This document shows, piece by piece, positions 1 through 64,000 of a stretch of 64,000 nucleotides of DNA. A model generated the notes under the pieces. The model worked only from the letters and a program-made list of their open reading frames with translations. It was not told the DNA's origin and searched no databases. The stretch lies in contig CAYTYR010000003.1 of assembly GCA_964441745.1 (NCBI GenBank), positions 35,348-99,347 on the forward strand, in the 5' to 3' direction. A program made the position numbers and the translations under genes. Position 1 is the first letter of the stretch, and each line of letters opens with the position of its first letter. The stretch comes from an uncultured Clostridia bacterium (GTDB taxonomy: Bacteria > CAYTYR01 > UBA6262).

Positions 1-1269
1 TTTGGTATCAGTATCTTTATGATTGCGCAAGCTGATCTGCCAGGCAACTTCATAAACATTGTTAGATACCACTTTAAAATCTGTCTGTTTCCGTTCTCCG
101 ATCACGTCAAACGCTTCGCCCATTTTGATCTTGATGATCTCGTCTTTTGGCGTATGGTCAATGTTATCTTCGCCGATGAATTGCAGGTTGCCCCGGGGAT
201 CTGATTTATATACCCGGATAATGCCTTTGGGCAAAGGCATACCCAAGCGATTTTCTTTTTTGTTGTCAATATTGATATAGACGCCGACTTTTTGGTTGGA
301 AATTGGCTGGCCGTAGGAATTCCGGTAATAATACTCCGCCCCCCAGAAGATCAATTCTTTGCGGATCGGCACATTCGCTGCTTCCAGCAGGCTGATCTGC
401 TTAGTCTGGTTCTGTTTAATAGTGCTTTTCCGGTCCAGGGTATACAAATGGTACTCAAAAAAACTTTCTTCCTGGAAAGCGCTTTCCCTGGCCACTGCCC
501 CGGCCATACTCATGGCTTTATCATAACGCCTTTCCGGCTGCGCTACCCTGTTCACATCGCCGGCTACTAATTGGATACCCGCATCTTTATAGGTAGCCCC
601 GCTTTTGTTGTCAATAGTCACCCAGCCGCTCACATCCGCGGCATTATCATCCTTATTAAGTACAGTTACGTAATCAGCTTTCCAGTTTATGCCTCCGGTC
701 AGGTAAGTGACTTCCAGCTTCTGCGCCTTAAGCAGTTCATTTTCCAGCAGCCAGACCAGGGTCGGCTTGGCCATCAGGTTTTCCGGTATTTCCGGGTAGA
801 TTATCTGACCCGGAGAATAGGCGTAGATCTCATCACCGACTTGGAAAATTGGTCCATTATTTACGCTTAATAGTTTGGCATTATATACTTCCTCTTTTCC
901 GGTATACTGGTTCTTTTCCCTGATCCTGACCGTCTTGCCGACAAATTTTTCCATCAACTTTTCCGGACTGAGCAGGTCGTACTCATAATTTTGTTCCAAT
1001 ATATTCAGGCTCAAAGGATCAGTCAGAGACTTGATGTGTACCGTGGTAGGATTGATCTGGCTGGCCACATCCATGAACTTAAGTTCAGTGAGCCCTTTAG
1101 GCAGGCTGATGTTACGGGTATCTTTCACTAATCCCAGATTGGAATTATAAATAGTGATCGCCAGGCCTTCCTGATCACTGAGGGTGCTTTTAATTCCTTC
1201 CTCCTTGGCCCATAAAAAGCTTGGCGCCATCATTACCAGCAAAACAACAAGCCATACTTGCTTACGCAT
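1..1269 (-). CDS. secreted protein, 3' end cut by window edge (possibly DUF4139-like)
   Basis: rc ATG at 1267-1269 preceded by GGAGGAAG-like SD at 1271-1279; N-terminus MRKQVWLVVLLVMMAPSFLWA looks like a signal peptide; absent from ORF track, consistent with no in-frame stop before position 1; family assignment is from memory only. Confidence 0.5.
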   Translation of the reverse strand, partial: MRKQVWLVVLLVMMAPSFLWAKEEGIKSTLSDQEGLAITIYNSNLGLVKDTRNISLPKGLTELKFMDVASQINPTTVHIKSLTDPLSLNILEQNYEYDLLSPEKLMEKFVGKTVRIREKNQYTGKEEVYNAKLLSVNNGPIFQVGDEIYAYSPGQIIYPEIPENLMAKPTLVWLLENELLKAQKLEVTYLTGGINWKADYVTVLNKDDNAADVSGWVTIDNKSGATYKDAGIQLVAGDVNRVAQPERRYDKAMSMAGAVARESAFQEESFFEYHLYTLDRKSTIKQNQTKQISLLEAANVPIRKELIFWGAEYYYRNSYGQPISNQKVGVYINIDNKKENRLGMPLPKGIIRVYKSDPRGNLQFIGEDNIDHTPKDEIIKIKMGEAFDVIGERKQTDFKVVSNNVYEVAWQISLRNHKDTDTK

Positions 1270-1323
1270 ACTTCCTCCTTCGGTAAAAAACCTGAGATTA
1301 TCTAATAATAATTATAGTTCATT

Positions 1324-2061
1324 TTATTTAACTTGCAGCAAAAAGGGTACAGTCTTCATGGCTTTCTTTGTCCGATATTCCAGCCACAACTTATAAATCC
1401 CTTTTTTGGGAAAAGTTATTTTAAAATGAAGTTCTGGCCCATAAGCAGCCGCACCTTGTTCCTCAGATTGTTTTTGCAGATAAGTATCCTGATTAGCATT
1501 AATCGCTATCAGTTGCGCTCCCCGGCCAGCATAAGGCAGCAAAGTTTTTATTGGTCTGCCTGATTTTAATTCGGCAAAAATAAAAGTAAACATAATTTCT
1601 GTTTGTTCTTTTAATTCTTCCGGATTAGTGATAAAACAAATTACGGACCCGTCAGCAGTACGTTTTTCATTCTCCAGGCACATACTCACTGTCCCGAATT
1701 TATTGACCAGCTTGCCCACATCCAGCGGCACGATCTTGACGACCGGGACACTACCAGCAGGCTGGAAATAGAAATAGAGCAGATACCGGTCTTCCTCCGG
1801 GAAGATGATCTCTTGCTTAAAATCACCGGCCGCGTCCGCGACCGGGGCAAAATGATACATTATTTCCAGGTCCTTATCGACCATGACCAGATTCATCCTC
1901 TGTCCAGCTATTTCCTCCAGGTCCATCGCGCCGACATTGAAAACCAGCGGCACAGCCGTATTCAATACAGGCTTAGCCGGTTTTTCCTTAAAAGTTATTT
2001 CATAACCCCAGCTGGCATAGGCCAGACAAACTATAAATAATATACACCAGAAAGTTCTCAC
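1324..2061 (-). CDS. hypothetical secreted protein
   Basis: 245-aa ORF with hydrophobic N-terminus (MRTFWCILFIVCLAYASWG); no family recognised. Confidence 0.45.
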   Translation of the reverse strand: MRTFWCILFIVCLAYASWGYEITFKEKPAKPVLNTAVPLVFNVGAMDLEEIAGQRMNLVMVDKDLEIMYHFAPVADAAGDFKQEIIFPEEDRYLLYFYFQPAGSVPVVKIVPLDVGKLVNKFGTVSMCLENEKRTADGSVICFITNPEELKEQTEIMFTFIFAELKSGRPIKTLLPYAGRGAQLIAINANQDTYLQKQSEEQGAAAYGPELHFKITFPKKGIYKLWLEYRTKKAMKTVPFLLQVK

Positions 2062-2405
2062 GGTTTCTCCTTTAGCGGATACTGATGTTTAGTAACATAA
2101 GTGATCAATAAATCCATTTTAGTTTTCGGTAAGCTGGTGAACTTTAAACCAATGAAACAACCATGCTGATTACGGGTATAATGGGCTACTGAAGCATGGA
2201 CATCAGTGAGGATAATATCCTCACGCAGCATAATTTGCAGGAGCAATTTATCTACCTGGGGAAAAGGGAGAGCCGAATAAATTTTTGCCCCACCTTTGCT
2301 GATATCGACAATGACTCCTTCGCCAACCGGGGTAATTGACTCCAAGCCGAAAAATTTAACCGGAATAGCTGCCTGGTAACGTTGAATACGCGATTGTTCG
2401 GTCAT
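2058..2405 (-). CDS. PilZ domain protein (c-di-GMP binding)
   Basis: 115 aa; RxxxR-like segment followed by DISKGG motif (VIVDISKGGAKI), typical of PilZ; overlaps upstream gene by 4 nt. Confidence 0.65.
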   Translation of the reverse strand: MTEQSRIQRYQAAIPVKFFGLESITPVGEGVIVDISKGGAKIYSALPFPQVDKLLLQIMLREDIILTDVHASVAHYTRNQHGCFIGLKFTSLPKTKMDLLITYVTKHQYPLKEKP

Positions 2406-3160
2406 GGCTGATCCTTGGTTAAAGTCAACTCGACCAAAGCCTGAATGAATTTTACATAATTCTGGCCAACTTCCATAAAGAAGCCGGCTTTATTCCCTAC
2501 TCTTATTTTTCGCTGGCCCCAATCAACTATACCGCCAGACCAGTGCGGAGCCAAATCACTCATATAGCAGGCTGTATATCCTTTACCGAAACGGCCAGTC
2601 ACCAGGAGCGGGGATTCTTTCGCGGCCAGACTTATTTGCGGTAAATTAATTTTAAGGTTCCGTACGGCCAATAACATTTTACTACCCGGTTTGAGCACAA
2701 CCTTATTGTAGCCGCCAATTAAAGGCCCTTTTTTGAACTTTAAGTTTTTTACTTTTAAATCCCAGCCCCTTTTAGCCAGGATGATCCCCCCGGTACTGCA
2801 ATTGACCCGGTCATCATGCGCTAAACAACACACGGGCAAAGCTGCCGCTAATTTTGAACGATCATAATTACCGTCATAGCCATGGAAAGAACCCCAGCCG
2901 CCGATCATTAAAAATCCCGTACCCTTAGCTACGAGCCGTAGTATGCTTTTTTGCACTGTTGGGGAGATGCGGGCAGAGGGATAATCACTTAATATTACAA
3001 CATCATAGTGTTTATTAAACTGCCGATCCTTTAAAGACCGCTGGGAAGGGACATAGTCCAAGGTATATCCCAGGTGGGTGAGCACGCCATAAAGATAGCG
3101 TGCCGATTGCCTTAAATTGTCATCGCCGCAATAAAGGACGGAGATCTTATTTTTTTTCAT
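2402..3160 (-). CDS. class I glutamine amidotransferase-like (ThuA/DUF1355-like) protein
   Basis: 252 aa; general resemblance to GATase1-like fold proteins (DVVILSDYP, FLMIGGWGSF); family assignment weak. Confidence 0.4.
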   Translation of the reverse strand: MKKNKISVLYCGDDNLRQSARYLYGVLTHLGYTLDYVPSQRSLKDRQFNKHYDVVILSDYPSARISPTVQKSILRLVAKGTGFLMIGGWGSFHGYDGNYDRSKLAAALPVCCLAHDDRVNCSTGGIILAKRGWDLKVKNLKFKKGPLIGGYNKVVLKPGSKMLLAVRNLKINLPQISLAAKESPLLVTGRFGKGYTACYMSDLAPHWSGGIVDWGQRKIRVGNKAGFFMEVGQNYVKFIQALVELTLTKDQP

Positions 3161-3203
3161 TGGAGTTTTGGAAAAAGCATTTTATTAAGATTTTCACCTT
3201 AAC

Positions 3204-3233
3204 TTAAAACTCAACACTCAAAATTCAAAACTG
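3204..3233. repeat. REP-like intergenic palindromic element, copy 1 (AAAACTCAACAYTCAAAATTCAAAACTG)
   Basis: near-identical to 52666-52695; inverse-related to 55453-55475 and 52563-52578. Confidence 0.5.
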
Positions 3234-3241
3234 CATCTATG

Positions 3242-3628
3242 TTAGCCAATCAGTTTCTTAATTTGTTCCAGCAGGTCTTTGGATTCAAATGGTTTCTTGA
3301 TACAACTGGCCGCCCCCAGCTCCAGCGCCCGGTCACCCAGTTCCATCACGTGGCGGCTGGAAGCGGTAAAGAGAATGATCGGGATGTCTTTCAAAGCCGG
3401 GTCATTTTTAACCGCCTTGCACACCTGATAACCGTCTAGTTTTGGCATTTTCACATCCAGGAGGATCAGATCCGGATGCTCACTCCTGGTTTTAATTAAA
3501 GCCTCTTCCCCATCTCCGGCCAATATTACATTATACCCCAGGCTGATAATCCGCAGTCTGGTTAATTCGGCAATATCTTTTTCATCATCAACCAATAATA
3601 TCGTCTTGGCTTTTTTTTCTTCTATCAT
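3242..3628 (-). CDS. response regulator, stand-alone receiver (CheY-like) domain
   Basis: 128 aa; LLVDDE acidic pocket, phospho-acceptor D in LILLDVKMP, conserved T and K (FTAS, KKPF). Confidence 0.85.
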   Translation of the reverse strand: MIEEKKAKTILLVDDEKDIAELTRLRIISLGYNVILAGDGEEALIKTRSEHPDLILLDVKMPKLDGYQVCKAVKNDPALKDIPIILFTASSRHVMELGDRALELGAASCIKKPFESKDLLEQIKKLIG

Positions 3629-3639
3629 TTATTATCTCC

Positions 3640-6177
3640 TTAGCGGTCAAGCGCTCTTTCCCTGGCCAGAGCTATTAACTTTTCGTCGCTCTCACCATCA
3701 TCAGGGAAGAACACTTCCCCGGCGGCCAACTCTACATTTACTTCTTCTTTATCATAAAAATGCGTCTGGCCAGGTGTTAATTTGTGTAATTTCTCCGCAA
3801 ACTGCTTATAACCATTACCGTTATCTTTAACCATCACGATCACTGACCCATTATCCAGTTTGATCAGGCGGTCATCCCGCTGGATCTTCTCCTGCAATGA
3901 TTGGACAATGTCATCAGTTAATATCTTGCCCCAGGTCTGTCCATAACGGGTTATTATATGCTGGTAATTTTTGATCAAGACCAGCGAGATCACAAATTTT
4001 TCCTGGCGTTGTTTATATTCATCGGCAAACTGCCTGAAAATGTCCTTATATACTATATTTGGTTCAAAAACAGGCATAGTAAAGGAAAACATACTGCCCT
4101 TATTCAGATCGCTGGCTACGGTGATCTTGCCGCTATGCGCTTCCACGATTTGCCGGCAGATGGATAATCCCAATCCGGTTCCCTTAACCCCAGGCTTTAC
4201 TTCCCGGTCAACCTGCTCAAACTTTTCAAAGATCCGCTGCAAAGACTCCCGGGGGATACCTTTGCCGGTATCTTCGATGGCAAACTCGACCATTGAAGCA
4301 GTGGTACTGCGTTTGGCTTTAATGATAATCCTGCCGCCGCTATCAGTGAATTTGATACTGTTGCCAACCAGGTTAGTCAGTACTTGCAGCAACCGCGTTT
4401 CATCAGCATAGATAGTGGGGAGTCCTTCTTCTATGGAATATTCCAGAGCCAGCTTCTTGAGTTCTACCAGTGGCATCATCGTCGGGATAAAACCTTCGAT
4501 CAGCCGCTGGACCGGCTGTTCCCGTTTCACCATTTTCATTCTACCAGATTCCAGCTTGGCCAGATCCAGGATATCCTGGATCAAGGTTTCCAACCGTCCA
4601 ATATTTTTCTTGGCAATATTTAACACCCGCTCCTGCTCTGGTGAAATACTACCCGGCAAAACCCGGTCCATGATGAGGGAAACGCCCTCCTTGATCGCCG
4701 TCAGTGGCGTACGCAGTTCATGGCTGACGGTGGATACAAATTCATCTTTCATAATATCCAACCGCTCCAGCTTTTCATAAGCCTGACTTAACTCTTTATT
4801 CTTCTTATCCAGGTAGAGACGGACTTTCTCTAAATCCTGATTGCGTTCCTCTAATTCGCTTGTTCTCTCCCGCACTTTCCCTTCCAGTTTATTATAGAAA
4901 TTTTTCACATTGTCAGCCATCAGGTTGAATTGTTCCGCCAGATCCTGTAATTCATTGCCCGTATGAACCTGGATCCGATGCTCCAGGTTTCCCTGGCCAA
5001 TAATTTCCGAACCCCGGTGAAGCTCATAGACTGGCTTGAGAAAATCCCGGGCCAGGGAAACAGCAAAAAAAGGAATAAAAACGACAATAGCAATAATAAC
5101 AATGAGGAATCTGGTTTTAACTTCCTGCAATCCTTCTAAGACCGTGGTTTCCGGAATACTGACCAGGATGATCCAGCGATTAAATAGCAGGTTGGGGTCA
5201 ATTCCTATTTGCACTCCCCCGACATATCCATATTCTCTGGAGAAGGGGATCAAGCCGGAAGTAGCGAAAGGCGCTTCCTTCTGTTCTTCTTTCTTTTGCT
5301 CTTCATTTTCCTGGTTAAACGGATTACCACGTTTGACCTTTTGATAAACCTCATTGTCAGATAATCGTTCCTTCAGGAAGCGGGTAAAATGCATGCCATT
5401 GTCATATAACAACAGGCCACCTTCATCCAGGATAGTGACAAAAATATAACGCTTTTCGGCAATACTGCGCATGATCGTATAATGGGTGATCTCGCCAACC
5501 TTGCGCAAATCAATGATCCCGAAGATCACGCCGATCAATTTCTTGGTTTTCAGGTTCCTGACTGCCCGGCTGATCACTAATTCCGGCTGTTTATCCACTG
5601 CCCCGATGCCAGGCGCGGAAAAATAGATCCGGTCGTTATCCAGGGCCCCGACAAAATAATCCTGCGCGGAAAAATCCTGGCCTTGCCACAGGGCGGAGGT
5701 CAAAGCCAGCGGCTTGCCATTGGGAGCAATTAAGCCCAGCAGTTTATAGGACGATTCTTTTTGTTGGAATTCTTTCAGGTTGTTAATGACATCTTGCGTA
5801 ATATTATCAGCCCCGGCCGAAACCGGCTGGAAGACAGAATACATGTTGGAAAGATATTCTAATTCATTGATCCTTTTATTAAAAAAAGAACTGATATTAT
5901 TGCTCAGCGTATAAGAAGCGTTGGTCAAATAACCTTTGGCTTCCTTGACCAGCACATATTTGCTTAAATTATAGCCATAGACCGCGATCAAGATCGACGG
6001 GGCCAGGGAAGTGCTGAGGAAGAGAATTACAAAAACCGGGGTAAGCTTGATCTTGAATTTTTCCCAGAGGTGATATTTAGCCAGGAAATAATAAGGCAGT
6101 ATAAAGACCACGATCCCAAAAAAAAGAAACGAATAAGGTTCTATTAATCTAATAAAGTTTATTACCTGTGTCCTCAT
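3640..6177 (-). CDS. sensor histidine kinase (TM - Cache-like periplasmic domain - TM - HAMP - HisKA - HATPase_c) with extra C-terminal domain
   Basis: 845 aa; two hydrophobic segments, H-box STVSHELRTPLTAI, G-boxes DTGKGIP and GTGLGLSI; about 150 aa C-terminal extension of unknown type. Confidence 0.85.
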   Translation of the reverse strand: MRTQVINFIRLIEPYSFLFFGIVVFILPYYFLAKYHLWEKFKIKLTPVFVILFLSTSLAPSILIAVYGYNLSKYVLVKEAKGYLTNASYTLSNNISSFFNKRINELEYLSNMYSVFQPVSAGADNITQDVINNLKEFQQKESSYKLLGLIAPNGKPLALTSALWQGQDFSAQDYFVGALDNDRIYFSAPGIGAVDKQPELVISRAVRNLKTKKLIGVIFGIIDLRKVGEITHYTIMRSIAEKRYIFVTILDEGGLLLYDNGMHFTRFLKERLSDNEVYQKVKRGNPFNQENEEQKKEEQKEAPFATSGLIPFSREYGYVGGVQIGIDPNLLFNRWIILVSIPETTVLEGLQEVKTRFLIVIIAIVVFIPFFAVSLARDFLKPVYELHRGSEIIGQGNLEHRIQVHTGNELQDLAEQFNLMADNVKNFYNKLEGKVRERTSELEERNQDLEKVRLYLDKKNKELSQAYEKLERLDIMKDEFVSTVSHELRTPLTAIKEGVSLIMDRVLPGSISPEQERVLNIAKKNIGRLETLIQDILDLAKLESGRMKMVKREQPVQRLIEGFIPTMMPLVELKKLALEYSIEEGLPTIYADETRLLQVLTNLVGNSIKFTDSGGRIIIKAKRSTTASMVEFAIEDTGKGIPRESLQRIFEKFEQVDREVKPGVKGTGLGLSICRQIVEAHSGKITVASDLNKGSMFSFTMPVFEPNIVYKDIFRQFADEYKQRQEKFVISLVLIKNYQHIITRYGQTWGKILTDDIVQSLQEKIQRDDRLIKLDNGSVIVMVKDNGNGYKQFAEKLHKLTPGQTHFYDKEEVNVELAAGEVFFPDDGESDEKLIALARERALDR

Positions 6178-6192
6178 ATTTTATGATCTCAT

Positions 6193-6612
6193 TTATGCCG
6201 GGGTACTCTTATCCGGATTACTTTTGCCGTCATTCATATGTACGCGTCCATACAAAAAAGTGCTGATCGCTGTTGTTTTAAGCGGTTCCAGATTTAAAAA
6301 CTGCACCCCAGTGTTGAAAAAACCTTCTTTTTCACTGGGGACAACCCAGACCACCCGGACTTCAGAAGTGATCCTGGTCCGGTGCAGGCCGGGCAGGCTG
6401 AAAATAAAAATTGCTTTGCTGGCCATTTTCACCCGTTTGGGCAGCAGCACCATCATGCCCCGCTCTGAAAGATTAACTGCCTTGGTCAGTGTGCTATAGG
6501 CGCTGCCATCTTCCAGTGAAGCATTGATCACCTGGACTCCTTCTTCAAATTTTATACGCGTGCTTTGCCGGCGTTCCGGTTGTTTGAAATCGATCATGCT
6601 CTTCCCCTCCAT
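6193..6612 (-). CDS. PilZ domain protein
   Basis: 139 aa; RRQSTR followed by NLSERG (RxxxR and D/NxSxxG pattern). Confidence 0.55.
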   Translation of the reverse strand: MEGKSMIDFKQPERRQSTRIKFEEGVQVINASLEDGSAYSTLTKAVNLSERGMMVLLPKRVKMASKAIFIFSLPGLHRTRITSEVRVVWVVPSEKEGFFNTGVQFLNLEPLKTTAISTFLYGRVHMNDGKSNPDKSTPA

Positions 6613-6728
6613 ATTTTTACAAATACAGTTTGCTAGTTACCAGTTGCCAGCCAATACGAAAAACAGTTATGAGGTGTAAGTTTTGGAAGTAAGTTTGGTC
6701 TGAGGTCTATGGGTGTTAGGCTTTAAAC

Positions 6729-6792
6729 CACTAACTTTAGACTTACTTCCATACCTGCTTCTACAACTTTCACCCGATTACTATCGCTCGCT
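6729..6792. repeat. interspersed intergenic repeat of about 64 bp, copy A
   Basis: CCACTAACTTTAGACTTACTTCCATACCTGCTTCTACAACTTTCAC... closely matches 13324-13387 (by eye about 50 of 64 identical); also pairs with GGAAGTAAGT at 6686-6695 to form a hairpin. Confidence 0.55.
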
Positions 6793-6824
6793 AATTTTGC
6801 TGCTTTCCGGTTTTACTGGCTAAC

Positions 6825-8690
6825 TTATTTCACTGGTATACTAAAAGTAAATTTGGTACCTTTTCCCGTATCGCTATCAATAGCGATCGTACCGCCATGC
6901 ATTTCCACTAATTCTTTACAAATGAATAATCCTAAACCGCTGCCACCCCGGCCGGCGCTGAATTGCTGGAACCGGCCAAAGACTTTGCCTAAATTCTCCT
7001 TGGCTATACCTACACCGGTATCCTGGATAGTCACATAAATCTTGTTCTCCTCCGGCTGACTGTAGGTAGCCAAGGTAATCTGCCCTTCATCCGGGGTAAA
7101 TTTAATAGCATTACTGATGAGATTCATAATGATCTGGATGAATTTGTCATGGTCTACTTGCGTCTGGGGAATATTCCCAGGGATGGCTTTTAATTCCAGC
7201 TTTTTATTTTTAGCCCAGAGCTGGCTGGAATCAACAACTTTGAGCATTAATTCGTTAAGATCAGCCGGGGCTAACTTCAATTCCATCTTCCCGGATTCGA
7301 TCTTAGAAATGTCCAGCAAATCATTGATCAGTCTTTCCAGCCGGCTAATGCCTTCGCAAGCGTCTTTGAGAAAATCATCCTGATCGTGATTGAGCTCTCC
7401 GGCAATCTTATCCTTGACCATCAACACAGCTCCTTTGATCAAGGTTAAAGGAGAACGTAATTCATGCGAAACATGAGCTACGAATTTATCTTTCAACTGG
7501 TCTATTTCTTTTTGCTTGGTCACATCACTCAATACCGACACCGTACCAACGGTCATACCGCTGGTGTCTTCAATGATAGCGCTGGAGGCGCGCAGGATTT
7601 TCCTGGTATTTTCCTGCCCGTGCACCACTATTTCCTCTACTTTGTCTCCCTGGTCACCGGTACTGATCTCTTTACTGAACGAGGCTATTTGGTGTTCACT
7701 AATATTCTCGGAGATATGCTTACCGGCCACCTTGTCTTTGGGCTTACCCAGCAATTTCTCAGCAGCTTCATTAATAAAGAGCACCTTCCCCTCTTTGTCC
7801 ACTACGACTAGTCCATCGGATATACTACGCAGGATTCGCTCGGTTTTTTCCTTTTCCCGGACCAGTTTCTTTTTATCTTGGACTAACTCATTAACCGCTT
7901 CATGTACTTTTTGCTGCATCGTCTCGTCAAATTGCTTGGCTTTGGCTACCAGTTCTTTATATTCATCATAAGCGATCCTTTTCATCCGCCCGGCTTTTTT
8001 GACCACTGGTTCCATAGCACCGCCAAGTCCAGGTCCTAATCCCGGACCGAGACCAGGACCTAATCCAGGGCTTAACCCAGATCCAAAACCTGTTCCTGTC
8101 CCTATACCAGTTCCACTTTCCGAACCTGTACCGCTCCATGCGTCTATTCCAGCGCCGATGATAGCAGGCCTGTTCCGCCTCTTTGGTTTATCGCCAGCCG
8201 GGGTAGTAGTGACCCTCTCACCTTTTTTCACTTGGACAAAAGTACTTTGATTAACAATAATATGGGAGATATTCTTGTTTTTAAGTAATTGGTTTAGGCC
8301 GCCGTCCTTTACTGTTTTTTGCGGATCGCTCATGAACACTACAAATTCCTGCAATTCTGATTCAGGAACATTAGCCTCAATGGTCAAGCTTTCTACCATC
8401 AGGTGCTTCAAGGTCCCTTCCAGCAAGGCTGCGACTGGACCAGACTGTTCGGTCAGGTTGATATTTTCAATGATAATTTTCCCTTCGACGAAACCAATAG
8501 TAATTTCTTTGCGGCTGGTAAACAATTCTTGCAGTATGCCTTGCAGTTGCTTGAAGGAATCTTTGACAAAAGGATGATCAATAAAATACAGGCTGGTTTT
8601 GCGGATAGTAGAACCTAAAACCTTAGCGAGAGAGAGAAACCTGGCCAGGTCTTGCTCGCTGACTTGCGGCGTTTTATTTTCTTCAGCCAT
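6825..8690 (-). CDS. cytoplasmic sensor histidine kinase with PAS domain and Gly/Pro-rich linker
   Basis: 621 aa; H-box AHVSHELRSPLTLI, HATPase_c G-boxes (DTGVGI, GSGLGLFICK); PGLG repeats in linker; no clear TM segment. Confidence 0.85.
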   Translation of the reverse strand: MAEENKTPQVSEQDLARFLSLAKVLGSTIRKTSLYFIDHPFVKDSFKQLQGILQELFTSRKEITIGFVEGKIIIENINLTEQSGPVAALLEGTLKHLMVESLTIEANVPESELQEFVVFMSDPQKTVKDGGLNQLLKNKNISHIIVNQSTFVQVKKGERVTTTPAGDKPKRRNRPAIIGAGIDAWSGTGSESGTGIGTGTGFGSGLSPGLGPGLGPGLGPGLGGAMEPVVKKAGRMKRIAYDEYKELVAKAKQFDETMQQKVHEAVNELVQDKKKLVREKEKTERILRSISDGLVVVDKEGKVLFINEAAEKLLGKPKDKVAGKHISENISEHQIASFSKEISTGDQGDKVEEIVVHGQENTRKILRASSAIIEDTSGMTVGTVSVLSDVTKQKEIDQLKDKFVAHVSHELRSPLTLIKGAVLMVKDKIAGELNHDQDDFLKDACEGISRLERLINDLLDISKIESGKMELKLAPADLNELMLKVVDSSQLWAKNKKLELKAIPGNIPQTQVDHDKFIQIIMNLISNAIKFTPDEGQITLATYSQPEENKIYVTIQDTGVGIAKENLGKVFGRFQQFSAGRGGSGLGLFICKELVEMHGGTIAIDSDTGKGTKFTFSIPVK

Positions 8691-8723
8691 TAAGCACCTT
8701 CCTCACTTTTAACAATCCTATGC

Positions 8724-8760
8724 GTAATCGGTGTAATCTCTTTTAGAAATCTGGGTAATT
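8724..8760. promoter_or_regulatory. GTAATC direct-repeat element (same family as the Pho-region boxes) upstream of histidine kinase 6825-8690
   Basis: GCGTAATCGGTGTAATCTCTTTTAGAAATCTGGGTAATT closely matches 43830-43866 and 53515-53545. Confidence 0.35.
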
Positions 8761-8770
8761 ATCTTATATC

Positions 8771-9742
8771 TTAACCAAATCGCGCCCTGTTTTCAAGCAA
8801 AATCTCTGTCATTTCTTTGTATGTCGAACAGAGGTAAAGCTGATTGCGCAAATTTTTGGCTCCCGGGAAATCATGGACATACCATCCCAGGTGCTTGCGC
8901 ATTTCAATAATACCATGATCTCCTTTTTCTTCTTGCATTAATTGGGCTTGCTTTAAGATAGTCGGCACAATTTCACTGAACAGGGGTTTAGTATATTTCC
9001 CCTGTGCCAGAAACTCCCTGGCCTGAGTAAAGAGATATGGTTTCCCGAGCACGCCCCGGGCCAATCCCACCCCGTCACAGCAGGTTTGGGACAGGATCTC
9101 CTGAACTTGTTCAGGGGTATTTATATTGCCATTGGCCAGGACAATACCCTTAAACATTTTTTTAGCTTCCCTGATCAACTCTATATTTATCGCTCCGGAA
9201 AATTTTTGGGAAAAAGAACGGCCATGCACCATCAAGGCTTGCAACGGTATATTTTTTATGGCGTCCAGGAAAGCCAATACCGTCACCTCACCTACCTGAG
9301 TCCTGGTCTTAATAGATACAGGCAGGGTGGTATTTTCCCGGACCGCTGACAAGACTTCTCTGGCCAGCGTCAGGTTTTTCATTAAGTAACTGCCCGCCCC
9401 GGTTTTGATCACATCCTTGACCGGACAGCCAAAATTAATATCCAGGCCGGCTGGTTTCACCTGTTCAGTGATATATCTGGCAGCATAGGCAAAATGTTCC
9501 GGGTTCGCGCCGAAGACCTGGATGATGAGAGGTTGTTCCTGGGAGGTAAATTTAAATAATCGCTGGGTCTTGGGAGAATGATGGAACAAGCCAGTGACTG
9601 AAATCATTTCACTATAAACAACATCCGCACCCGCGGCCCGGCAAATCTGGCGGAATGAACTGTCAGTCACGCCAGCCATGGGGGCCAGGGCTAAGATCGG
9701 CTGCGGCAGATTATCCCAAGCAAATTCATTGATTTTTGTCAT
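8771..9742 (-). CDS. dus: tRNA-dihydrouridine synthase
   Basis: Dus family signature LAPMAGVTD and FMN-binding TIM-barrel segments; ORF track start at 9775 is a TTG, internal ATG at 9742 (MTKINEF) is more plausible. Confidence 0.85.
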   Translation of the reverse strand: MTKINEFAWDNLPQPILALAPMAGVTDSSFRQICRAAGADVVYSEMISVTGLFHHSPKTQRLFKFTSQEQPLIIQVFGANPEHFAYAARYITEQVKPAGLDINFGCPVKDVIKTGAGSYLMKNLTLAREVLSAVRENTTLPVSIKTRTQVGEVTVLAFLDAIKNIPLQALMVHGRSFSQKFSGAINIELIREAKKMFKGIVLANGNINTPEQVQEILSQTCCDGVGLARGVLGKPYLFTQAREFLAQGKYTKPLFSEIVPTILKQAQLMQEEKGDHGIIEMRKHLGWYVHDFPGAKNLRNQLYLCSTYKEMTEILLENRARFG

Positions 9743-9789
9743 AATTGTATTATATAATACCACAAAGTTCACCAAGGAGCAAACCGAAT

Positions 9790-12504
9790 ATGACTAACTC
9801 TAAATCTAATAAAAACCCAATCTGGCAGTTTACTGACGACCAGGGAACTTTTATTATGCCTAATCCGCAAGCTCTCTCGCGGCTCTATTTCCCGTTATGT
9901 AATGAACAAGGATTGATGGCGGCAATTACTCCGGACCTGCACGGCGATATTAAAACGGGACAGAATTCCTTTCTGCTGCAACCAGTCACTGAATTTGACC
10001 TGCATAATATTAAATCCAAACGTGATTTCTGGCTTTCTATTGAAGGAGACGGAGCTTTTTCCCTGGCGACACTGGGGCGGGAAGACACCCAGCTGGAAGC
10101 TGGATTCCTATACCAGAAAATAATCCGGAAAATAGCCAAGGTAAACCTGGAAACAGAGATCACCAGCTTGGTGCCTGTCTCCGGCGAACCGCTGGAATTA
10201 ATGCGGGTCACTATTAAGAATACCGGCCGCAAACAACTGGCGATCACTCCGACCTGCGCTATCCCCATCTATGGCCGGTCCGCGGAAAATTTACGCGATC
10301 ATCGTCAGGTTACTTCCTTATTACATCGTATCCTGGTCAGCCGCTCGGCTATTACCGTCACGCCCACCATGAGTTTTGATGAGCGGGGCCATACCTTAAA
10401 TAAGATCTCCTATATCGTGCAAGCCTGTACCGGCGCCGGCGGCTTACCGGTCGGGGCTTTCCCGACCGTAGAAGAATTTATCGGCGAGGGCGGAGACTTG
10501 ACTCATCCGGGCAGTATCCTGCGCCAGGTTCCCCCTACCGCCCAGAACGGCGCCACCAGGGCTGGTAAGGAAGCTATGGGCGCTCTGCAGTTTGCCCAGG
10601 CTATTCTTAAACCAGGCAAAGAGCTCTCCTATATAGTGATCATGGGTATTACCTCTGATCCCAAAGATACCAAGCGCTGGTTAAATAAATTCGGTTCGGC
10701 TGAAAAATTCTCTAAAGCTTTAACCGCCAACCAAATTTATTGGCGGGAGCGATTGGGACAGATCACCTTTAACACAGATAATGATAAATTCAATAATTGG
10801 ACTAAATGGGTCATGCTGCAGCCGATACTGCGGAAGATCTGCGGTAATTCCTTTCTGCCCGACCATGACTACGGCCGGGGCGGCAGGGGCTGGCGGGACT
10901 TATGGCAGGATTTACTGGCCTTGATCCTGATCCATCCGGGAGAAGCCAGGAGTTCCCTGATCAATAATTTCGCCGGCGTCAGGATCGATGGGTCCAATGC
11001 CACTATTATTGGCCATAAGCCTGGAGAATTCATCGCGGACCGCAATAATATTTCCAGGGTCTGGATGGATCATGGCGCCTGGCCTTACCTGACTTTAGAA
11101 TTGTACTTACATCAGACCGGGGATTTTGAAATTCTCCTGGAAGAAACTTCCTATTTCCGTGATCCGCAGCTAATGCGCGGTAAACACAAAGATCTTGACT
11201 GGACTCCCCAGCACGGCCTGCAGTTGAAAACTAAAAAAGGAGAGCTTTACTGGGGCAGTATTATTGAGCACATCCTGGTGCAGCACCTGGTACAGTTCTT
11301 TAACGTGGGAGAACATAATCATATCCGGCTGGAAGGCGCGGACTGGAATGACGGGCTGGATCTGGCCAGCGAACGCGGCGAGAGTGTAGCCTTTACCGCC
11401 TTATATGCCGGCAACATGTTGAAAATCGCTGATTTACTGGAAATTCTGGGCCAGCGCAAGCAGATCACTACCCTTTCTTTAGCGACTGAAATCCTGATCC
11501 TGCTGGATACCATCGGCGCTGCTGCCAATTATAATGTGATCAGCGAAAAACATAAAACCCTGGACCATTATTTTGCCGCTGTTACCCCAGCCCTCGGCGG
11601 CAAGAAAAAAGAAGTCCCCCTGACCGCCATCATCAAGGACCTGCGCGCTAAAGCAGAATGGCTGCGCAAACATATTAATGAAAATGAGTGGCTCACCATT
11701 AAGGGAGGAATAAATTTCTTTAATGGTTATTATAACAATGACGGCCAGCGCGTAGAAGGAGAACAGGCCAAAGGCCTGCGCATGACTTTGCCTGGACAAG
11801 TATTTCCTATTATGGGACAAGTAGCTAAAAACGAGCAAATTCCCCAGATCTTTGCGGCGATCAAGAAATATTTACAAGACAAAAACTCAGGCGGATTCCG
11901 TCTTAATACTAATTTCCATGAATTGCAGCTTAATCTCGGACGGGCTTTTTCATTTTCCTATGGCGACAAGGAAAACGGCGCTTTCTTTAATCACATGTGC
12001 ATCATGCTGGCTTATAGCCTCTATACCCGCGGCTTTGCCAGGGAGGGCTATGAAGTACTTAGTTCCATCTACCACATGGCTTCAGAAACCGCGCAAAGCA
12101 AGATCTATCCCGGGATCCCGGAATATTTTAACTCTGCCGGCCGGGGCATGTATCACTACCTGACTGGATCCGCCAGCTGGTTTATCGTGACCCTGTTGGA
12201 AGAAGTTTTTGGCGTCAAAGGATATTTTGGCGATCTCCTGCTTAATCCCAAATTCTCCTTAACCCAGATCAACGAATTAGGCCAGATCAGTGTGACCACT
12301 ACCTTTGCCGAAAGAAGAATTAAGGTGACCTATAACAATGCCCGGAACCTGGAATATAATAAATATTCTATCCAGGCCATCACTATTAATGGTGAAAAAT
12401 CAGATTTTAGGCTGATCGGCAAGGCCGCGGCCCTGATCTCCCGCCCGGCTTTGCTCAAGCGCGCTGCCAAAAAGGTTAACCTGATTGAAGTAACCCTGGA
12501 ATAG
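9790..12504 (+). CDS. large (alpha/alpha)6-type glycoside hydrolase/phosphorylase, GH94/GH65-like
   Basis: about 905 aa from ATG 9790 with AAGGAG SD at 9774-9779; EGADWNDGLD motif resembles catalytic segment of cellobiose-phosphorylase-like enzymes; family assignment from memory only. Confidence 0.5.
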   Translation: MTNSKSNKNPIWQFTDDQGTFIMPNPQALSRLYFPLCNEQGLMAAITPDLHGDIKTGQNSFLLQPVTEFDLHNIKSKRDFWLSIEGDGAFSLATLGREDTQLEAGFLYQKIIRKIAKVNLETEITSLVPVSGEPLELMRVTIKNTGRKQLAITPTCAIPIYGRSAENLRDHRQVTSLLHRILVSRSAITVTPTMSFDERGHTLNKISYIVQACTGAGGLPVGAFPTVEEFIGEGGDLTHPGSILRQVPPTAQNGATRAGKEAMGALQFAQAILKPGKELSYIVIMGITSDPKDTKRWLNKFGSAEKFSKALTANQIYWRERLGQITFNTDNDKFNNWTKWVMLQPILRKICGNSFLPDHDYGRGGRGWRDLWQDLLALILIHPGEARSSLINNFAGVRIDGSNATIIGHKPGEFIADRNNISRVWMDHGAWPYLTLELYLHQTGDFEILLEETSYFRDPQLMRGKHKDLDWTPQHGLQLKTKKGELYWGSIIEHILVQHLVQFFNVGEHNHIRLEGADWNDGLDLASERGESVAFTALYAGNMLKIADLLEILGQRKQITTLSLATEILILLDTIGAAANYNVISEKHKTLDHYFAAVTPALGGKKKEVPLTAIIKDLRAKAEWLRKHINENEWLTIKGGINFFNGYYNNDGQRVEGEQAKGLRMTLPGQVFPIMGQVAKNEQIPQIFAAIKKYLQDKNSGGFRLNTNFHELQLNLGRAFSFSYGDKENGAFFNHMCIMLAYSLYTRGFAREGYEVLSSIYHMASETAQSKIYPGIPEYFNSAGRGMYHYLTGSASWFIVTLLEEVFGVKGYFGDLLLNPKFSLTQINELGQISVTTTFAERRIKVTYNNARNLEYNKYSIQAITINGEKSDFRLIGKAAALISRPALLKRAAKKVNLIEVTLE

Positions 12505-12528
12505 CCTAAAAATACATATTAAAAATAA

Positions 12529-12563
12529 AAAGGAGCAGGATTTTCCCCTGCTCCTTTTTTATT
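12529..12563. terminator. bidirectional rho-independent terminator between convergent genes
   Basis: AGGAGCAGG-ATTTTCC-CCTGCTCCT hairpin followed by TTTTTTATT; A-run on the other side. Confidence 0.65.
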
Positions 12564-12634
12564 ATTTTACCATTTTCCACTTCCTGTCCCCCCTGCCAGT
12601 TATGCTTAGCAGAACTAGGGGGGATACCACTCTA

Positions 12635-13249
12635 TCACTGGGTGATTTGGTTTTCCGTTCTGATCTCTTTTCTTAGTTGTTTATTTTCCCGATGTTGCTC
12701 TTCCAGGTGTTCTTGTTTTTCCGTTCTTTGCTGCTGATTATAGGTTTTGATCGCTGCTACTTTCTGTTCCTGCGTCATATTCGGATCATTGGCGATCTTT
12801 TCAAAGAAAGCAACCTTGTCAGCATGTCTCTGTTCCCGGAAACTGACATTTTCCTGGTGCTGCTGCTCAAAGTTATTGATCAGTTCTGTCTTCTGGGCAT
12901 CAGTCAGTTTGTGATTATTTGCTAAGCGCTGTTGCAGGAATGCCATATTTTCTTCATGTTGTTTCTGGTTAAAAGCTTTATTTTCCTGTTTCTGCGTTTG
13001 CTTTTGCTCTTTGATCGCAGCTTTCTTCTGTTCCTTTGTTGCGCTGCCTAAACTCTCCCTTAATTCTTTATTTTCCTGGCGCTGTTCTTGCATATGCTCT
13101 TGTCTTTCAGTTCTCTGTTGCTGCCTGAATTGCCTGGTTTCCTGTCCCGTAGCTGAACCCTTGTTCAGCGCTTGCCCCTTATTTGCAGCCCCTAATATCA
13201 CCGGCAATAAAAATAACCCTGCCACCGTTAACAACATTACTTTTTTCAT
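12635..13249 (-). CDS. periplasmic Gln/Glu/Lys-rich protein with LTXXQ motifs (CpxP/Spy-like)
   Basis: 204 aa; signal peptide MKKVMLLTVAGLFLLPVILGAA; LTDAQK and MTQEQK motifs; internally repetitive. Confidence 0.4.
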   Translation of the reverse strand: MKKVMLLTVAGLFLLPVILGAANKGQALNKGSATGQETRQFRQQQRTERQEHMQEQRQENKELRESLGSATKEQKKAAIKEQKQTQKQENKAFNQKQHEENMAFLQQRLANNHKLTDAQKTELINNFEQQHQENVSFREQRHADKVAFFEKIANDPNMTQEQKVAAIKTYNQQQRTEKQEHLEEQHRENKQLRKEIRTENQITQ

Positions 13250-13323
13250 ACTGCACCTCCATTGATTTTACCTTCTACTTACATAGACGCCTGATTGACA
13301 AAAAGGATTACATCATGAAAAAC

Positions 13324-13387
13324 ACCACAAACTTTAGACCTACTTCCATACCTACCTCTACAACCTTCACCTATTACTATTGCTTCT
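13324..13387. repeat. interspersed intergenic repeat of about 64 bp, copy B
   Basis: CCACAAACTTTAGACCTACTTCCATACCTACCTCTACAACCTTCAC... matches 6729-6792; both copies sit just 3' of the stop of a minus-strand gene. Confidence 0.55.
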
Positions 13388-13390
13388 AGC

Positions 13391-14638
13391 TTATTTAGGA
13401 GCTTTCCAGTTCCTGATTATTTCTGCCAGCGTCTGATAGCTTGGTTTTTCAGAAAAATCAGCACGGATCAGGCCAAAATAATCTACGCCACTGCCAAAAT
13501 GATCCTGCGTATCGCGGAAAAACGCCCAGAATACTTTATCGATCTGCTCATCTTCAATAAAATCCGTGTAAATCTGTTTGACCCAGATCGCCTGTTGCTG
13601 TTCGTCAGGATTTTTGCCATTCCACCATTGTTTTACCGTCGAATTTTTAGGAACTCCCGGGCATCCCATTTCCGTCACCCAAATCCTTTTTTTACCATCT
13701 TTACTCCTGACCATGATCTTTTTAACCTGGGTAATGACGCTTTGCGCCGACTTCACGGGAGCAGGCCGCAGAGGAGAGATCAGGACATGGACATTGACGA
13801 TATCAAAATAATCCCGGCCGCCGTTCTTATAGATCCATTCTATTTTATAAGCCTCAGCCAACCCACCCATGAGGATCTTGCAGCTGGGGTCTTCTCTCTT
13901 GGCTGCCTGGTAGACGTCTTTCAGCAGAGAGGTATAGCGCACCAGCATATCTTGCGGCCGCCAGTAGGTCCGGGAATCAGGCTCATTCCAGACTTCCCAG
14001 TACTTTACCTTATTTTTATAACGCTTGATCACCGCGGTGGCGAAATTAACAAAGAATTTATTTTCGCGCGGTGCCGAACACCAGAGGTAATCCGGTCCTT
14101 CTGCCGCCCATCCTGAACAATAGGAAAAAATGCCTAAAACGCGGATATTATTTTCACTCAGCAGGTTAACAATGCGGTCATAGCGGCTGAAATCCCATTT
14201 ACCCTCTAATTCTTCGATATCGCTCCAGCCAAAATCCATCCGCACATAAGTGATCCCGGCTTTTTTCAGAGCCGCTGCCGCTTGATCCAGGTTTTCTCCT
14301 TTAAAGGAAAAATTGTTCCATTTATGGTCCCAGTTCAGGAAAGCCAGCGCAGCAAAAGGGTTATAACCGGTTTCCCGCCAATCATACGGTGAGGGATCGT
14401 ATTGGTTGAGGATACCGTCTTGATCATAATCAGTACTGACTGGGTCAAAGGTGATCTTGTTATCTTGCGCTGATTGTAAGATTGCTTTTAATTCATTTTC
14501 AGCGGGGATAGAAGCATCATTCCGGGCATGCCAGACTGCTGAATTTTTAGAAAAATCAGGTAATGGATACTCAACCTCGTTGAATTTGAATCCGCACAGG
14601 ACGATTAAGCTTAACAAGCAGAGCACCGATCTTGGCAT
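13391..14638 (-). CDS. secreted glycoside hydrolase, clan GH-A TIM barrel (GH5/GH39-like)
   Basis: 415 aa; signal peptide; WEVWNEPD (acid/base Glu) and VTEMG (nucleophile Glu) motifs. Confidence 0.6.
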   Translation of the reverse strand: MPRSVLCLLSLIVLCGFKFNEVEYPLPDFSKNSAVWHARNDASIPAENELKAILQSAQDNKITFDPVSTDYDQDGILNQYDPSPYDWRETGYNPFAALAFLNWDHKWNNFSFKGENLDQAAAALKKAGITYVRMDFGWSDIEELEGKWDFSRYDRIVNLLSENNIRVLGIFSYCSGWAAEGPDYLWCSAPRENKFFVNFATAVIKRYKNKVKYWEVWNEPDSRTYWRPQDMLVRYTSLLKDVYQAAKREDPSCKILMGGLAEAYKIEWIYKNGGRDYFDIVNVHVLISPLRPAPVKSAQSVITQVKKIMVRSKDGKKRIWVTEMGCPGVPKNSTVKQWWNGKNPDEQQQAIWVKQIYTDFIEDEQIDKVFWAFFRDTQDHFGSGVDYFGLIRADFSEKPSYQTLAEIIRNWKAPK

Positions 14639-14716
14639 CGTCTCTCTCCTTATAAGTGATGATATTGATCATAACTATATTACCATAAATCCTGAATTTT
14701 AAGAATACCTAAAGAT

Positions 14717-14747
14717 AAACCCTGCATTATATTATAATGCAGGGTTT
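14717..14747 (-). terminator. hairpin 3' of the RRM gene (candidate terminator)
   Basis: perfect inverted repeat AAACCCTGCATTATA / TATAATGCAGGGTTT; U-rich tract on minus strand is weak. Confidence 0.45.
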
Positions 14748-14810
14748 AGTTGTTATTATTATTTATCTCAAGCGCTTACCCTTCGACTTCGCTCAGGGTT
14801 GCTGGCGCAA

Positions 14811-15158
14811 TTACCATCTCTTCCCGCCGCCACCGCCGCCGTAGCCGCCTCTGCCGCCGCCACCGCCGTAGCCGCCTCTGCCGCCACCACCATGTCTTCC
14901 ACCGCCGCCGCCTTCAGTCTTGGGGCGAGCTTCGTTGACATTCAGGTTCCGGCCTTTCAAGTCCTTGCCGTTCAAACCGGCAATAGCTGCCGTGCCTTCT
15001 TCTTTAGTCGGCATTTCTACAAAACCAAATCCTCTTGATTCACCGCTGAATTTATCCTTGATTATGGCGGCAGTAGCTACCTGCCCATAAGCAGCAAAGG
15101 CTTGTTTGAGATCCTCTTCAGTTACATCTCTTGACAGGTTCCCTACGTAAATGTTCAT
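14811..15158 (-). CDS. RRM-type RNA-binding protein with Gly-rich tail
   Basis: 115 aa; RNP2 IYVGNL and RNP1 RGFGFVEM; C-terminal GGGGRGGYGGG tail encoded by a 30-bp tandem duplication. Confidence 0.85.
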   Translation of the reverse strand: MNIYVGNLSRDVTEEDLKQAFAAYGQVATAAIIKDKFSGESRGFGFVEMPTKEEGTAAIAGLNGKDLKGRNLNVNEARPKTEGGGGGRHGGGGRGGYGGGGGRGGYGGGGGGKRW

Positions 15159-15267
15159 TCTTACTCCTTTTCTTTCGATTTACCCCGTTAGAAAACTTTT
15201 CTAACCGGGTTTACTTGCTTATATTTTATTCTAAACCTCTAGTCTGTAAATTGCAAGCAAAATAATA

Positions 15268-17856
15268 TTATTTTTCACCGGCTCCGGCAAAAAGGACAAC
15301 CTGCTGGGAGACAATGTCAGCCATCAGCCTGGCTTTTAAAGGCTGCATATCTACAATTTTAACTATGTCCCTGTATTTTTTATATTCCGGCGCAAGCTGT
15401 TCCAGCATATTTGGCAGCTTTTTTAATAAGATGCGGTCAAAGATCACGGCCTTCTGCTCGGTATAGATAGCCAGGTAGAATATTCCGGTTTCTACCAGGT
15501 CCTGAAAGAAATGTGATCCAAAAGATATCTCCGGAACTACGTTAGCACTGACAAAAGACAGTTCTCCCAGTACCGTCATATTATTTATCTCTGAGAAAGA
15601 TACTGGTACTCCGAGAGACGGGGTGGTCGTACCCCAACGGCCCGGGCCAAGCAACATGACCGCCATCTTATCCCTATCTTCGATCTGCCGGTTGATCACT
15701 CCGATAAGCCTGGCGATATCGTATTTCTCGGTTTGGGACAGGGCATCGTACTTTTCCGGTTGTACATAGATGATCCGGTGGATATCCTGGGACGTATTGC
15801 CGCCTACAAAAGAACCCTGGACCGCGAGGATAATATTTTCTTTCTTAATATCCTTAGGGATAACAACTTTCCGGCCTATCCCTCTGCTCTGGTGGGGACG
15901 GCATTGCAGTAAATTGATCTGGAATCCGGTTTTATCCTTAAAATTGACGGTAAATTCGATATCTACCGGGTACTGGTACGCTGCTTCCAGGAGTTTCAGG
16001 ATCTGGTGCATCGTATGCACGAACGCTGTATCTTTCAACAGTTCATCAAAGGTGATCAACCAGGCTTGCCGGTCTTCCTGGCCCATTTCCCGCAAGCGGA
16101 GCAGCGCTTCTTCATCTGGTTCAGCGATATGCGCCAGGTTGAGATCCGCGTCTTCGGTCAATACTTCATTGATCGACTTGGTTTGCAGGGTATTTTCCAC
16201 TACATTGATCAGATCGATCTCATGCTGGGAAAAGCGCTGGGCATTCTTCATCCCCTGGTATGGTTTCAATAATGGGGCATCTAAGGCAACGATACGCGGA
16301 TAATCTCCTTCTACCCGGTTCACAGCCCTGGTTCCGAGCCCGAAGACCAGGCGTAACATGCCTGCCTGAGGGTCCATTTCCTTTTTCCAGATATAGGTAT
16401 TATAGGAAATGCCTACTCCGGCTACATCAGGGAAGAAATACTTCTGATGATAGGAGCCGGAAACCCGCTGTACCAGGAGAGCCATCTGCTCATCCTGCTG
16501 GTCCAGTCCCCGTTGCAAACGATAGGTTAAAGCATCCACATTCATGGTACTGGCATATACTTGCTTCACGGTATCCAGGAAATGCTTGTATCGTTCCTCA
16601 GGAGTACCCTGATTAGCGCAAAAAATACTTTCGTATTTACCGGCAAACGCGTTCCCATAGGCATCTTCCAGCAAGCTGCTGGAACGGACAATAAACGGCG
16701 ACTGGCCAAAATATTCGATCATCGAATGGAATTGCTCTTTTATTTCTTCGTTAAAATCACCGGTCAGGAATAATTCCCGTAACTGGGCCGCGGCTGGGAA
16801 ATAACCTTCCTTGGTTTTTTGCTCCATGCGTTTTTTCCACCAGCCGTTTTGGACGATATAGGTGTAAAACACGTCTGAACCGATGTAATAGGAATCATGC
16901 GGTTCCAATTTTTTTTGCCAGGTATGGTCATTATTCGCCAGGACCTTTCTGGCCAACAGCATGCCTACGGCTTTGCCGCCGATGAAACCGGTACCGATCA
17001 ACCGGGACTTGATGCTGACCAGGTCTTCGAGCCGGAAATTCTTTCTAGTTAATTCTAAAATGCGTTCATCCCTGGCCATCATGATCTTCAGCAGGCGGTC
17101 GATCATTTCTGCCTGTTCTTTTTTCCTGGTTTCAGCGCCGATCAATTCCTCAGCCCGTAAAAATAACAGGTCCCAGTAATCCAGGTTCCGCCGGGCGCTT
17201 TTCGCGCCCTGGGTCCCCAGGAAAGAAAATAGTTTAGCCACATCCACGCTGTTGGTTAAGGGCGTGAATTGCTCGCCTTTCTGGACATGCGGCAGGAACA
17301 TGGTCGGGGAATAGCGGTTCCACACCTTGATCGGATGCACAAAATATTTATCCTCGTATTTATAGACATCGATCAACAGCTGGGTGATCTCCCGGATCCT
17401 GGCTACGGTACGGAAAGAATGTTTGTTGCGGATAATGCCGAAATAGGCGATAGTATTTAAAATAAATAAATAGGGGCAGGTGATCTTAAAAAAATTGCCG
17501 ATCATCAGGTCTGTCGCCCAGGCGCTCAGGAGCTCGGAAAGGCAGTCAAAGACATAATAGACCCCTTCTCCCTCTTCCCCGATGATCTTATTAAGTTGTG
17601 TAGAAAAAGATTCAAAACCGCTATAGGCATCCAGTTTATATGTAACTATGTGTTTCCCGGCCGGGAGCAGTGGTTTATGCTTGGCAAAACGGATATAGAC
17701 CACTCTTTTATGGTCTTTGATGGCCTGCTGTACAAAAGGAGTGACAAAATGCTGGTAGTCTTCGATCGTATCTACCTGCCAGACCACATTATCGCCAAGC
17801 TGTAACCCGGTGACCAGCTTATCTAAACCCCGCAATCCAGTCGTTATCCCACTCAT
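15268..17856 (-). CDS. PEP/pyruvate-binding (PPDK_N-like) domain protein with degenerate KaiC/RecA-like N-terminus
   Basis: 862 aa; GGKAVGM and RSSSLLEDAYGNAFAGKYES resemble PEP synthase / pyruvate phosphate dikinase nucleotide-binding domain; sits 28 nt downstream of res. Confidence 0.55.
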   Translation of the reverse strand: MSGITTGLRGLDKLVTGLQLGDNVVWQVDTIEDYQHFVTPFVQQAIKDHKRVVYIRFAKHKPLLPAGKHIVTYKLDAYSGFESFSTQLNKIIGEEGEGVYYVFDCLSELLSAWATDLMIGNFFKITCPYLFILNTIAYFGIIRNKHSFRTVARIREITQLLIDVYKYEDKYFVHPIKVWNRYSPTMFLPHVQKGEQFTPLTNSVDVAKLFSFLGTQGAKSARRNLDYWDLLFLRAEELIGAETRKKEQAEMIDRLLKIMMARDERILELTRKNFRLEDLVSIKSRLIGTGFIGGKAVGMLLARKVLANNDHTWQKKLEPHDSYYIGSDVFYTYIVQNGWWKKRMEQKTKEGYFPAAAQLRELFLTGDFNEEIKEQFHSMIEYFGQSPFIVRSSSLLEDAYGNAFAGKYESIFCANQGTPEERYKHFLDTVKQVYASTMNVDALTYRLQRGLDQQDEQMALLVQRVSGSYHQKYFFPDVAGVGISYNTYIWKKEMDPQAGMLRLVFGLGTRAVNRVEGDYPRIVALDAPLLKPYQGMKNAQRFSQHEIDLINVVENTLQTKSINEVLTEDADLNLAHIAEPDEEALLRLREMGQEDRQAWLITFDELLKDTAFVHTMHQILKLLEAAYQYPVDIEFTVNFKDKTGFQINLLQCRPHQSRGIGRKVVIPKDIKKENIILAVQGSFVGGNTSQDIHRIIYVQPEKYDALSQTEKYDIARLIGVINRQIEDRDKMAVMLLGPGRWGTTTPSLGVPVSFSEINNMTVLGELSFVSANVVPEISFGSHFFQDLVETGIFYLAIYTEQKAVIFDRILLKKLPNMLEQLAPEYKKYRDIVKIVDMQPLKARLMADIVSQQVVLFAGAGEK

Positions 17857-17884
17857 TTTTACTGCTCCAACCTTATAAGTATCT

Positions 17885-20535
17885 CTACAATAAATCTTCC
17901 ACTTTAGTCACCACTTTATACTCAACATCCTTAAATTCCTTAAAATGGGCTTCCCCGCACTTGATCTTCATTCTCTCTTCCGGATATAATTCATTCATTT
18001 CCCGGGTTGATTTCGTCTCCGCCACGAAATACAGCTTCTTCTCCCCTTTAAAGATCAAGGCCCAATCGGGGTTATAACTGCCCAAGGGCGTCTTTATCTT
18101 GAACCAGGCAGGGAGTTTTATGTAGAACTCAACATTATCGTTAGTCTCGCAATCACTGGCGAACCGTTTTTCCGGTTCGCTCATTGAATCTATAGAAATA
18201 TAATTAGCTATAGTTTTATCCTGCTTTGATACTTGATAGAGATTCTTTCTATATGCCTCCACCTCATTGTCTTCGAATAATCTCATCTCATATTCAATAC
18301 CATTGATCTTTTCATATTTTATCCCATCCACAATCATTTCGGCTAAGACATTCTTTATCTCCGCTGTCGCCATATCCATGAACATTTGAGGATTTCTCAA
18401 GATATCAACCAGCCGGCCAGAGCCTTTCAATATCCGCAAGATCGTTGATCGGGTTAATTCGGTTCTCGATTGTATATATCCCAGCACATCCGGGACATCA
18501 AACAAAGGATTTTCAACCTGAGTTATTCCCACACCCTTCTGCACTCCGGTTAATCCTTCTCTGACGACCTGCATTCCCGTTTTAACATACTTAATGATCG
18601 GCTTGCGCACCGCAGGCATATTCTTTATCTCTTTGACCGACGCTTCTATAAGCTTTTCAGTATCGAAATCAATATTATAAGTTGTTTTATGTTTTATTTT
18701 GTCCCATAGCTCCTTAAACTTCTCATCAAACTGGTAATTTTTTCTTAACCGCACTTTCACCCTTTCGTTCTTATTTCTTATCCTCTCCTTGAATTCGACT
18801 CCGCAATCCTCTTCCATTTCTTTCTGTAACTCTGCAGCGAATTCCTCGTAACTTTCATTGGCAATAACCGTCAACCTGTTAGTGTTCTTATCCTGGATCC
18901 TGTCGCCTTGCTGATCCACGCAAAGCCGCAATCCCCTGCCAATTTCCTGCCTCTTTTTCATCTCGGATCTCGTCTCGTTCAGAGTGCATATCTGGAAGAC
19001 ATTGGGGCTATCCCAGCCTTCTCTTAAAGCAGAATGACTGAATATAAATCTTAGAGGATTATTAATATCGAGAAGTCGTTCTTTATCCTTCATTATCAAC
19101 CTGTATGTATCATCATCTGCCAGGGTTTCCCTGGATTCAGAAGAATCTTTAAAGATCCCTTTTTTGTCCTGCGCGAAATAGCCGTTATGAACGACTTCAG
19201 ATTGAAAAGGGATAACTCCCTGATATTCTTTTTTCCCCGCTATTTCCTTGAATATTTCTTCAAACCAGAGGGCAAATTTTCCTTTCGCAGGGTTCCCCGC
19301 CTCATCATAACTGCGGTAGTTGGCTACCCTGTCTATAAAGATAAGCGAAAGGACTTTTATTCCTTTTTCTTTATATTTTTTCTCTTTCTGGAAGTGTTCT
19401 TCCACAGTCTTCCTGATCTGGACCTTCATAACTTCATCCAGCAGGCCGCCCCTCTGCTCTCCAACCGCCAGTATCTCTCCATTGGAGAGCTCAACCTTGC
19501 CTTCCCCCACGTCTATGGCATTAATAATATATCCTTCCCGGTAAAGCTCTCTTTTATTTGATTTTTCATACAAGTCATCTCCAACCTCAACATTCACTGT
19601 TTTCCTGATTATTCCATTCTCGCCAAGGGTATCCAAGCTTATTTTTGCCAGAGTCTTTGTTTTCTTGGCCTTAATATCTTCAACCTTCAGAAAAGCCTGA
19701 TTACTGCTATTCTCGGCAAAAATTGAATCAACTTCTATCTGTTTGACTAATCCCAGATCATAAGCTTTGACAGGATTAAGGCTGTAAACAAGGTTATACA
19801 GATTTGCGTGAGTAGCAGAATAGCGGAGAGTGCAGGCAGGATTCAGATTATCTATGGCCTTTTTCCTTATTTCCGTTTCCATGTTCTGAGGTTCATCAAC
19901 AATGACTATGGGATTCGTCGCCTGTATGAATTCTATCGGTTTCTTCCCGGTTAGTTTATCATTAAACTTATTAATAACATTCACGTCCTTGGCAAATGAA
20001 TCAATATTGATGACCAATATCTGAATGTTATTGTTTAGAGCGAAATTCCTTAAAAGGGATATTTTCCCCGGATCATACACGTTGAATGTCGCCGGTTGTT
20101 TCTCATACAAAGACTGGAAATGGTCATGGGTTATCTCAAGGTTCTTAATAACTCCTTCTCTTATGGCGATGCTGGGGACTACGATTATAAACTTTTTGAA
20201 TCCATAGCGTTTATTAAGCTCATATATGGTCCGCAAATATACATAAGTCTTTCCTGTACCTGTCTCCATTTCCACTGAGAAATTAAGACCTTGCAGGTAT
20301 TCCGCTTCTTTGAGCCCATTTTTCCGCTGAATTGCCTGAAGATTTGCTAATATTTGCGCTTCTTCCAAAACTATCCCATTTCCAACACCGTTTTCAGACA
20401 GCATATAGCCGCTATTGGGAGACAAAGAAAATTCATAATCGCTCTTATTTAAAGGCTGCCCCTCGAACAGGTCAACTATGGAGTTAATAGCGTCTATCTG
20501 ATACTGCTGGTTTGGATCAAAATGGAGTTTCATTA
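17885..20535 (-). CDS. res: Type III restriction enzyme, Res subunit (helicase-nuclease)
   Basis: Walker A METGTGKTYVY, motif II VIVDEPQNM, C-terminal nuclease region; real start is ATG at 20533-20535 (MKLHFDPNQQYQ) with AAGGA SD, not the upstream in-frame start at 20668. Confidence 0.9.
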
Positions 20536-20543
20536 TTATCCTT

Positions 20544-21275
20544 CTATTTAAACATCCGCAGATAATCTTTCTGTGTTTCCCTGACCATACGGGCAATAAG
20601 ATCAACAAAATCCCGATCGTTTCCGTCTCGCGCTGTTTCCAAAGAAGCGATATATTCCTGCCTGACAATGGGCGGGATTATGGTTATAACATAACCTTCC
20701 TGCATTAAAATAGTGTTCATCAGCAGCCGCGCCACTCTGCCGTTACCATCCAGGAAAGGATGAATAAAAACAAATTCTTTATGAGCCAATGCCGCGAACT
20801 CCACCGGGTGTTTTTGCCGGCGCAGTCTGCCTAATTTTGGCGGCAATCGTTTCATCAACACTGGTAATTCCGCCGGTAAGGGCAAGGGATACTTGGAACC
20901 TGTAATAATAGCTCTTACCTTCCGATACTCACCGGCATTTTCCCGATCTATTCGATAATAGAAAAGCCGGTGCAAATCTTTTATCCCGCGTTCGGTTACG
21001 GTTTTTTTCCTGGCCAGTTCATACATAAAGTCATAGGCTTCGCTATGCCCGGCTGCTTCGTAATGATCTCTTAATGGTTTACCGCCAATGGTAATACCGT
21101 CTTCAATAACCACCTTAGTCTCAGATTCTGTTAAGGAATTACCTTCAAGAGCGTTACTGGCATAGGTTAACCCTATGCGGAAATATTCTTTTGTTTGCTC
21201 TAACAAATGCTTATCCAAAGGCCGGCGCTTGTTTATCTCTGCCTGTAATTTATCTATTTCCTGATAAATAGTCAT
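20544..21275 (-). CDS. fic: Fic family protein
   Basis: 243 aa; canonical Fic motif HPFLDGNGRVARLL; AAGGAG SD 7 nt upstream; stop is 9 nt before the res ATG. Confidence 0.85.
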   Translation of the reverse strand: MTIYQEIDKLQAEINKRRPLDKHLLEQTKEYFRIGLTYASNALEGNSLTESETKVVIEDGITIGGKPLRDHYEAAGHSEAYDFMYELARKKTVTERGIKDLHRLFYYRIDRENAGEYRKVRAIITGSKYPLPLPAELPVLMKRLPPKLGRLRRQKHPVEFAALAHKEFVFIHPFLDGNGRVARLLMNTILMQEGYVITIIPPIVRQEYIASLETARDGNDRDFVDLIARMVRETQKDYLRMFK

Positions 21276-21288
21276 TACTTAGCTCCTT

Positions 21289-21336
21289 TCAAAGCTCTAT
21301 CTGATACTGCTGGTTTGGGTCAAAATGGAGTTTCAT
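21289..21336 (-). repeat. R2: duplicated copy of res 5' end forming a 15-codon mini-ORF (MKLHFDPNQQYQIEL)
   Basis: ATGAAACTCCATTTTGACCCAAACCAGCAGTATCAGATAG matches the real res start (20497-20535) with one mismatch by eye, then diverges into the Fic RBS. Confidence 0.7.
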
Positions 21337-21369
21337 TATTTATTTCTCCAACTATTTCCAATATTCTTA

Positions 21370-21398
21370 TTGACATCATGGCGCCAATGCTGTAATAT
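21370..21398 (+). promoter_or_regulatory. consensus-like sigma70 promoter (TTGACA-17 bp-TAATAT)
   Basis: TTGACA at 21370-21375, 17-bp spacer, TAATAT at 21393-21398, in a 400-bp noncoding gap and pointing antisense to the RM operon. Confidence 0.5.
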
Positions 21399-21404
21399 TA
21401 TATT

Positions 21405-21550
21405 AGGCAATAATGCTAATAATTTTGGATCGGGGTGTCCCCGGTCGGTATTAATGAGCGGTAAGTCCGTTGTGAATTGTTCCAAGTGTTCCCTTCCATA
21501 GGTTGGCTATAGCTTGGACGCAACAAGTTCACAGGGCGCGCTCATTTTTT
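21405..21550 (+). ncRNA. candidate structured small RNA of about 145 nt, antisense to the Type III RM operon
   Basis: downstream of the promoter; local hairpin GATCGGGG-TGT-CCCCGGTC (21427-21446); long-range pairing AATGAGCG (21452-21459) with CGCTCATT (21538-21545) followed by T-run 21545-21550; only coding potential is a 15-aa ORF without SD. Confidence 0.35.
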
Positions 21551-21672
21551 ATTTTATGGCAATTTTGCCTTCATTACCCTTCCCATCACATGACCATCAC
21601 ATAAGATTTGCTTTATTTATCAACACATTTTGCCATTTAACAAATTCACACAAACTTACAATCACATAAACC

Positions 21673-23130
21673 TTAAGACCATATTGGTATATACTTAGCA
21701 TACTTTCTCGATTTATTCTCTGGATCAAAATCTTTAATTAATCTTGCTTTGATGGTATCAGCTATTATTCTTGAAACTATTGAGTAATTCTTTTCATCTA
21801 TTTTAAATCTTTCTCTTAGAGACTGATTGGTCATGTTACTATTTGAGACATATTTTAAGCAACAATGTTGATAACATGCTCTTATTTTATCATCTTTATC
21901 CATCTGCTTTAGAGTTTTATAAGAATACATAATAACCTTCAGAAAATTATCTCCCTCAATGAATTTCGGCGCAGGTAATTGATACTCCTCTACTTTATCA
22001 ATAACTTTATCAATACCGCTCCCTCTTTCTTCACAAATACCTGCCCTCCGCATAAAAGAAGCAACTTTCTCATTTCTTGACTGAGGATGATGGTCAATAA
22101 ACCTTAAAGTGCTAATTAACGGCTTTCCCGGATTAGTAATTTCAATTCTATCGTTAAATATTTCAATCATAGGCCCAGTGCCAATTTCATTAAAATCCTG
22201 ATGGATTAATGCATTGGCTACTAATTCTCTTATTGCTATTTCAGGATACATTTTTACTTCTTTTCTAAATGCTCTTCCTATTTCTTCATTTGCTTGCAAG
22301 TTATCATTAATATAATCAATTAATCCCTCAAATCCATTGGCATATCCTTTAGCCCCAATTTGTTCTTTTTTTGTATGTAATCTGTCATTACCCTTATATA
22401 TAATAACCCTGATTGCCTTCCTATTTAATCTTTCAAAATACGAAAGATTATTGGCTATCAAAATAGTGCCCAAATTAGTAATACTATGGCTATTTATTTC
22501 TTTAAGAATAAATCTTTCTCCTTCTAAATGTTTTAAAATAGCACTTTTATCAGCGGGTAAATTCGACTTCAATATCCTAAAATAACCTGGATAATCTAAT
22601 AATTCAAGTATTTTATCTTCATCCAATTCTTTCGCGGCTATGTCTTTTTCAAAACTATACGCTAGTGTTTTATTCCATATTTTTCTCGCTTTTTCTGGCA
22701 AGTCCTTTAATTTCTTTTTATAACTGCCAACTCTAATATACTCTGCCCCTTTAAAACCTACTGGCGTATTATGAGTAGCATTGATTTCAAACATTACAAC
22801 AGGAACCCCTTCATACTCAAATTCATTAATTCTGAAATCAATTCTCGGACTTAGCAATCTAATTAACCAATTTTCTAATTCCTCATTACCGTTTTTTGTT
22901 TGGCTAGGCTTAAAATCTGTACCAACTACTTTATGGGTCTGATCTTCAATGCCAAAAACAAAATATCCATAGCTTCTATTATGTAAGCAAGCTGAATTAG
23001 ATAAAGCAGATATATACTCCCCAATTTCATCAAGTGAGCAACTTAAATTTTGCTTGAATTCCACCCACTCTGTTTCCTTTGGCAGCATTATAAGTTCTTT
23101 TAATTTATTCTTAAGATCATCTGTGTTCAT
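21673..23130 (-). CDS. AlbA_2 (Schlafen-like) plus HATPase_c_4 domain protein, putative nucleic-acid-binding ATPase/regulator
   Basis: 485 aa; N-terminal ETEWVEFKQ...FVFGIEDQTHKVVG resembles AlbA_2; C-terminal ALIHQDF...IEIFNDRIEITNPG resembles HATPase_c_4; start overlaps R1 mini-ORF stop (ATGA). Confidence 0.65.
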   Translation of the reverse strand: MNTDDLKNKLKELIMLPKETEWVEFKQNLSCSLDEIGEYISALSNSACLHNRSYGYFVFGIEDQTHKVVGTDFKPSQTKNGNEELENWLIRLLSPRIDFRINEFEYEGVPVVMFEINATHNTPVGFKGAEYIRVGSYKKKLKDLPEKARKIWNKTLAYSFEKDIAAKELDEDKILELLDYPGYFRILKSNLPADKSAILKHLEGERFILKEINSHSITNLGTILIANNLSYFERLNRKAIRVIIYKGNDRLHTKKEQIGAKGYANGFEGLIDYINDNLQANEEIGRAFRKEVKMYPEIAIRELVANALIHQDFNEIGTGPMIEIFNDRIEITNPGKPLISTLRFIDHHPQSRNEKVASFMRRAGICEERGSGIDKVIDKVEEYQLPAPKFIEGDNFLKVIMYSYKTLKQMDKDDKIRACYQHCCLKYVSNSNMTNQSLRERFKIDEKNYSIVSRIIADTIKARLIKDFDPENKSRKYAKYIPIWS

Positions 23131-23180
23131 TTTATTTCCTTTGATAGATATCGCTGGTTCGGATCAAAATGGAGCTTCAT
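23127..23180 (-). repeat. R1: diverged copy of res 5' end forming a 17-codon mini-ORF (MKLHFDPNQRYLSKEIK)
   Basis: ATGAAGCTCCATTTTGATCCGAACCAGCGATATCTATC resembles res start; its TGA overlaps the ATG of the 485-aa ORF. Confidence 0.65.
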
Positions 23181-23200
23181 GAAGCAGCCATATATTTTCC

Positions 23201-25084
23201 TTATATGGTTCTGAATTCTATTCCTGCGTCTTTCATTTGCAGGACGGTATTTGTTTTAAGCTTGTCATTGCCGGCAAATAAGGAATCCAGGCACAGGCAT
23301 TTGGCAGGCTTTTGTTTGACTATTTCCTTGATCAGCTTGCTGTTTACCTCAGATAGAATAACAACCATTTCGCCGTTATTTACCGTATAAATCGGCGCAC
23401 CGTCTATTTTTTCTTCTTTCGCGACCGTATTCAGGCCGTAACCGGTTTTCAGAAGTATTTCCCATAGCATATTGGTTTGTTTTGCCTTAGGTTTAACCGG
23501 ATACTCAAAAGCATCCATCTGCTTCTTAAGTTCAGCTTCCTCTGTTATGACATCATTTCGCCAAATCTTAAAATTGGATAGCTTCAGCTTATATACTTTG
23601 AATCCCAGGTCTATTTCTTTAGGCCGCTCTTCCTTGCCTATCTGTTTAATTGCTCTGCGAATTCTTTCTTTGGCGATATCTGCTATGGTTTTATACCCGG
23701 CCTTATAAGCTTCTGTTTCTGCTTCAGTTTTTTCCGGAAGCTGGACGCAGATAAACTTTCTATTCCCCCCATCTTCCTTGTTTAAATCTAAAACAGCATG
23801 AGCAATAGTTCCGGACCCAGCAAAAAAATCAAGAATAATATCATCAGATTCAATACCGGTTATTAATTCTATTAGTTTTTTCATTAATCTTACAGGTTTA
23901 GGTGTATCAAAATACGATTCACCATTAAAAATTTCTTTAATCTCTCGTTTTGACTCCTGATTATCTCCAACTATATCTCTTGTCCATAGAGTTATGGGAG
24001 TAACTGAAGTTTTTACCTCTGATAAAAATCTTTTTTGTCTCGGAATATTGTCTCCATACTCTCCAAACCATATACGATTATCTTTTAGAAGCTCACTAAA
24101 TTTTCTCTCACTAACAACCCAACATCTTCCTTTTGTCGGAAAAACTTTCCTTCCGCTTGGTAAAATTATGGGATATAGTTTTTCCTTGATTTCTGGCCCC
24201 ACCGTTAAATCACCTGATGACCAAGGGCCTCTTAAATCATTATCAGGATTATGATATCTTGAATTAGTTTCTTCTGTTCTTTTTAACCCCAGCACACCTA
24301 GTTTTTCTACATTTTTTGCATAAACTAAAATATAATCATGACTCGTTGAAAATGTGGTTTTTAAATTAATGGGCGAAAATGCTTTCTCCCAAATTATACT
24401 TGCCACAAAATTCTCTTCTCCGAATATCTCATTCATTAACAGCCTGAGATTATGGACTTCATTGTCATCTATGGAAACAAAAATAACTCCGTCTTCACAG
24501 AGCAGATTTCTGGCGAGGAACAGTCTTGGATACATCATGGAAAGCCAATTGGAATGGAAATGGCCATTTTCTTTGTTATTTTTTCTAAATAGCCCTTCCT
24601 TCAACAGATAGCCTTCTTCGTCCTTTTCCCCTATTCTTTTCAGATAGTCTTCTTTGGACTCGGAAAACCGGTCAGGATAGATAAAATTGTCATTGCCGGT
24701 ATTGTAGGGCGGATCGATATAGATCATCTTGATCTTGCCATAGTAGGCTTTCTGCAGGACTTTCAAGACTTCGAGGTTTTCCCCTTCAATGAATACATTG
24801 CCTGTTTTATCAAAATTGACGGATTCTTCAGGGCAAGGAGCCAATGTAGCAGTTGTAGGAGTTTGCAGGACCTTAAAAGCTTCGGACTTACCGGCCCAAT
24901 TAAGGACATATCGCTCATTCTCCAGGGATAGCTCTTCACCTAAAGTAAGCTTGAGCTTCTCCTGATCTATTTTCCCTTCGCTGAATACCTCTGGAAAAAG
25001 TTCTTTTAGTTTCTTTACTTTATCCTTTTTCACATCTACCGATTTTCCATCCATTCCTGTCTCCTCTATTACAAACTTATTCAA
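23201..25084 (-). CDS. mod: Type III R-M Mod subunit, N6-adenine DNA methyltransferase
   Basis: 627 aa; DPPY motif in MIYIDPPYNTG; AdoMet-binding DFFAGSGT; overlaps upstream Fic gene by 8 nt. Confidence 0.9.
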   Translation of the reverse strand: MNKFVIEETGMDGKSVDVKKDKVKKLKELFPEVFSEGKIDQEKLKLTLGEELSLENERYVLNWAGKSEAFKVLQTPTTATLAPCPEESVNFDKTGNVFIEGENLEVLKVLQKAYYGKIKMIYIDPPYNTGNDNFIYPDRFSESKEDYLKRIGEKDEEGYLLKEGLFRKNNKENGHFHSNWLSMMYPRLFLARNLLCEDGVIFVSIDDNEVHNLRLLMNEIFGEENFVASIIWEKAFSPINLKTTFSTSHDYILVYAKNVEKLGVLGLKRTEETNSRYHNPDNDLRGPWSSGDLTVGPEIKEKLYPIILPSGRKVFPTKGRCWVVSERKFSELLKDNRIWFGEYGDNIPRQKRFLSEVKTSVTPITLWTRDIVGDNQESKREIKEIFNGESYFDTPKPVRLMKKLIELITGIESDDIILDFFAGSGTIAHAVLDLNKEDGGNRKFICVQLPEKTEAETEAYKAGYKTIADIAKERIRRAIKQIGKEERPKEIDLGFKVYKLKLSNFKIWRNDVITEEAELKKQMDAFEYPVKPKAKQTNMLWEILLKTGYGLNTVAKEEKIDGAPIYTVNNGEMVVILSEVNSKLIKEIVKQKPAKCLCLDSLFAGNDKLKTNTVLQMKDAGIEFRTI

Positions 25085-26198
25085 AAAGTTTCACATAACC
25101 TTGATAAGCATATACTCGGTTTCTCCTTTGCCCCGTTAATTCTTTTAAAATATCTAATTTAAGCAGTTTTTTAGTCAAGACAATAGCATTGGGATTGGCT
25201 AATCCTGTTATTTGTTCAATATCTTTTATTCTTACCAAGGGCTTTTTATATAATGCGTTAAGCAAAACCATAGCTTTTTCTGAGCGGCCCATGCTTACCA
25301 CTTTCTCTATATCCCTCTGCCTCAGCTTATGGATTTTTCTGGCAGTTTCTACCGCTCTCTCGGCAGTGTCGATTACTCCTGATAGGAAAAATATAAGCCA
25401 TCCTTCAAGATCATCTTTCTCCCGAGCGGTATCAAGCTTATCATAGTAATCTTGCCTGAAACGCTTAAAAAACTCTGATATACACAAAAGTGGTTTATGG
25501 AGAATCTTCTGCTGGCATAAATAAAAAGTAATGAGCAATCTCCCAATTCTGCCGTTTCCATCCAGAAAAGGATGTATCGTTTCAAACTGGTAATGTATTA
25601 ATCCAATTTTAATAAGTACTGGCAAAGGCGCCACATCATGTATAAAACTCTCTAAATTTCCCATTAAGGCTAATACTTCATGCGCTGGGGGTGGAACAAA
25701 AGAGGCGTTTTGCAAAGTCACTCCCCCTATCCAATTCTGGGAGGTTCGAAATTCACCCGGATATTTTCCTTCTCCTCTGACTCCTTTTAGGAGAATGGCA
25801 TGTATTTCTTTAATGAGCCGCAAGGAAAGAGGAAGTGTTTCAAGGCGTTCCAGCCCGTAATCCATAGCTTTTATATAATTCAATATTTCTTCAACATCTT
25901 TATGTATTTCAAAATCTTCCAATTTTGCTTCTGCTTTGAGAACATCAGAAAAAGTAGCTTTGGTGCCTTCTATTTGACTGGAAAGAGCCGCCTCCTTCTT
26001 TATATACATAAAAATAAAGAAATTAACATCTGGCAATACATCAGCAATCCCATCCAATCGACCTAAAGCCAGATCCGCTTTCGAAAGAAGATCCTGCAAT
26101 AAATAATCTTGCTTAATATTAAAAGGCAAGCGGTTAGGTATAAAAGCCTTATATTGCAAATCTCCTTTTAACTGATTAACATAATTCCCTGTTCTCAT
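25077..26198 (-). CDS. fic: Fic family protein with C-terminal winged-helix-like domain
   Basis: 373 aa; Fic motif HPFLDGNGRIGRLL; first gene of the RM operon. Confidence 0.85.
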   Translation of the reverse strand: MRTGNYVNQLKGDLQYKAFIPNRLPFNIKQDYLLQDLLSKADLALGRLDGIADVLPDVNFFIFMYIKKEAALSSQIEGTKATFSDVLKAEAKLEDFEIHKDVEEILNYIKAMDYGLERLETLPLSLRLIKEIHAILLKGVRGEGKYPGEFRTSQNWIGGVTLQNASFVPPPAHEVLALMGNLESFIHDVAPLPVLIKIGLIHYQFETIHPFLDGNGRIGRLLITFYLCQQKILHKPLLCISEFFKRFRQDYYDKLDTAREKDDLEGWLIFFLSGVIDTAERAVETARKIHKLRQRDIEKVVSMGRSEKAMVLLNALYKKPLVRIKDIEQITGLANPNAIVLTKKLLKLDILKELTGQRRNRVYAYQGYVKLFE

Positions 26199-26204
26199 AA
26201 CACC

Positions 26205-26335
26205 TCAACCGTAGATAAGATTTTTAATAACTACGATATCATTATAATTCGTAGATAGTAATTTGTCAAGTTTTTTTAATCGTAGATTAGACTAAAATTA
26301 TCTATGATAATTATTAATATCATAGATTATAGCTA
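26205..26335 (-). promoter_or_regulatory. promoter/operator region of the Fic-mod operon with iterated YRTAGATW repeats
   Basis: at least six copies in both orientations (CGTAGATAAG, CTACGATATC, CGTAGATAGT, CGTAGATTAG, TATCTATGATA, CATAGATTAT) within about 130 bp. Confidence 0.45.
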
Positions 26336-26388
26336 AGTATTATCATATATTGGCATGTAAGTTAGTAGGTAGTGAAGCAAGGGGAAAA

Positions 26389-27066
26389 TTACTTGTTTTT
26401 GCCTTTACAGGCTTTTACGCAGATACCGCAGATGGCTTGTGATACATACTTTTGTTTTTGGAATTCTTTTAAAGCCGCGCAGCAGGCCTGATGGTCGAAA
26501 TCCTGCGATTTTTCCCTGATCGCTTTGGCGGGACACACCGCGATACAGGCGCGGCAGTCAGCGCAATCAGCAGCCAATGCTTTGTCCACAGCTAACGGCA
26601 TATCGGTTAAGATAGTCACCAGCCTTAACTGGGCGCCATAAGATAATGTGACCAGCAGATTATTGCGGCCGATCCAGCCTAATCCTCCCGCCACCGCAAT
26701 TTTTTTATGAGACAAGTGCCCTTTCTGATTTTGCCAGTCGATTACTTGCGAAGCCGGTATAGGCATGGCTTTGTATCCCTGCTCCTGGATCAAAGCCGCC
26801 AGTTTCAGCGCTGATTGGTCCAGGAAATTATTGACCTGCCGGTAATGGTTAAAATAAAGCGGGGTGGGACGGTCACTGATCTCTGCCAAAACCTGGCTCT
26901 GCAAGGGGAAGCCCAGGGTAATGCCATAATTTAAGTCTTTAATCACTTCCGGCGGAAAAAGAAACTCTGCCTTCAGGGTACCAATATCAGCTACGCCGAA
27001 GAGACGAAAACCAAGGCCCAGGGCCTGGTCTTTGAGCTGGTCATATTGTTCTTTTGGCTGCCCCAT
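26389..27066 (-). CDS. 4Fe-4S protein, epoxyqueuosine reductase (QueG)-like, short form
   Basis: 225 aa; GGLGWIGRNNLL and CADCRACIAVCP motifs recall QueG; shorter than canonical QueG. Confidence 0.5.
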   Translation of the reverse strand: MGQPKEQYDQLKDQALGLGFRLFGVADIGTLKAEFLFPPEVIKDLNYGITLGFPLQSQVLAEISDRPTPLYFNHYRQVNNFLDQSALKLAALIQEQGYKAMPIPASQVIDWQNQKGHLSHKKIAVAGGLGWIGRNNLLVTLSYGAQLRLVTILTDMPLAVDKALAADCADCRACIAVCPAKAIREKSQDFDHQACCAALKEFQKQKYVSQAICGICVKACKGKNK

Positions 27067-27529
27067 GATTCAACTCCGTTTCAAAATATTTTTTTAAAGC
27101 CGCCAGTAATCGTAGTTCCTTTTCTTTCTTTATTTTTTCCCAGGAACTCTGCGGCGCTATTTCCTTACCGTTATTATTATAGAAACTGCCTTCGATCACT
27201 ACTTTTGTGCCTTTTTCCAGGCCCATGAAAATCAGGGTATAATGTAACCCGTAAACATTATATCCAGAAGCATCATTATCACCACCGGAAATTTCCATAA
27301 TACCTTTATCACTATCCAGATTGATCAGGCGGTAATCATATTTATTAGTGAATCGCATCACTGCCCGCCAGCTCTCTTCTACGGACAAGCTGGTAATGTA
27401 CTCAACAGCCTCTTGATCCTGAAAAACGGCTGGTACCTTTCCCGTAGCGCAGCCCGCGGCCAGGACCAGCATGAGAATAATAAAATGGAGAGTTACCAGT
27501 TTCAAGTTACGAGTTTTATGATTTGGCAT
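27041..27529 (-). CDS. hypothetical lipoprotein
   Basis: 162 aa; signal peptide with lipobox LAAGC. Confidence 0.5.
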
Positions 27530-29381
27530 TTTTATTCCGGTGTAAGTATATCATCAAGATCGAAATGGCGGCTGGAGTGATACCCGATATGCGCGCGGCC
27601 TGACCGACCGAAGCCGGCCGGAAAGAACTCAACTTTTCCCGTACTTCCCGGGATAAAGCTAAAATGGCCTGGTAGTTAAAATCTGCCGGGATCTTCAGCC
27701 TTTCGACTTTCTTGAATTTTTCTATTTCCCGGGCTTGCCGTTCCATGAATCCGGCATACTTGATCTCTATTTCGATTTCCTGGATCTCCGCCTCGCTTAA
27801 AGCCTGTCCAGAGGGAGACAATTCAGCTATCTGTTTATATGATAGTTCATTTCGTTTTAGCAATAAAGATAATTTAGCCGGATTTTTTATCGCCGGGCTG
27901 TGCCAGAGCGCCAAGCTGTGGTTAGCTTTAGCCGGGGCGATCCTGGTTTTATTCAGCCGTTGTAATTCTGCCGTAATATGCTCTTTCTTGATTAAAAAAA
28001 GCTGGTGTTCTTTCTCACCCACTAATCCCAGCTGGTGGCCAAACTCCCGTAAACGCAGGTCCACATTGTCTTCGCGCAGGACCAACCGGTATTCGGCGCG
28101 GGAGGTGAACATCCGATACGGTTCCGCAGTCCCCTTGGTCACCAGGTCATCAATCAGCACACCGATATAGGCCTGGCTGCGGTCCAGGATAAACGGCGGC
28201 CGGCCTTGCACTTTTAAAGCGGCATTGATACCAGCCATCAAACCCTGCGCGGCGGCTTCTTCATAACCAGTAGTGGCATTGATCTGGCCGGCCAAATACA
28301 GGCCAGGCACTTTTTTCGTTTCCAGGGTTAGCTGTAATTCGGTCGGGTCCACATAATCATATTCTATGCCATATCCCGGATGCAGGATCTTTACTTCCTC
28401 TAATCCAGGGATCGTATGCAAAAATTTTTCCTGCACATCCACCGGCAAACTGGTAGAAACGCCATTGGGATAATATTCATCCGTATCCAGCCCTTCAGGT
28501 TCCAGAAAAATCTGGTGTCTTTCTTTATCCGGAAAACGCTTCAGCTTATCTTCTATAGACGGGCAGTAACGGACTCCGGTTCCCTTGATCACACCGGTAT
28601 AGAGTGGAGACCGGTCAAGATTAGCCAGGATTATTTTGTGGGTTTCCTCATTAGTGTAGGTTAAATAGCACGGGACTTGTGGCAAGAGCGGTTTTTTGGT
28701 AGACAGGGAAAACGGTCGTGGCGGGTCATCGCCAGGCTGTATTTTAGTCTTGGAAAAATCTATGGTTTTTTTATCCAGCCGCGCGCAGGTACCGGTTTTC
28801 AAGCGGCCGGTCTGCAAACCCAGCTGGCGTAAAGATTCAGTCAAGCCAAGGGCTGGCTGTTCATTGATCCTGCCGCCAGGAAAATGTTCCAAACCTATAT
28901 GGATAAGTCCGTTTAAGAAAGTGCCCGGGGTCAGGATCACTGTTTTACTGGTGATAGTTTCTCCCTGGCCAGTCTTGAGGCCGCTGACCTGGCCATTTTC
29001 AGTCAATACTTCCGCTGCTGCCCCCGGCTTGACTTCCAGGTTCGCCTGCCGCTGTACAGCTTCTTTCATATATGTATTATAGCGGTATTTGTCAACCTGG
29101 GCTCGCGTCGACCATACGGCCGGGCCTTTAGAACGGTTCAACACCCGGAACTGGATCCCGCAGGCATCAGTGGCTTTGCCCATTTCGCCGCCAAGAGCAT
29201 CCACTTCTTTGACCAGCTGTCCCTTAGCCAGGCCGCCAACCGCCGGATTACAGCTCATGACTCCTATTTTTTCTGTGTCCATAGTGAGCAAAAGCGTCCG
29301 GCAGCCCATCCGGCTGGCTGCCAGCGCTGCCTCGATCCCGGCATGCCCGGCACCAACTACTATTACATCATAATTTTTCAT
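27516..29381 (-). CDS. mnmG: tRNA uridine 5-carboxymethylaminomethyl modification enzyme MnmG (GidA)
   Basis: 621 aa; FAD-binding [16 protein letters not shown] and conserved MnmG segments throughout. Confidence 0.9.
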
Positions 29382-29436
29382 AAAAAGCTTAACTCCTGAG
29401 TTAAAAGAAAAAATGCACTTTCAAAACGCAAAATAT

Positions 29437-29757
29437 TTATTTAAATCGCTTTAATTTCTCTAAAATGCCAGGGCTAATTTCAGCCTTTGAAATAAGGCCA
29501 TCGGCGATGGCCGGCGCGACAATCATATCAGTATACCCGTTTGTATAGAAACTCCATAAATCGCGTGCGATCCCGTTATGAAATTTATGAATAAAATCAC
29601 TAAGCTCAAACGCGGTTATCTTGTTTTCCTTCCATTGCTTAAATTTATCTTCAAGCGATTTCAAGGCCTTGGACAGATCGCGCTCATAAGCTAATCCGGC
29701 AAGTCTGCGCAATTCTTTTCTTTCAGATTTTGTGAAGCAGTCTTTATTCACAGTCAT
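29437..29757 (-). CDS. hypothetical protein, last gene of the SNF2-SWIM operon
   Basis: 106-aa ORF co-directional and closely spaced with SWIM gene; no family recognised. Confidence 0.4.
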   Translation of the reverse strand: MTVNKDCFTKSERKELRRLAGLAYERDLSKALKSLEDKFKQWKENKITAFELSDFIHKFHNGIARDLWSFYTNGYTDMIVAPAIADGLISKAEISPGILEKLKRFK

Positions 29758-29852
29758 TTCGCCGCCTCGCTCTATAACCTTACCATCCCGCTTTCAAGCT
29801 TTCCAACGCTATTTTTTTATCAGTAATTAATTTTAAAATAAAAATACTCTTT

Positions 29853-30641
29853 TTATTTTTTCTTTTTTCTTTTCATTAACCGAGGGGTCCTGCCTGAACC
29901 GGCTTTTTCATCAAGCTCGATACCGAACATTTCGACTGCGTCCAAATCAGCAATCACCCGCCCGGTCTTTTTATCCGCTTTCTTCAGCATCTTCTTTGAT
30001 TTATCCCGCAAAGCTTCCGTAATCAGATCATCCATTTCGGTTTTACGCAGTAAGAAAAATAGCTTGGGATCATCATCCAATTTTACTCCCACCCCATAAA
30101 GCGTGGCCGCTACATGCTTGCACATACTTGCCCAGTCCGGGCAACTGCAGCTAAACTTAATCTCTTTAGGCGCCGGAAACAACCCCTTCCCTTTGGCGGT
30201 AAACAATTCCATAAGATCCTGGGGAAACCGGCCTTCAATAAGCTCTTGTAAAGATTCGATTTTCCCGGCGCATTTTTTCTTAATATCGTGCCAGGCTTCT
30301 TTGTTCAACGGATTTATTTTTACCGCTACTTTATAAGGATGCGGGCTGGTACCCTGCACCACTGCCGTTACTTCGCCCGGGTTTATTTTAAAATCCAAAA
30401 CAAAACCGTTTCTAACGTAACTGCGGCCCCGGCCGATCCGGTTTGAATAATCCGCATACTTTTCCAGGTTTGCATTCCAGGCTTTGCCCCACCAGGTATG
30501 GGCCAGTTTGTTCCCCTTTAAAATCAAAGGGTTGATCTGAGGATTTTTCTTCTTTAGCTGCGCTAATTTCCGCTGCGCCTTCGCGCATTTTTCTCCAACC
30601 GAAACATACCGGGGAAATCCTGAATAACCATAGTATCCCAT
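29853..30641 (-). CDS. SWIM zinc-finger protein
   Basis: 262 aa; CxC...CxH signature CSCPDWASMCKHV; 23 nt downstream of SNF2 helicase. Confidence 0.8.
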   Translation of the reverse strand: MGYYGYSGFPRYVSVGEKCAKAQRKLAQLKKKNPQINPLILKGNKLAHTWWGKAWNANLEKYADYSNRIGRGRSYVRNGFVLDFKINPGEVTAVVQGTSPHPYKVAVKINPLNKEAWHDIKKKCAGKIESLQELIEGRFPQDLMELFTAKGKGLFPAPKEIKFSCSCPDWASMCKHVAATLYGVGVKLDDDPKLFFLLRKTEMDDLITEALRDKSKKMLKKADKKTGRVIADLDAVEMFGIELDEKAGSGRTPRLMKRKKKK

Positions 30642-30664
30642 AAGCTTATCCTCCTGAAATTATT

Positions 30665-33340
30665 TTACAGCGACAGGGTAAACAGGTTCATTAATTTATC
30701 ATTGTTCATTTCGGTTATCCAGGCCTCGTTTGAGCTTTGGATGATTTCGTTTGACAAGTGTGTTTTTTCCTCAAGCATGGCGTCAATCTTTTCTTCCAGT
30801 GTGCCTCTGGTGATAAACTTATGCACCAGAACATTTTTTTTCTGGCCTATCCGGAAGGCTCGATCGGTGGCCTGGTTTTCCACTGCCGGATTCCACCACC
30901 GGTCAAAATGAATAACCTGGCTTGCCGCGGTCAGATTTAAACCGACTCCCCCGGCCTTAAGCGATAATACCATAAAAGGAACATATTCATGACTTTGAAA
31001 CTTTTCTACGATTTCCCGGCGTTTTTTAACCGGCGTACCGCCGTGGAGGACCAAACCCTGATGCTTAAAGATTGTTTCCAGATATTCCTTGAGCGGTCCG
31101 GTAATTTCCTTGAATTGCGTAAATACTAAAACCTTCTCTCTTTTTTCATAAATTGTTTCACAAATTTCGCGCAACCGCTGAAATTTGCCGCTGTCCGGTT
31201 CGCCATATTCATTCCTGCCCAAATATTGATCCGGATGATTGCAAAGCTGTTTAAACTTCATCAACGAAGCCAGAATCAGTCCTTTGCGCTTAATCCCCCC
31301 GGGTTCCTCTTCCAGCGCGGCTTTTAGTTCCGCCACAAGATTACCGTAAAGAACAACTTGTTTTTTGCTTAAATCCGCGTAAGTTTTCATCTCGACTTTC
31401 TCCGGCAGATCGGAAATAACAGACTTATCGGTTTTCAATCTTCTTAAAAGAAACGGCGCCGTAATTTTCTTCAGCCTGGCGTAACCGCCTGGATGGTCTT
31501 TTAATTCCTTAGAAAAATCGGAAAATTCTTTGCTGCTGCCGAGCATCCCGGGATTTAAAAAATCAAATAACGACCAAAGATCGCCTAAATTGTTTTCAAT
31601 CGGCGTGCCGGTCATAATTATTCTATTGTTGGCCTGCAAATTTTTAACTGCTTTGGTTTGTTTTGTGCCGGGATTTTTAATGGCTTGCGCTTCATCTAAA
31701 ATAACATAATTCCATTTGCGCGCTTTAAGCCAATCATACCTTTTGATTAAAGCATAAGTTGTTATAATAAGATCGTATTTGCCGCTAAAATCCTTGTCCC
31801 GACCGGCCTCGCCGCTATTTTTCTCAAACGAAGGATGAGCGATATAATACCTAATCTCCGGCGAAAATCGGCCTATTTCGCTAATCCAGTTAGAAATCAG
31901 GGAAGCGGGTATGATCAGCAGGCTGGCCGGATTTTGCCTGCTTGTTTTCAGCGTATTTAAGAAAGCCAACAGTTGTATTGTTTTCCCCAGCCCCATATCG
32001 TCGGCCAGACAGGCGCCAAACTGCAAAGAATGCAGGAAATAAAGCCAGTTCAACCCTTTCTGCTGGTACGGCCGAAGTTCTGCCAGAAAGTTTTTGGCGG
32101 GAGTGATTGAATCAATCAGCTCAGGTTTGCGCAGTTTTTCCACCACCCCTTTAAGCCATTCCCCGTTGGAAATACCGGCAGTCTCTCCATCGCTAACCCC
32201 CAGTTCTTTTTGTAAATTAAGCTGCAGATACATGGCCTCTTTTAAAGTTAAAGCGCCTTGTTCCATCAATTGTTGCGCTTTTTTATAGGCTTCCAGAGTT
32301 TTTTCGAGTTTTTCCGGGTCCACCTCCACCCATTTCCCCTTAATAAACGCCAGCCCGGCTGATTCATTTAAAAGTTTTCTTGCCTCCTCTTCCGACAGCT
32401 CGCTGTCGCCGCATAAAAGTTGTGTATTAAAATCAAGCAGCGAATCCTGGCCGAGAAACGACGGCGCTATATTGCCGATCCTGATATCCAGCTTTAGAAC
32501 ACTTGTTCTGTTCTTCCACCAGTTGGGAATCCGGCAAAGTATGCCGGATTTTTCATAGAGAGGAATTTCCTTTAAAATATCATAGGCGTCTTTGGCCGAC
32601 AAGGCCAGCGGATGAAATATTTCCCCGTTTTCAATAAGCCCGGCAATGATCCGGCTGTCTTTGGCGGCTAAATAAACAGTGGCCAAAAGTTCCAGCAGTT
32701 TTTTGTTGTTTTTGCCGTATTCGGTTAAGGCATACTTTAAGGGAATATGCTTGGCTTTCCCCTGCTCGTTTAAGCCGGTAGAATAGGTGGCTAAAAAAGC
32801 AAAAGGAAACTCCTCTTTTTTACTTTCCACCAAATGAAAATAAACCCGTCCGGCCAGATGAACATCAGCGCTGAAAGTTTTAATAAAATCAGCAACGGAG
32901 CCTCTATAAGTTTTCACTTTATGGCTAAAGGTAAGGTTTAGCTTTGACCAAATATCTTTCAGAAAAGACGGGTTTACATACTCTGCCCCAACCATAAATG
33001 GCCGCCGGGACAGAAAATCGTCAATCTCGTCAGTCGTTAAAACAAGCTCTACCCGCTCGCGCAAACCCTCAAGATCGGGTGTTTGCGCTAATTTTTTTAC
33101 ATACCTCTCCCCTAACTTTCTAAAAAATTCCAAACTTGCCGCTAACGGCACGGCTTGATTGCAAAATCCCAGCAACAGGAGAAAAGAGCCAAAGTCTTCC
33201 CGGTAGCTTTTGTATAATTCATTTTGCAGCAATTCCTGATCCTTGTTTAGCGGCTCTGCCCTGTCCTGCCATTCCAGTTCAATACTCTGACCCGGTAAAC
33301 AAACAACTGTTAATTCTTTATTCATTTTCTTTTTCCTCAT
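30665..33340 (-). CDS. SNF2-family helicase/ATPase
   Basis: 891 aa; motif I LADDMGLGKT, motif II DEAQAIKN, SNF2 block GTPIENNLGDLWSLFDF, C-terminal helicase domain. Confidence 0.85.
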   Translation of the reverse strand: MRKKKMNKELTVVCLPGQSIELEWQDRAEPLNKDQELLQNELYKSYREDFGSFLLLLGFCNQAVPLAASLEFFRKLGERYVKKLAQTPDLEGLRERVELVLTTDEIDDFLSRRPFMVGAEYVNPSFLKDIWSKLNLTFSHKVKTYRGSVADFIKTFSADVHLAGRVYFHLVESKKEEFPFAFLATYSTGLNEQGKAKHIPLKYALTEYGKNNKKLLELLATVYLAAKDSRIIAGLIENGEIFHPLALSAKDAYDILKEIPLYEKSGILCRIPNWWKNRTSVLKLDIRIGNIAPSFLGQDSLLDFNTQLLCGDSELSEEEARKLLNESAGLAFIKGKWVEVDPEKLEKTLEAYKKAQQLMEQGALTLKEAMYLQLNLQKELGVSDGETAGISNGEWLKGVVEKLRKPELIDSITPAKNFLAELRPYQQKGLNWLYFLHSLQFGACLADDMGLGKTIQLLAFLNTLKTSRQNPASLLIIPASLISNWISEIGRFSPEIRYYIAHPSFEKNSGEAGRDKDFSGKYDLIITTYALIKRYDWLKARKWNYVILDEAQAIKNPGTKQTKAVKNLQANNRIIMTGTPIENNLGDLWSLFDFLNPGMLGSSKEFSDFSKELKDHPGGYARLKKITAPFLLRRLKTDKSVISDLPEKVEMKTYADLSKKQVVLYGNLVAELKAALEEEPGGIKRKGLILASLMKFKQLCNHPDQYLGRNEYGEPDSGKFQRLREICETIYEKREKVLVFTQFKEITGPLKEYLETIFKHQGLVLHGGTPVKKRREIVEKFQSHEYVPFMVLSLKAGGVGLNLTAASQVIHFDRWWNPAVENQATDRAFRIGQKKNVLVHKFITRGTLEEKIDAMLEEKTHLSNEIIQSSNEAWITEMNNDKLMNLFTLSL

Positions 33341-33456
33341 ATTTGATCTGTTCCATGTTGTTTATTCATATCCGGACACCAGCGTGGACCCAGCATGACC
33401 TATATATCCACATATTCTCAACCGATTCTCAACCGCGTAGGTTGAGGATTGGTTAT

Positions 33457-34602
33457 TCAAACTTCACCTGCATTGCTTACTATCTTGAAATCAACCCCCA
33501 GTTCTTCAAAATGTTTTTTCCCGCAGTGAACTTTATCCGCTTCGTCCGGGCGCAATTTGGCAAGGTCGGCAAATGCCTTTGTTTCCCTTACCAAATACAA
33601 CGTTTGATCACCCTGCTTAACGATTGCCCAATCCGGATTATATGTCCCCAGCGGCGTGGTTACCTTAAACCAGTCCGGCAGCTTAACAAATAATTTAATA
33701 TCCTCACGGCTATCTAAGGCCTGCGCAAAGCGGCGCTCAACGTCAGAATCAAACTCAACCGCATCATAGACCGATTTACCAACGTCCACCTAGAACAGAA
33801 GCCACCTCGATACATTTGACCAACCGCATATCGTATGCTTTGACCGGATCCAACTTATATAGAAGGTTATACGGATTCACATGCGTAGCGGAATAACGAA
33901 GCGTACATAAAGGATTTAATGTTTCGATCGCTTCCTTGGCTTTGTCGGTGTTGTCAACGCTCTGCGGCTCATCGATAATCACAATCGGATGCGTCGCTTG
34001 AATAAACTCGATCGGCTTACGCCCGGAAAAACGATCGTTTTCCCTATGGATAACATTACTCTTCTTCTCATCATCCTTGTCCTCAAGCGTCTTGATTACT
34101 CGTAGCAAACTGCCGTACCTGACTGACCTTCTTGGAATCATACACAAAATAATCGAACGCCACGTTATTGTATAAATGTAAAAAGTGGTCGCGCGTAATA
34201 TCAATGTTTTTGAGAACACCCTCCCGGATAGCAACACTGGGAACAACGATAACAAATTTCTTAAAGCCGTATTTCTTGTTCAGCTCGAAAATAGATCGCA
34301 AATAAACATACGTCTTGCCGGTGCCGGTTTCCATTTCCACAGAAAAATGCCTCCCCTGCAAGACGCCAACCTTCTCAATCTCGTCTTTCTCCTGAATCTT
34401 CCAAACGTTATCCAGAAGCTTCTCATTATCCAGCACAAGGCTATTTCCAACGCCCAACTCTCGAAGCTCAAGAAGCCCGTAAGCTGTAGTAAAACTAACC
34501 TCAAAGTCCGCTCCCGGTCAAAGGCTGGCCGTCAAATACGCTGACCACAGCATTAACGGCATTAAGTTGATATTGTTGATTGGGGTCAAATTTTAATTTC
34601 AT
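33457..34602 (-). pseudogene. res: decayed Type III res gene (frameshifts plus large internal deletion)
   Basis: three ORF fragments in different frames match res 17885-20535: N-terminus MKLKFDPNQQYQL then stop after 33 codons, Walker A METGTGKTYVY fragment, DEPQ fragment, C-terminal nuclease fragment; about 1.1 kb versus 2.65 kb for the intact gene. Confidence 0.8.
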
Positions 34603-35591
34603 TTCTTCTTTCTTCCATTCCCAATCTGTTTAACAATTTTGTCAAAATCACTAATATAATCCTTACCTCTCTCTTTTCTGTAAATTTCGAATTCTTCTCC
34701 GGCCTTTTGAGCGGCTTGTTCGGCGCTTATGCTTCCGGCGTCAGCAAGAAGTTTCCGCTCGCTTAATTTCAAAAATTGATCCAGTTTTTCCACCCAATCC
34801 GCCATCTTCATCAGCCTGCCATTGGTTGCCTGCAATTCCGCAAAATCAAGATACATTGATACAATCAGATTAAGCTGGTTTAGCTCTTTTTCAGAAAGAT
34901 AGTTTTTCGCGATTTTAACATCTTGCGAAGTAATATAATTACCTTTAAAACTGGTAAGCCCCATTAATGGTTTTTGACTATCCGCGCGTTTTACTACAAT
35001 TTCCGCCGCGGTATGGCCGTGAACCGCGTAATGCATTTTATTCTGCACAGTAGCGAAAAACTCTTTAGTAAGATTATCGTCTTTGCGGTAATCAACGCTG
35101 GTAGCGTAAATATCGGTAACTTTCTGGTAAAAATTGCGCTCACTGCTTCGAATATCGCGAATACGCTGCAATAGTTCCTGAAAATACCGCGCTTTCTGCC
35201 CGCCCTGTTTTAATCGCTCATCGTCCAATGTAAACCCCTTGACGATATACTCTTTCAGGCGCTGAGTCGCCCAAATTCTAAATTGCGTTCCGCGAACCGA
35301 CTTGACCCTATACCCAACCGAAATAATGACATCTAAATTATAGCAATTTGTCGGTTTGGTAGAAAATTCGGAATTCCCGAATTTTCTCATCGTCTCCCCC
35401 TTCATAAGCTCTTTTTCTTCATAAATATTTTTTATGTGTTCATTGATTGTGGATTTTGATTTTTCAAACAACTCGGACATCTGATCCTGCGTAAGCCAAA
35501 CGGTTTCATCTTCTATCTTTACCTGAAGCCTTGCCTGCCCGTCTTCAGTTTCGTAAATGGTTATTTTTGCATCCTCAACAGGTTTTTTCAT
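34599..35591 (-). CDS. rhuM: RhuM-family protein inserted between mod and res of the decayed RM locus
   Basis: 330 aa; IYETEDGQARLQVKIEDETVWLTQDQMSELF and SVGYRVKSVRGTQFRIWATQRLKEYIVKGF are characteristic RhuM blocks; stop overlaps res2 ATG (ATGA). Confidence 0.75.
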   Translation of the reverse strand: MKKPVEDAKITIYETEDGQARLQVKIEDETVWLTQDQMSELFEKSKSTINEHIKNIYEEKELMKGETMRKFGNSEFSTKPTNCYNLDVIISVGYRVKSVRGTQFRIWATQRLKEYIVKGFTLDDERLKQGGQKARYFQELLQRIRDIRSSERNFYQKVTDIYATSVDYRKDDNLTKEFFATVQNKMHYAVHGHTAAEIVVKRADSQKPLMGLTSFKGNYITSQDVKIAKNYLSEKELNQLNLIVSMYLDFAELQATNGRLMKMADWVEKLDQFLKLSERKLLADAGSISAEQAAQKAGEEFEIYRKERGKDYISDFDKIVKQIGNGRKKK

Positions 35592-35641
35592 TAATAATCC
35601 CCTCTTTCTCTAACCCAACAGCTAAAGAATTACCGGCATTT

Positions 35642-37563
35642 CTACACCGTCCTAAAATCCTCGACGCCTTTTGATTTCATAATCTGAACAGCATTTGTTT
35701 TCAGCTGATCATTACCGGCAAAACCCTGATCCAAACAAATAACCCTACTGGGCGTTTTTTCAGCCATGGCTTTGATAACTTCTTTGGTCAATTCTTTCTC
35801 CAAACAAATCAGCATCAGCCCACCCTCGATGGAATAAATCGTCTTCCCGGCCATAATGGCTTTTTCGATCTTAGTCGTTAACTCAAATCCCGCCTTTAAG
35901 AGCAGTTCAAAAAGAATGTCCTCTTGCGAACTCTTAGGATTAATATGATCTACATGCATTACAAGTTGCTTCTCAACTATCTCTTTCTGCGCGTCAATAT
36001 CTCCTTCCCAAACCTTAAAAGTAGATTTGGCCAATTTGAAAACCTTAAACCCGAGAGCATTATTACTTAGCAAACTCACCTGAGATCCCGGCTCTTGTAA
36101 AGTTTTAATAATTTTCCTTAGACGCTCTTTACCAATATCGGCTATCGTCTTGAAATCATCTTTTCTGTTTTATCATCGAGAAGCTCTGGGAGTTGTATAC
36201 ATATAAATTTTCTTCCGATGTTATCCTGACGGTTCATTTCAAGAACGGCATGCCCAGTCGTTGCAGATCCAGCAAAGAAATCCAACACATAATCATCTTT
36301 ACCTACGCCCGAGATCGACATCAAATGAGCGATTAATTCAAAAGGCTTAGAAAAAGGAAAATCTATTCCAATTTTAATCAACGCCTTAGATCCGCACGAA
36401 TTTGTAAAAGATTTGTTATCAAACAAGGTATTAGGACGCAACCCCTTTTCTAGTCGCTCATTCAAATAAAGTTTTGTGTATACGTTCCAATTCGCTTGCT
36501 TCCCTTTTTGATCTAACAACGGCGACGTTTTGGTTTTCTTAAAAACAACTCGATTATCTGAAAGGTTCTTTTTGAACGTTTCTTCTGTCCATCTAAATAC
36601 TTTTCCGGCCGGGGGAATCACCTTTGTCCCATCCTGACATTCAATGTAATACCTTTGATTCGGACGCAAGTCTAAACTCGGCATGTATAGCGAAACTTCG
36701 TTGTACTTACCTCTCTTATCTTCGAATTTAAAAAGGCTGACATAATCTTCGTCCGCTTGCGCAGACCGATCAGTGAATTCAGGAAGACTGGATATATGTT
36801 TTGCATACGATAAAATATAATCACACGATGGTGAAAAGTGCGTCCCCTTGTTTGAGGTTAACTTGGACACTCGAGTTACAACATCCAATGCGTTCTCCTC
36901 GCCAAATATTTCATCGCACATTTTTCTTAAATGTGAAAACTCTCCATCGCCAATGCTAATAAAGATTATTCCATCTTCGCGTAATAAATTTCTCGCTAAA
37001 TACAACCGTGGATACATCATATTGAGCCATTTAGTATGGAAACGGCCACTATCTTCTGTATTGGTCGAAAAACGCCTCCCCTCATCATCCATCTGCCCTG
37101 TGTATTTCAAATATGTTTCCAAATTCTCAGCGTAATCGTCAGGATAAATAAAATCACTTCCGGTATTGTATGGCGGATCGATGTAGATCATCTTTATCTT
37201 GCCATAATACGATTTCTGCAAAAGCTTTAAAACCTCAAGGTTATCGCCTTCAATAAACAAATTCTCTGTTGTATCAAAGTTAATAGATTCATCTTTAACC
37301 GGAACAAGCGTTGCAACGCTCGGAGCCTGAATATTCTTGAAACAATCCGCTTTTCCCGGCCAATTCATCCCAAAACGTTCTCGACCAACGTCTGTATTTT
37401 CACCAATTACCACCCGTAATTTATCAATATCTATTTTTAGCCCTTCTGTGAAAACCTCGGGAAACGCCTGCTTTAATTGCCGTAATTTATCTTCCGGGAT
37501 ATTCATGGATTTCAAATCAGCTTTTTTAACTTCCGACATACTATTTTCTCCTTTTAAGATCAA
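35642..37563 (-). pseudogene. mod: Type III mod methyltransferase disrupted by a frameshift
   Basis: N-terminal ORF 36142-37563 (IYIDPPYNTG, DFFAGSATTG) and C-terminal ORF 35642-36079 both align to mod 23201-25084; frame breaks near 36140-36150 at an A-rich tract. Confidence 0.75.
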
Positions 37564-38323
37564 ACCACTTCCCAGCGAATCATAAATAGTGTTTCTTCGT
37601 TAATCCGGGGCTTTAATTTCTTTTCAATCTCATCTATAAGACCGTCCTTTTTATTTTCGATCACTTTAGCTTCCTGCTCATATGCCCGCCACGCGGCATC
37701 CCGCTTGGTTTCGAGTTGACGACGATCTTTCTCCAGCTTGAGTTTCTCCGGTAAATTGGACGCAAGCCGCGACCGCTTCCTTAATTGCGTTTGCAATCTT
37801 GCTTGATGGTTTATAAACATTGCGAAGACGGTGCGCCTCATCGATCACAATTAAATCCCATTGTATCTTTTTGATATAAACATCCATCTTCCGGGCAAAC
37901 TGATACGAACAGATAACAACCTTCCCCTGTTCAAAAGGATTCAAATTACCTTTTTTGATTTCCTGATTAAAATGACGCATTCTCAAGAATAGCGGACGAG
38001 AGAAAAAACTTATCAAGCAATTCCTGATTCCACTGTTTCCTAAGATTGGATGGAACAATAATGAGAATCTTTCGTTTGCGCTCAGCCCACTTCTGGGAAA
38101 TAACCAAGCCAGCCTCAATCGTTTTTCCCAAACCAACCTCATCAGCAAGAATTGCCCCTTTGGACAATGGCGACCGAAAAGCAAACAATGCGGCTTCTAC
38201 CTGATGAGGATTAAGATCAACCTGTGCGTCCGCTAAAGACGCGGCAAGCTTCTGGATGCTGTCTGATGCGCTCCGCTTGGTTAATTCATAAGCAAAATAT
38301 TTAGCGTGATATTCTGTTAACAT
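37560..38323 (-). pseudogene. remnant of a second SNF2/DEAD-like helicase gene
   Basis: three overlapping ORFs in different frames carry helicase motif I (ADEVGLGKT) and motif II (DEAHRLRN); far too short for a helicase. Confidence 0.55.
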
Positions 38324-38482
38324 TTATTCTTCCTGGAGGCTATAATACCCTTTTAATGTCGCCGCCTGATTACAAGCGCAACCCCTCCTTCCAATCGCGC
38401 GTATCCCTTACGGAACAGGCCGAATTTCAGCAAAATCTTGAGGGCAAGGTCAATTGCGCTGGCAGGACATTCTCTCCTTGAC

Positions 38483-38516
38483 AAAAAAACCCCATTACTG
38501 GGGTAAAATTCTTTTT
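38483..38516. terminator. rho-independent terminator 3' of the GAF-ANTAR gene
   Basis: CCCCATTACTGGGG hairpin flanked by A-run (minus-strand U-run) and CTTTTT on plus. Confidence 0.6.
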
Positions 38517-38542
38517 AGATCAAGGAGATATTCTGCATAATG

Positions 38543-39778
38543 TCACTTATTCATCTCCGCGGTCAAGAGGATAGCTTCAGCTATCTGTTTCATGCTCTTG
38601 CGGGTATTCATGCTTTGCTGCTGGATTATTTTAAAGGCCTCAGCTTCATTCATCGTGTATTTTTGCATGAGGACCCCCTTGGCTTTTTCCACTACTTTCC
38701 TGGTTTCCAGCGCCTCTTCCATTTCTGCGGCTTTATCGAACAATTTGGTGTTTTCTATGGAAATAGCTGCCTGGTTAGCAACCGATTGCAATACTTTGAT
38801 CTCTTCTTCACTAAAAGAATGTTCATGGGCAGTGTAGCTGTTAATCACCCCGATCACCTTATCTTTGATCATCATCGGGACAGAAAGCATACTAATAATG
38901 CCTTCCTTGCGGGCGACTTCCGGGTATTTATAGGCTGGTTCCCGGGTGACATTCAATACCATCACCGGCTTCTTTTCTTTCACTGCCTGACCGCTGACGC
39001 TTTCTCCCACCTTTAAATTTGGTTTTTTAATATAATCAGGGCTCAGGGATTGGGTGGCTTTGATCTCCAGCTCTTGCTTCTGGTCATCCAGCAGCATAAT
39101 TGAACATATTTTTGAGTTCATCATTTCCGCGGTCATAGTGACTACCAACTGCAGGATCTCCTGCAAATATCTCCCCGAAACGATAGTGGTAGAGATCCTG
39201 GAAATCGTATCCAGGCGCCGTGATTTTTTGCTGGATTCTATATCTAACCTGGCTTTTTCGATGGCTGATCCGACCTGGGTTCCGATCACTTCCATTAATT
39301 TCTTATCCCGGTCCGAATAGCGGTGGGCTTGGCGATGCCGTATGTTTACCACCCCAATAACTTCATTCTTGGCTATAATCGGCACAGCCAGGATCGCCTG
39401 AAACTTATCTTCCGGTAATCCCTGGAAAAACTTGTAACGCTGGTCTTTCATGGCGTCTTTATTAATCGCGACAATTTTTTTCTGCTTAGCCGCCGTACCC
39501 GCAATACCCTCACCAATATTGAGCCGCACCAAGCCGACAGTCTTAGGATGCAGGGGTTTCGCGGCCCGCAGGACCAAGTGTTCTTTGGCTTCATCAAAAA
39601 GGAATAGATGACAGGCATCGCTTTTGGTTATGGCCGCAGCTACTTCCAGGATCTTGCCTAGTAATTCATCGAGATTGGTGATACTGGAAATAACCTCGCT
39701 GATCCGGTAAAGGACCGCGGCTTCTTCTTTTTTCTCTTTCAGCTGTTTTTGCAGTTCTTTAATAGTAGTTTTAGTCAT
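38543..39778 (-). CDS. GAF-GAF-ANTAR regulator (RNA-binding antiterminator-type output)
   Basis: 411 aa; two GAF-like modules and a C-terminal ANTAR-like helix segment (LETRKVVEKAKGVLMQKYTMNEAEAFKII). Confidence 0.7.
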   Translation of the reverse strand: MTKTTIKELQKQLKEKKEEAAVLYRISEVISSITNLDELLGKILEVAAAITKSDACHLFLFDEAKEHLVLRAAKPLHPKTVGLVRLNIGEGIAGTAAKQKKIVAINKDAMKDQRYKFFQGLPEDKFQAILAVPIIAKNEVIGVVNIRHRQAHRYSDRDKKLMEVIGTQVGSAIEKARLDIESSKKSRRLDTISRISTTIVSGRYLQEILQLVVTMTAEMMNSKICSIMLLDDQKQELEIKATQSLSPDYIKKPNLKVGESVSGQAVKEKKPVMVLNVTREPAYKYPEVARKEGIISMLSVPMMIKDKVIGVINSYTAHEHSFSEEEIKVLQSVANQAAISIENTKLFDKAAEMEEALETRKVVEKAKGVLMQKYTMNEAEAFKIIQQQSMNTRKSMKQIAEAILLTAEMNK

Positions 39779-39906
39779 ATTATTATTATATCATAACTGC
39801 CGACCATAGTAAATGCCAAAATATTATTTAACTTACCTTTTACCTAAGCGTAATATGCCCTTATTATACATTCGTTATACTTATTGTAATAAAAAAGGAG
39901 AAAATT

Positions 39907-40614
39907 ATGAAAAACAAAGCAGATTTACACATCCATACTTACTACAGTGACGGGCTGGACAGTCCCGAACAAGTGGTCAGGACAGCTTCGATCAAAGAAC
40001 TGGCCGTCATCGCGATCTGTGACCATAACCGCATCAAAGGCGCCCAAAAAGCGCAGAATTTCGCCCAGAGTCATACCTATATGGGAGTAGAAGTAATCAT
40101 TGGGGAAGAGATCACTACTTTGAACGGTCATATTCTTGGCTTATTCCTGCATGAACGTATTAAGCCTGGCTTAAGCGCTGAAGAGACCATCGAAAAGATC
40201 CATGCCCAAGACGGGTTGGCCATATTACCGCACCCTTTCCATTTTTATATAGGTAAAAAACGGGGCAATGTCTCTGCCGGCAAGCTTATCGACACTTTAA
40301 AAATAGACGGGATTGAAGTTATCTGTAACTCCAGTATAGCCAGCTGGTGGGCCAATATGAAAGCTGCCTTGAAGAATGCCTCCAGTATGCATACGGCCAT
40401 TGGCTCAAGTGACGCCCATGATTCCCATTTTATCGGGCACGGGTATACCTTGTTCCCAGGGAAAACCGCGGCGGAGCTGCGCACAGCTATAGAAAATAAA
40501 AAATGCACCGCCCACTATCATTTCTGGTCTTTAAAAGATCTTTGGCGGTCGCTGCACACTGGCTTGCAGAATTTAGCCAGGTATTATTTTAATTCCGGCA
40601 TAGAGACAGAATAA
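39907..40614 (+). CDS. PHP-domain metal-dependent phosphoesterase
   Basis: 235 aa; N-terminal DLHIHTYYSDG and later CDHN, HPF histidine motifs; AAGGAG SD. Confidence 0.75.
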   Translation: MKNKADLHIHTYYSDGLDSPEQVVRTASIKELAVIAICDHNRIKGAQKAQNFAQSHTYMGVEVIIGEEITTLNGHILGLFLHERIKPGLSAEETIEKIHAQDGLAILPHPFHFYIGKKRGNVSAGKLIDTLKIDGIEVICNSSIASWWANMKAALKNASSMHTAIGSSDAHDSHFIGHGYTLFPGKTAAELRTAIENKKCTAHYHFWSLKDLWRSLHTGLQNLARYYFNSGIETE

Positions 40615-40684
40615 AACATTGCAATTAACTATTAGCTTTGATAAAATAAACCCATAATCTAGCCGGATATTAAGAAGGAATTAC

Positions 40685-41380
40685 ATGGCTAAAGAAAAAA
40701 TACTAATTGTGGAAGATGAAAAAGATATTGTAGAATTATTACAATACAACCTGGAAAAAGAAAACTTCAAGATCCAATCCGCCAGTAACGGCCAAAGAGC
40801 GCTCGATCTGGTACGAAAAAACCATCCTGACCTGGTCCTCCTGGACCTGATGCTGCCGGAAATAGACGGTCTGGAAGTATGCCGCATCCTGAAAAAAGAC
40901 TCTAAGACCAGCCATATACCGATCATCATGCTGACCGCTAAATCATCCGAAAGCGACAAAATTGTCGGACTTGAACTCGGAGCTGATGATTATATTACTA
41001 AACCCTTCAGTATGAAAGAGCTCATCGCCCGTATAAGGGCACTGCTGCGTCGACTCAATCCGGAGAACAAACAAGCGGAAGTTATAAAGATCGGTGACGT
41101 TTTCATAGATTTCAGTAAGTATTTGGTAACCCAGAAGAGCAAGCAAGTAGATCTAACCACCAAAGAATTTGAACTGCTCAAAGCCCTGATCAATGCCCGT
41201 GGCCGGGCCATATCCCGTGATTCTTTACTGGAAAATGTCTGGGGCTACGAACATTCCCTGGAGATTACCACCCGCACTGTGGATGTGCACATCCGCTACC
41301 TGCGCAAAAAATTAAAAAGCCTCGCTGACCGTATTATTACCATCAAAAATGTCGGCTATCGTTTAGAACTGGAAGGCTGA
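40685..41380 (+). CDS. phoB: OmpR/PhoB-family two-component response regulator
   Basis: 231 aa; receiver (DLVLLDLMLP) plus winged-helix output (TRTVDVHIRYLRKKL); adjacent to PhoR-like kinase and pst operons; gene name by context. Confidence 0.8.
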   Translation: MAKEKILIVEDEKDIVELLQYNLEKENFKIQSASNGQRALDLVRKNHPDLVLLDLMLPEIDGLEVCRILKKDSKTSHIPIIMLTAKSSESDKIVGLELGADDYITKPFSMKELIARIRALLRRLNPENKQAEVIKIGDVFIDFSKYLVTQKSKQVDLTTKEFELLKALINARGRAISRDSLLENVWGYEHSLEITTRTVDVHIRYLRKKLKSLADRIITIKNVGYRLELEG

Positions 41381-41385
41381 TCTCC

Positions 41386-43152
41386 ATGCAGATCAATCTT
41401 TCCACCAAACTTATCCTTAATTACCTTCTCTTAGTAGCGCTGGTTTTCTCGTGTACTACTTTTATTATCCTGCATAAATTAAATTATGAATCAAAAGTCC
41501 AGCTCGAAAACGAACTGGTAACAAAAGCGCAGTTAATTTCCGAATTTATCCCCGCGCCGATCATTAAACAGAAAAACACAAACCAGATCCAGCCCCTGGT
41601 CATGATCGCTAAACAAAAGGCCCAAGCCCGGATCACTATCATCGCCAAAGACGGCCAGGTACTGGGTGACTCTGAATCCGATCCCGGGGTCATGGAAAAC
41701 CACCGTACCCGCCCGGAAGTAATAGATGCGTTGCAGGGCAAAACAGGAGTCAGCACCCGCTATAGCTATACCCTGCAAAAAAACATGCTCTATATCGCGC
41801 TGCCAGTCAAAGCTATCCGGGGAGAAATCAGCGGGATCATCAGGGTCGCTTTGCCCATCACCACGGTTAATACTTTGACCGTCAATATCTTGCCAAATCT
41901 CTGGATCGGCATTATCGTAGCCCTGGTCTTGACTATTATCCTGGGATATGTCTCTGCTTATGTCATTACTAAACCGATCCGCCAGATCAATGACCTGACC
42001 CAGCAGGGGATCAAAGGCAATTGGTCCCAGAAAATACCAGTCAGCGCCCAGGATGAAATAGGGAGTTTGGCCAGGTCATTAAATCTCTTGTTCCGGCAGG
42101 TCCAGGAGAATATGGAAGCTATTAGAAATGAACAAAACAAGATCACGGCCATAATTTCCAGCATGAGTGAGGGAGTGATCGCCTGTGCTACAGACAGCCG
42201 GATCTTATTAATCAATAAATCCATCGAGAATATTTTTAGTGTGGCCGCGGCGGATTGCCAGGGCAAGATGCTGTTGGAAGCAATACGTAATAATGAGCTG
42301 GATGAAATATTAAATCTGACCCTGCAATCCGGACAGGCGCAACAAAGTGAATTGTCAATTCTTGTGCCCATACAAAAGATCTTCCAGATATATGCCAGTC
42401 CGCTTAAAAAAGAAGACCAGACCATCGGAGCCGTCCTGGTCATGCATGATATCACCGAATTGAAACATTTGGAAAATGTGCGCAAAGAATTCATTTCCAA
42501 TGTTTCCCATGAATTAAAAACTCCTCTGACCTCTATTAAAGGTTTTATCGAAACCCTGCTGGACGGCGCCTTGGAAGATAAAAATAATAGCCGGCGTTTC
42601 CTGACTATTATCCAGGATCATGCCGACCGGCTGGGCAAGCTCATTAATGGTATCCTGGAATTATCCAAACTGGAATCCAAGGAAATAAAATTGGATATCA
42701 AACCAGCAGCCCTGCCAGAGCTCATTAGGAAAACAGTAGAAACCTTTACCCCGCAACTAGTTAAGAGCAAAGTTACCTGCTCGGTAGATATTAAGGAAAC
42801 TCTTCCCCTAGTCCAGGCAGACCAGGATAAAATTGCCCAGGTACTGATCAACCTGCTGGACAATGCCATTAAATTCAATAAAGAGAATGGCAGTATCACC
42901 GTAACTGCCGCAATCCAGGATGATTCTATTAAAATAAGCATCAGCGACACCGGCCTGGGCATCCCGGAAAAAGATCTGCCCCGCATTTTTGAAAGATTTT
43001 ACCGCGTAGACAAAGCCCGCTCCCGCGACCTGGGAGGAAGTGGACTGGGATTATCTATAGTAAAGCATATAATCGAAGCCCATCAGGGCCAGGTCGGCGT
43101 AGAAAGCATCGAAGGAAACGGCTCCACTTTCTGGTTCACCCTGCCTAGGTAA
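41386..43152 (+). CDS. phoR: PhoR-like sensor histidine kinase
   Basis: 588 aa; two TM segments, PAS-like region, H-box SNVSHELKTPLTSI, G-boxes DTGLGIP and GSGLGLSIVK. Confidence 0.8.
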   Translation: MQINLSTKLILNYLLLVALVFSCTTFIILHKLNYESKVQLENELVTKAQLISEFIPAPIIKQKNTNQIQPLVMIAKQKAQARITIIAKDGQVLGDSESDPGVMENHRTRPEVIDALQGKTGVSTRYSYTLQKNMLYIALPVKAIRGEISGIIRVALPITTVNTLTVNILPNLWIGIIVALVLTIILGYVSAYVITKPIRQINDLTQQGIKGNWSQKIPVSAQDEIGSLARSLNLLFRQVQENMEAIRNEQNKITAIISSMSEGVIACATDSRILLINKSIENIFSVAAADCQGKMLLEAIRNNELDEILNLTLQSGQAQQSELSILVPIQKIFQIYASPLKKEDQTIGAVLVMHDITELKHLENVRKEFISNVSHELKTPLTSIKGFIETLLDGALEDKNNSRRFLTIIQDHADRLGKLINGILELSKLESKEIKLDIKPAALPELIRKTVETFTPQLVKSKVTCSVDIKETLPLVQADQDKIAQVLINLLDNAIKFNKENGSITVTAAIQDDSIKISISDTGLGIPEKDLPRIFERFYRVDKARSRDLGGSGLGLSIVKHIIEAHQGQVGVESIEGNGSTFWFTLPR

Positions 43153-43180
43153 CCCGGCAAAATCAAAATTTTAAACTTGC

Positions 43181-43219
43181 AACCCCTGTTTACTACAATA
43201 AACAGGGGTTTTCCGTTTT
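43181..43219 (+). terminator. rho-independent terminator after phoR
   Basis: CCCCTGTTTA-CTACAA-TAAACAGGGG hairpin followed by TTTTCCGTTTT. Confidence 0.65.
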
Positions 43220-43325
43220 ACGCAGATTTTACTTATTGCTAATTCATTCTTATTCCCTATCCTTTATATTTATCCCAGATAAAACAGCAGAGGAGGAAAT
43301 CCCGGGAGGCCCGGGATAAGAACTT

Positions 43326-43712
43326 ATGAACAAGAAGATCATTTTAATCGTTGAGGACGACCTGCCTATTATTGAATTGCTTACCTACAACCTGAACAAA
43401 GAAGGATTCAATGTCATTGCCCTGCCCAACGGGGAGACAGTGTTGGAGCTGGCCGGTAAGGTCAAGCCTGACCTGATCATCCTGGACCTGATGATGCCGG
43501 GACTAAATGGCCATGAAATCCTGTATCTGCTTAAACGCAATATGCAGTTATACCAAATCCCGGTCATTATTATCAGCGCTTTGATCAATAAAGATGTCAT
43601 TAACAAATCTTTTGAACTAAAAGCGGCAGAGTATGTCGCCAAGCCTTTTAATGTCGGTGAATTGATTAAAATAGTGCGCCGGGTACTGTCCCAGGAAGCG
43701 GTTGCGGTTTAA
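43326..43712 (+). CDS. stand-alone response regulator receiver domain
   Basis: 128 aa; IVEDD, DLIILDLMMP, conserved K in AKPF. Confidence 0.8.
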   Translation: MNKKIILIVEDDLPIIELLTYNLNKEGFNVIALPNGETVLELAGKVKPDLIILDLMMPGLNGHEILYLLKRNMQLYQIPVIIISALINKDVINKSFELKAAEYVAKPFNVGELIKIVRRVLSQEAVAV

Positions 43713-43829
43713 CTTACATTTTACTTGATATTCATTTCACCCTAACATCCTTTATTTATAATTAACTCATACATAATGCAACTATGCCTCACGAACAACC
43801 TAAAAAAGGAGGTGTCCAGTAAATGTTCA

Positions 43830-43866
43830 TTTTGTAATCGTTTTTAGAAATCTGTGTAATCATTTT
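43830..43866. promoter_or_regulatory. GTAATC direct-repeat element upstream of porin gene (candidate Pho box)
   Basis: TTTTGTAATCGTTTTTAGAAATCTGTGTAATCATTTT; two TGTAATC units 22 bp apart; reverse complement of the pstS-upstream motif. Confidence 0.4.
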
Positions 43867-43882
43867 AATAAAGGAGGAAGAC

Positions 43883-44950
43883 ATGTTGAAAGCCGTAAAA
43901 ACAGCAGTTGTTTGTATGTTACTGTTAAACTTGAGCCAAATAGCCTTTGCCGCTGCCGGAGATTGGACCTTTAGTGGAACCAACTGGTTAAGGACACGGG
44001 TAATAAGCAAGGACCTGCAAGGTCCGCTGAAGGATACTGATAAAACTACTGATTCCGGATTTTCGGTAGATCGGGGTTATGTCCGGTACGCCTACCAGTT
44101 CACTGATACGATCAAAGGACAATGGACGGCGGATTTCTTTTCCGCTAAGACCGGTGATTTCAAGGATGGCGCCGGGATTAAGCTTAAAGAAAGCTATGTG
44201 GACCTGCCGATAGGGATCCCGGAAGGAAAATTGACATTCGGTTTACAGAAGAACTATCTCGGCTTGATCTATGATTATGATTACCGTATTATCGAGAAGG
44301 AATTTATAGACCGGAATGGTATTGATGCTTCAGCAGACAATGGCCTGGTGCTGAACGGCTACTTCCCCATGGGCTATGGCGCTTATGCTGTCGGATTATA
44401 TAATGGTGAGGGGTATAAGAAAGCCCTTAGTCCTGATGTCAATACCGAGTTGGCTGTGGTGGCTGATGCCAGGTTTATTCTTATTCCCGGCTTGACAGTG
44501 GGCGCCAGCTATAAGCGCGACTTGCAGGGAACTGTAGCCGCCACCGGCAACAATGCTTATAATACCAATAACCTGATGGTCGGCATGATCCGCGCCGCGT
44601 ACGGACAATTTGATCTGTGGGGCGAATACATTGACCAAAAGATCGATACTTACAGCACGACTACTAACACCTTCACGGATATTAAAAAGAAAGGCTTCTC
44701 CCTTATGCCCTCGTACCAGGTCAATGCCGACTGGACTATCCTGGCCAGGTACGATAGCTGGGATCCTAACGCCGATTCTACTAATGATAAAGTCAATACG
44801 ATAATAGCCGGTGTAAATTATGCTATAACCAAAGGCGTTTTACTGCAATTGAATTACCAAAAAGATGATCCGGAAAACAGCGCCACCGCTTCAACAACTC
44901 AATACCTGGCGCAGTTAGCCTGGAGTTTTTCGAGAGTGTTTGTACAATAG
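43883..44950 (+). CDS. putative outer-membrane beta-barrel porin (Pho-regulon associated)
   Basis: 355 aa; signal peptide ending AFAAAG; alternating Tyr/Gly-rich beta-strand-like composition; GGAGGAAG SD. Confidence 0.5.
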   Translation: MLKAVKTAVVCMLLLNLSQIAFAAAGDWTFSGTNWLRTRVISKDLQGPLKDTDKTTDSGFSVDRGYVRYAYQFTDTIKGQWTADFFSAKTGDFKDGAGIKLKESYVDLPIGIPEGKLTFGLQKNYLGLIYDYDYRIIEKEFIDRNGIDASADNGLVLNGYFPMGYGAYAVGLYNGEGYKKALSPDVNTELAVVADARFILIPGLTVGASYKRDLQGTVAATGNNAYNTNNLMVGMIRAAYGQFDLWGEYIDQKIDTYSTTTNTFTDIKKKGFSLMPSYQVNADWTILARYDSWDPNADSTNDKVNTIIAGVNYAITKGVLLQLNYQKDDPENSATASTTQYLAQLAWSFSRVFVQ

Positions 44951-44954
44951 AGAC

Positions 44955-44989
44955 GATTACACAGATTAGAAAGAAAGATTACACAGATT
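44955..44989 (+). promoter_or_regulatory. tandem GATTACACAGATT boxes upstream of pstS (candidate Pho box/operator)
   Basis: two identical 13-mers at 44955-44967 and 44977-44989, 22 bp centre to centre, ending 16 nt before the pstS ATG. Confidence 0.45.
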
Positions 44990-45004
44990 AAAAAGGAGAC
45001 GACG

Positions 45005-45820
45005 ATGAAAAAAGTAGTAAAAGCAATATGTATGCTAAGCATCTTAAGTTTGATCGCCGGCAATGTACTGGCGGGGCAGAAATTGACCATGAGCGGCTCC
45101 ACTACGGTTCTGCCGATCGCCCAGAAAGCGGCAGAAGAATTTATGAATGCCCATCCTGACGTGGATATCAGTGTCAGGGGCGGCGGTTCCGGCGTTGGCG
45201 TCGCGGCAATTATTGACGGCACTGTAGATATTGGCAATTCTTCCCGCGCCGCTAAAGCCAAGGAGATCGCCACCGCCAGGGGCAAAGGGGTTAATCTATC
45301 CGGTACGATAATCGCCAAAGACGGTATCTGTATCATAGTTAATAAAGCTAACAGTATCAGCAGTATCTCCCTGGAGACGGCAAAAAAGATCTATACCGGC
45401 GAGATCAGTAAATGGAGCGAAGCCGGGGGCAGCGGCAGTACGATCGTAGTTATTTCACGGGATACGGCCAGCGGCACTTTTGAGGTTTTTAATGAAAAAG
45501 TGCTCAAAGGCAGCAAAGTAAGGGAAGACGCCATGATGCTGGCTTCCAACCAGGCCATCTTAACCTCTGTGTCCACTACCCCAGGAGCTGTCGGGTACAT
45601 TGGATTAGGTTATGTCACGGATGAAGTCAAATCCCTGGTGGTCAATGGGGTCACGGCAACGAAGGAAACCGTGATCAGCGGCAAATATCCGGTAAGCCGT
45701 CCATTATATATGTATACTAATGCCGCGCCTAAGGGCCTGGCTAAGCAATTCCTGGATTATATACTCAGCCCTACGGGACAGAAACTAGTAGAAGAAGTAG
45801 GATTTATCGCAGTAAAGTAA
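45005..45820 (+). CDS. pstS: phosphate ABC transporter substrate-binding protein PstS
   Basis: 271 aa; signal peptide; GSTTV and SRDTASGT phosphate-binding motifs; AAGGAG SD. Confidence 0.9.
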   Translation: MKKVVKAICMLSILSLIAGNVLAGQKLTMSGSTTVLPIAQKAAEEFMNAHPDVDISVRGGGSGVGVAAIIDGTVDIGNSSRAAKAKEIATARGKGVNLSGTIIAKDGICIIVNKANSISSISLETAKKIYTGEISKWSEAGGSGSTIVVISRDTASGTFEVFNEKVLKGSKVREDAMMLASNQAILTSVSTTPGAVGYIGLGYVTDEVKSLVVNGVTATKETVISGKYPVSRPLYMYTNAAPKGLAKQFLDYILSPTGQKLVEEVGFIAVK

Positions 45821-45843
45821 GAACGCCATCGTTCTTACACCCC

Positions 45844-45896
45844 GGCTAAAGGCGTCAGGGATTCACCTCCCCACGCCTTTAGCCAATCGTTTTTAT
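45844..45896 (+). terminator. intercistronic hairpin/attenuator between pstS and pstC
   Basis: GGCTAAAGGCGT ... ACGCCTTTAGCC 12-bp stem followed by AATCGTTTTTATT. Confidence 0.55.
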
Positions 45897-45911
45897 TAAA
45901 AGGATCAAATA

Positions 45912-46796
45912 ATGGCTAGTAACAAGAAAATTAGAGAACTAATACTTGAATGGCTTTTTCTTTTCTTTGCTTTCCTATCCAATATTTTATTAGTCGGTAT
46001 TATCATCATACTTTTTAAGGAAAGCTTACCCCTATTCAAGGAAATTAAAGTCCTGGATTTCCTGCTGGGCCGGCACTGGTATCCCACTTATGACCCGCCG
46101 GAATTCGGCATCCTGCCGCTGATACTCGGGTCACTATGGGTAACTATCGGTTCTTTACTGGTGGCAGTACCGCTGGGACTGGGCGCGGCTATGTATATAT
46201 CTGAGATCGCTTCAACTAACTTAAAAGAAATACTGAAACCGGCGGTAGAGGTGTTGGCCGGTATTCCCTCCGTCGTACTGGGATTTTTCGGTATGGTCGT
46301 GATCGCCCCTTTCCTGCAGAATGTTTTCAAGCTGCCTACCGGGCTCAATGCTTTGAATGCCTCTATTTTGCTGGGAATTATGGCTATCCCCACTATCACC
46401 AGCATTTCCGAAGATTGTATTTCCGCGGTACCGCGCGGATTCAAAGAAGCTTCATACGCTTTGGGCGCCAACCGCTGGGAGACTATGATCAAGGTCACTG
46501 TCCCGGCGGCTTTTTCCGGCATCAGTTCAGCGGTCATTTTGGGCATGGGACGCGCGATAGGCGAGACCATGACCGTGCTGATGGTCGCCGGCGGCGCGGC
46601 TATTATTCCGCATTCATTCCTGCAGCCGGTGCGGACCATGACCGCTACCATAGCCGCGGAAATGGGCGAAACCGCTATCGGCAGTGAACATTATTTTGCT
46701 CTGTTTGGTATCGCGGTAGTGCTTTTTATCCTGACCCTTATTTTTAATATCATCGCGGACCTGGTCGCCCAACGCTTCAGGAAAAGGATCGTCTAG
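45912..46796 (+). CDS. pstC: phosphate ABC transporter permease PstC
   Basis: 294 aa, multi-TM; permease signature region around ASYALGA. Confidence 0.9.
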   Translation: MASNKKIRELILEWLFLFFAFLSNILLVGIIIILFKESLPLFKEIKVLDFLLGRHWYPTYDPPEFGILPLILGSLWVTIGSLLVAVPLGLGAAMYISEIASTNLKEILKPAVEVLAGIPSVVLGFFGMVVIAPFLQNVFKLPTGLNALNASILLGIMAIPTITSISEDCISAVPRGFKEASYALGANRWETMIKVTVPAAFSGISSAVILGMGRAIGETMTVLMVAGGAAIIPHSFLQPVRTMTATIAAEMGETAIGSEHYFALFGIAVVLFILTLIFNIIADLVAQRFRKRIV

Positions 46797-47668
46797 TGCT
46801 GAATATAAGTAATCGTAAATGGCGTGAGTTCAAACAACAAATAGGTTTTATGGCCGTGCGCCTGGCCGCACTAATAATCTTCATTATCCTGGGTATTTTG
46901 CTCTACTTCATATTCAGTCGCGGCATTACCGTGATCAGTTGGGACTTCCTGACCAAGATGCCGGAGAAAGGTATGACGGCCGGAGGCATATTCCCGGCCA
47001 TATTGGGTACTTTTTATCTTACTATGGGAGCCATACTGTTCGCCCTGCCACTGGGTATATTGGCGGCTATTTATATGACTGAATATGCCACTCAGGGGAA
47101 GATCATCCGTATTATCCGTATTGGTATCAGCAACCTGGCCAGCGTGCCTTCAATTGTTTTCGGGTTATTTGGTTTGGCGCTTTTCGTTAATTACCTGAAG
47201 TTCGGCGTTTCCATTCTTTCCGGAAGCTTGACCCTGGGGATCATGATCCTGCCGGTAATAATCAGGGCCAGTGAGGAAGCTTTATTGTTAGTGCCTCAAG
47301 GTTTCCGTGAAGCATCCCTGGCTTTGGGCGCGACCAAGTGGCAGACTATCTATAAGATCGTATTGCCTAATGCCAGCGGCGGGATCATTACCGGGGCTAT
47401 ACTCGGTGTCGGCCGGGTAGCCGGGGAAACAGCGCCTATTCTATTCACTGCGGCAACTTTTTATATCCGGAAATTGCCTGATTCCATTTTCAGCGAGGTC
47501 ATGGCCCTGCCCTATCATATCTATGCTTTAATGACCGAAGGCAGTCATCCTAAAGAACAAAAAGCCATCGCTTATGGCGCTTCCTTAGTGCTTATTATTA
47601 TGGTCCTGGGGATCAACCTGTTAGCGATTTTTATCCGTAACCATTACAGGAGGAAAAAGAAATGGTAA
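46796..47668 (+). CDS. pstA: phosphate ABC transporter permease PstA
   Basis: 290 aa, multi-TM; GTG start overlapping pstC stop; [13 protein letters not shown] signature. Confidence 0.9.
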
Positions 47669-48438
47669 GTAGTATCGGGAACACCAATCTGCGCATGGAA
47701 GTAAAAAACCTTAATTTTTATTATGGCCGGAACCTGGCTTTAAAAAATATCAATATGGGAATAGAAAATAACAAGGTGACCGCAGTGATCGGTCCGTCTG
47801 GCTGCGGCAAATCCACTTTTATCAGGATCTTGAACCGGATGAATGATATAATCATTGGCAGCCGGGTGGAAGGCGAGATCCTGCTGGACAGGGAAAATAT
47901 CTATGATCCCCGCATGGATGTGGTGGAGATACGCCGCAAGATCGGCATGGTGTTCCAGAAATCAAATCCTTTTCCCAAATCCATTTTTGATAATATTGCT
48001 TATGGCCTGCGGATCAATGGCCTGAGTAATAAAACAGAAATAACCGATCGGGTGGAAATGAGCCTGAAAAATTCCGCTCTCTGGGAAGAAGTACAGGACC
48101 GCTTGGATGATAATGCTTTTGAACTGTCAGGCGGGCAGCAGCAAAGATTATGCATTGCCCGGGCTTTGGCCATCGAACCGGAAGTGATCTTGTTCGATGA
48201 GCCTTGTTCCGCTTTGGACCCTATCTCCACTGCCAAGATCGAGGAATTGATCAACCAGCTGAAAGAAAAATATACTATTGCTATTGTCACCCATAATATG
48301 CAGCAAGCGGCGCGTATTTCTGATTATACCGGGTTCTTTCTGCTGGGGGAGTTAATCGAATTCGATAAAACGGAAAAAATATTCACCAATCCGGCTCGGA
48401 AGCAGACTGAGGATTATATCACCGGCAGATTTGGATAA
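47662..48438 (+). CDS. pstB: phosphate ABC transporter ATP-binding protein PstB
   Basis: Walker [13 protein letters not shown] signature LSGGQQQRL, Walker B ILFDEP; AGGAGG SD. Confidence 0.9.
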
Positions 48439-48478
48439 ATCCCTTGAAACAGAGCAAGGTTTTTGCTATACTAAGTCC

Positions 48479-49270
48479 ATGCAAAAACCAATGCTCGTCT
48501 TTTTTTTATGTCTGCTGGTCATTACTAGTTGTGCCCGTAACGAACAACAGAAAGGTATCACTGTCGCGGGATCGACCAGTGTCCAGCCTTTTGCTGACAA
48601 ATGGGCAGAAGTATATATGGAGGAACACCCTGACCGCGTGGTTAATGTCCAGGGAGGTGGATCCAGCGCCGGGATCCAGGCAGCAAAGAGCGGAGCGGCG
48701 AATATCGGTACTTCTTCCCGTGAACTAAAGACAGATGAAAAAGACTTAAATGAAATTGTTGTAGCCCGTGATGGATTGGCAGTAATAGTACATCCTGCCA
48801 ATCAAGTTAATAACCTGTCCATGGTGCAGTTGAAAGACATCTTTGCCGGAACCATCCTGAATTGGAAAGAAGTGGGTGGTATTGACCGGCCGATCACAGT
48901 GGTTACACGCGAGGAAGGCTCTGGAACCCGTGGCGCTTTCCAGGATATGGTCATGGGGAAAACCCGTATTTGCAAATGGGCTATTGTTCAGGATTCTAAT
49001 GGAGCGGTCAGGGAAATCATCTCTGGCGACCCCCATGCCATGGGGTATATATCTTTAGGCTTGGTGAATGATAAAGTAAAAGCTTTAAAATTAGATAACA
49101 TTACTGCTACTGACGAAAATATAATTACTAAGAGATATAAACTGGTTCGTCCTTTCTTGTTTGTCACCAAAGGACAACCAACCGGACAGGTCAAGGATTT
49201 TATAACCTTTGCGCTTTCCCAGGAAGGCCAGAGCCTCGTAGAAAAGGAAGGTCTTATTCCAGCCAAATGA
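48479..49270 (+). CDS. pstS: second phosphate-binding protein PstS (lipoprotein form)
   Basis: ATG at 48479 gives lipoprotein signal MQKPMLVFFLCLLVITSC; GSTSV and TREEGSGT motifs; ORF-track start 48431 is a TTG. Confidence 0.85.
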   Translation: MQKPMLVFFLCLLVITSCARNEQQKGITVAGSTSVQPFADKWAEVYMEEHPDRVVNVQGGGSSAGIQAAKSGAANIGTSSRELKTDEKDLNEIVVARDGLAVIVHPANQVNNLSMVQLKDIFAGTILNWKEVGGIDRPITVVTREEGSGTRGAFQDMVMGKTRICKWAIVQDSNGAVREIISGDPHAMGYISLGLVNDKVKALKLDNITATDENIITKRYKLVRPFLFVTKGQPTGQVKDFITFALSQEGQSLVEKEGLIPAK

Positions 49271-50130
49271 ACAGGATTGAAAGAAACGAAAAACTCATAG
49301 AGCTGGCTTTACTCGTCTTAGCTTTCTCCGCTGTTTCCATATTGGTGGTGATCACTCTCTTTATTTTCAAAGAGGGCACTCCCATTATGTTCAAATATGG
49401 GTTTAAAAATTTTCTTTTAGGCACAGATTGGTATCCTACGGAACATAGTTTTGGCCTTTTATCGATGATCATTGGATCGATCATGGTGACTATCGGCTCG
49501 CTCTTTATCGGGATACCTTTTGGCCTGGCTTGCGCGATCTTCCTGACTGAATTTTCCACTAAGCGTCTCCGCCAGATCATTAAACCTATTATCGAGCTAT
49601 TAGCTGGAATACCTTCAGTGGTGTACGGTTTTATGGGAGTCATCATCCTGGTGCCTTTTATTCGCGAAAAATTCGGCGGACCAGGGTTCTCGGTATTGGC
49701 TGCATCCATTATTCTGGGTATCATGATCTTACCCACTATCATTAGTATTTCCATAGATTCTTTGCAGGCGGTACCGCGGAGCTATCGCGAAGGCTCGATC
49801 GCCTTGGGCGCCACTAAATGGCAAACCACCAAAATGGTTACCCTGCCGGCAGCCAAATCTGGTATTATCGCCAGTATCATTCTGGGTATGGGCCGGGCTA
49901 TCGGGGAAACCATGGCCACCATTATGATCGCCGGTAACGCGGTCATGATCCCTCACTCTATTTTAGATCCAGTCCGGACTTTAACCTCTAATATAGCCTT
50001 GGAAATGGGCTATGCCAGCGGTGAACATCGCCAGGCTTTGTTTGCTACTGGTGTTATATTATTCATTATTATCATGGTCTTAAATACAATTGCCAATGCC
50101 ACTTCCGCCAAGGGAAAGGCAGCTAAGTAA
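49267..50130 (+). CDS. pstC: phosphate ABC transporter permease PstC, second copy
   Basis: 287 aa multi-TM paralogue of 45912-46796; ATGA overlap with pstS2 stop. Confidence 0.9.
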   Translation: MNRIERNEKLIELALLVLAFSAVSILVVITLFIFKEGTPIMFKYGFKNFLLGTDWYPTEHSFGLLSMIIGSIMVTIGSLFIGIPFGLACAIFLTEFSTKRLRQIIKPIIELLAGIPSVVYGFMGVIILVPFIREKFGGPGFSVLAASIILGIMILPTIISISIDSLQAVPRSYREGSIALGATKWQTTKMVTLPAAKSGIIASIILGMGRAIGETMATIMIAGNAVMIPHSILDPVRTLTSNIALEMGYASGEHRQALFATGVILFIIIMVLNTIANATSAKGKAAK

Positions 50131-50966
50131 TGTATATCAATCCTAAACTTGAACAAAAAATGGTACAATCAATCCTCTGGCTTTTTACCCTTATTACTAT
50201 ATTCATACTTTTTTTCATTATTTTTTATATTCTGCGTAAAGGCCTGCCGGTATTAAACTATACTTTTTTAACAACCAATCCCATGGATATGGGGAAAAGC
50301 GGCGGTATCTATTCTACGATCATCGGCACCATAGCCCTGACTATCGGGGCACTTATTGTAGCCACTCCCCTAGGAGTGGGAACAGCCATTTATCTTAATG
50401 AATATACCAGGGAAAGCAAGATGACCAAGGTTATCCGCTTTGGTTCTGAGTGTCTGGCAGGTATTCCCTCAATTATCTTTGGGTTGTTCGGCTTTATTTT
50501 ATTTGTAACTAAATTAAAAATGGGTTGGTCCATATTGAGCGGCAGCCTGACCATGGCTTTCATGCTCCTGCCGACTATCATCAGGACCAGTGAAGAAGCG
50601 CTAAAGTCTGTACCATATAATTACCGGGAAGTAAGTTATTCCCTGGGTGGCACCAAATGGCAAACAGTCACTAAAGTGGTTTTCCCTTCCGCTCTACCCG
50701 GAATATTGACCGGTATCATCTTGAGTATTGGCCGAAGCGTTGGTGAAACAGCGGCTACTATTTTTACGGCTGGCAGCGCTTTGCGTATGCCAACTTCTAT
50801 CTTTTCATCCTCACGGACTATGGCGGTACATTTTTATATCCTGGCCCGTGAAGGGATCTCCATGCCCAACGCTTATGGCACAGCTGCTGTATTGATCATT
50901 ACTATTTTATTTATTAACATTATTTCGTACAGGCTGATGCATCAATTCATGAAGAAGTATTCATAA
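50130..50966 (+). CDS. pstA: phosphate ABC transporter permease PstA, second copy
   Basis: 278 aa multi-TM paralogue of 46796-47668. Confidence 0.9.
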   Translation: MYINPKLEQKMVQSILWLFTLITIFILFFIIFYILRKGLPVLNYTFLTTNPMDMGKSGGIYSTIIGTIALTIGALIVATPLGVGTAIYLNEYTRESKMTKVIRFGSECLAGIPSIIFGLFGFILFVTKLKMGWSILSGSLTMAFMLLPTIIRTSEEALKSVPYNYREVSYSLGGTKWQTVTKVVFPSALPGILTGIILSIGRSVGETAATIFTAGSALRMPTSIFSSSRTMAVHFYILAREGISMPNAYGTAAVLIITILFINIISYRLMHQFMKKYS

Positions 50967-50992
50967 GGATTTAGCACCAGACAGGACACCTA

Positions 50993-51751
50993 ATGGCAAA
51001 CATTACTATCAAAGCAAATAATTTCAGCCACTATTTCGGCGCTAACCAAACGCTGAAAAATATAAATCTGGATGTTTACCAAAATGAGATATTGGGCATC
51101 ATCGGCCCTGCCGGCAGCGGCAAATCCACTTTCCTGCGGGCGCTTAACCGGCTCAATGACCTGACCCCGAAATCACGGATAGAAGGATCACTATATATTG
51201 ACGGCCAGGATATCTATACGCCGGAAACGAGCGTGATCGAACTGCGGCGTAAATTAGGCATGGTCTTTGCCACACCGGTACCCCTGCCCCGCTCAATTTA
51301 CGAAAACGTGGCTTTCGGGCCTAGAATGGCCGGATTAGCTGGTAAAAACCATTTAAAAGAACTAGTTACTGATTGTTTGATTAAATCAACCTTATATGAA
51401 GAAGTCAAAGACCGGCTTGATTCCAGCGGCCAAAAACTTTCCGGTGGGCAGCAGCAGCGGCTGTGTATCGCCCGCATCCTGGCCTTGAAGCCTGAATTCA
51501 TCCTACTGGATGAACCGTGTTCGGGATTGGACCCGATTTCAACCATGAAGATCGAGGAATCACTGCGCAATCTAAAAAAGGATTATACTATTATCCTGGT
51601 AACCAATAACACCAAGCAGGCCGCCCGGGTAGCCGACCGGACGGCTTTTTTCCTGAGCGGAGAGCTGATCGAAGTCGGACCGACAGACAAGATCTTCACC
51701 ACTCCGGCCGACCAGCGGACCAATGATTATATATCGGGAAGGTTCGGATAG
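50993..51751 (+). CDS. pstB: phosphate ABC transporter ATP-binding protein PstB, second copy
   Basis: Walker A GPAGSGKST, signature LSGGQQQRL, Walker B ILLDEP. Confidence 0.9.
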   Translation: MANITIKANNFSHYFGANQTLKNINLDVYQNEILGIIGPAGSGKSTFLRALNRLNDLTPKSRIEGSLYIDGQDIYTPETSVIELRRKLGMVFATPVPLPRSIYENVAFGPRMAGLAGKNHLKELVTDCLIKSTLYEEVKDRLDSSGQKLSGGQQQRLCIARILALKPEFILLDEPCSGLDPISTMKIEESLRNLKKDYTIILVTNNTKQAARVADRTAFFLSGELIEVGPTDKIFTTPADQRTNDYISGRFG

Positions 51752-51757
51752 AAAGAC

Positions 51758-51791
51758 GATTACATAGATTAAAATGCAGATTACACAGATT
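51758..51791 (+). promoter_or_regulatory. tandem GATTACA(C/T)AGATT boxes upstream of third pstB
   Basis: GATTACATAGATT at 51758-51770 and GATTACACAGATT at 51779-51791, 21 bp apart. Confidence 0.45.
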
Positions 51792-51805
51792 TTTTAAAGG
51801 TGTCT

Positions 51806-52558
51806 ATGAGTATAATAGAAGTAAATAATTTATCATTATTTTACGGTAATTTTCAGGCGTTGAAAAATATTAACCTGAATATTGAAAAACAGAAGATCAC
51901 GGCTTTAATTGGGCCTTCCGGCTGCGGCAAATCCACCTTCCTGAGATGCCTCAATCGGATGAATGACCTGATTGAAGACGTACGCATAACCGGATCAGTG
52001 AAAATAGCGGATAATGACATTTATCATAACGGATACGATTTATTAGCCTTACGTAAGAATGTCGGCATGGTCTTCCAAAGACCAAACCCTTTTCCCTTAA
52101 GCATTTATGACAATGTCGTTTATGGTTTGAGGGTACATGGTATTCTGGACAATAAAATAATGGAAGAAAAATTGCAATGGAGCTTGGAATCAGTGCACCT
52201 CTGGGATGAGGTAAAAGACAAACTTGATACTAATGCTCTCGCTCTTTCCGGTGAACAGCAGCAGCGGCTCTGTATTGCCCGGCTGGCGGTAGTGGAACCG
52301 AAAGTCCTGCTGATGGATGAACCTTGTTCGGCATTAGACCCTATATCCACCGCAAAAATTGAAGATTTGATGTATGAACTTAAAAAGCAATATACGATAA
52401 TTATCGTAACGCACAATATGCAGCAGGCCGCCAGGGTATCTGAATATACCGGATACTTTTTATTAGGGGACTTGGTAGAGTTTGGTGAAACCACCCAGAT
52501 CTTTACCAGTCCGAAAGATAGCAGGACAGAAGATTATCTGACGGGAAGATTTGGCTAA
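51806..52558 (+). CDS. pstB: phosphate ABC transporter ATP-binding protein PstB, third copy
   Basis: Walker [10 protein letters not shown]; signature reads LSGEQQQRL (Gly to Glu in the second Gly); ATG at 51806, ORF-track start 51800 is GTG. Confidence 0.85.
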
Positions 52559-52562
52559 TAGT

Positions 52563-52695
52563 AAAACAATTTTGAGTTATAAGTTTTAAGTTTTGAGTTT
52601 AGGTGAATTTCTTTACCATAATTAATAATTCTCCGCCTTTAAGCTTGGCGGATCCGCCTCTGGCGGAAAAACTCAACATTCAAAATTCAAAACTG
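52563..52695. repeat. REP/MITE-like palindromic element between pstB3 and phoU
   Basis: left arm AAAACAATTTTGAGTT..., two internal CCGCC/GGCGG hairpins (52631-52667), right arm AAAACTCAACATTCAAAATTCAAAACTG; arms are inverse-related and match 3204-3233 and 55453-55475. Confidence 0.5.
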
Positions 52696-52717
52696 TATTA
52701 AATTTTAGGAGGAAACA

Positions 52718-53389
52718 ATGCAGCGACATTTTGACGAAGAATTAGCAGACCTGAGCAAAGAAGTTTTGCGTATGGGCAGTTTAACTGAAGAATCAATTTA
52801 TAAATCAATTGAGGCTCTTAAAGCTCTCAGTGCCGAACAAGCTAAACAGGTGATCATAGAAGATAAAAAAATAGATGAAATGGAATTAGCGATAGACGAA
52901 AAATGCCTCGATTTGTTGGCTTTAAATCAGCCCATGGCTATTGACCTGCGCTTCATTACCATGACGATGAAGATCTGCACGGACCTGGAACGCATCGCTG
53001 ATCTGGCTGTGGATATTGCCCAGCGGTGCCTGGAAATAGCAGGCAAACCCCAGCTTAAACCACTGATTGATATTCCCAAATTAGCTACCCTGGCTCAAAG
53101 CATGGTCAAGGAAGCGATCGATGCGTTTGTACATAAGGATGTAGAGCTGGCTAAAAAAGTCATTTTACGCGATCCGGAAGCTGATAACCTGCGTAATTTG
53201 GTCCAGTCTGAGTTGATCAAGGATTATATTGCCAAAGACCCAACGACTGCGCCAAGGGCTGTACCCCTACTGCTGGTAGCGCGCCATTTAGAAAGAATCT
53301 GCGACCATACTACGAATATCGCTGAAGATGTCATCTATATGGTTGAGGGAAAAATAGTGAAACACCATTTGGAAGCATTAGGATCATAA
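52718..53389 (+). CDS. phoU: phosphate signalling complex protein PhoU
   Basis: 223 aa; two-repeat PhoU architecture with DLERIADLAVDIA and LERICDHTTNIAED segments; GGAGG SD. Confidence 0.85.
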   Translation: MQRHFDEELADLSKEVLRMGSLTEESIYKSIEALKALSAEQAKQVIIEDKKIDEMELAIDEKCLDLLALNQPMAIDLRFITMTMKICTDLERIADLAVDIAQRCLEIAGKPQLKPLIDIPKLATLAQSMVKEAIDAFVHKDVELAKKVILRDPEADNLRNLVQSELIKDYIAKDPTTAPRAVPLLLVARHLERICDHTTNIAEDVIYMVEGKIVKHHLEALGS

Positions 53390-53447
53390 CACTTATTATT
53401 TATTAACCTATTTACAGCAAGCCTGAATTCTGCTACACTACTAAAGT

Positions 53448-53544
53448 GATTACACCGATTTCTAAAAAAGATTACCCCGATTAAAAAAACAAGTTCTAAT
53501 CATCTTGCTCTATCAGTGTAATCTCATTTCTAATCTGTGTAATC
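53448..53544. promoter_or_regulatory. cluster of four GATTAC/GTAATC boxes in palindromic arrangement
   Basis: GATTACACCGATT (53448-53460), GATTACCCCGATT (53470-53482), then TGTAATC at 53517-53523 and 53538-53544; upstream of gene 53566. Confidence 0.4.
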
Positions 53545-53565
53545 GTATTACAAGGAGGCAGGAAC

Positions 53566-53985
53566 GTGAAAAATGTAGCCAAATGGCTGTTGGCAGGGAT
53601 AGTGGTAGCTGCTGTTTCCTATTTTATCAATGCCCTCTTTACCATTCTCTTTAAGAATTTCTATGCCCAAACACCTGCGTTGATCAAACCCTTAAGTAAT
53701 GTCTGGATGGTCCAAACCCTGCTGGGTAACTTTTCCAGCGGGCTTATCTACGCCTTAATGTTTACAGTCTTGCAGCATGGTATTCCTGGCAAGGGGATCA
53801 CTAAAGGATTTTTTCTGGGGTTATTGCTGTGGGCTATTACTGTTCCGCCGCTCTTGATCACCTATAATACCAATATCGATATCAAACTTATTCTCTCGTG
53901 GCTGTTAACCGGGCTTATTGCTACCCCGCTCGCTTGCATCGCGGTTGTTATTATCTATGAAAAGGTCACTGATCGGGAGAAGTAA
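53566..53985 (+). CDS. hypothetical integral membrane protein
   Basis: 139 aa, about four hydrophobic helices; GTG start with AGGAGG SD 7 nt upstream. Confidence 0.5.
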   Translation: MKNVAKWLLAGIVVAAVSYFINALFTILFKNFYAQTPALIKPLSNVWMVQTLLGNFSSGLIYALMFTVLQHGIPGKGITKGFFLGLLLWAITVPPLLITYNTNIDIKLILSWLLTGLIATPLACIAVVIIYEKVTDREK

Positions 53986-53993
53986 CCACCTAA

Positions 53994-54917
53994 TTAATCT
54001 TGTTTCGATAAAGCTATCATTCTATCAATAGCCAGTTTCGCTTTACTGCGGACTGGCTCTTCTACTTTCACTGGGTAGATCATATCCCGCAAGGACCAAT
54101 AGATATTTTCCAAGGTGACCAATTTCATATTGGAGCAGGCAGCTTGCGTATTGGCAGGATAAAACTGCTTATCCGGATTTTCCTTTTTCAGTCTGTGCAG
54201 CATACCAACTTCTGTACCGACAATAAATTCTTTTTCTTCTTTCTCCCTGGCATAAGCGCTCATACTGCCTGTTGACAGTACGGCATTAGCTAACATGGTT
54301 ACATCGCTCCGGCATTCCGGATGGGCCATGACCAGCGCCTCCGGGTATTTCCTCTTCATTTTAAGAATATCATCGCTGGTAATGCGAACATGAGTTGGGC
54401 AATAACCTTCCCAAATTATAAATTTCTTACCCGGCACTTTCAGCTGTGTATAGCTGCCTAAATATTTATCAGGGATAAAGATGATCTCATCAGCAGCAGT
54501 TAAGGAATTGACTACTTTCAGGGCATTAGAACTGGTACAGCAAATGTCACTTTCGGCTTTTACCGCGGCAGTTGAGTTAACATAGCAAACAACTTTAGCC
54601 TGGGGATGCTGTCTTTTCAGCTCCCGCACATTTTCAGCATTGATCATACTGGCCATGGGACAACCGGCTTCATGATCCGGTATTAACACAGTTTTTTGGG
54701 GAGAAATAATAGCCGCAGTTTCAGCCATAAAAAACACTCCGCAAAAAACAATTATCTTGGCCTGTGTTTCGCTGGCCTTCAGGCTCAGTTCCAGGGAGTC
54801 ACCGACAAAATCAGCTACTTCCTGCACTTCCGGCAGTTGATAGTTATGTGCCAGTATCACCGCATTTTTTTTCTTAGCCATATCCTTTATTTCATTTAAC
54901 AATCTGGATATATCCAT
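53994..54917 (-). CDS. nadA: quinolinate synthase NadA
   Basis: 307 aa; NadA blocks ILAHNYQ, cysteine ligands in CPMA / CYVNS / CPT context. Confidence 0.85.
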   Translation of the reverse strand: MDISRLLNEIKDMAKKKNAVILAHNYQLPEVQEVADFVGDSLELSLKASETQAKIIVFCGVFFMAETAAIISPQKTVLIPDHEAGCPMASMINAENVRELKRQHPQAKVVCYVNSTAAVKAESDICCTSSNALKVVNSLTAADEIIFIPDKYLGSYTQLKVPGKKFIIWEGYCPTHVRITSDDILKMKRKYPEALVMAHPECRSDVTMLANAVLSTGSMSAYAREKEEKEFIVGTEVGMLHRLKKENPDKQFYPANTQAACSNMKLVTLENIYWSLRDMIYPVKVEEPVRSKAKLAIDRMIALSKQD

Positions 54918-55208
54918 TATTCCCTCAAAGTTGAAAAATCCTTGTTAGCCCCGTTTTACGGGACTAACAAGGTGAACCTGAAGCCCGCAAGAGATACTAT
55001 CTCCCGCGAGCTATCTTCGTTTCCCGCCGCAGCAATGAGCTACTGGACGCAGAAAATACTTTCTGGAAACTCTTGCTCTCATGATAATCACCACCCTCCC
55101 CTAAAACAAATTCGAAATTCGAATAGCGAAATTCTAAACTCTATTGTTTGCGCATTTTATTTATTTGAACTTGTTTAGTATTTCGGATTTAGAGTTTCGT
55201 ATTTGTTC

Positions 55209-55436
55209 TTAATTTACTGCTTCCACTTTTTTCACTTCCGGGACATCTTCCTTCAGGATCCGCTCAATGCCATTCTTTAAGGTCATCGTAGCCATGGGAC
55301 AGCCCAGGCAGGCGCCAAGTAATTTCACTTTTACCACTCCTGTCTTTTCATCGATATCTACCAACTCTACACTGCCGCCATCCGCTCCCAGCATTTTGGC
55401 GACCTTGGCCAAGCTTTTTAACACTTTTTCCTTCAT
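55209..55436 (-). CDS. NifU-like (Nfu) Fe-S cluster carrier domain protein
   Basis: 75 aa; GACLGCP CxxC motif typical of Nfu/NifU C-terminal domain. Confidence 0.75.
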   Translation of the reverse strand: MKEKVLKSLAKVAKMLGADGGSVELVDIDEKTGVVKVKLLGACLGCPMATMTLKNGIERILKEDVPEVKKVEAVN

Positions 55437-55452
55437 GTATAACCCCCTATTT

Positions 55453-55475
55453 AAAACAATTTTGAGTTTTGAATT
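55453..55475. repeat. REP-like element copy (AAAACAATTTTGAGTTTTGAATT)
   Basis: reverse complement closely resembles the 3204-3233 and 52666-52695 motif. Confidence 0.45.
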
Positions 55476-55530
55476 AAGGTTAAAACTTAATTATTAAATG
55501 CTTCTATCAAAACTCGTGACTCGCGACTTG

Positions 55531-56703
55531 CTACTTTTTTTTGTATAATGGTGACATTTCCCTGAGTTTTTTAACAATTCTTGGCAATGCTTCTAATAAA
55601 TATTCAACATCTTCATCAGTATTAAGACGGCCCAGGCTGAAACGAAGACTGCTATGCGCCACTTCCGGGCTTACTCCCAGCGCTTTGATCACATGGGAAG
55701 GCTCTAGTGAGCTGCTGGAACAAGCTGAACCAGTTGAAGCAGCGATCCCCTCCAGGTCCAGGTTAATCAACATTGATTCACCTTCTATATATTTTATAGT
55801 CACATTAACATTGTTTGGCAGCCGTTTAGTAGGATGACCGTTTAATTCTGATTCATCGATCTTTTCCAAAATTCCTTTGATCAGCTTGTCACGCAAGATA
55901 GTCACGTGCTGGTGGCGTTCCTGTTTTTCCTGTATCGCCATTTCTACTGCTTTGCCAAATCCTACTATACCGGGGACATTTTCAGTAGACGCGCGACGCC
56001 TTCTTTCCTGTTCCCCCCCATGCAGAAACGGCAGGATGCGCACGCCTTTCCTGATATACAGTAAGCCCACTCCTTTAGGACCGTATAATTTATGCGCGCT
56101 GGCGCTGAGCAGATCAATATTAAGTTTCTCTACATCCAGGTCCAGGCTGCCAAAGGTCTGTACAGCATCGGTATGAAAATAAATCCCTTTCTCCCTGGCT
56201 ACTTTCCCGATGCCGGCGATCGGTTCAATCGTGCCGACCTCGTTATTAGCGTGCATTACGGAGATTAAGATAGTCTGCGGCGTAATTGCTTTAATAATTG
56301 CTTCCAGATCCACCAGACCATATTTATCAACCGGTATATAGGTAACCTTGGCGCCGCGGTGTTTTTCCAGGAACTTACAAGTTTCCAAGACTGCATGATG
56401 TTCGATAGTCGTAGTAATAATATGATTGCCCTTCTTAGCATTAGCCTCAAAGACACCGATTAAGGCGAAATTATCTGCCTCTGTGCCACCACTGGTGAAA
56501 ACAATCTCCTCACTCTTGGCATTAATATATTTAGCGATCAAATCCCGAGCCTGGGTGACAGCAGCCTGCGCTTCCTGGCCAAAAGTATGAAGACTGGACG
56601 GATTACCGTAAACCGTGTCAAAATAGGGCTGTATCGCCTTAATTACTTCCGGATGCACCGGAGTAGTCGCGGCATAATCAAAATAACGTCGTTTAACATC
56701 CAT
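55531..56703 (-). CDS. iscS: cysteine desulfurase (NifS/IscS family)
   Basis: 390 aa; PLP-lysine context SASAHKLYGPKGVG and active-site Cys loop ASTGSACSS. Confidence 0.85.
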   Translation of the reverse strand: MDVKRRYFDYAATTPVHPEVIKAIQPYFDTVYGNPSSLHTFGQEAQAAVTQARDLIAKYINAKSEEIVFTSGGTEADNFALIGVFEANAKKGNHIITTTIEHHAVLETCKFLEKHRGAKVTYIPVDKYGLVDLEAIIKAITPQTILISVMHANNEVGTIEPIAGIGKVAREKGIYFHTDAVQTFGSLDLDVEKLNIDLLSASAHKLYGPKGVGLLYIRKGVRILPFLHGGEQERRRRASTENVPGIVGFGKAVEMAIQEKQERHQHVTILRDKLIKGILEKIDESELNGHPTKRLPNNVNVTIKYIEGESMLINLDLEGIAASTGSACSSSSLEPSHVIKALGVSPEVAHSSLRFSLGRLNTDEDVEYLLEALPRIVKKLREMSPLYKKK

Positions 56704-56864
56704 AGTTTCACCTCATATACCCAATTTTTGCCTTAGAACGTGAGCACCGAGACGAGAGAGGCTAAGCGCTTTTCGAAGTAAAAATTTGAAAGCATACTCA
56801 CAGCAGTATGGTTGAGAATTTTTACACAGAAAAGAGCTAGCATCTTTCGTCGAATGCCACGAGC

Positions 56865-57281
56865 CTAAGGTAAATTTTGGGTTAAATCATGCAAAGTTCG
56901 TTCGTTCAATACTTTATTTACTGCTTCCTGTAATTCCACCCAAACCGGCCTGGTCAGGCATTCCTTGATCTTACTGCAGCACTTATCCCTGGATTGCTTA
57001 GTACAAGAGATCAGCTGGATCGGGCCTTCCACCGCTTTCACGATATCCAATATCTTGATCATTTTTGGATCTTTTTTCAAGACAAATCCGCCCTTGGCGC
57101 CTCTGGTACTTTCTACTAATCCATTCCTTCTCAGTTTAACCAGCAGTTGCTGCAAATAAAATTTCGGAATATGTTGTTTCTGATAAATCTCTTGGGCTGA
57201 TACCGGGGCCTGGCCATAACTCTGGCCCAGCTCTACCATAGCTAATAATCCATAGCGGCAACGGGTTGATATCTTCAGCAT
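56865..57281 (-). CDS. Rrf2-family transcriptional regulator (IscR-like)
   Basis: 138 aa; N-terminal wHTH (RYGLLAMVEL) and three Cys in C...CC pattern. Confidence 0.8.
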   Translation of the reverse strand: MLKISTRCRYGLLAMVELGQSYGQAPVSAQEIYQKQHIPKFYLQQLLVKLRRNGLVESTRGAKGGFVLKKDPKMIKILDIVKAVEGPIQLISCTKQSRDKCCSKIKECLTRPVWVELQEAVNKVLNERTLHDLTQNLP

Positions 57282-57346
57282 TTCTTTTTATCCCTCTTGT
57301 CACAGTATACTATATATGACTTATTTTGTCAAGTATTAAATAAAAA

Positions 57347-57799
57347 CTAAAGATAGTACATTTTCAGCTCGTGAGAGCGGCGTTTCTCTTTAGCTTTCTT
57401 ACACAAGTAAGCAAAGGTAGTTTTATCAACAATCCCTTCGGTCATGATCCGTACTTTATCCCAAATTGGCCGGAATACACAGTGAGATTCTTCAGTACAC
57501 TTCTTATAGCAACTCTTACTTACACAGGTAATAGGAGAGATCGGCCCTTCCATGAACCTGATAATTTCACCTATCCTGATCTTTTTTGGTTCTTTGGCCA
57601 GATAGTACCCGCCTTTTGCTCCCCTTTGGCTGTTGACATATCCTGGTCCTTTTAAAGACAGCAGTATTTGCTCTAGATACTTTAAGGGGATATCCTGCCG
57701 CCGAGCGATATCCTGGATCTTGACCAAGCCTTGGTCATAATGCAGGGCCAAGTCCAGAATTGCTTTTAAGGCATAATCACCGCGAAAAGATATTTTCAT
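57347..57799 (-). CDS. Rrf2-family transcriptional regulator (second copy, adjacent to cysK)
   Basis: 150 aa; wHTH (DYALKAILDLA...AKGGYYL) with Cys residues. Confidence 0.8.
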   Translation of the reverse strand: MKISFRGDYALKAILDLALHYDQGLVKIQDIARRQDIPLKYLEQILLSLKGPGYVNSQRGAKGGYYLAKEPKKIRIGEIIRFMEGPISPITCVSKSCYKKCTEESHCVFRPIWDKVRIMTEGIVDKTTFAYLCKKAKEKRRSHELKMYYL

Positions 57800-57805
57800 C
57801 GTCCC

Positions 57806-58726
57806 TCACCACACACTTAAGTAACGTTCTCCAGTGTCACATAAAATAGTAACCACTGTTTTATCTTTTCCCAATTGTTCAGCTACCTGCAACGCCGCAA
57901 AAACATTAGCGCCAGAGGAAATGCCGGCCAATAGTCCTTCTTCCCGGGCCAGCCGTGAAGCAGTAGCAAAAGCATCTTCATCCTGTACTTTGATTATTTC
58001 ATCAATAATTTTCCGGTTCAGGACTCCCGGTACAAACCCGGCGCCAATACCTTGTATTTTATGCGGACCCGGCTGCCCGCCTGACAAAACAGGACTATTA
58101 GCCGGTTCTACTGCTATTACCCTGATTTTTCTGGCAATATCTTTCTTTAAAGCTTCACCTACGCCAGTTAGCGTCCCTCCGGTACCGACAGCAGCCACAA
58201 AAGCATCAATATTACCTTTAGTTTGGGCTATGATCTCCTGAGCAGTAGTCAAACGGTGAATCTCCGGATTGGCCTGATTATTAAACTGCATCGGCATATA
58301 ATAATCAGAATGGGCTTCTGCTATTTCTTTGGCTTTTCTTACTGCCCCGCCCATACCTTCTGCTCCTGGAGTTAATAAAAACTCGGCGCCATACGCAGTC
58401 AGGAGTTTACGACGCTCTATACTCATAGTTTCCGGCATAGCCAGTATTAACTTATATCCCTTGACCGCGGCGACCAAAGCCAGACCGATACCCGTATTAC
58501 CGCTAGTAGGTTCGATAATAGTCCCGCCTGGTTTCAGCCAGCCTTTTTTCTCTGCTTCCTCGATCATCGCCAGGCAGATCCGGTCCTTAACACTGCCTCC
58601 GGGATTGAAATATTCCACTTTAACTAGCACTTTAGCATCGTCTGACCCGGTAAGCTTGTTAAGTTGTACTAATGGAGTATCCCCGATCAGCCCCAGGACA
58701 TTTTTTGCGATTTCCGGTTTACCCAT
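57806..58726 (-). CDS. cysK: cysteine synthase A (O-acetylserine sulfhydrylase)
   Basis: 306 aa; PLP lysine in [19 protein letters not shown], Gly-rich GTGGT loop. Confidence 0.9.
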
Positions 58727-58789
58727 AATAACTCCTTCGGAGTAAATTCTAAATCCGAATATCTAAATCCTAATCTGTGAAATCGTTTT

Positions 58790-59203
58790 TTAATCAAATC
58801 TAATTTCCATTGCTTTGACGGGACAAACTTTGACACACATTTCACAGGCGATACAATGGTTGCTATTAAAAGTAACCTGTCGCGTTTTCTTATCCAGTAC
58901 TAAGGCCGGCGTTGGGCATACTGAAATACATAAACCACACTGGGTGCAGCGCTCTTCATTTTTGCTGATATTTTGGCCTAATTGTTCAATAGTCACTCCC
59001 GCTTTGGTCAGAAATTCTATACCCTTATTATAGTTTTCTTTCTGGCCTTTTAACTCCAGGGACATGATCCCTTCCTCGGAAGGAGTAACCTGGGCTTTAA
59101 GAATATTAAATTGCAGGTTATAATCCTTTACCAGATGATAAACAAATGGTTTCTCCACCAAATTTTTCGGAAATCTTAATACTACTCTTCTACAAATAGC
59201 CAT
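58790..59203 (-). CDS. NIL-domain plus 2x[4Fe-4S] ferredoxin protein
   Basis: 137 aa; two CxxCxxCxxxCP motifs (CTQCGLCISVCP, CIACEMCVKVCP) after an N-terminal NIL-like domain. Confidence 0.7.
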   Translation of the reverse strand: MAICRRVVLRFPKNLVEKPFVYHLVKDYNLQFNILKAQVTPSEEGIMSLELKGQKENYNKGIEFLTKAGVTIEQLGQNISKNEERCTQCGLCISVCPTPALVLDKKTRQVTFNSNHCIACEMCVKVCPVKAMEIRFD

Positions 59204-59250
59204 ATATCCTCCTTACCGGGGGTTGACTACACAGATTATAATATATCTTA

Positions 59251-60483
59251 TTAAATTGTCGGGGCAACTGGTCTTTCTTTTAAGAGTTTAGCCGCGACCC
59301 CATTATCTGGGCCAGGCAGGTTTTGCACTGGCTTGGCTAATTCAAAACTTCCTTTTTTGATCCATTCCTTTAACGTTGCCGCAATCTCCCTGGCCACTGA
59401 ATAGCTGGAAATCGGCGCCGTAGGGATTTTTTTGCCCTGTACCTCTATCTCTCCGCTAAACAATTGGGCATAGTTGACTTCCCCAAGACTTCCCCCTACA
59501 TTATTAGGATAATTCTTGCCATAATCAATAACTTGACACCAGAGATCCTGGTTTTTAACAGCTGTATATTGGCAAATCTCCTCATTCAGGATGGGTATAG
59601 GAACCCCAATGCCAACGGTCATAGTTGAACCATAGCCTAGAAAAGAACTCCCTCGTAAATATTTTGCGCTCATCTGTTTCAGGTCACCAATCACTGAAAG
59701 TGTCCCGGCGCCAGCCTGCGGCACGCCATTTTCTTTACGTTTTACAGATGGATTATGTTGAGTGCCATTCCAGGCTACATAACCAATTCCACCACCCAAG
59801 AAAATCCTGGTGCCAATACCTATCGTCTTGTAAAGTGGATCATTTAGTAATGGAGATAACTGCGCCGCACTGCAAAAATTGGCATTACCAAGATTTGGTT
59901 GCAAAACTCCCATATAGGTATAAATAATCTTATCCGTCAGGTTCACGGCGCAATTATAGTTCTGATAAGCATTGCGCGGGCTGAACAGAATAGCCTCGTT
60001 TATATCTCCAAGATTAATAAGAGTCTCCAACTTCTTCCGCGGATAGCAATCAGTCCCATAAGCGGTAGCCCTGAGCACCAGGTCCTTGCCACTTACCAAG
60101 TCTTCGATCACATGTCCGCCGCCATAGCTGAATTCACCAGGGAAAACTTTATTGCGGGGATCATCATCAGGAGTAGCGGTAGCTCCCAAATACACATCTA
60201 CCGCAGCCAAACCAGTATATACTGGCACTTCGTTTAAATAAGCATGCCCGCCTCCTAATTTAATACGCGGCGTAGAATGCCCAAAATTTAAAAAAGTACC
60301 GCTGGAACACATTGGCCCAAAAGTTCCGGTAGTGACCACATCCACTTCATAGGCAGCCTTTTTTAAACCCTTTTCCGCGACAATGTCGATTATTTCTTCA
60401 GCCGTCACTACTACTGCCTGCCCTTTTTTGATCTTTTCATTTATTTCTTCATAAGTCTTAGCCATAGCCCGAACTCCTTCCAA
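59251..60483 (-). CDS. DUF39 (COG1900) protein, putative sulfide-dependent homocysteine biosynthesis enzyme
   Basis: 410 aa; length and genomic pairing with NIL-ferredoxin fit the methanogen-type homocysteine biosynthesis pair; family assignment from memory. Confidence 0.6.
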   Translation of the reverse strand: MEGVRAMAKTYEEINEKIKKGQAVVVTAEEIIDIVAEKGLKKAAYEVDVVTTGTFGPMCSSGTFLNFGHSTPRIKLGGGHAYLNEVPVYTGLAAVDVYLGATATPDDDPRNKVFPGEFSYGGGHVIEDLVSGKDLVLRATAYGTDCYPRKKLETLINLGDINEAILFSPRNAYQNYNCAVNLTDKIIYTYMGVLQPNLGNANFCSAAQLSPLLNDPLYKTIGIGTRIFLGGGIGYVAWNGTQHNPSVKRKENGVPQAGAGTLSVIGDLKQMSAKYLRGSSFLGYGSTMTVGIGVPIPILNEEICQYTAVKNQDLWCQVIDYGKNYPNNVGGSLGEVNYAQLFSGEIEVQGKKIPTAPISSYSVAREIAATLKEWIKKGSFELAKPVQNLPGPDNGVAAKLLKERPVAPTI

Positions 60484-60586
60484 CTAAGTAATATTATATA
60501 ATCTCTATCTAATAAGTAGACAATATCACAAATAACTAACCCTGTCAAGCTGAATTTAACAGGGTTATGTTTAGCCGGCCTATTAT

Positions 60587-62086
60587 TTATTTCGTGCAGT
60601 GCACATCACAGATGTCATCCGGATTGACCGGAGAGGGTTTGCCGATCTTTTTATAATAATCATCGATCGCCGATTTCAGAGCCTGTTCCGCCAGGACCGA
60701 ACAATGCATCTTGACTGGCGGCAAGCCGCCCAAGGCTTCAGCGACCGCCTTATTGGAGATGACCAGCGCTTCGGGAATGGTTTTCCCCTTCACCATATCC
60801 GTGACCATCGAGCTGGTGGCAATCGCTGCCCCGCAATTGTGAACGGCAAAGCCTTTAACTAAATATGTATTTGGTTCAGAAGCAACCTGAAAATTATAAA
60901 CTTTTCCGCTGTAATCCAAGGTTTCAATTTTACGAATCGGCACTAAAAATTTTCGACCGTTAAAATGAACAAAACGATGATTTCTTTCCATTTTAAAAGA
61001 TACTAAATATTGCTCCGAATCTTTGAGTTTTCTGCCTTCAATTACACAGTTTGTTTTATAAATCTTCCTGATTGAACTAAAATTCCCACCCCTGGCTAAT
61101 ATTTCCTGGAGTTGAACAGCCAATAATTTCGACGTAGTTATCATCCTGTAAGTGTCGCTATTGTGAGTTCTTCTCTTATAGCTATCACCGTCACCAAGAA
61201 GGTATTTCTCTACTAGATGCCACTGCTTTTCAAAAGGCAAAGTAATGATCTCTTCCGCGAGTTTCTTATGGCATGCTAATTTTCCGCAATACTTGACTAA
61301 AAAGGAAACCAACTTCCTAGAGCAAATATATACTTCCGTTACATTATCTCTTGTTCTGGATTTCGCTTCCTTGCCGCAGAACTGACCCAATAGGTCTTTT
61401 GTTTCCCGGATCAGATCTGTTTCATTTTTATTGAACGCAAAAGCAACCGCGTTTCCTTTTGCTATGATATATCCTTCAGATAAATAATATCCCATAAGTT
61501 TCATTATGTCTACCGTAAAGAAAGGATTATCCTTAACTGTTTTGTTCACCGTAAATAATAGATAATCTCCAACTTTTAATTGATCTGCCCTGATAAAATC
61601 GGGATCGGTTCCAAGCAGCTCCTTTTTCCCCATCCGCAGCCAATCGCATTTCGGGCCAGATTTCCTGGCTCCTTTTACCTTTGTTCTTTGCAAGCATAAC
61701 ACCGGGTGATTCGGAGTTACGGCAAAAGCATTGTAAGGAGATACAAAGGGTTCGATGCAGCAGATTTTCCCGCAAAAATCCCGTGTATAAGTTTCCGCGA
61801 CTTCGGTCTGTTCGCCATTGCTGTTGATCACTGTTGCTCTCTTGGCGATATCGGGGACTCGCACCCAATCGCCTACACCGGCTACGACTTCCTCATTTGC
61901 CGGAAGACAACCAAAAGTCTTAAATTTGGCATCAGTGATAATACCATCTTTTACCTTTATATATAGCTCCATAATATCACCGCAGATCGCGTTACCCACA
62001 TGGCCGATGCCATCAGGGTTTTCCATTTCCCCGACATTGTGAGGATTACGGAAATGCTCCATTACTTTTTCACTATACTGACTCAT
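60587..62086 (-). CDS. iscU: Fe-S cluster scaffold IscU interrupted by an in-frame intein
   Basis: N-extein GNAICGDIMELYIKV...DAKFKTFG and C-extein CGAAIATSSMV...LPPVKMHCSVLAEQA together make a normal IscU; 358 aa inserted between. Confidence 0.8.
   Translation of the reverse strand: MSQYSEKVMEHFRNPHNVGEMENPDGIGHVGNAICGDIMELYIKVKDGIITDAKFKTFGCLPANEEVVAGVGDWVRVPDIAKRATVINSNGEQTEVAETYTRDFCGKICCIEPFVSPYNAFAVTPNHPVLCLQRTKVKGARKSGPKCDWLRMGKKELLGTDPDFIRADQLKVGDYLLFTVNKTVKDNPFFTVDIMKLMGYYLSEGYIIAKGNAVAFAFNKNETDLIRETKDLLGQFCGKEAKSRTRDNVTEVYICSRKLVSFLVKYCGKLACHKKLAEEIITLPFEKQWHLVEKYLLGDGDSYKRRTHNSDTYRMITTSKLLAVQLQEILARGGNFSSIRKIYKTNCVIEGRKLKDSEQYLVSFKMERNHRFVHFNGRKFLVPIRKIETLDYSGKVYNFQVASEPNTYLVKGFAVHNCGAAIATSSMVTDMVKGKTIPEALVISNKAVAEALGGLPPVKMHCSVLAEQALKSAIDDYYKKIGKPSPVNPDDICDVHCTK
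60836..61909 (-). mobile_element. intein with LAGLIDADG-type homing endonuclease domain, inserted in iscU
   Basis: starts with Cys directly after FKTFG, ends with His-Asn directly before the conserved extein Cys; internal LMGYYLSEGY and YLLGDGDSY blocks resemble LAGLIDADG motifs. Confidence 0.75.
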
Positions 62087-63185
62087 TTTTCCCCTCTGCT
62101 TTTTCTAATGGTATGGTGAAATAGAAGGTACTGCCCTTGCCCACTGTACTTTCTACCCACACCTTGCCTTGGTGATTTTCAATAATGTTTTTGACCAGGG
62201 TCAAACCCAATCCCAGTGATCCGCTTCTGAATTCAAAGGTCCCGGATGAATGCTGGTCATCAGATTTTATTTCATAAAAACTTTCAAAAATATTTTCAAA
62301 TTCATTTTCCGGGATCCCGATGCCGGTGTCGGCGATCTCAGCCTGGATCTTATCCGGGAACGTTTTGGTCCTGATCGTGATCTTTCCTTCATCTGGCGTG
62401 AATTTAATCGCGTTCATGATCAGGTTAGTCAAGACCTGGTTCATTTCCCGCCGGTTAAACTTAGCCAACGGTAAATTAGGGTCAAGCTCTAAGGCCAGCG
62501 CTTGTTTGCGCTTCTGCGCAAAAATCTCCATATCACCGTAAACCTCTTTGACCATATTATTTAAGTTGGCGTCATCCTTTTTTTCCAGTTTATCTTTTTG
62601 TTCAGTTTTAACCATATCCAGGATATTATCAATAGTTTGCAGGTAGCGATTGATAATTTCCTTGGCTTTGCCGCATTTTTGCTTAAATTCTTCTTCTTTG
62701 TTCTTGAACATACCCAGCTCAAAGAGGCTGATATACCCGTTAAGCACAGTTAAAGGGGTACGAAACTCATGGGAGGCTACGGAAATAAATTTAGACTTCA
62801 TTTTTTCTTTTTTTATCAGGTCCTGATGGGCTTTTTCCAAAGCGGCTTTGCCCCTATTTTCCAGCTGGACCAGGATATTGACTGTTAAGCCGATGATAAT
62901 AAAAATAATAAGCTGCAAAATATTATCTATCAGCCAGCTGGTCCCTAATTGCGCTGGCGGCGGCCAAATCCTTAACATGTAAAAAAAACTGCTGATAAAG
63001 GCTGCCGCGGTCACTCCGATCGGCCCCAGCTTAAAAGCGGCAAAAATGACCGGAATGTAATATAACTTACTGAAAACACTATCTAAAAAAATATTATCCT
63101 TAGGACTAAAGAAATGAAAAAATGCGATAATCGCTATAAAAATGAATAAGACGAAAAAATCAATGGTTACTTTTTTGTTTTTCAT
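62073..63185 (-). CDS. membrane-bound sensor histidine kinase
   Basis: 370 aa; N-terminal TM helices, H-box SVASHEFRTPLTVL, G-boxes DTGIGIP and GSLGLGLTL; overlaps iscU start by 14 nt. Confidence 0.8.
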   Translation of the reverse strand: MKNKKVTIDFFVLFIFIAIIAFFHFFSPKDNIFLDSVFSKLYYIPVIFAAFKLGPIGVTAAAFISSFFYMLRIWPPPAQLGTSWLIDNILQLIIFIIIGLTVNILVQLENRGKAALEKAHQDLIKKEKMKSKFISVASHEFRTPLTVLNGYISLFELGMFKNKEEEFKQKCGKAKEIINRYLQTIDNILDMVKTEQKDKLEKKDDANLNNMVKEVYGDMEIFAQKRKQALALELDPNLPLAKFNRREMNQVLTNLIMNAIKFTPDEGKITIRTKTFPDKIQAEIADTGIGIPENEFENIFESFYEIKSDDQHSSGTFEFRSGSLGLGLTLVKNIIENHQGKVWVESTVGKGSTFYFTIPLEKAEGKNESV

Positions 63186-63966
63186 CGATCACCTCGGTTA
63201 ATCGGGCAAATTCAGTAAGGCTGAGGGTCTCAGCCCGCCGGCGGGATTCTATGCCTGCTTCTTTCAGGCCTTGTTCAAGCAGATCCGCGGCCAGGCCATA
63301 GTTGTGTTTCAAGCTATTCAGGATAGTCTTTCGTCTCTGGGCAAAGGCGGCTTTGACCACTTTCTTGAAGGTGACACTGTTAGATACTCTTTCCCTTGGC
63401 TGCGATAAAAAATCTATTTTAATAACCGCGGAATCGACTTTAGGGACAGGACTAAAACAATAAGCCGGCGCCAGACGGATAATTTGAACTTCAGCGTAAA
63501 ATTGCAGCATGATCGAAATAACGCCATATTCCTTGCCGCCGGGGGCGGCTGCCAAACGCTCGGCTACTTCTTTTTGCACCATAATAATGGCTTGGCTAAA
63601 TTGCGGATTGGCCAAGTGCCAATCAAGTAACTGGAAAATGATCGGGGAGGTAATATAATATGGAACATTAGCTGTGACCTTGAACGGCATATTCATTAAT
63701 TCTGCCGGCAGTTGATAACTCATAATATCCTGGTGCAAGATCACCACATTAGGATATGGTTTTAAGCTTATCCGCAACTCTTGTATTAACCCCGGATCGA
63801 TCTCGACAGCGATCAATCGCTCCACCTGCGGGGCAATCAACCTGGTCAACACTCCCCGGCCAGGGCCAATCTCTATCACCCGGTCATTTCTGGTCAAAGA
63901 AGATGCTGTTATTATATCCAAAGCTACTTGCTGGTCAGTAAGAAATACTTGTCCCCATTTTTTCAC
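63160..63966 (-). CDS. rsmA: 16S rRNA (adenine1518/1519-N6)-dimethyltransferase RsmA/KsgA
   Basis: 268 aa; KKWGQVFL N-terminal motif, AdoMet motif VIEIGPGRGVLT, catalytic NVPYYI; ORF starts near window end. Confidence 0.85.
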   Translation of the reverse strand: MKKWGQVFLTDQQVALDIITASSLTRNDRVIEIGPGRGVLTRLIAPQVERLIAVEIDPGLIQELRISLKPYPNVVILHQDIMSYQLPAELMNMPFKVTANVPYYITSPIIFQLLDWHLANPQFSQAIIMVQKEVAERLAAAPGGKEYGVISIMLQFYAEVQIIRLAPAYCFSPVPKVDSAVIKIDFLSQPRERVSNSVTFKKVVKAAFAQRRKTILNSLKHNYGLAADLLEQGLKEAGIESRRRAETLSLTEFARLTEVIDEKQKSNH

Positions 63967-64000
63967 TTATCACCAAATCGGCAGGCTTTGGCCGCTACTT

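What the first reader, a model, noticed from the sequence alone, without database searches (positions are those of the whole stretch)
21673..23130. AlbA_2 plus HATPase_c_4 protein embedded in the RM operon
This two-domain architecture (Schlafen-like nucleic-acid-binding N-terminus, GHKL-like C-terminus) is a recurrent but poorly characterised resident of defence islands. Here it is translationally coupled to a res-derived leader peptide inside a Type III operon, which argues for a function tied to restriction, perhaps as a sensor or regulator.
Basis: partly seen in the sequence, partly recalled or inferred. Interest (0 to 1): 0.5.

Follow-up and report, generated by a model that had tools for sequence, protein, structure and literature searches.

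The report
Schlafen-ATPase-HTH gene inside Type III restriction operon
The gene is a typical member of the commonest class of bacterial Schlafen defence proteins, inserted as cargo between the methylase and nuclease genes of a restriction system; comparison with relatives shows that it carries its own conserved DNA docking sites, which gives a testable clue to how this poorly understood class is controlled.

Summary
It lies between Type III mod and res. An 18-codon ORF that copies the res 5' end overlaps its start codon (ATGA).

It is a canonical small "Schlatpase-HTH" (pSlfn-HisKinase-HTH), a class described in 2026 and already linked to RM systems, so it is a new member of a known kind.

The "res leader" is a recombination scar. 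The window holds three copies of the res 5' end. In 52 of 63 related loci, mod and res are separated by at least 0.8 kb of defence cargo, most often a Schlatpase. Six of 54 cargo-bearing loci carry duplicated junction pieces.

New here: about 77% of close homologues are followed by tandem 11-nt-period repeats, usually at two helically phased sites in front of the next operon gene. The repeat sequence tracks residues 448-450 and 457 of the HTH recognition helix.

Likely mechanism (inferred): an ATP-dependent oligomeric RNase tethered to this operator. An orphan DUF3800-V RNA lies antisense just downstream.

The parts
26241..26269 (-). Promoter-like site (TTGACA-17-TATAAT, 12/12) in front of the first operon gene
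   Evidence: This is a consensus match only; expression was not tested.
25077..26198 (-). SoFic-like Fic protein (373 aa). First gene of the operon; its stop overlaps the mod start region.
   Evidence: Pfam Fic_N + Fic; PADLOC SoFic E 1.5e-119
23201..25084 (-). Type III Mod methyltransferase. The likely true start is ATG 25054, giving 617 aa.
   Evidence: N6_N4_Mtase E 5.1e-37; PADLOC MTase_III E 5.8e-216; the gene call in L001 gives 617 aa
23127..23180 (-). Stub A. An 18-codon ORF (MKLHFDPNQRYLSKEIK*) whose first ~38 nt copy the res 5' end. Its TGA overlaps the ATG of the Schlatpase gene. It marks the original mod-res junction, 20 nt after the mod stop.
   Evidence: (73% identity to the res start over 45 nt)
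21673..23130 (-). Schlatpase-HTH protein (485 aa). Domains: SLFN/AlbA_2 nuclease domain (E19-x4-E24-x-K26, S41ALSN45, D63), a small middle domain, a GHKL ATP-binding domain (E302/N306, N333-P-G335, G370-S-G372), and a winged HTH (412-482, recognition helix 450-461).
21645..21669 (-). Site 1. Operator-like repeat starting 3 nt after the stop codon (TTATGTGATTGTAAGTTTGTGTGAA); the second half-site is degenerate.
   Evidence: (D9)
21580..21604 (-). Site 2. A perfect tandem repeat with an 11-nt period (TTATGTGATGGTCATGTGATGGGAA), 65 nt from site 1. It matches the ATGTGA class predicted by helix residues N448-Y449-S450.
21451..21548 (+). DUF3800-V RNA motif (Rfam RF02964). Full-length match, antisense to the operon. 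No DUF3800 domain was found in any of the 13 window proteins scanned.
   Evidence: 71.5 bits against a gathering score of 37.4; Pfam scans of 13 window proteins
21370..21398 (+). Promoter-like site (TTGACA-17-TAATAT) about 50 nt upstream of the DUF3800-V RNA, on the same strand
   Evidence: consensus match only
21289..21336 (-). Stub B. A 16-codon ORF (MKLHFDPNQQYQIEL*) that is a 98% copy of the res 5' 45 nt, lying 13 nt before the Fic243 start.
   Evidence: (D1)
20544..21275 (-). Second Fic-domain cargo gene (243 aa, PADLOC PDC-S04 type)
17885..20533 (-). Type III Res (882 aa from ATG 20533): helicase plus C-terminal endonuclease domain
   Evidence: ResIII, RE_endonuc; PRK15483; REase_III E 2.1e-301

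Best explanation
The gene encodes a canonical small Schlatpase-HTH protein: a prokaryotic Schlafen nuclease domain, a GHKL ATP-binding domain and a C-terminal winged HTH.

Shown:
- It is one cargo module in an insertion hot-spot at the mod-res junction of a widespread Type III RM clade.
- The res-derived 'leader' in front of it, and a second one in front of the downstream Fic gene, are scars of cargo stacking by recombination within the conserved res 5' / mod 3' junction sequences. As a side effect they supply start codons and ATGA overlaps.
- The gene travels with its own cis element. This is two helically phased sites just after the stop codon, each a tandem repeat with an 11-nt period. Their sequence co-varies with residues 448-450 and 457 at and near the recognition helix.

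Inferred:
- The four HTH domains of that oligomer dock on the four half-sites in front of the next operon gene, usually the restriction or specificity subunit.
- Docking gates downstream expression and/or holds the nuclease in a DNA-bound resting state.
- On an infection- or restriction-related cue, the Schlafen domain cleaves tRNA or other RNA as an abortive-infection back-up to restriction.
For: Identity:
- Both Pfam domains score well above their cut-offs.
- In 81 to 126 homologues, E19, E24, K26, S41, N45, E302, N306, G335, G370 and G372 are invariant, and N333 is N in 79 of 81.
- The Ex4(E/D)xK catalytic motif (PMC13056530) and the E..N ATP/Mg pair (RzAgo E314/N318) are therefore intact.
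- The AlphaFold2 model has pLDDT 81.9 and a C-terminal wHTH.
- Foldseek matches 3LMM (E 5e-17), the SLFN11 N-domain (2.8e-4) and SLFN14 (2.9e-4).

Hot-spot:
- 52 of 63 related loci carry at least 0.8 kb between mod and res.
- The cargo is almost always co-directional. In 23 of 53 loci its last stop overlaps the res ATG.
- Cargo families are known or candidate defence genes, and Schlatpase is the largest.

Scars:
- Three res 5' copies occur in the window against 0 expected.
- Junction pieces lie inside the gap in 5 of 53 other loci, against 0 hits in 571 kb of control sequence (peptide-level search).
- L077 carries a res5'::mod3' fusion at a GATGC microhomology. L025 has three copies of the mod 3' end.

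Cis element:
- The tandem site occurs at 4.22 per kb in the 300 nt downstream, against 0.03 per kb inside the gene.
- 67 of 87 loci have at least one site. 26 of 28 loci with two or more sites use a single variant.
- A combinatorial code links residues 448/449/450/457 to bases 3/5/6 of the repeat. The site variant changes at least 12 times on a tree built from residues 1-405.
- Site-to-site distances cluster at multiples of about 11 nt. Rayleigh p is about 1e-6 for n=23, and about 3e-3 using unique distances only.
- Hold-out plasmids confirm the layout in 6 of 7 records and the code in 3-4 of them.

RM link:
- At least 19 of 47 well-flanked homologues sit inside RM-type operons.
- The upstream gene abuts or overlaps, and a spacer of about 100-125 nt carrying the sites precedes hsdR, DUF499 or hsdS.

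Literature:
- The SLFN domain acts as a tRNase effector, and GHKL ATP binding drives tetramerisation, in RzAgo.
- SLFN-ATPase-DNA-binding proteins are tightly associated with RM systems.
Against: - No biochemical step was tested here.
- The two HisKinase-type pSlfn constructs tested alone in E. coli gave no phage defence (PMC13056530).
- No sigma-70 promoter signal stands out in the spacer between the two sites: mean best score 6.7 against 6.6 in shuffles. The way downstream expression would be gated is therefore unknown.
- In the window, site 1 is half-degenerate. The next gene is not res but a later insert (DUF3800-V RNA, stub B, Fic243).
- Many close homologues are free-standing, so a link to restriction is not obligatory.
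- D63 is Asn in about 21% of the family.
- The covariation could be inflated by shared ancestry, although the combinatorial classes argue against that.
- One hold-out (L171) lacks the predicted site.
Confidence: 0.5

Rival explanations
1. Autonomous abortive-infection effector that merely hitch-hikes in a cargo hot-spot. It senses phage on its own. The HTH and its sites serve only to regulate its own cassette, and restriction plays no part in its function.
For: - The best homologues P0005 and P0009 and the plasmid copies H2, H4 and H5 are free-standing, next to integrases, toxin-antitoxin genes or conjugation genes.
- A few free-standing loci also carry a site upstream of the gene.
- The same gap holds many unrelated defence genes.
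- GC of 0.32 against about 0.45 in the flanks suggests recent import.
Against: - Placement is repeatedly inside RM operons of three different types, between subunits and co-directional, with the sites right before the next subunit gene.
- HisKinase-type pSlfns gave no defence when expressed alone.
Confidence: 0.3
2. Primarily a transcription factor: a controller (C-protein)-like regulator that times or limits expression of the downstream restriction module. The Schlafen and GHKL domains would act as a ligand- or ATP-sensing module rather than a nuclease.
For: - Databases name the family 'predicted HTH transcriptional regulator'.
- The operator architecture has four half-sites in helical phase, ending 15-20 nt before the hsdR or hsdS start.
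- The recognition helix co-varies with the site sequence.
Against: - The catalytic Ex4ExK, the SAxxN motif and the acidic third residue are conserved like an active enzyme.
- Related SLFN domains cleave tRNA.
- No promoter signal is found between the sites.
- The sites also follow free-standing copies that have no R gene downstream.
Confidence: 0.1
3. One reading: translation of the gene is functionally coupled to a res-derived leader so that its dose tracks Res, and the protein acts as a sensor or partner of the Mod/Res complex.
For: The ATGA overlap of the leader stop and the gene start is real. Many cargo genes overlap the res ATG in the same way.
Against: - The leader is a junction scar found in only 6 of 54 cargo-bearing loci, and it lies beside unrelated cargo.
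- L045 and L089 lack it.
- Stub A has no Shine-Dalgarno sequence of its own, whereas the gene has AAGGAA 7 nt upstream.
- Stub A has drifted to 73% identity.
Confidence: 0.07
4. Selfish mobile cassette. The HTH-bound repeats are cassette ends, and the protein promotes its own movement into RM junctions.
For: - The gene and its sites travel together across phyla.
- Some loci have same-orientation sites on both sides of the gene.
- A 25/25-nt identical site occurs in L041, where the protein is only 61-75% identical.
Against: - There is no recombinase-like domain.
- SLFN domains are RNases in every tested case.
- Junction scars are explained by homology at mod 3' and res 5', not by the repeats.
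- Most loci have sites on one side only.
Confidence: 0.03

Closest known systems
Small Schlatpase / pSlfn-HisKinase-HTH proteins (bioRxiv 10.64898/2026.05.29.728809; Nat Microbiol 2026, PMC13056530); structural-genomics example PDB 3LMM (DIP2311)
   Same: - Same Pfam pair, PF04326 + PF13749.
- Same catalytic and ATP motifs.
- C-terminal HTH, reported in more than 90% of Schlatpase tails.
- Defence-island context.
- Best fold match is 3LMM.
   Different: Nothing about the protein itself is unusual. The papers I read do not mention cognate DNA sites for the HTH or its fixed position in front of the next operon gene. The function of this most common class is still untested or negative.
RzAgo (SLFN-GHKL-pAgo) and CbCash (SLFN-Csx15)
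   Same: The SLFN domain is a tRNA-cleaving effector, kept off until oligomeric rearrangement. In RzAgo, ATP binding by the same GHKL domain drives tetramerisation.
   Different: Their sensors (the Argonaute core; the cA4-binding Csx15) are absent here. Here the only extra modules are a small middle domain and a wHTH, so the trigger is unknown.
PrrC / RloC anticodon nucleases embedded in Type I RM operons (my own knowledge, not tested here)
   Same: An RNA-targeting suicide nuclease encoded between RM subunit genes, proposed to back up restriction.
   Different: The folds are unrelated: PrrC has an ABC-type ATPase plus an anticodon-nuclease domain. No evidence here of latency through binding to the RM enzyme, or of activation by an anti-restriction factor.
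Controller (C) proteins of Type II RM systems (my own knowledge)
   Same: An HTH protein with a bipartite operator (two sites, four half-sites) placed to influence expression of the restriction gene.
   Different: C proteins are about 80-aa dimers that bind inverted repeats upstream of their own gene. Here a 485-aa enzyme-like protein has direct repeats downstream of its own gene. No effect on transcription has been shown.
Rlo-type cargo genes and hot-spots inside Type I hsd loci; defence islands
   Same: Variable defence cargo lies between conserved RM subunit genes. Cargo families overlap: Fic, YhcG/DUF1016, RhuM, KilA-N/Bro-N, AAA_21+DUF4276, GmrSD.
   Different: Here the host is a Type III mod-res junction. 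Stacked cargo is separated by duplicated mod 3' or res 5' pieces, some as in-frame res5'::mod3' fusions.

Membership tests
Schlatpase-HTH (pSlfn-HisKinase-HTH) | SLFN/AlbA_2 domain (PF04326) with the catalytic Ex4(E/D)xK motif | tested here: met
   76.9 bits against a cut-off of 25.3. E19-TEWV-E24-F-K26 is invariant in 45 + 81 homologues. The motif definition comes from PMC13056530.
Schlatpase-HTH (pSlfn-HisKinase-HTH) | GHKL/Bergerat ATP-binding domain (PF13749) with the Glu/Asn pair that holds the gamma-phosphate and Mg | tested here: met
   88.2 bits against a cut-off of 26. E302 and N306 are invariant and have the same spacing as RzAgo E314/N318. The residue mapping is by motif, not by superposition.
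Schlatpase-HTH (pSlfn-HisKinase-HTH) | C-terminal helix-turn-helix domain | tested here: met
   The AlphaFold2 model shows three helices plus a beta wing at 412-482, with pLDDT about 86-93. The gap homologue L048 scores HTH_24 in Pfam. No Pfam HTH hit for the window protein itself.
Schlatpase-HTH (pSlfn-HisKinase-HTH) | Schlafen-like fold of the N-terminal domain | tested here: met
   Foldseek matches 7fex (SLFN11 N-domain, E 2.8e-4) and 9nyy (SLFN14, E 2.9e-4). The full-length match is 3LMM, E 5e-17.
Schlatpase-HTH (pSlfn-HisKinase-HTH) | tRNA/RNA cleavage and ATP-driven oligomerisation | not testable with these tools
   Known only for RzAgo, Cash and two other pSlfns.
Type III restriction-modification operon | Mod (N6/N4 MTase of the Type III class) and Res (SF2 helicase plus endonuclease), co-directional in one operon | tested here: met
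   PADLOC MTase_III E 5.8e-216; REase_III E 2.1e-301; PRK15483. Both ORFs are intact.
Type III restriction-modification operon | mod and res adjacent or overlapping | tested here: not met
   They are 2.67 kb apart in the window. Only 9 of 63 related loci have them 5-43 nt apart.
PrrC/RloC-type RM-embedded anticodon nuclease | ABC-type ATPase N-domain plus PrrC/RloC nuclease domain | tested here: not met
   Pfam, NCBIfam and PADLOC give no such hit. Only the operon position resembles this family.
RM controller (C) protein | Small (~80 aa) HTH dimer binding palindromic C-boxes upstream of its own gene | tested here: not met
   The protein is 485 aa, and the sites are direct repeats downstream of the gene.
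DUF3800-V RNA (Rfam RF02964) | Covariance-model score above the gathering threshold | tested here: met
   71.5 bits against 37.4, model positions 1-96 of 96.
DUF3800-V RNA (Rfam RF02964) | A DUF3800-domain gene nearby (the basis of the motif's discovery, PMC5737381) | tested here: not met
   None of the 13 proteins scanned between 13.4 and 33.3 kb has DUF3800. The rest of the window was not scanned.

The most novel reading that the evidence does not exclude
Small Schlatpase-HTH proteins may be DNA-tethered guards of restriction systems. In this reading, an ATP-assembled tetramer sits on four in-phase half-sites between the modification/specificity genes and the next RM subunit gene. There it controls read-through or initiation into that gene. 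It is released or activated to cleave tRNA when restriction is overwhelmed or inhibited. That would make it a PrrC-like fail-safe that arose independently and is shared by Type I, Type III and DUF1156/DUF499 systems. Its DNA specificity would be readable from a simple recognition-helix code.
Probability: 0.15. Interest if true: 0.75.

Novelty: new member of a known kind. Interest (0 to 1): 0.5.

Why it matters
pSlfn-HisKinase(-HTH), or 'Schlatpase', proteins are the most abundant bacterial Schlafen architecture: 53% of pSlfns in one survey and about 60,000 proteins in another. No trigger or regulatory logic is known for them, and the two HisKinase-type constructs tested alone were inactive.

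This locus and its relatives give concrete handles:
- a defined DNA target for the HTH, with a predictive residue-to-base code;
- a phased four-half-site layout that fits the tetramer seen in RzAgo;
- a conserved position in front of the next RM subunit gene.

These turn 'RM-associated, mechanism unknown' into experiments that can be done with one purified protein and a 100-bp fragment.

Separately, the mod-res junction of this Type III clade behaves as a cargo hot-spot with recognisable junction-duplication scars. That is useful for mining new defence genes and for understanding how cargo is stacked.

Tried and rejected
- **DUF3800-V RNA as a partner of the gene:** rejected. There was no Rfam hit in 20 other Schlatpase loci. 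A single-sequence covariance model found none in 83 sources totalling 1.38 Mb. There was no blastn match in plasmids.
- **A sigma-70 promoter between the two sites:** no enrichment over shuffles on either strand. The window scan found no minus-strand promoter or terminator between 21290 and 21673.
- **The res stub as a universal feature of Schlatpase cargo:** rejected. It occurs in only 6 of 54 cargo-bearing loci, and beside other cargo types.
- **A mod 3' remnant after stubs A and B in the window:** not convincing by eye, unlike L077.
- **NCBIfam:** no model hits the protein. PADLOC gives only weak partial hits, to PDC-S50 and Argonaute-associated PNTD models.
- **Organism identification:** the exact-sequence look-up returned no names. 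The window is a metagenome-assembled contig.
- **Pseudogene or artefact:** rejected. The ORF is intact, aligns end to end with hundreds of homologues at 60-69% identity, and keeps all motifs.
- **One hold-out plasmid (L171):** carries N-Y-P but has no ATGTAA repeat. It has a different repeated motif (CCAATAAGGG), so the code is not universal.
Full report
**1. What is in the window**

The finding's coordinates match a 485-aa ORF on the minus strand, 23130..21673. It lies in a run of co-directional genes:

- a promoter-like site at 26269-26241;
- a SoFic-like Fic protein, 26198..25077;
- a Type III Mod, 25084/25054..23201;
- the ORF in question;
- a second Fic protein, 21275..20544;
- a Type III Res, 20533..17885.

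The assignments rest on these scores:

| Protein | Evidence |
|---|---|
| Mod | N6_N4_Mtase; PADLOC MTase_III E 5.8e-216 |
| Res | ResIII + RE_endonuc; PRK15483; REase_III E 2.1e-301 |
| Fic373 | PADLOC SoFic E 1.5e-119 |
| Fic243 | PADLOC PDC-S04 |

The island has lower GC than its flanks. The Schlatpase gene lies in the 0.32 bin and the mod / Fic373 bins are 0.37-0.38, against about 0.44-0.47 in the flanks. The flanking genes look like housekeeping genes: MnmG, a PPDK_N protein and an RRM protein. The same contig was assembled from two sequencing runs of a metagenome. The organism could not be named.

**2. Checking the observation**

- Both Pfam domains are far above their curated cut-offs: SLFN_AlbA_2 at 76.9 bits, HATPase_c_4 at 88.2 bits.
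- The AlphaFold2 model has mean pLDDT 81.9. It adds a small middle domain and a C-terminal winged HTH at 412-482, with the recognition helix at 450-461.
- The best structural matches are the structural-genomics protein 3LMM (E 5e-17), then the SLFN11 N-domain (2.8e-4) and SLFN14 (2.9e-4).
- The 'res-derived leader' is real. After the mod stop come 20 nt, then ATGAAGCTCCATTTTGATCCGAACCAGC..., which encodes MKLHFDPNQRYLSKEIK*. Its TGA overlaps the ATG of the gene.
- A second copy (MKLHFDPNQQYQIEL*, 98% identical to the res start over 45 nt) precedes Fic243. The third copy is the real res start.
- Three matches were found against none in 100 shuffles.

**3. What kind of protein it is**

The family is very large and moves between phyla. 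A capped search returned 8000 hits, and the best were 60-69% identical across Bacillota, Bacteroidota, Planctomycetota and others.

Conservation in the family:

- Invariant: E19, E21, E24, K26, S41, N45 and G60 in the SLFN domain; E302, N306, H310, G335, E367, E368, G370 and G372 in the GHKL domain.
- N333 is N in 79 of 81 homologues.
- D63 is Asp in 75% of homologues and Asn in 21%.

The 2026 literature describes this class directly:

- PMC13056530 defines the catalytic motif Ex4(E/D)xK. It lists pSlfn-HisKinase (34%) and pSlfn-HisKinase-HTH (19.2%) as the commonest architectures. Only two of seven tested pSlfns protected, and neither was a HisKinase type.
- bioRxiv 10.64898/2026.05.29.728809 names the SLFN + PF13749 pair 'Schlatpase'. 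It counts 60,692 such proteins, most of them small with a C-terminal HTH. [quoted passage not shown]
- PMC13462974 shows tRNA cleavage by a CRISPR-associated Schlafen. It notes that SLFN-ATPase-DNA-binding proteins are tightly associated with RM, BREX and type I CRISPR systems, with the activation mechanism unknown.

The window protein is therefore a canonical member of a known class.

**4. The mod-res junction is a cargo hot-spot, and the stubs are scars**

I fetched 80 loci that encode Res relatives at 59-70% identity, from many phyla.

- 63 loci have both genes on the contig. Only 9 have mod and res 5-43 nt apart, and 52 have at least 0.8 kb between them.
- The cargo is almost always co-directional and tightly packed. 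In 23 of 53 loci its last stop overlaps the res ATG.
- Clustering and Pfam give the cargo families below. Schlatpase-like proteins are the largest family, with 16 ORFs in 14 loci.
  - AAA_21/AAA_15 + DUF4276
  - PHP-AAA_21 paired with a short Schlatpase-like protein
  - Bro-N / KilA-N
  - Eco57I-like methylases
  - Fic
  - YhcG/DUF1016
  - Dcm + Vsr
  - GmrSD
  - a pAgo-like protein
  - AAA+ with an S8 protease
  - RhuM
  - DarT-Macro
- Copies of the locus's own junction pieces occur inside the gap in 5 of 53 loci (L018, L025, L048, L056, L077). None occurs in 571 kb of control sequence. A peptide-level search gave 4 stubs against 0 in 945 kb.
- L077 is the clearest case. A Schlatpase-type cargo gene (390 aa) is followed by res nt 1-38. 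That piece is fused at a GATGC microhomology to 32 nt identical to the locus's own mod 3' end. An AAA_21 + DUF4276 module and then res follow.
- L025 has three copies of the mod 3' end, each directly followed by a cargo start.
- In L048, res stubs flank the Schlatpase on both sides.

These layouts are what single-crossover integration or unequal exchange between alleles with different cargo would leave behind, using the conserved junction as homology. That mechanism is my inference.

Two observations are consistent with a conserved junction:

- The first 12 res codons have raised third-position identity: 0.53 against 0.35-0.39 elsewhere.
- The last 27 Mod codons are an island of conservation.

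Reading the window this way, stub A marks the old mod-res junction. The Schlatpase cassette went in behind it. Fic243 was added later, since stub B and res differ at only 1 of 45 nt.

The stub therefore says nothing specific about Schlatpase function. L045 and L089 have mod followed directly by a Schlatpase, without a stub.

**5. A conserved cis element travels with the gene**

While comparing downstream regions I found a 25/25-nt match, twice, between the window and L041. The proteins there are only 61-75% identical. I then fetched 80 metagenomic loci with 52-66% identical homologues.

- Right after the stop codon of most homologues lies a tandem direct repeat with an 11-nt period, for example cTTATGTGACGGTCATGTGACtg. 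A second such site lies 65-132 nt further on.
- Density is 4.22 sites per kb in the 300 nt downstream on the coding strand. Elsewhere it is 0.32 per kb on the opposite strand, 0.03 per kb inside the gene and 0.20 per kb upstream.
- 67 of 87 loci have at least one site. 26 of 28 loci with two or more sites use a single variant.
- The variant tracks the recognition helix:

| Repeat variant | Residues 448-449-450 | Residue 457 |
|---|---|---|
| ATGTGA | N-Y-S | A / S / G |
| ATGTAA | N-Y-P | S / N / R |
| ATGTGC | D-Y-P | R |
| ATTTGA | N-(S/A)-A | mostly K / R (also G, A, S) |
| ATTTGC | D-(T/A)-P | R |

- The code is combinatorial. Residue 449 pairs with base 3, and residue 448 pairs with base 6.
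- The site variant changes at least 12 times on a tree built from residues 1-405.
- Site-to-site distances fall at multiples of about 11 nt: 65-67, 76-78, 84-87, 96-98, 109-111, 118 and 132. Rayleigh p is about 1e-6 for n=23, and about 3e-3 using unique values only.
- Seven annotated plasmids served as a hold-out. Six keep the two-site layout. The code holds for L167 (N-Y-S, ATGTGA), for L173 and L169 (N-S-A, ATTTGA) and approximately for L172. L168 and L170 show new variants. L171 does not fit.
- The window has site 1 at 21669..21645, with a degenerate second half. Site 2 is at 21604..21580 and is perfect. They are 65 nt apart, and the sequence matches the N-Y-S prediction.

I did not see these sites mentioned in the papers I read. 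I did not search the literature exhaustively for them.

**6. Position within operons**

- Among close homologues with ORFs on both sides, at least 19 of 47 have RM-type neighbours.
- The usual order is HsdS, DUF1156 methylase or Mod, overlapping or abutting the Schlatpase start. A spacer of about 100-125 nt carrying the two sites follows, then HsdR or DUF499.
- Two annotated plasmids are variants of the same pattern:
  - Desulfosarcina BuS5: DUF1156, Schlatpase, PLD-like anti-phage protein.
  - Aliarcobacter: hsdR, hsdM, Schlatpase, sites, hsdS.
- In L161 and L154, site 2 ends 15-20 nt before the hsdR ATG.
- Many copies are free-standing. Some of these also carry a site upstream of the gene.
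- No sigma-70-like promoter stands out between the sites.

**7. How it most likely works**

Shown: the domain set, the intact motifs, the cargo status, the scars and the cis element with its covariation.

Inferred from RzAgo and other Schlafens: ATP-driven oligomerisation and RNA (tRNA) cleavage as an abortive-infection effector.

Inferred from the anatomy: the four HTH domains of an oligomer dock on four in-phase half-sites in front of the next operon gene. That docking either gates the gene or holds the enzyme in a DNA-bound resting state. This gives a physical link to the RM operon.

What releases or activates the enzyme is unknown. A restriction-related cue is attractive, and the Cash authors suggest one, but it is unproven. 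A purely autonomous effector remains a serious rival.

**8. Other element in the gap**

Between site 2 and stub B, on the opposite strand, lies a full-length DUF3800-V RNA motif at 21451-21548 (71.5 bits against 37.4). A promoter-like site lies about 50 nt upstream of it, and a U-rich tail follows it. It is the only Rfam hit in the 64 kb. No DUF3800 domain was found in any of the 13 window proteins scanned. It does not accompany other Schlatpase or Res loci. DUF3800-associated RNAs have no known function (PMC5737381).

**9. Verdict**

The protein is a new member of a known kind. The added value lies in the operator-like sites with their recognition code and helical phasing, and in the hot-spot and scar picture of the Type III junction. 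Interest 0.5.

Noticed in passing
window 21451-21548 (+), with a promoter-like site at 21370-21398 (+): A full-length DUF3800-V RNA motif (Rfam RF02964, 71.5 bits against 37.4) lies antisense inside the RM operon, between the Schlatpase sites and stub B. It is the only Rfam hit in the 64 kb. None of the 13 window proteins scanned has a DUF3800 domain. The motif was not found in 20 + 83 other sources.
   Followed up: partly
window 21580-21604 and 21645-21669 (-); loci L003, L006, L041, L045, L087-L173: Tandem 11-nt-period repeats lie right after the stop codon of Schlatpase-HTH genes, usually at two sites spaced by multiples of about 11 nt. Their sequence co-varies with recognition-helix residues 448-450 and 457. 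The papers I read do not mention them.
   Followed up: yes
L007-L086 (mod-res gaps); L018 7047-7080; L025 3224-3279, 4635-4692, 5932-6002; L048 6064 and 7718; L056 8156-8203; L077 1758-1826: The mod-res junction of this Type III clade is a defence-cargo hot-spot: 52 of 63 loci carry at least 0.8 kb of cargo. Stacked cargo is separated by duplicated mod 3' or res 5' pieces. L077 has an in-frame res5'::mod3' fusion at a GATGC microhomology.
   Followed up: yes
L012, L013, L015, L025, L027, L037 (mod-res gaps): A recurrent two-gene cargo module: a protein of about 870 aa with PHP and AAA_21 domains, followed by a shorter (384-447 aa) Schlatpase-like protein whose stop often overlaps the res ATG. 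It looks like a separate candidate system.
   Followed up: no
window 25077-26198 (-) and 20544-21275 (-): Two different Fic-domain genes sit in one Type III operon. A SoFic-like gene lies upstream of mod with an overlapping stop/start. A PDC-S04-type gene lies just before res. Fic cargo also occurs in L025 and L074, and a Fic hit lies upstream of mod in L048.
   Followed up: partly
window 20498-20533 (first 12 codons of res) and the last ~27 codons of mod (23201-23284): Across 77 relatives the first 12 res codons have third-position identity 0.53, against 0.35-0.39 in the rest of the gene. The Mod C-terminal tail is a conserved island. This points to nucleotide-level constraint at the junction, from translation initiation or from recombination homology.
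   Followed up: partly
L041 7929-9381: In an Elusimicrobia MAG, the closest in-operon relative of the window gene appears broken into pieces (frameshifted). It lies next to a second, intact Schlatpase of another subfamily, yet both downstream sites are intact. A possible very short MKLH stub lies at 9899.
   Followed up: no
L171 4444-4560 (Hymenobacter plasmid): This homologue has an N-Y-P helix but no ATGTAA repeats. Instead CCAATAAGGG(T/C)CA occurs twice about 85 nt apart, which may be a different operator type.
   Followed up: no
window 29853-33340 (-): An SNF2-family helicase (891 aa, with DUF3670) is preceded by a 262-aa protein with a Cys/His-rich motif and no Pfam hit. It may be an SNF2 + SWIM-like pair. 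It was not examined.
   Followed up: no

Follow-up and report, generated by a model that had tools for sequence, protein, structure and literature searches.

Six phased repeats upstream of a SoFic-type Fic gene are probably its self-repression operator and here head a type III restriction-modification cluster

In the genome of an uncultured Clostridia bacterium, a short spacer in front of a gene for a Fic protein is packed with repeats in both orientations, and the Fic gene is followed on the same strand by genes of a type III restriction-modification (R-M) system, which raises the question of what these repeats do and to which of the genes they belong. We analysed a stretch of 64,000 nucleotides around this spacer (contig CAYTYR010000003.1 of assembly GCA_964441745.1), called the window throughout, for which an earlier note had suggested that the repeats form an autoregulatory operator of the Fic protein that times restriction against modification. 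Our analysis supports the operator part of this suggestion, through the position of the repeats at a promoter, their conservation in eight other loci and the precedent of the Fic proteins CccR and SoFic, and finds no support for the restriction-timing part. The genes of the cluster are co-oriented and are given here by their positions in the window.

25077-26198, minus strand: SoFic-type class II Fic gene, 373 aa, whose product is the candidate binder of the repeats (Pfam, PADLOC and PDB-chain alignment).
23201-25054, minus strand, ATG at 25054: type III Mod methyltransferase gene (Pfam N6_N4_Mtase; PADLOC MTase_III, E 5.8e-216).
21673-23130, minus strand: AlbA_2/HATPase_c_4 protein gene (Pfam).
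20544-21275, minus strand: short Fic protein gene (Pfam).
17885-20533, minus strand, true ATG at 20533: type III Res gene, the last of the co-oriented cluster (Pfam ResIII and RE_endonuc; PADLOC REase_III, E 2.7e-301).

The GC content of this cluster is 38%, compared with 44.5% in the rest of the window. The spacer (26199-26388, 190 bp) is bounded by the start codon of the Fic gene (26198) and the stop of the gene upstream (26389), and on its far side come a small Fe-S (Fer4) protein, an ORF without an assigned family and mnmG. A comparison of the spacer with Rfam gave no match to a structured-RNA family.

Between 26206 and 26331, the spacer holds six copies of the word TWATCTAYG as read on the strand of the gene, four in one orientation and two in the other, in agreement with the original description of at least six short repeats in both orientations within about 130 bp upstream of the Fic gene. 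This word is the opposite-strand reading of YRTAGATW, the form in which the repeat was first reported, and five of the six sites match YRTAGATW exactly (at 26210, 26250, 26281, 26321 and, in reverse, 26299), while the sixth (26229-26236, reverse) has one mismatch. On the plus strand, the four forward copies read CGTAGAT or CATAGAT from these same positions, with a reverse copy at 26300-26306. The sites are numbered below outwards from the gene; coordinates are those of 15-nt matrix windows, centres are given relative to the Fic ATG, with + for the orientation of the gene and - for the reverse, and the scores come from a matrix built from other loci.

26206-26220, minus strand: O1, TCTTATCTACGGTTG, centre -16 (+), immediately 5' of the ribosome-binding site, 16.2 bits.
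26225-26239, plus strand, inverted relative to the gene: O2, TAATAACTACGATAT, centre -33 (-), covering the expected start of transcription (near 26234) a little 3' of the -10 box, 11.2 bits.
26246-26260, minus strand: O3, TACTATCTACGAATT, centre -56 (+), within the -35/-10 spacer, 13.8 bits.
26277-26291, minus strand: O4, TCTAATCTACGATTA, centre -87 (+), 5' of the -35 box, 16.8 bits, the top match of the window.
26296-26310, plus strand, inverted relative to the gene: O5, AATTATCTATGATAA, centre -104 (-), 16.4 bits.
26317-26331, minus strand: O6, TATAATCTATGATAT, centre -127 (+), 15.6 bits.
26241-26269, minus strand: sigma-70-type promoter of the Fic gene, with TTGACA at 26269-26264, a 17-nt spacer and TATAAT at 26246-26241, matching 12 of 12 consensus positions.

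The array consists of a three-site module present in two copies with a period of 71 bp, so that neighbouring centres follow one another at steps of 23, 17, 31, 23 and 17 bp. When the two modules were aligned by eye, agreement was about 81% over the site positions and about 29%, the chance level, over the spacers, arguing that sites and spacing have been kept and that the two modules are not a recent duplication. Sites of the same orientation stand 40, 31 and 40 bp apart (+ sites) or 71 bp apart (- sites), corresponding to approximately 4, 3, 4 and 7 helical turns. As a description of the single site, we also considered a 9-bp palindrome, ATC-RTA-GAT; it was rejected since the GAT arm is not kept in homologues, which makes the asymmetric word TWATCTAYG the better description.

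We then asked how far such a cluster could be accidental, given that the earlier note had allowed for the motif being a common, simple AT-rich word. Across the whole window, the 8-mer YRTAGATW is indeed not notable, with 23 occurrences observed against 16.7 expected. A 15-nt weight matrix derived from 24 sites of five other loci, with no sequence of the window included, was run over both strands of the 64 kb; O4, O5, O1 and O6 came out as the four best of approximately 128,000 positions, and six of the 14 matches scoring at least 11 bits were O1-O6. At the same threshold, neither 200 first-order Markov simulations of the window nor 5000 simulations with the composition of the AT-rich spacer ever gave more than two matches within a 130-bp span. 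These ranks and simulations confirm that the six-repeat cluster is real and strongly non-random, and dispose of an AT-rich accident within the 64-kb window. The scan found no second cluster of the motif in the window. Isolated matches outside the array lie at 53949-53963 and 51759-51773 (15.4 and 14.4 bits), at the 3' end of an ORF (53566-53985) and in the 48-bp gap between two ORFs (50993-51751 and 51800-52558), respectively; being single sites, they are probably due to chance, though they could be extra targets.

Relative to the promoter, O1 falls in the leader, O2 past the -10 box and O3 between the two boxes, and O4-O6 all lie upstream of the -35 box. We consider it likely that the adjoining SoFic-type Fic protein uses the six TWATCTAYG sites as its operator array and through them shuts off its own promoter. 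The anatomy and layout of the sites, the promoter and the way these features are conserved alongside the gene (see below) are direct observations; that the window Fic binds the sites and represses transcription from them is what we infer from its homologues.

The protein itself has the complete architecture of a SoFic, C-terminal domain included. Pfam recognises Fic_N (2.7e-26) and Fic (8.7e-22), the translation contains the catalytic motif HxFx(D/E)GNGRxxR as HPFLDGNGRIGR, and the class II inhibitory helix motif (S/T)xxxE(G/N) is present in the N-terminal part as SSQIEG. The PADLOC model of SoFic, a single-gene anti-phage defence system (PADLOC catalogue; Millman et al. 2022), matched over its full length (residues 15-372, E 1.5e-119), and in a phmmer comparison residues 41-370 aligned to the SoFic chains of the PDB (3EQX, 9TCL and others, E 1.4e-35), an alignment that appears to take in the C-terminal winged-helix domain and bears out the C-terminal winged-helix-like extension proposed from the translation alone. 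The window protein hence combines the Fic_N and Fic core, the class II helix and the C-terminal domain with promoter-overlapping sites kept with the gene, the features of a SoFic/CccR-type protein.

Self-repression by such proteins has precedent. In Yersinia pseudotuberculosis, a DNase I footprint, EMSA and lacZ fusions have established that the class II Fic toxin CccR (YPK_0951), which carries an HTH domain at its C-terminus, represses its own promoter, by a factor of 3.3; the footprint covers AGATAATCAT-N26-ATGATAATCT near the -35 and -10 boxes, and binding requires the C-terminal domain and the dimer, in which the recognition helices are approximately 70 Å apart (PMC9755527). CccR and the window Fic share the order of N-terminal inhibitory helix, Fic core and C-terminal DNA-binding domain, as well as an inverted-repeat operator beside their own -35 and -10 boxes, with binding being dimer-dependent in CccR. 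The CccR half-site, ATGATWATCT, even includes TWATCT, the start of the window word, which may be a coincidence. CccR is nevertheless a distant relative, a T6SS effector with a wider regulon that is not encoded beside R-M genes, and its footprinted operator is one pair of 10-mers with 26 bp between them, as opposed to six sites at steps of 17, 23 and 31 bp.

For the SoFic of Shewanella oneidensis (SO_4266; PDB 3EQX, 9TCL), the dimer, though not the monomer, binds the 100 bp in front of its own start codon, a random fragment of matched composition is not bound, and no motif was defined (bioRxiv 10.64898/2026.07.09.737422). In the S. oneidensis promoter given in Table S2 of that work, we found five WATCGACAT repeats in both orientations within approximately 140 bp of the ATG, at steps of 31, 39, 10 and 30 bp, three of the five lying in the bound fragment F1. 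Here too the likeness has limits, in that the DNA word is another one, the match of the window Fic to the solved chains is a distant one, and no R-M genes follow the SoFic gene in S. oneidensis. We additionally noticed four copies of TGTATAGATA in fragment F3 (approximately 210-270 bp upstream), at exact 20-bp steps and in alternating orientation; this array has TAGATA in common with the window word, and F3 is not the fragment that SoFic prefers.

Taken with the layout of the sites, these precedents suggest how the array might work. The Fic protein would dimerise via its N-terminal helix, and the two C-terminal winged-helix domains of the dimer would read oppositely oriented half-sites. The centres of opposite-orientation neighbours lie 17 and 23 bp from each other, approximately 58 and 78 Å, which brackets the 70 Å of CccR; the footprinted half-sites of CccR, on the other hand, stand 36 bp apart, and a + - + triplet gives no neat split into symmetric dimer sites. 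Several dimers would align along one face of the DNA, because sites of the same orientation are separated by whole helical turns. Occupied O3, O2 and O1, in the promoter spacer, over the start and in the leader, would block RNA polymerase, while O4-O6, being on the same helix face, would probably add cooperativity. The resulting negative feedback would hold the toxic AMP-transferase at a low, buffered level. A comparable logic is known from AbiEi-type toxin-antitoxin and abortive-infection modules, where a toxic defence protein is likewise kept low through repeated operator sites and cooperative binding, with the difference that in the window no separate antitoxin gene follows SoFic and toxin and repressor domain are parts of one protein. 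In Coxiella CbFic2, AMPylation is stimulated by DNA binding (PMC10628234).

To see with which gene the array is conserved, we turned to relatives. A homology search scored at least 8000 candidates, all at E <= 1e-30, and returned many proteins 66-71% identical to the window Fic, and the contigs of eight of them (66-70% identical) were taken for comparison.

L161: glutamate dehydrogenase upstream and a dCache sensor downstream.
L165: a Tad protein and large proteins without an assigned family as neighbours.
L167: a HicAB pair as neighbours.
L169: type III mod with an IS-element interruption upstream and a Res gene 3 nt downstream.
L170: AbiEii and RadC as neighbours.
L173: housekeeping genes of a candidate-phyla-type bacterium as neighbours.
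L179: a helicase upstream.
L183: RadC upstream and an HsdR-like fragment downstream.

The sole gene common to these loci is SoFic, and the GC content of the flanks ranges from 19 to 54% in the five loci measured (L161, L165, L167, L169 and L170). At the positions equivalent to O2 and O3, TWATCTAYG is present in all eight. An O1 equivalent occurs in seven (L179 being the exception), as does an O4 equivalent scoring at least 8 bits (here the exception is L173); O5 equivalents occur in L173 and L183, once differing annotated start codons are corrected for, and an O6 equivalent in L170. The promoter is kept in six of the eight loci (TTGAC...TATACT or TACACT) and is degenerate in L169 and L170. When the window was aligned with L161, L165 and L167, the invariant columns lay almost entirely in the site cores, including ATCGTAG at the O2 position, in TTGAC and TATA.T, and in the start codon. 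Since eight unrelated neighbourhoods share nothing except SoFic, together with the array, the operator is a feature of SoFic, which in the window happens to head an R-M cluster. Most likely, the control mechanism is the one already known from CccR and, as far as binding goes, from SoFic, found here also in front of a type III R-M cluster.

A different view would make the array a controller of the R-M system: with SoFic in the part of a C protein, it would stage the methyltransferase against the endonuclease when the cluster arrives in a new host. This would fit the shared orientation of SoFic, mod, the two accessory genes and res, the 22-nt SoFic-mod gap without a terminator-like site, and the restriction-type gene found close behind SoFic in two other loci (res after 3 nt in L169, the HsdR-like fragment after 53 nt in L183). 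As the earlier note had observed, the locus has no classical C protein gene: there is no small HTH controller ORF (about 70-100 aa) in 17885-26400, and Pfam finds no HTH-only protein among the cluster genes. As in C-protein systems, a regulator heading an R-M cluster would, by our prediction, bind repeats in its own promoter; however, the window has neither a small Xre-type C protein nor a C-box, the candidate regulator being a 373-aa enzyme, and the SoFic operator occurs mostly away from R-M genes. L161, L165, L167, L170 and L173 carry the same operator before SoFic with no R-M gene within 4-5 kb, a Mod homologue lies near SoFic in only 2 of the 172 loci listed, and the R-M neighbours in L169 and L183 look degraded, the mod of L169 being interrupted by an IS element and the gene in L183 reduced to a fragment of 318 aa. 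Moreover, with mod and res both 3' of one promoter, the operator alone cannot stagger their timing, and there is no sign of a switch from activation to repression; CccR is a simple repressor, for which the activator-then-repressor behaviour of C proteins is not described (PMC9755527). We therefore regard an R-M controller as decidedly unlikely, and the proposal that the repeats time restriction against modification lacks support.

The sites could instead be read by another protein, such as the AlbA_2/HATPase_c_4 protein, Mod recognising its own target, or a host transcription factor. AlbA_2/HATPase_c_4 proteins are commonly annotated as regulators, and some methyltransferases regulate their own promoters. 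Yet motif and layout are present in loci without AlbA_2 and Mod genes, so that these two binders were rejected, and they persist in hosts whose flanking GC content differs as widely as given above; the lack of a second motif cluster in the 64-kb window likewise speaks against a binder other than Fic, which we consider very improbable. Less credible still is a role of the repeats in replication, as iterons or as clustered DnaA boxes, an idea that draws on the proximity of mnmG/gidA, 1.2 kb away, and on the partial likeness of TTATCTACG to TTATCCACA, the best sites matching the DnaA box at 7 of 9 positions when read by eye. DnaA boxes, and with them an oriC, were rejected because no box with at most one mismatch exists in 26199-26388. 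No replication initiator was found among the genes scanned around the spacer, which is flanked by SoFic and the Fer4 protein; the orientation of the sites alternates, they end in a conserved YG where the DnaA box has CA, and the motif travels with SoFic to loci away from mnmG. With no replication gene and no DnaA boxes in the spacer, the term "iteron-like" that had been applied to the repeats is misleading, and we give this explanation almost no weight. As separate observations on the surroundings, mnmG lies at 27.5-29.4 kb, long ORFs change from nearly all minus to nearly all plus strand at 39.8-39.9 kb (about 39778-39907), and the fall in cumulative GC skew ends at approximately 42-44 kb (42000-44000); a replication origin could be near, although no DnaA-box cluster was seen.

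Under the preferred reading, an autorepression operator of SoFic, the genes behind SoFic may still be affected. The mod ATG (25054) follows the SoFic stop by 22 nt and has its own ribosome-binding site, GAGGAG, and no terminator-like site is predicted at the junction (25055-25076). Such a gap makes read-through likely, so mod is probably co-transcribed with SoFic, and the feedback would probably limit transcription into the type III R-M genes too. It is plausible that mod and res are both co-transcribed from the SoFic promoter, though internal promoters would fit into the wider gaps in front of the AlbA_2 gene (70 bp) and the short Fic gene (397 bp). For the window, the operator reading explains the conspicuous repeat cluster and singles out the place from which a five-gene defence operon is likely to be driven and controlled; should the R-M genes indeed be driven from the SoFic promoter, a toxin-type defence protein would be regulating a restriction system.

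More distant relatives show how far the arrangement extends. Two collection scans yielded at least 160 loci, with relatives 42-52% identical among the matches listed. TWATCTAYG was found upstream of SoFic in none of these 42-52% identical relatives among the matches listed; other 9-mers, however, take its place, with at least four copies in both orientations in 66 of 147 testable upstream regions of the listed relatives, as compared to 3 of 147 dinucleotide shuffles. The words are clade-specific, for example TTATTCAAG, AAAGTAAAC, TATTAAAGG, AAATTGAAATA and TTTACTTAG. Of the 191 spacings between consecutive same-orientation sites in 70 distinct arrays, 100 measured 40 or 41 bp; other peaks lay at 30/31, 50/51, 71 and 82 bp, all integer helical turns, and the same-orientation spacings of the window agree with this pattern. 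One array, in L021, has neighbour steps of 23, 17, 30, 24 and 17 bp, nearly those of the window.

The same DNA word tends to go with the same start of the putative recognition helix: GL(K/A)NPNA with TTATCTAYG, SYQAAS with TTATTCAAG, and KSAN or KAAN with AAAGTAAA. In a pairwise comparison that controlled for identity of the Fic core, covariation of helix and word reached P = 0.08 below 55% core identity, and at 55-100% core identity the word was tracked by the whole C-terminal domain, not by helix 3 specifically, for which reason we do not count the covariation as independent proof. A full-text literature search found no description of a family-wide phased SoFic array, and what is new relative to the two experimental papers is that self-binding of SoFic-type proteins accompanies a conserved, helically phased multi-site array whose word varies by clade. 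The array words provide ready operator predictions for hundreds of SoFic loci, and the clade-specific words are a natural data set for how the SoFic winged helix reads DNA.

A more far-reaching proposal starts from the window, where the operator-promoter of SoFic would have become the master control of a composite operon (SoFic, type III Mod, AlbA_2/HATPase_c_4, second Fic and Res), so that an abortive-infection toxin reading its own phased six-site array would set how strongly a restriction system is expressed. Occupancy of the DNA might also gate the AMP-transferase activity of this toxin, by analogy with Coxiella CbFic2. More broadly, the phased 40/41-bp arrays with clade-specific words would constitute an undescribed recognition code of the whole SoFic family. 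We offer these ideas together only tentatively, as a possibility that is on balance doubtful.

Several further features of these loci were noted. In L169 (138-6554), a RhuM-Fic gene comes first, then a type III mod that an IS1595 element interrupts, then SoFic preceded by its operator, and finally, 3 nt on, a ResIII gene. In L183 (4001-6138), the 318-aa fragment, of HsdR_N/ResIII type, lies 53 nt past SoFic. In L170 (6137-6394), and also in L171 and L172, an ORF of 85 aa without a Pfam match begins 3 nt past the SoFic stop. The SoFic of E. coli has a small downstream antitoxin, AS1 (PMC12249575), of which this ORF may be the counterpart; the window has no such ORF after SoFic, and mod stands in that place.

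Within the window cluster, the first 28 nt of res (ATGAARCTCCATTTTGAYCCRAACCAGC, encoding MKLHFDPNQ) are present three times on the minus strand, at 20506-20533, 21309-21336 and 23153-23180, where none would be expected by chance. One of the three copies is the real Res start, and the truncated ones lie just 5' of the short Fic gene and the AlbA_2/HATPase_c_4 gene. Both of these genes have the appearance of cassettes that entered at the mod-res junction, each behind a copy of the res 5' end. Finally, the 397-bp gap between the AlbA_2 and short Fic genes holds, antisense to the operon, a full-length Rfam match to the DUF3800-V RNA (RF02964) at 21451-21548 on the plus strand (71.5 bits where the gathering score is 37.4, E 3.3e-14), and a promoter-like TTGACA-17-TAATAT lies on the same strand at 21370-21398, approximately 50 nt 5' of this match.

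What the first reader, a model, noticed from the sequence alone, without database searches (positions are those of the whole stretch)
29437..33340. SNF2 helicase, SWIM zinc-finger and small ORF operon at the edge of the defence island
An intact 891-aa SNF2 ATPase is followed 23 nt later by a SWIM protein and a 106-aa unknown ORF, directly next to the decayed RM locus and near a second SNF2 remnant. SNF2-SWIM pairs are conserved in bacteria with no established function, and placement in a defence island makes an anti-phage or DNA-surveillance role worth testing.
Basis: inference. Interest (0 to 1): 0.55.

Follow-up and report, generated by a model that had tools for sequence, protein, structure and literature searches.

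The report
Widespread SNF2–SWIM DNA-motor gene pair
This is an intact copy of a very common, long-recognised but functionally unsolved two-gene module, an SNF2 DNA-translocating ATPase with its SWIM zinc-finger partner. It sits beside decayed restriction genes, the small third ORF is not part of it, and comparison with about 80 other copies gives no good evidence that it is an anti-phage system.

Summary
The three minus-strand ORFs exist as described: SNF2 33340..30665, SWIM 30641..29853 and a 106-aa ORF 29757..29437. The flanking restriction-modification (RM) locus really is decayed.

**What the pair is**
- The SNF2 protein has every ATPase motif and a DUF3670 N-terminal region.
- Its closest solved relative by a wide margin is Sulfolobus SSO1653/SsoRad54, a dsDNA translocase that stimulates RadA strand exchange.
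- The SWIM protein belongs to a large family: 3807 clusters at 50% identity with E<=1e-10.
- In 77 of 77 non-redundant loci holding both genes, SNF2 lies directly upstream on the same strand.
- The two proteins diverge in step and occur fused in a Wolbachia record and in phrog_29996. They therefore act as one unit.

**What it is not**
- No third gene is conserved with the pair. The 106-aa ORF is absent from all 85 related loci and belongs to a separate Omnitrophota small-protein family.
- Neither the SWIM protein nor the 106-aa ORF matches a PADLOC model convincingly, and no nuclease domain was found.
- Neighbours of the pair are heterogeneous and no more defence-rich close by than 5.5-10 kb away.
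- The pair is almost absent from phages.
- Only the closest subclade (>=74% identity across phyla) tends to lie among toxin-antitoxin, RM or CRISPR genes.

**Verdict:** a new member of a known kind with low-to-moderate interest. A defence role is not excluded.

The parts
30665..33340 (-). SNF2-family ATPase gene (891-aa ORF; the true start is possibly the ATG at 33325, giving 886 aa)
   Evidence: ORF. Pfam finds DUF3670, SNF2-rel_dom and Helicase_C. The best solved relative is SSO1653/SsoRad54 (1Z63) at 435 bits, against about 260 bits for ISWI. All ATPase motifs are present. The start-codon context is shown.
32081..33340 (-). Family-specific N-terminal region (residues 1-420), including DUF3670 (residues 242-373, nt 32222-32617). 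Presumed regulatory, substrate-recognition or partner-docking module.
30845..32068 (-). SNF2 ATPase motor (residues 425-832). The Walker A lysine is K453 and the DEAQ box is at 549-552.
30642..30664 (-). 23-nt intergenic spacer with an AGGAGG ribosome-binding site 7 nt before the SWIM ATG. Co-transcription is inferred.
   Evidence: Sequence read. In 77 related loci the spacer median is 22 nt, and the genes overlap by 1-4 nt in 9 loci.
29853..30641 (-). SWIM zinc-finger partner protein (262 aa, strongly basic, with a Lys-rich C-terminal tail)
   Evidence: ORF. There were 7978 word-index homologues. The representative search found 3807 clusters at 50% identity with E<=1e-10. About 80 invariant columns, including C165, C167, C174 and H176. 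The protein has 52 K+R against 29 D+E residues. SNF2 is always directly upstream.
30114..30149 (-). SWIM motif CSCPDWASMCKH (CxCx6CxH), residues 165-176
   Evidence: The Pfam SWIM hit covers residues 164-182 at 17.4 bits, below the 19.6-bit cut-off.
29437..29757 (-). 106-aa ORF: adjacent, on the same strand, a real gene, but NOT a conserved component of the SNF2-SWIM module. It belongs to a separate small-protein family, mostly from Omnitrophota.
   Evidence: No homologue in any of 85 SNF2-SWIM loci. The family has 110 homologues. Elsewhere it directly precedes SEC-C, SWIM(572 aa) or DUF6880 genes, next to type I RM, RhuM or Fic genes. A 95-nt AT-rich spacer separates it from the SWIM gene.

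Best explanation
The locus encodes an intact two-subunit, ATP-driven double-strand-DNA translocase or remodeller. It belongs to the SWIM-associated SSO1653/SsoRad54-type branch of the Snf2 family.

**Shown**
- The motor has all catalytic motifs.
- Its nearest characterised relative is SsoRad54.
- The SWIM gene is always its immediate downstream neighbour, diverges in step with it, and is fused to it in some genomes.
- The small third ORF is an unrelated neighbour.

**Inferred**
- The two proteins form one complex.
- The basic SWIM subunit, with its zinc finger and Lys-rich tail, together with the family-specific N-terminal region of the motor, selects the target. The target would be a DNA structure or a DNA-bound protein.
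- The motor then tracks along duplex DNA without unwinding it. This generates torsion and strips or repositions what is bound.
- The most likely biological role is general genome maintenance. That means recombination or repair in the manner of Rad54, or clearing protein roadblocks from DNA. A dedicated anti-phage role is less likely.
- Its position beside RM wreckage reflects residence in a variable, horizontally exchanged stretch of genome.
For: **Family and motor**
- Domains and motifs are intact.
- SSO1653 is the best PDB hit at 435 bits, against about 260 bits or less for eukaryotic remodellers.
[quoted passage not shown] **The two genes act as a unit**
- SNF2 lies directly upstream of SWIM on the same strand in 77 of 77 non-redundant loci. 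The median gap is 22 nt and 9 loci have overlapping genes.
- Identity to the window copy correlates between the two proteins (r=0.91, n=71).
- In a Wolbachia record one protein carries the SWIM core (34% identity, E 1e-29) followed by DUF3670 and SNF2 (36% identity, E 3e-67).
- One PHROG profile of 1189 positions matches both window proteins: SWIM at positions 6-176 and SNF2 at positions 606-1183.

**No effector and no defence signal**
- Pfam finds nothing else in either protein.
- The SWIM protein and the 106-aa ORF have no convincing PADLOC model: the only hit is a marginal 14-bit PDC-S62 match on the SWIM motif.
- No third gene is conserved with the pair.
- Neighbours are heterogeneous and mostly housekeeping.
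- PADLOC hits near the pair resemble those farther away.
- Phage and plasmid copies are rare.
- The family is large and old, with 976 clusters at 50% identity at E<=1e-30.
- GC content of the pair (0.44-0.45) matches the window average, whereas the intact RM island is at 0.35-0.39.
Against: - No member of the bacterial SNF2-SWIM pair has a demonstrated function in the literature I could search. The biological role is extrapolated from one archaeal enzyme, and that study does not mention a SWIM partner.
- B. subtilis YwqA is grouped in PMC7385302 with RNA-polymerase-associated translocases. Its deletion gave only mild phenotypes.
- The complex itself is inferred, not shown.
- The SWIM protein model is of low confidence (pLDDT 66) and gave no informative fold match.
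- The window copy is 74-91% identical to copies labelled Elusimicrobiota, Clostridia, Nitrospirota, Kuenenbacteria, Firestonebacteria, Gammaproteobacteria and Methanoperedens. That indicates recent horizontal transfer.
- In this subclade, 5 of 7 contexts hold toxin-antitoxin, Abi, RM or CRISPR genes. This pattern is typical of accessory or defence cargo.
Confidence: 0.5

Rival explanations
1. The SNF2-SWIM pair is a stand-alone system that defends against phages or other mobile elements. The SWIM subunit would sense foreign DNA or a phage protein. The motor would then disrupt replication or packaging complexes, or recruit host nucleases.
For: - In the window it lies between an intact and a decayed type III RM locus, together with RhuM, Fic and Schlafen genes.
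- Close relatives lie next to RhuM, AbiEii and HEPN genes (L001), CRISPR-Cas I-E (L095) and PIN/CopG toxin-antitoxin strings (L007). In L009 an AbiE pair is inserted between the two genes.
- The subclade is 74-91% identical across phyla, which implies horizontal transfer.
- Synteny is not conserved even among related genomes.
- Other defence systems use SNF2 motors. ZorD, DpdE and DrmD are the best PADLOC hits for the SNF2 protein.
Against: - The SWIM protein has no convincing PADLOC model: only a marginal 14-bit PDC-S62 hit on its zinc-finger motif.
- The SNF2 protein falls far below the NCBIfam cut-offs for ZorD, DrmD and DpdE, and their partner genes are absent.
- No nuclease or other effector domain was found.
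- Across the non-redundant related loci the neighbours are mostly housekeeping, and no defence family recurs.
- PADLOC content near the pair is similar to that 5.5-10 kb away.
- From memory and untested here, the family is a fixed chromosomal gene pair in whole lineages such as B. subtilis ywqAB and M. tuberculosis helZ-Rv2102. That is unlike typical patchy defence genes.
Confidence: 0.2
2. The pair is a transcription-linked remodeller. It would be RapA/HepA-like, recycling or removing stalled RNA polymerase, or a repressor-type remodeller of promoter DNA, as reported for the pneumococcal Snf2 protein that represses the pilus genes.
For: - PMC7385302 lists B. subtilis YwqA among translocases reported to interact with RNA polymerase.
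- The NCBIfam model 'pilus expression-regulating Snf2 family helicase' is the second-best hit at 365 bits. That model rests on Basset et al. 2017, which is cited in PMC7899983.
Against: - The hits are to the shared motor only and lie far below the cut-offs: 365 against 1100 bits for the pilus regulator, and 46 against 576 bits for RapA.
- Flaus-type classification separates RapA from the SSO1653 group (quoted in PMC2677860).
- Deleting ywqA did not suppress the lethality of PcrA depletion, unlike deleting mfd.
- No RNA-polymerase-binding domain was identified.
Confidence: 0.2
3. All three ORFs form one functional three-gene system, with the 106-aa protein as a regulator or adaptor of the SNF2-SWIM complex.
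For: - The genes share a strand and are closely spaced, with gaps of 23 and 95 nt.
- Homologues of the 106-aa protein elsewhere directly precede zinc-binding SEC-C or SWIM-type proteins. An affinity for SWIM-like partners is therefore conceivable.
Against: - None of the 85 SNF2-SWIM loci has a homologue (tblastn E<=1e-3).
- No third family is conserved with the pair.
- In its own family the small gene comes first and overlaps its partner. Here it comes after the SWIM gene, separated by an AT-rich 95-nt spacer.
- The 572-aa SWIM partner in L091 shares only the roughly 23-residue zinc-finger motif with the window's SWIM protein.
Confidence: 0.07

Closest known systems
Sulfolobus solfataricus SsoRad54 (SSO1653/SSO1655; PDB 1Z63, 1Z6A), founding member of the SSO1653 subfamily of Snf2 ATPases
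   Same: It is the best solved-structure hit, at 435 bits over residues 416-890. Both have the same motor with all Snf2 motifs. [quoted passage not shown]
   Different: - Only the motor is compared. The N-terminal 420 residues have no solved relative.
- The interaction with RadA and the recombination role were shown for an archaeal protein, and that paper does not mention a SWIM partner.
- Whether the bacterial pair acts with RecA is unknown.
[quoted passage not shown] 2017, PMC5512222). From memory these include B. subtilis YwqA-YwqB and M. tuberculosis HelZ(Rv2101)-Rv2102. RefSeq annotates such pairs as 'DEAD/DEAH box helicase' plus 'SWIM zinc finger family protein'.
   Same: - The gene order, spacing and domain content match 77 other loci.
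- They also match annotated Bradyrhizobium plasmid copies.
- DUF3670 and the SNF2 domains are present in the motor, and CxCx6CxH in the partner.
   Different: - The window copy belongs to a subclade that is unusually similar across phyla (74-91% identity).
- That subclade often lies in toxin-antitoxin, RM or CRISPR islands.
- The score is below the cut-off of the SCO1167/SCO6262 equivalog (527 against 1200 bits).
- The link to YwqB and Rv2102 rests on memory and was not tested here.
Fused SWIM-SNF2 proteins (phrog_29996; the 'SNF2/RAD54 family helicase' in Wolbachia phage WO record MN180251)
   Same: The same two modules occur in one polypeptide.
   Different: - The order is reversed: SWIM lies at the N-terminus in the fusion but is encoded downstream in the window.
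- Identity is 34-36%.
- The annotated Wolbachia CDS ends inside the motor and may be truncated.
SNF2 motors of defence systems: Zorya ZorD, Dpd DpdE and DISARM DrmD
   Same: The Snf2 ATPase core is shared (PADLOC 432, 391 and 126 bits).
   Different: - Scores are far below the NCBIfam equivalog cut-offs: 273 against 1500, 42 against 500 and 106 against 950 bits.
- No ZorABC, Dpd or DrmABC genes are nearby.
- No Mrr-like nuclease domain is present.
- Those systems have no SWIM partner.

Membership tests
SSO1653/SsoRad54-type, SWIM-associated Snf2 ATPases | Snf2 N-lobe and Helicase_C with intact motifs I-VI (GxGKT, DExx, TGTP, arginine finger) | tested here: met
   Pfam scores are 230 and 75 bits. 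The motifs lie at residues 450, 549, 577, 797 and 823.
SSO1653/SsoRad54-type, SWIM-associated Snf2 ATPases | Closer to SSO1653 than to any other Snf2 subfamily | tested here: met
   1Z63 scores 435 bits, and the next hit (ISW1) scores 261 bits. No formal phylogeny was made.
SSO1653/SsoRad54-type, SWIM-associated Snf2 ATPases | SNF2-associated N-terminal domain DUF3670 (PF12419) | tested here: met
   105.5 bits against a cut-off of 27.6, at residues 242-373.
SSO1653/SsoRad54-type, SWIM-associated Snf2 ATPases | A SWIM-domain partner encoded next to the motor or fused to it | tested here: met
   In the window the spacer is 23 nt. SNF2 is directly upstream in 77 of 77 related loci. Fusions exist.
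SSO1653/SsoRad54-type, SWIM-associated Snf2 ATPases | dsDNA-stimulated ATPase and translocation without strand separation | not testable with these tools
   This is known only for SsoRad54 (PMC2677860).
NCBIfam NF058637, SCO1167/SCO6262 family helicase (equivalog) | Score at or above the curated cut-off of 1200 bits | tested here: not met
   526.7 bits, covering only residues 292-889.
SWIM zinc finger (PF04434) | CxCxnCxH signature in a beta-beta-alpha context | tested here: met
   C165, C167, C174 and H176 are invariant in 18 sequences. The model places a strand at 161-165 and a helix at 175-190.
SWIM zinc finger (PF04434) | Pfam gathering threshold | tested here: not met
   17.4 bits against 19.6 bits. 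This is a short-motif family and the hit is borderline.
SWIM zinc finger (PF04434) | Zinc binding | not testable with these tools
Zorya type I (ZorD) | ZorD equivalog score, a C-terminal nuclease domain and adjacent zorABC genes | tested here: not met
   273 bits against a cut-off of 1500. No nuclease domain was found. The neighbours are RM fragments and mnmG.
DISARM (DrmD) and Dpd (DpdE) | Equivalog score and companion genes (DrmA/B/C, or DpdA-K) | tested here: not met
   DrmD_b scores 106 against 950 bits, DrmD 71 against 610 bits and DpdE 42 against 500 bits. No companion genes are present. The separate SNF2 remnant at 37560-38323 is the DrmD-like one.
RapA/HepA | RapA equivalog score | tested here: not met
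   46 bits against 576 bits.
Any catalogued anti-phage system (PADLOC-DB 2.0.0) | Specific models for all components, and recurrent placement in defence islands | tested here: not met
   The SWIM protein has only a 14-bit hit on the zinc-finger motif (PDC-S62). The 106-aa ORF has none. PADLOC hits in near and far neighbour sets are similar.

The most novel reading that the evidence does not exclude
The SNF2-SWIM pair, or at least the horizontally mobile subclade to which this copy belongs, is an uncatalogued two-gene system that defends against phages or other mobile elements. It would use a nuclease-free DNA motor guided by a zinc-finger sensor. Its relatives in model bacteria, such as ywqAB and helZ-Rv2102, would then share that role.
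Probability: 0.15. Interest if true: 0.65.

Novelty: new member of a known kind. Interest (0 to 1): 0.3.

Why it matters
The SNF2-SWIM pair is one of the most widespread prokaryotic Snf2 modules. It comprises thousands of clusters at 50% identity and was found in at least 598 species-representative genomes by one strict pattern scan. It still has no assigned function. Work on any tractable member would fill a real gap in how bacteria use chromatin-remodeller-type motors.

This particular copy adds little beyond another example. Three results here are useful for planning such work:
- The pair is a self-contained two-gene unit, supported by natural fusions.
- The motor carries a well-folded 420-residue N-terminal region with no solved structural relative.
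- One subclade is being exchanged between distant phyla and lands in defence and toxin-antitoxin islands.

Tried and rejected
- **Exact-sequence look-ups.** Look-ups of the 891-aa and 886-aa SNF2 products found nothing. The only contig returned, a Logan assembly, breaks inside the SNF2 gene. The window's own public record could therefore not be identified, and the organism is only inferred to be Omnitrophota-like from the 106-aa family.
- **SWIM protein structure.** The model from 18 sequences reached only pLDDT 66, and Foldseek against the PDB gave nothing below E 0.2.
- **AlphaFold-database fold search.** The library was unavailable.
- **Viral fold search** of the N-terminal region found nothing.
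- **Promoter and terminator scan** of 29200-33700 gave no more sites than shuffled sequence, so it offers no evidence about transcription units.
- **Literature.** Searches for YwqA/YwqB, HelZ/Rv2101/Rv2102, DUF3670, SCO1167, sll1366, and SWIM+SNF2+defence found no functional study of the bacterial pair. Basset et al. 2017 is not held.
- **ZorD, DpdE, DrmD and RapA membership** was rejected on curated cut-offs and missing partner genes.
- **A link to the Dpd system** through the nearby Fer4_16 (queG-like) gene was rejected. That hit is below threshold and no DpdA is present.

Full report
**1. Observation**

The region 29437-33340 holds three consecutive minus-strand ORFs exactly as described.

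- **SNF2 gene.** The 891-aa ORF (33340..30665) carries DUF3670 at residues 242-373, SNF2-rel_dom at 425-704 and Helicase_C at 720-832. All Snf2 motifs are intact: GLGKT at 450, DEAQ at 549, TGTP at 577, GGVGLN at 797 and QATDRAFRIGQ at 823.
- **Start codon.** A second ATG five codons in (33325) has a better-placed AGGA. It would give 886 aa, matching homologues of 886-888 aa.
- **SWIM gene.** After 23 nt containing AGGAGG comes a 262-aa ORF (30641..29853). Its CSCPDWASMCKH (CxCx6CxH, residues 165-176) is invariant among 18 homologues. Pfam's SWIM model scores just under threshold, 17.4 against 19.6 bits. The protein is strongly basic, with 52 K+R against 29 D+E, and ends in a Lys-rich tail that varies in length among homologues.
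- **106-aa ORF.** A 95-nt AT-rich spacer separates the SWIM gene from the 106-aa ORF (29757..29437). mnmG starts 55 nt after that ORF.

**2. Surroundings**

Downstream on the minus strand lie:
- mnmG;
- a lipoprotein-like ORF;
- a weak Fer4_16 protein;
- an intact type III RM system, with Mod at 23201-25084 and Res at 17885-20668, interleaved with two Fic genes and a Schlafen/AlbA_2 protein. This block has low GC of 0.35-0.39.

Upstream lie:
- a type III Res gene broken into three fragments (33457-34457);
- a RhuM gene;
- a Mod gene split into 473-aa and 145-aa pieces that align to residues 28-458 and 493-627 of the intact Mod;
- a fragmented SNF2 gene (37560-38323) whose best match is DISARM DrmD.

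'Edge of a defence island, next to a decayed RM locus and a second SNF2 remnant' is therefore accurate. The SNF2-SWIM pair itself has the window's average GC of 0.44-0.45.

**3. What the pair is**

- **Closest solved structure.** The motor's best hit among solved structures is Sulfolobus SSO1653/SsoRad54, at 435 bits and E 5e-129. Eukaryotic ISWI, INO80 and CSB score 230-260 bits.
- **Size of the SWIM family.**
  - The word-index search gave 7978 hits, with 60-91% identity among the best 120.
  - A full HMMER scan of representatives at 50% identity gave 6205, 3807 and 976 clusters at E<=1e-3, 1e-10 and 1e-30.
- **Gene order.** In the 77 non-redundant fetched loci that contain both genes, SNF2 is always immediately upstream on the same strand. 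The median gap is 22 nt and 9 loci have overlapping genes.
- **Co-divergence.** Identity to the window copy correlates between the two proteins, r=0.91 over 71 loci.
- **Natural fusions.**
  - A 946-aa 'SNF2/RAD54 family helicase' in a Wolbachia phage WO record aligns at residues 7-175 to the SWIM protein (E 1e-29). It aligns at residues 597-946 to the DUF3670 and motor region (E 3e-67).
  - One PHROG profile of 1189 positions matches both window proteins in the same order.
- **Conclusion.** Together these results show that the two genes are one functional unit. A physical complex is the natural inference.

**4. The third ORF**

- It is a genuine gene family of 110 homologues. The named ones are all Candidatus Omnitrophota, and one exact match lies on a 121.9-kb NCBI contig.
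- None of the 85 SNF2-SWIM loci contains a homologue.
- Clustering all neighbours found no third conserved family. The next most common cluster occurs in 14 of 79 loci and is generic.
- In its own contexts the small gene directly precedes, and usually overlaps, a larger gene of varying type:
  - a 492-aa SEC-C protein (L089, L090);
  - a 572-aa SWIM/DUF6880-type protein with a weak PADLOC PDC-S62 match (L091);
  - a 105-aa DUF6880 fragment (L087, L088).
- These cassettes lie beside type I RM, RhuM or Fic genes.
- The 572-aa SWIM protein shares only the zinc-finger motif with the window's SWIM protein.
- I conclude that the 106-aa gene is an independent neighbour, possibly an orphaned first gene of a different cassette.

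**5. Is the pair a defence system?**

Evidence against:
- The SWIM protein and the 106-aa ORF have no convincing PADLOC model; the only hit is a marginal 14-bit PDC-S62 match on the SWIM motif.
- The SNF2 protein hits ZorD, DpdE and DrmD through the shared motor. It is far below every NCBIfam equivalog cut-off, and none of their companion genes is present.
- I sampled 145 ORFs of at least 120 aa within 3 kb of the pair from the non-redundant related loci. They matched 242 Pfam families, and none occurred more than 3 times. The families include methyltransferases, ferredoxins, EF-Tu-type GTPases, GGDEF, TrkA, MCP and GntR.
- PADLOC hits in that near set were one or two type I RM systems, one JetB, RhuM and mad2. 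In a control set of 140 ORFs lying 5.5-10 kb away they were one CBASS system, mad3, mad8 and AriA. This comparison is crude because only the top 25 families are reported.
- Homologues of the SWIM protein occur in 1 of 50,697 phage records. They occur in 145 of 72,556 plasmid records, mostly Streptomyces, Bradyrhizobium and Cupriavidus megaplasmids.

Evidence for:
- The window copy is 74-91% identical to copies labelled Elusimicrobiota, Omnitrophota, Clostridia, Nitrospirota, Kuenenbacteria, Firestonebacteria, Gammaproteobacteria and the archaeon Methanoperedens. That similarity implies recent horizontal transfer, although MAG labels can be wrong.
- In this subclade 5 of 7 non-redundant contexts contain toxin-antitoxin, Abi, RM or CRISPR genes:
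  - the window itself;
  - L001, with RhuM, AbiEii, BrnT and HEPN genes;
  - L095, with CRISPR I-E and AAA_14;
  - L007, with CopG, DUF2442 and PIN genes;
  - L009, with an AbiE pair inserted between the two genes.
- The other two contexts are housekeeping (L003 and L005).

This pattern fits cargo of variable genomic regions. It is not specific to defence.

**6. Mechanism**

- **Shown elsewhere.** The only biochemically studied close relative, SsoRad54, is a dsDNA-dependent ATPase. It alters DNA topology, does not unwind DNA, binds RadA and stimulates strand exchange (PMC2677860).
- **Other leads.**
  - B. subtilis YwqA is described as poorly characterised and is grouped with RNA-polymerase-associated translocases. 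Its deletion has mild effects (PMC7385302).
  - A pneumococcal Snf2 protein is reported to repress the pilus genes (Basset 2017, cited in PMC7899983). The window protein matches that NCBIfam model only through the motor.
- **My inference.** I commit to a two-subunit dsDNA translocase. The basic SWIM subunit and the N-terminal region provide targeting, and the motor remodels DNA or evicts bound proteins. Its role would be in recombination, repair or roadblock clearance. The generic mechanism is well grounded. The biological role is inference, and I give the whole statement a confidence of 0.5.
- **Rivals.** Defence against phages or mobile elements, 0.2. A transcription-linked role, 0.2. A true three-gene system, 0.07.

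**7. Comparison with known families and novelty**

- The pair is a member of the long-recognised SWIM-associated Snf2 group, named in PMC5512222. To my recollection it was first noted when the SWIM domain was described in 2002.
- It meets every sequence-level criterion I could test. It fails the specific equivalog cut-offs for SCO1167, ZorD, DrmD, DpdE and RapA.
- It is therefore a new member of a known kind. Interest is low to moderate (0.3), because the family's function is a genuine open question but this copy offers no special handle on it.
- The most novel reading still open is an uncatalogued nuclease-free defence module, to which I give about 15%.

Noticed in passing
window 29437-29757; L087:6001-6626, L089:6001-7813, L090:5004-6829, L091:6001-8026: The 106-aa ORF belongs to a small-protein family of 110 homologues at 49-100% identity, mostly from Omnitrophota. 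Elsewhere the gene directly precedes, and usually overlaps, a variable zinc-binding partner. The partners seen were a 492-aa SEC-C protein, a 572-aa SWIM/DUF6880-type protein that weakly matches PADLOC candidate PDC-S62 (47 bits), and a DUF6880 fragment. These cassettes usually lie next to type I RM, RhuM or Fic genes. This may be an undescribed two-gene cassette. In the window the small gene has no downstream partner.
   Followed up: partly
window 33457-38323: This is a decayed composite locus. It holds DrmD-like SNF2 fragments (37560-38323; PADLOC DrmD 104 bits) and a Mod gene split into 473-aa and 145-aa ORFs (36142-37563 and 35642-36079). It also holds an intact RhuM gene (34599-35591, equivalent to PADLOC PDC-S05) and a type III Res gene reduced to three fragments (33457-34457). 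Only RhuM looks intact.
   Followed up: partly
window 17885-26198: An apparently intact type III RM system has Mod at 23201-25084 and Res at 17885-20668. Three extra genes are interleaved with it: a Fic_N/Fic gene (25077-26198), a Schlafen AlbA_2/HATPase_c_4 gene (21673-23130) and a second Fic gene (20544-21275). GC content is 0.35-0.39 against about 0.44 elsewhere, which suggests a foreign island.
   Followed up: no
L009:4783-6990; L069:5819-9994; L038:3788-4909: In three relatives the SNF2 and SWIM genes are separated by inserted DNA. In L009 (Kuenenbacteria) the insert is an AbiEii toxin gene with a presumed AbiEi partner. In L069 it is about 4.2 kb of small ORFs on the opposite strand. In L038 the SNF2 gene looks split.
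   Followed up: partly
L092:5983-8823 (Wolbachia phage WO record MN180251): This is a natural fusion of the SWIM-protein core to DUF3670 and SNF2. The annotated CDS ends in the middle of the motor domain, so it may be truncated or a pseudogene. The PHROG profile for the family is 1189 positions long.
   Followed up: partly
L095:5225-9944: In an Omnitrophota MAG whose SWIM protein is 81% identical, a 686-aa TPR/PRiA4_ORF3 protein overlaps the start of the SNF2 gene by 11 nt. A type I-E CRISPR-Cas locus begins about 4.5 kb downstream. A PRiA4_ORF3-like gene also precedes the 106-aa family member in L091.
   Followed up: no
window 33320-33345: The SNF2 start is ambiguous. The ATG at 33340 gives 891 aa. 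The ATG at 33325 gives 886 aa, has a better Shine-Dalgarno spacing and matches homologue lengths. Neither product is on record in the gene-position index.
   Followed up: yes
L086/L094 (Logan contig SRR13007709_63410): An independent short-read assembly of the same sequence breaks inside the SNF2 gene, leaving only the last 94 codons. The break could reflect a repeat or strain variation at this point.
   Followed up: no

Follow-up and report, generated by a model that had tools for sequence, protein, structure and literature searches.

A gene that stays intact between two decaying restriction genes raises the question of whether the cargo, rather than the system that carries it, is the unit under selection. 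This question is posed by a Type III locus (locus 2) in a 64,000-nucleotide window, the whole stretch of DNA analyzed, from an uncultured Clostridia bacterium. The sequence-only reading had described it as the second Type III locus of the window, decaying and carrying cargo between mod and res, and both the reading frames and comparison with an intact relative (L091) bear this out. The range it gave, 33457-37563, was correct as far as it went but left out the remnant of an upstream helicase gene that is part of the same module. The complete module occupies 38323..33457 on the minus strand and forms a single transferred unit in the order DrmD-like SNF2 helicase, Type III mod, rhuM, and Type III res; its limits, as determined by blastn and tblastn against L091, extend from 9 nt upstream of the helicase ATG to the res stop. 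Its features are as follows.

37560..38323 (761 bp over 38323..37563), minus strand: DrmD-like SNF2 helicase pseudogene, the first gene of the module (SNF2-rel_dom, E 6.2e-09).
37769..37786, minus strand: junction of a 2,105-nt deletion in the helicase gene, where two blastn alignments to L091 share 18 nt.
35642..37539, minus strand: mod2, Type III Mod pseudogene, with its ATG at 37539 and stop at 35642-35644 (Pfam N6_N4_Mtase PF01555, E 2.7e-29).
36160..36175, minus strand: mod2 frameshift site, with one base absent from GAAAAGAT, as judged from reading frames and comparison with L091 and L096.
35592..35641, minus strand: spacer between the mod2 stop and the rhuM start, the 5' part of a 1,035-bp insertion, with the purine-rich ribosome-binding stretch GAGAAAGAGGGG.
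34599..35591, minus strand: rhuM, an intact 330-aa gene of the RhuM family and of PADLOC candidate PDC-S05 (PF13310, E 3.2e-110; PDC-S05, E 4.5e-141).
33457..34602 (1,146 bp), minus strand: res2, Type III Res pseudogene (ResIII, E 2.9e-10, and RE_endonuc, E 5.8e-39, on fragments).

L091 is cargo free, its mod and res overlap by ATGA, and its Mod is 93% identical to that of the window. Measured against it, the window module carries six lesions, every one an indel: three in res, two in the helicase gene, one in mod, and none in rhuM. Three are deletions of 2.1 kb, 1.7 kb, and 38 nt, the two larger ones being microhomology mediated, and three are single-base indels; the module remnants contain zero nonsense substitutions. 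Logan assemblies of runs SRR13007709 and SRR13007705 match the window at 100% identity over the lesions, and this base-for-base agreement among three assemblies rules out random assembly errors as the source of the frame breaks. With neither mod nor res in an uninterrupted frame, locus 2 represents what is left of a Type III system rather than a working one.

The helicase remnant is made up of the N-terminal 118 codons, a +1 frameshift near 37972, the 2,105-nt internal deletion, and the C-terminal ~75 codons, and it ends 21 nt upstream of the mod2 ATG. It aligned to positions 7086-7648 and 9754 onwards of L091 by blastn, while tblastn with the L091 helicase recovered residues 1-118, 100-185, and 887-961 in three frames, at 98%, 78%, and 91% identity, respectively. 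Two direct repeats of ~12-16 nt, GAAGAAGCAGTC, bound the deletion, and both are present in L091.

In mod2, identity to the intact 632-aa Mod of L091 (P0121) is 93% and 90% on either side of one frame change. The frame change stems from the loss of 1 nt from a 4-nt A run at ~36161-36164, the exact base being ambiguous within 36160..36175, and the stop that it creates lies at 36142-36144. The frameshift that had been placed near 36140-36150 is therefore real, but that interval marks the stop and not the indel. The N6_N4_Mtase match covers residues 115-449 (model positions 1-210 of 221), and a truncated 465-aa product, as translated from the sequence, would retain the whole methyltransferase domain. 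No tandem repeat, homopolymer of at least 7 bases, or simple-sequence repeat of at least 4 units was found in mod2. We rejected a phase-variable mod ("phasevarion") because a repeat tract is absent and the frameshift falls in a run of only four A residues.

The res2 remnant had been put at about 1.1 kb with several frame breaks, and it does match Res as four pieces over three frames (tblastn), 84-98% identical to L091 Res. One nucleotide has been gained at ~34510, 38 nt have been lost at ~34094, and a further deletion, of 1,714 nt at ~33790, costs about 560 codons. The aligned L091 segments are 11896-12748 and 14463-14794 (blastn), and the N-terminal ResIII part and the C-terminal RE_endonuc domain are both still recognizable by Pfam.

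Relative to L091, the RhuM-family gene belongs to 1,035 inserted bp that sit precisely where mod meets res; that the cargo-free state of L091 is ancestral rather than secondary is an argument from parsimony only. The gene is intact, as had been claimed: its product matches Virulence_RhuM (PF13310) over model positions 17-248 of 252 at 367.8 bits (cutoff, 33.7), and residues 6-326 align to positions 4-328 of 336 of the PADLOC PDC-S05 model PDLC04853. The proposed overlap with the res2 start is likewise present, the rhuM TGA and the res2 ATG forming ATGA at 34602-34599. A promoter and terminator scan gave counts no higher than those in shuffled sequence. Pfam detected neither an ABC-ATPase nor a HEPN domain in RhuM, NCBIfam holds no RhuM model, and sequence and profile searches of the PDB found no solved relative. 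An AlphaFold model, built on a shallow set of 49 homologues (76-100% identical), had a mean pLDDT of 47.7 and was confident at residues ~30-100 only; weak, low-TM Foldseek matches of this model in the PDB were to the winged-helix DNA binders DdrC and MarR.

Does the survival of rhuM amid this damage mean that it is the selected unit, as the sequence-only reading suggested? Within the window, its intactness is uninformative. Six random lesions spread over 7.7 kb would miss the 993-bp rhuM with a p of ~0.48, so that intactness proves nothing by itself. Moreover, on the window branch mod has accumulated 96.5 synonymous and 8.5 nonsynonymous changes (omega, 0.023), and the res remnants have an omega of 0.028. 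Because these dN/dS values are only ~0.02-0.03, inactivation of the module is, on this sequence measure, very recent, with almost no time elapsed since, too little for the decay to have put rhuM to the test. Both figures are what would be expected if the whole island were decaying neutrally, rhuM being unused as well and merely not hit yet. A few rhuM copies elsewhere look shortened or disrupted (split into 237 and 80 aa in L045; 267 aa in L032), which also fits neutral decay, and the untranslated stretch upstream of rhuM may compromise its transcription.

The support for selection comes from outside the window, and it argues against neutral decay. The closest relatives of the window copy, in L003-L006, encode RhuM that is 94% identical in amino acid sequence, and these loci have lost mod and res almost wholly, retaining the last 19 codons of mod (57 nt) and the first 4-30 codons of res (12-90 nt); they were found by a rhuM-anchored search and are thus biased toward loci that keep rhuM. 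Their rhuM differs from the window copy chiefly at synonymous sites, with a dN/dS of 0.08 against L004 (dS, 0.34), and the window branch of rhuM shows 23 synonymous and 3 nonsynonymous changes. The mod2-rhuM spacer is also ~90% conserved in L003-L006. The protein is strongly conserved and widespread, with 119 homologues from several phyla at 76-94% amino acid identity and members on viral contigs; the nearest of these homologues hint at an Omnitrophota origin. At 85-89% identity, RhuM occurs in Type I restriction-modification (RM), defense-island, or housekeeping contexts that lack the mod and res stubs; over the family, rhuM contexts include Type I, Type III, MmeI-type, and non-RM surroundings beside housekeeping genes. 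None of the contexts of RhuM relatives contained an intact helicase-mod-rhuM-res module. Finally, a homologue works alone: single-gene PDC-S05 from another organism, which has a Virulence_RhuM domain, protected E. coli B, lowering plating of T7 and T5 ~1000-fold and of T4 ~10-fold (10.1101/2024.09.26.614923). With this evidence against it, we consider neutral decay of the whole island unlikely, although it keeps a real chance of being correct.

We think it probable that locus 2 is a decaying, horizontally acquired helicase-mod-res module and that rhuM, inserted at its mod-res junction, is self-sufficient and kept by selection. A three-gene defense module consisting of a DrmD-like SNF2 helicase, a Type III Mod, and a Type III Res would have been acquired horizontally, and rhuM, a single-gene defense candidate, would have inserted exactly at the translationally coupled mod-res junction, the insert having simply adopted the ATGA that coupled mod to res in the ancestor. 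Six indels then inactivated the host module recently and missed rhuM, and their distribution, with a single late frameshift in mod that spares the methyltransferase core, would fit the order expected when a restriction system decays, where the ability to cut goes before the ability to methylate. RhuM itself may combine an N-terminal winged-helix-like domain with a helical C-terminal effector half that is swapped for Fic in relatives; L005:34-1026 shares the N-terminal half of RhuM (E 8e-36), and Fic replaces the C-terminal half. As a presumably self-sufficient defense gene, independent of the restriction enzyme, rhuM would therefore be kept by selection while the host operon rots, a process that its nearest relatives may already have completed.

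The sequence-only reading had drawn its case in part from finding the same architecture twice within the window. This recurrence tells little, since the arrangement is common: at least 0.5 kb separates mod and res in 26 of 59 metagenomic loci of the Mod family to which mod2 belongs. Of 38 open reading frames called between mod and res in the 26 loci, 36 are co-oriented with both genes, and those matched by Pfam or PADLOC are mostly of defense type. The families include SLFN/AlbA_2, which is the commonest, RhuM, DUF1016, GmrSD, SMODS/SLATT, OLD-TOPRIM, SIR2/HerA, HigB, and Fic; RhuM follows mod in 5 loci. A relative with a 91% identical Mod (L096) has a different gene at the same junction, a GNAT-like acetyltransferase by a weak Pfam match. 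A more ambitious proposal is that the mod-res junction of this Type III family acts as a docking platform for single-gene defense cassettes, integron-like but without an integrase, at which cassettes insert successively at the res start and inherit the ATGA, and from which, once the host operon decays, they depart with short stubs of the mod 3' and res 5' ends as portable expression signals that can seed new operon fusions. Successive insertion at the res start would be suggested by the 5' end of res1, which recurs as three direct copies around the cargo genes of the other Type III locus in the window (locus 1). Such repeats were absent from L016, L034, L086, L089, L096, and L097 and from all 26 cargo-bearing metagenomic loci, and we rejected them as a general scar of cargo insertion, since they were seen in locus 1 only among the loci checked. 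The docking proposal as a whole strikes us as doubtful. In L003, a glycosyltransferase gene now begins with the res ATG and four res codons, and under the docking proposal it would be an example of a new operon fusion.

Could RhuM instead depend on its host? In a guard arrangement of the PrrC/EcoprrI type, RhuM would be a toxin that the Type III complex restrains or that reports on this complex, and loss of Res and the helicase would either silence it for good or leave it on throughout, so that decay would alter its function instead of sparing it. DOC/Fic toxins and PrrC-like nucleases are nested in RM operons at the position that RhuM takes, RhuM has been proposed as a toxin in multilevel defense (PMC3710099), tight coupling to res is frequent in the family, and guard logic for embedded systems is discussed in passages of Payne et al. 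(10.1101/2024.01.29.577857). The partners of rhuM, however, are unrelated to one another (Type I, Type III, MmeI-like, and others) or include no RM system at all, which argues against a specific protein partner, and PDC-S05 protected E. coli as a lone gene (10.1101/2024.09.26.614923). RhuM also has neither the ABC-ATPase nor the HEPN domain of a PrrC-type masked toxin, and we did not assign it to that class. We regard a guard function as improbable.

The possibility that locus 2 serves as a cargo donor was evaluated against the intact locus of the window.

17885..26198, minus strand: locus 1, the intact comparison locus, outside the decaying module (Pfam and PADLOC).

Locus 1 comprises a SoFic-like Fic gene, mod1, an SLFN_AlbA_2/HATPase_c_4 gene, a PDC-S04-like Fic gene, and res1, with PADLOC matches to SoFic (E 1.5e-119), MTase_III (mod1; E 5.8e-216), and REase_III (E 2.1e-301). 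Its history is not traceable, because its best Mod homologue is only 66% identical. If locus 2 were a reservoir that swaps cargo with locus 1, exchange would run through recombination at the conserved 3' end of mod and 5' end of res; the mod C terminus and res N terminus are indeed conserved at the protein level in both loci, and the three res1 5'-end copies indicate that recombination at res starts occurs in this genome. At the DNA level, in contrast, the longest identical tract common to the two loci is 14 nt, short of the minimum of ~20-25 nt for RecA-dependent exchange, and blastn found no similarity between the arms that flank the cargo. The proteins are distant as well (39-44% identity for mod1/mod2 and 41-64% for res1/res2), and no hybrid locus was found among the relatives examined. 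These comparisons speak against the donor hypothesis and make cargo exchange between the loci very improbable.

It is hardly credible that the frame breaks are sequencing or assembly artifacts or reversible phase variation and that restriction still works. In favor of this reading, only one base of an A run is affected in mod2, and A-AAG could conceivably permit rare -1 slippage that restores the frame, but three assemblies agree, the run is only 4 nt long in a locus with neither a homopolymer of at least 7 bases nor a simple-sequence repeat, and deletions of 2.1 kb, 1.7 kb, and 38 nt are impossible as phase variation or base-calling errors.

The biological meaning of the nesting of defense genes "remains to be explored," in the words of one passage of Payne et al. 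(10.1101/2024.01.29.577857). The loci described here form a natural series, from an intact host (L091) through a host with other cargo (L096) and the half-decayed host with intact rhuM in the window to rhuM with stubs (L003-L006), which suggests that a guest can outlive its host. Insertions seem to land often at the Type III mod-res junction (26 of 59 loci), which is not named as a host in the passages of Payne et al. drawn on here (10.1101/2024.01.29.577857); genes nested at such junctions could therefore be mined for further defense candidates. Locus 2 adds an incremental point and leaves the known picture unchanged, being a fairly ordinary example of a nested defense gene.

Among known systems, Class 1 DISARM (DrmD, DrmMI, and DrmABC) resembles the module in its helicase, since that of L091 is most similar to DrmD (PADLOC, E 1e-214) and lies beside an adenine methyltransferase. 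We rejected membership, as the L091 helicase scores 717 bits against NCBIfam DrmD_b (NF038318), under the cutoff of 950, and neither L091 nor the window contains DrmA, DrmB (DUF1998), or DrmC; unlike in DISARM, the partners of the DrmD-like helicase are a Type III Mod and Res. Classical Type III enzymes (EcoP15I and EcoP1I) cleave in an ATP-dependent manner that needs two inversely oriented unmethylated sites, and their Mod hemimethylates. Locus 2 shares with them the order of mod and then res, the stop/start overlap, a Mod with N6_N4_Mtase, and a Res with ResIII and a C-terminal endonuclease, but differs in its cotransferred upstream SNF2 helicase, its nested rhuM, and the pseudogene state of helicase, mod, and res alike. 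In the Type Ic system EcoprrI, prrC is, like rhuM, a second-line effector gene nested in a restriction operon, and its product is an anticodon nuclease of the ABC-ATPase/HEPN type that the host enzyme keeps masked; unlike PrrC, RhuM lacks both of these domains and has various hosts or none, and a homologue works alone.

Anantharaman et al. 2013 (PMC3710099) placed RhuM where other RM operons have DOC/Fic toxins and described fusions of RhuM with Fic. Both features recur here, in the presence of Fic in locus 1 versus RhuM in locus 2 and in the L005 fusion; whereas that study proposes joint multilevel defense with RM, the loss of the RM partner here and in L003-L006 points to autonomy. The embedded defense genes of Payne et al. 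(10.1101/2024.01.29.577857) are likewise co-oriented single genes inside a known defense system, and locus 2 conforms to their guilt-by-embedding definition: mod2 and res2 flank rhuM on the same (minus) strand, and the L091 junction lacks the gene. The hosts in the passages considered are Hma, BREX, DISARM, and Type I RM, while that of locus 2 is a Type III system with a DrmD-like helicase. According to the same passages, pseudogenes were excluded, which filtered out states such as that of locus 2, where the host is decaying and the guest is intact. The rhuM of locus 2 is an embedded defense gene of a kind already known.

Locus 2, the decaying Type III module of the window, comprises four collinear genes on the minus strand (38323..33457), as follows.

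38323..37563, minus strand: SNF2-helicase remnant (Pfam SNF2-rel_dom)
ATG at 37539, stop at 35642-35644, minus strand: mod2 (Pfam N6_N4_Mtase)
35591..34602, minus strand: rhuM, 330 aa (Pfam Virulence_RhuM, E 3.2e-110)
34602..33457, minus strand: res2 (Pfam ResIII and RE_endonuc on pieces)

Past the res2 stop, the short stretch before the following gene contains a perfect tandem repeat of two 11-nt units (ATTCTCAACCG, 33414-33435). A pair of genes lies directly downstream of the locus (29853-33340, minus strand). The first encodes an intact 891-aa SNF2 helicase (DUF3670, SNF2 and Helicase_C) with strong PADLOC matches to ZorD/DpdE-type helicases; no further gene of a Zorya or Dpd system was seen. 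The second encodes a protein of 262 aa whose match to the SWIM zinc finger is weak (E 0.0032; 17.4 bits, under the gathering score of 19.6).

The sequence-only reading had described a frameshifted mod2, a res2 reduced by several frame breaks, and an intact rhuM whose stop overlaps the res2 start in an ATGA. All of this was confirmed, and comparison with an ancestral-type relative added the helicase remnant, the exact lesions, and the insertion point. With the N-terminal part of mod2 as query, an intact Mod of 632 aa (P0121; 93% identical) was found in the relative L091, where the gene order is HTH_17, SNF2 helicase (961 aa), Mod (632 aa), and Res (966 aa), followed by a Gabija-resembling pair. 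DNA homology between the window and L091 extends from 9 nt before the helicase ATG to the res stop, limits that mark helicase-mod-res as the unit of transfer. In L091 the module sits in a defence island: after it (14814-21899) come the genes for an OLD-like TOPRIM ATPase and a helicase of the UvrD type, the pair that resembles Gabija in domain content, with DUF2130, a PIF1 helicase, and an AIPR protein beyond. Relative to L091, locus 2 carries six lesions, all of them indels, with no nonsense substitutions.

~37972: helicase, +1 nt
37769-37786: helicase, 2,105-nt deletion between two copies of GAAGAAGCAGTC
~36161-36164: mod, -1 nt in GAAAAGAT
~34510: res, +1 nt
~34094: res, 38-nt deletion
~33790: res, 1,714-nt deletion with ~5-nt microhomology

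Base-calling error and phase variation are unlikely sources of the frame breaks, and neither could produce the kilobase deletions. Locus 2 contains neither simple-sequence repeats nor any homopolymer as long as 7 bases, and Logan contigs from two separate runs (SRR13007709 and SRR13007705), which also encode the exact RhuM protein, match the window at 100% identity over 14.7 kb and 3.2 kb, with the frame breaks included in both.

Together with a 46-nt leader, rhuM forms a 1,035-bp insertion (35637..34603) placed exactly at the mod/res overlap. In L091, mod and res overlap by 4 nt with no intervening gene. In another relative, L096, whose Mod is 91% identical, the rhuM insertion point is occupied by the gene of a GNAT-like acetyltransferase of 170 aa (weak Pfam match), which likewise ends in ATGA on the res start. 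The ATGA at the rhuM/res2 junction is thus probably the ancestral mod/res coupling signal, taken over by the inserted gene.

Inactivation of the host operon is very recent, and nearly all divergence built up while the genes were functional, as the low omega in the remnants shows. In a three-way comparison with L091 and L096, the window branch of mod had 96.5 synonymous and 8.5 nonsynonymous changes, an omega of 0.023 compared to 0.054 and 0.060 in the two intact lineages; the res remnants gave 0.028 against L091. Lesions number three in res, two in helicase, and one in mod, the last falling late in the gene, so that frameshifted mod2 leaves a predicted 465-aa product with a complete methyltransferase domain. 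This distribution would fit the usual order of loss in restriction systems, in which cutting goes first and methylation last.

The sequence-only reading had further suggested that the cargo is the selected unit and the restriction-modification genes are dispensable. The intactness of rhuM in the window is not in itself evidence of selection, since six random lesions over the 7,686 bp of host genes and the 993 bp of rhuM would spare rhuM with P = 0.48, and the elapsed time is too short for point mutations. The comparative data are more favourable to the suggestion. RhuM is unusually conserved, its best 119 homologues being 76-94% identical and coming from Omnitrophota, Nitrospirota, Planctomycetota, Elusimicrobiota, Acidobacteriota, and others, with SSERNFYQK and HxxxHG among the invariant stretches; pairwise omega is 0.07-0.12, and the window branch has gained 23 synonymous and 3 nonsynonymous changes after separating from its nearest relative. 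That relative (94% aa, 91% nt) is found on four contigs (L003-L006) that lack mod and res genes; one of the four belongs to Omnitrophica WOR_2 RIFOXYA2_FULL_45_12. What remains is the last 19 codons of mod and the same spacer upstream of rhuM, and the first 30 res codons (L004-L006) or the first 4 (L003) downstream. This lineage had the same arrangement of mod, rhuM, and res and has lost its host genes completely. Loci that kept rhuM were found by a rhuM search, an ascertainment bias to be borne in mind here; no mod or res stubs were found beside more distant rhuM copies, and copies that look disrupted or shortened exist (L045 and L032).

Two further details concern these stubs. The res 5' stub of L004-L006 (ending at ~2746, ~5067, and ~2874, respectively) loses homology no more than about 3 nt from the site of the res2 +1 frameshift (res codon 31; ~34510 in the window), which could be due to chance, to an older lesion common to both, or to a local hotspot. 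In L003, where res is lost, a PMT_2 glycosyltransferase ORF (2703-3914) begins with the res start codon and first four codons (MKLK) and overlaps the rhuM stop by 4 nt, a gene fusion reusing the old coupling signal.

RhuM also matches the PADLOC phage defence candidate PDC-S05 (E 4.5e-141). Expressed as a single gene in E. coli B, a PDC-S05 with a Virulence_RhuM domain lowered plating of T7 and T5 about 1,000-fold and of T4 about 10-fold (10.1101/2024.09.26.614923). With the conservation and the stub-only relatives, this makes it most likely that the cargo is a self-sufficient defence gene outlasting its host operon, a conclusion that the window alone would not have sustained.

The protein appears to be modular. 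In L005 (34-1026), a RhuM-like N-terminal stretch of ~130-220 residues (34% identity, E 8e-36) is joined to a Fic domain that replaces the C-terminal half of RhuM, and this protein adjoins a further Fic gene and is itself 3 kb away from the rhuM copy; the N-terminal module thus evidently pairs with alternative effector halves. PADLOC PDC-S23 models match RhuM residues 7-165 only. In the AlphaFold model, only residues ~30-100 are confident (pLDDT about 80), with a strand-helix pattern that would suit a winged helix, and the best Foldseek matches, at low TM-scores, are to DdrC and to proteins of the MarR family, all DNA binders. Based on these three observations, RhuM may tentatively be viewed as a putative N-terminal nucleic-acid-binding or sensing module with an exchangeable effector half. 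Homologues also occur on 27 IMG/VR viral contigs (L180-L206; best, 78% identical), and such contigs are a possible vehicle for the wide spread of rhuM at high identity.

Loci were surveyed from two anchors. A rhuM-anchored survey of 80 species-level genomes placed the gene in Type III loci L016, L034, L086, and L089, in at least 15 Type I loci, beside MmeI-type, EcoRI-methylase, GmrSD, and Mrr genes, and often beside housekeeping genes. In L033, it lies at the helicase/mod junction instead of mod/res. That locus (821-10093, from a Planctomycetales metagenome-assembled genome) reads helicase, rhuM, small ORF, split mod, res; over its first 118 residues the helicase shares 80% identity with the window remnant, and it too looks fragmented, as does mod. 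Of 80 metagenomic loci in a Mod-anchored survey, 59 included the end of mod as well as the start of res, and in 26 of the 59 (44%) at least 0.5 kb separated the two. Nearly all called inserted ORFs (36/38) were co-oriented with mod and res, and several cargo genes ended on the res start in ATGA fashion. Among the Pfam and PADLOC matches of the inserted ORFs are SLFN_AlbA_2/HATPase_c_4 (6 members), DUF1016, Bro-N, SMODS/SLATT, GmrSD, OLD-TOPRIM, SIR2/HerA, HigB, and Fic; direct tblastn found RhuM after mod in 5 loci. The window does contain the same mod-cargo-res layout twice with different Fic/RhuM-type cargo, as had been pointed out, but this is not remarkable: at the survey frequencies, two cargo-bearing Type III loci in a single genome, with these cargo types, are to be expected.

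The other locus of the window, locus 1, is intact (26198..17885, minus strand) and consists of Fic, mod1, an SLFN_AlbA_2/HATPase_c_4 gene, Fic, and res1. The proposal that locus 2 is a cargo donor for exchange with it fared poorly. Protein identities of 39-44% (mod1/mod2) and 41-64% (res1/res2) mark the two loci as old paralogues rather than recent copies, and recombinational swapping is unlikely, since their longest identical tract is 14 nt and the arms flanking the cargo (mod 3' and res 5') showed no blastn similarity. Within locus 1, the 45-nt 5' end of res1 occurs as a direct repeat in three copies.

20493-20537, minus strand: res1 5' end, true start
21296-21340, minus strand: 98%-identical copy immediately upstream of the second Fic gene
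23140-23184, minus strand: 73%-identical copy immediately downstream of mod1

Both additional copies give rise to leader ORFs of 15-17 codons, and the end of one of these ORFs overlaps the SLFN/AlbA_2 start in an ATGA. The array looks like serial cargo insertion at the res start. As a general insertion mechanism, such repeats were rejected, as none were found in 33 other cargo-bearing loci. The 335 nt of noncoding DNA that separate the SLFN/AlbA_2 gene from the second Fic gene also contain an Rfam match to DUF3800-V RNA (RF02964; 21451-21548, plus strand; 71.5 bits against a gathering score of 37.4), antisense to the locus 1 operon and with no DUF3800 gene nearby.

The association of RhuM with restriction-modification is known. 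Anantharaman et al. reported RhuM-like genes in R-M operons, in the position of the DOC toxin and often fused to DOC, and proposed that RhuM is a toxin (PMC3710099). Payne et al. formalised "embedded" defence genes, the source of the PDC candidates; the hosts described there include Hma, BREX, DISARM, and type I RM, and systems with pseudogenes were excluded (10.1101/2024.01.29.577857). In the present case the host is a Type III system with a DrmD-like helicase, caught in decay. The likeness to DISARM lies in this helicase, which matches PADLOC DrmD (E 1e-214) and scores 717 bits against NCBIfam DrmD_b, below the cutoff of 950. Locus 2 is thus a further example of an embedded defence gene and a modest addition to the known picture.
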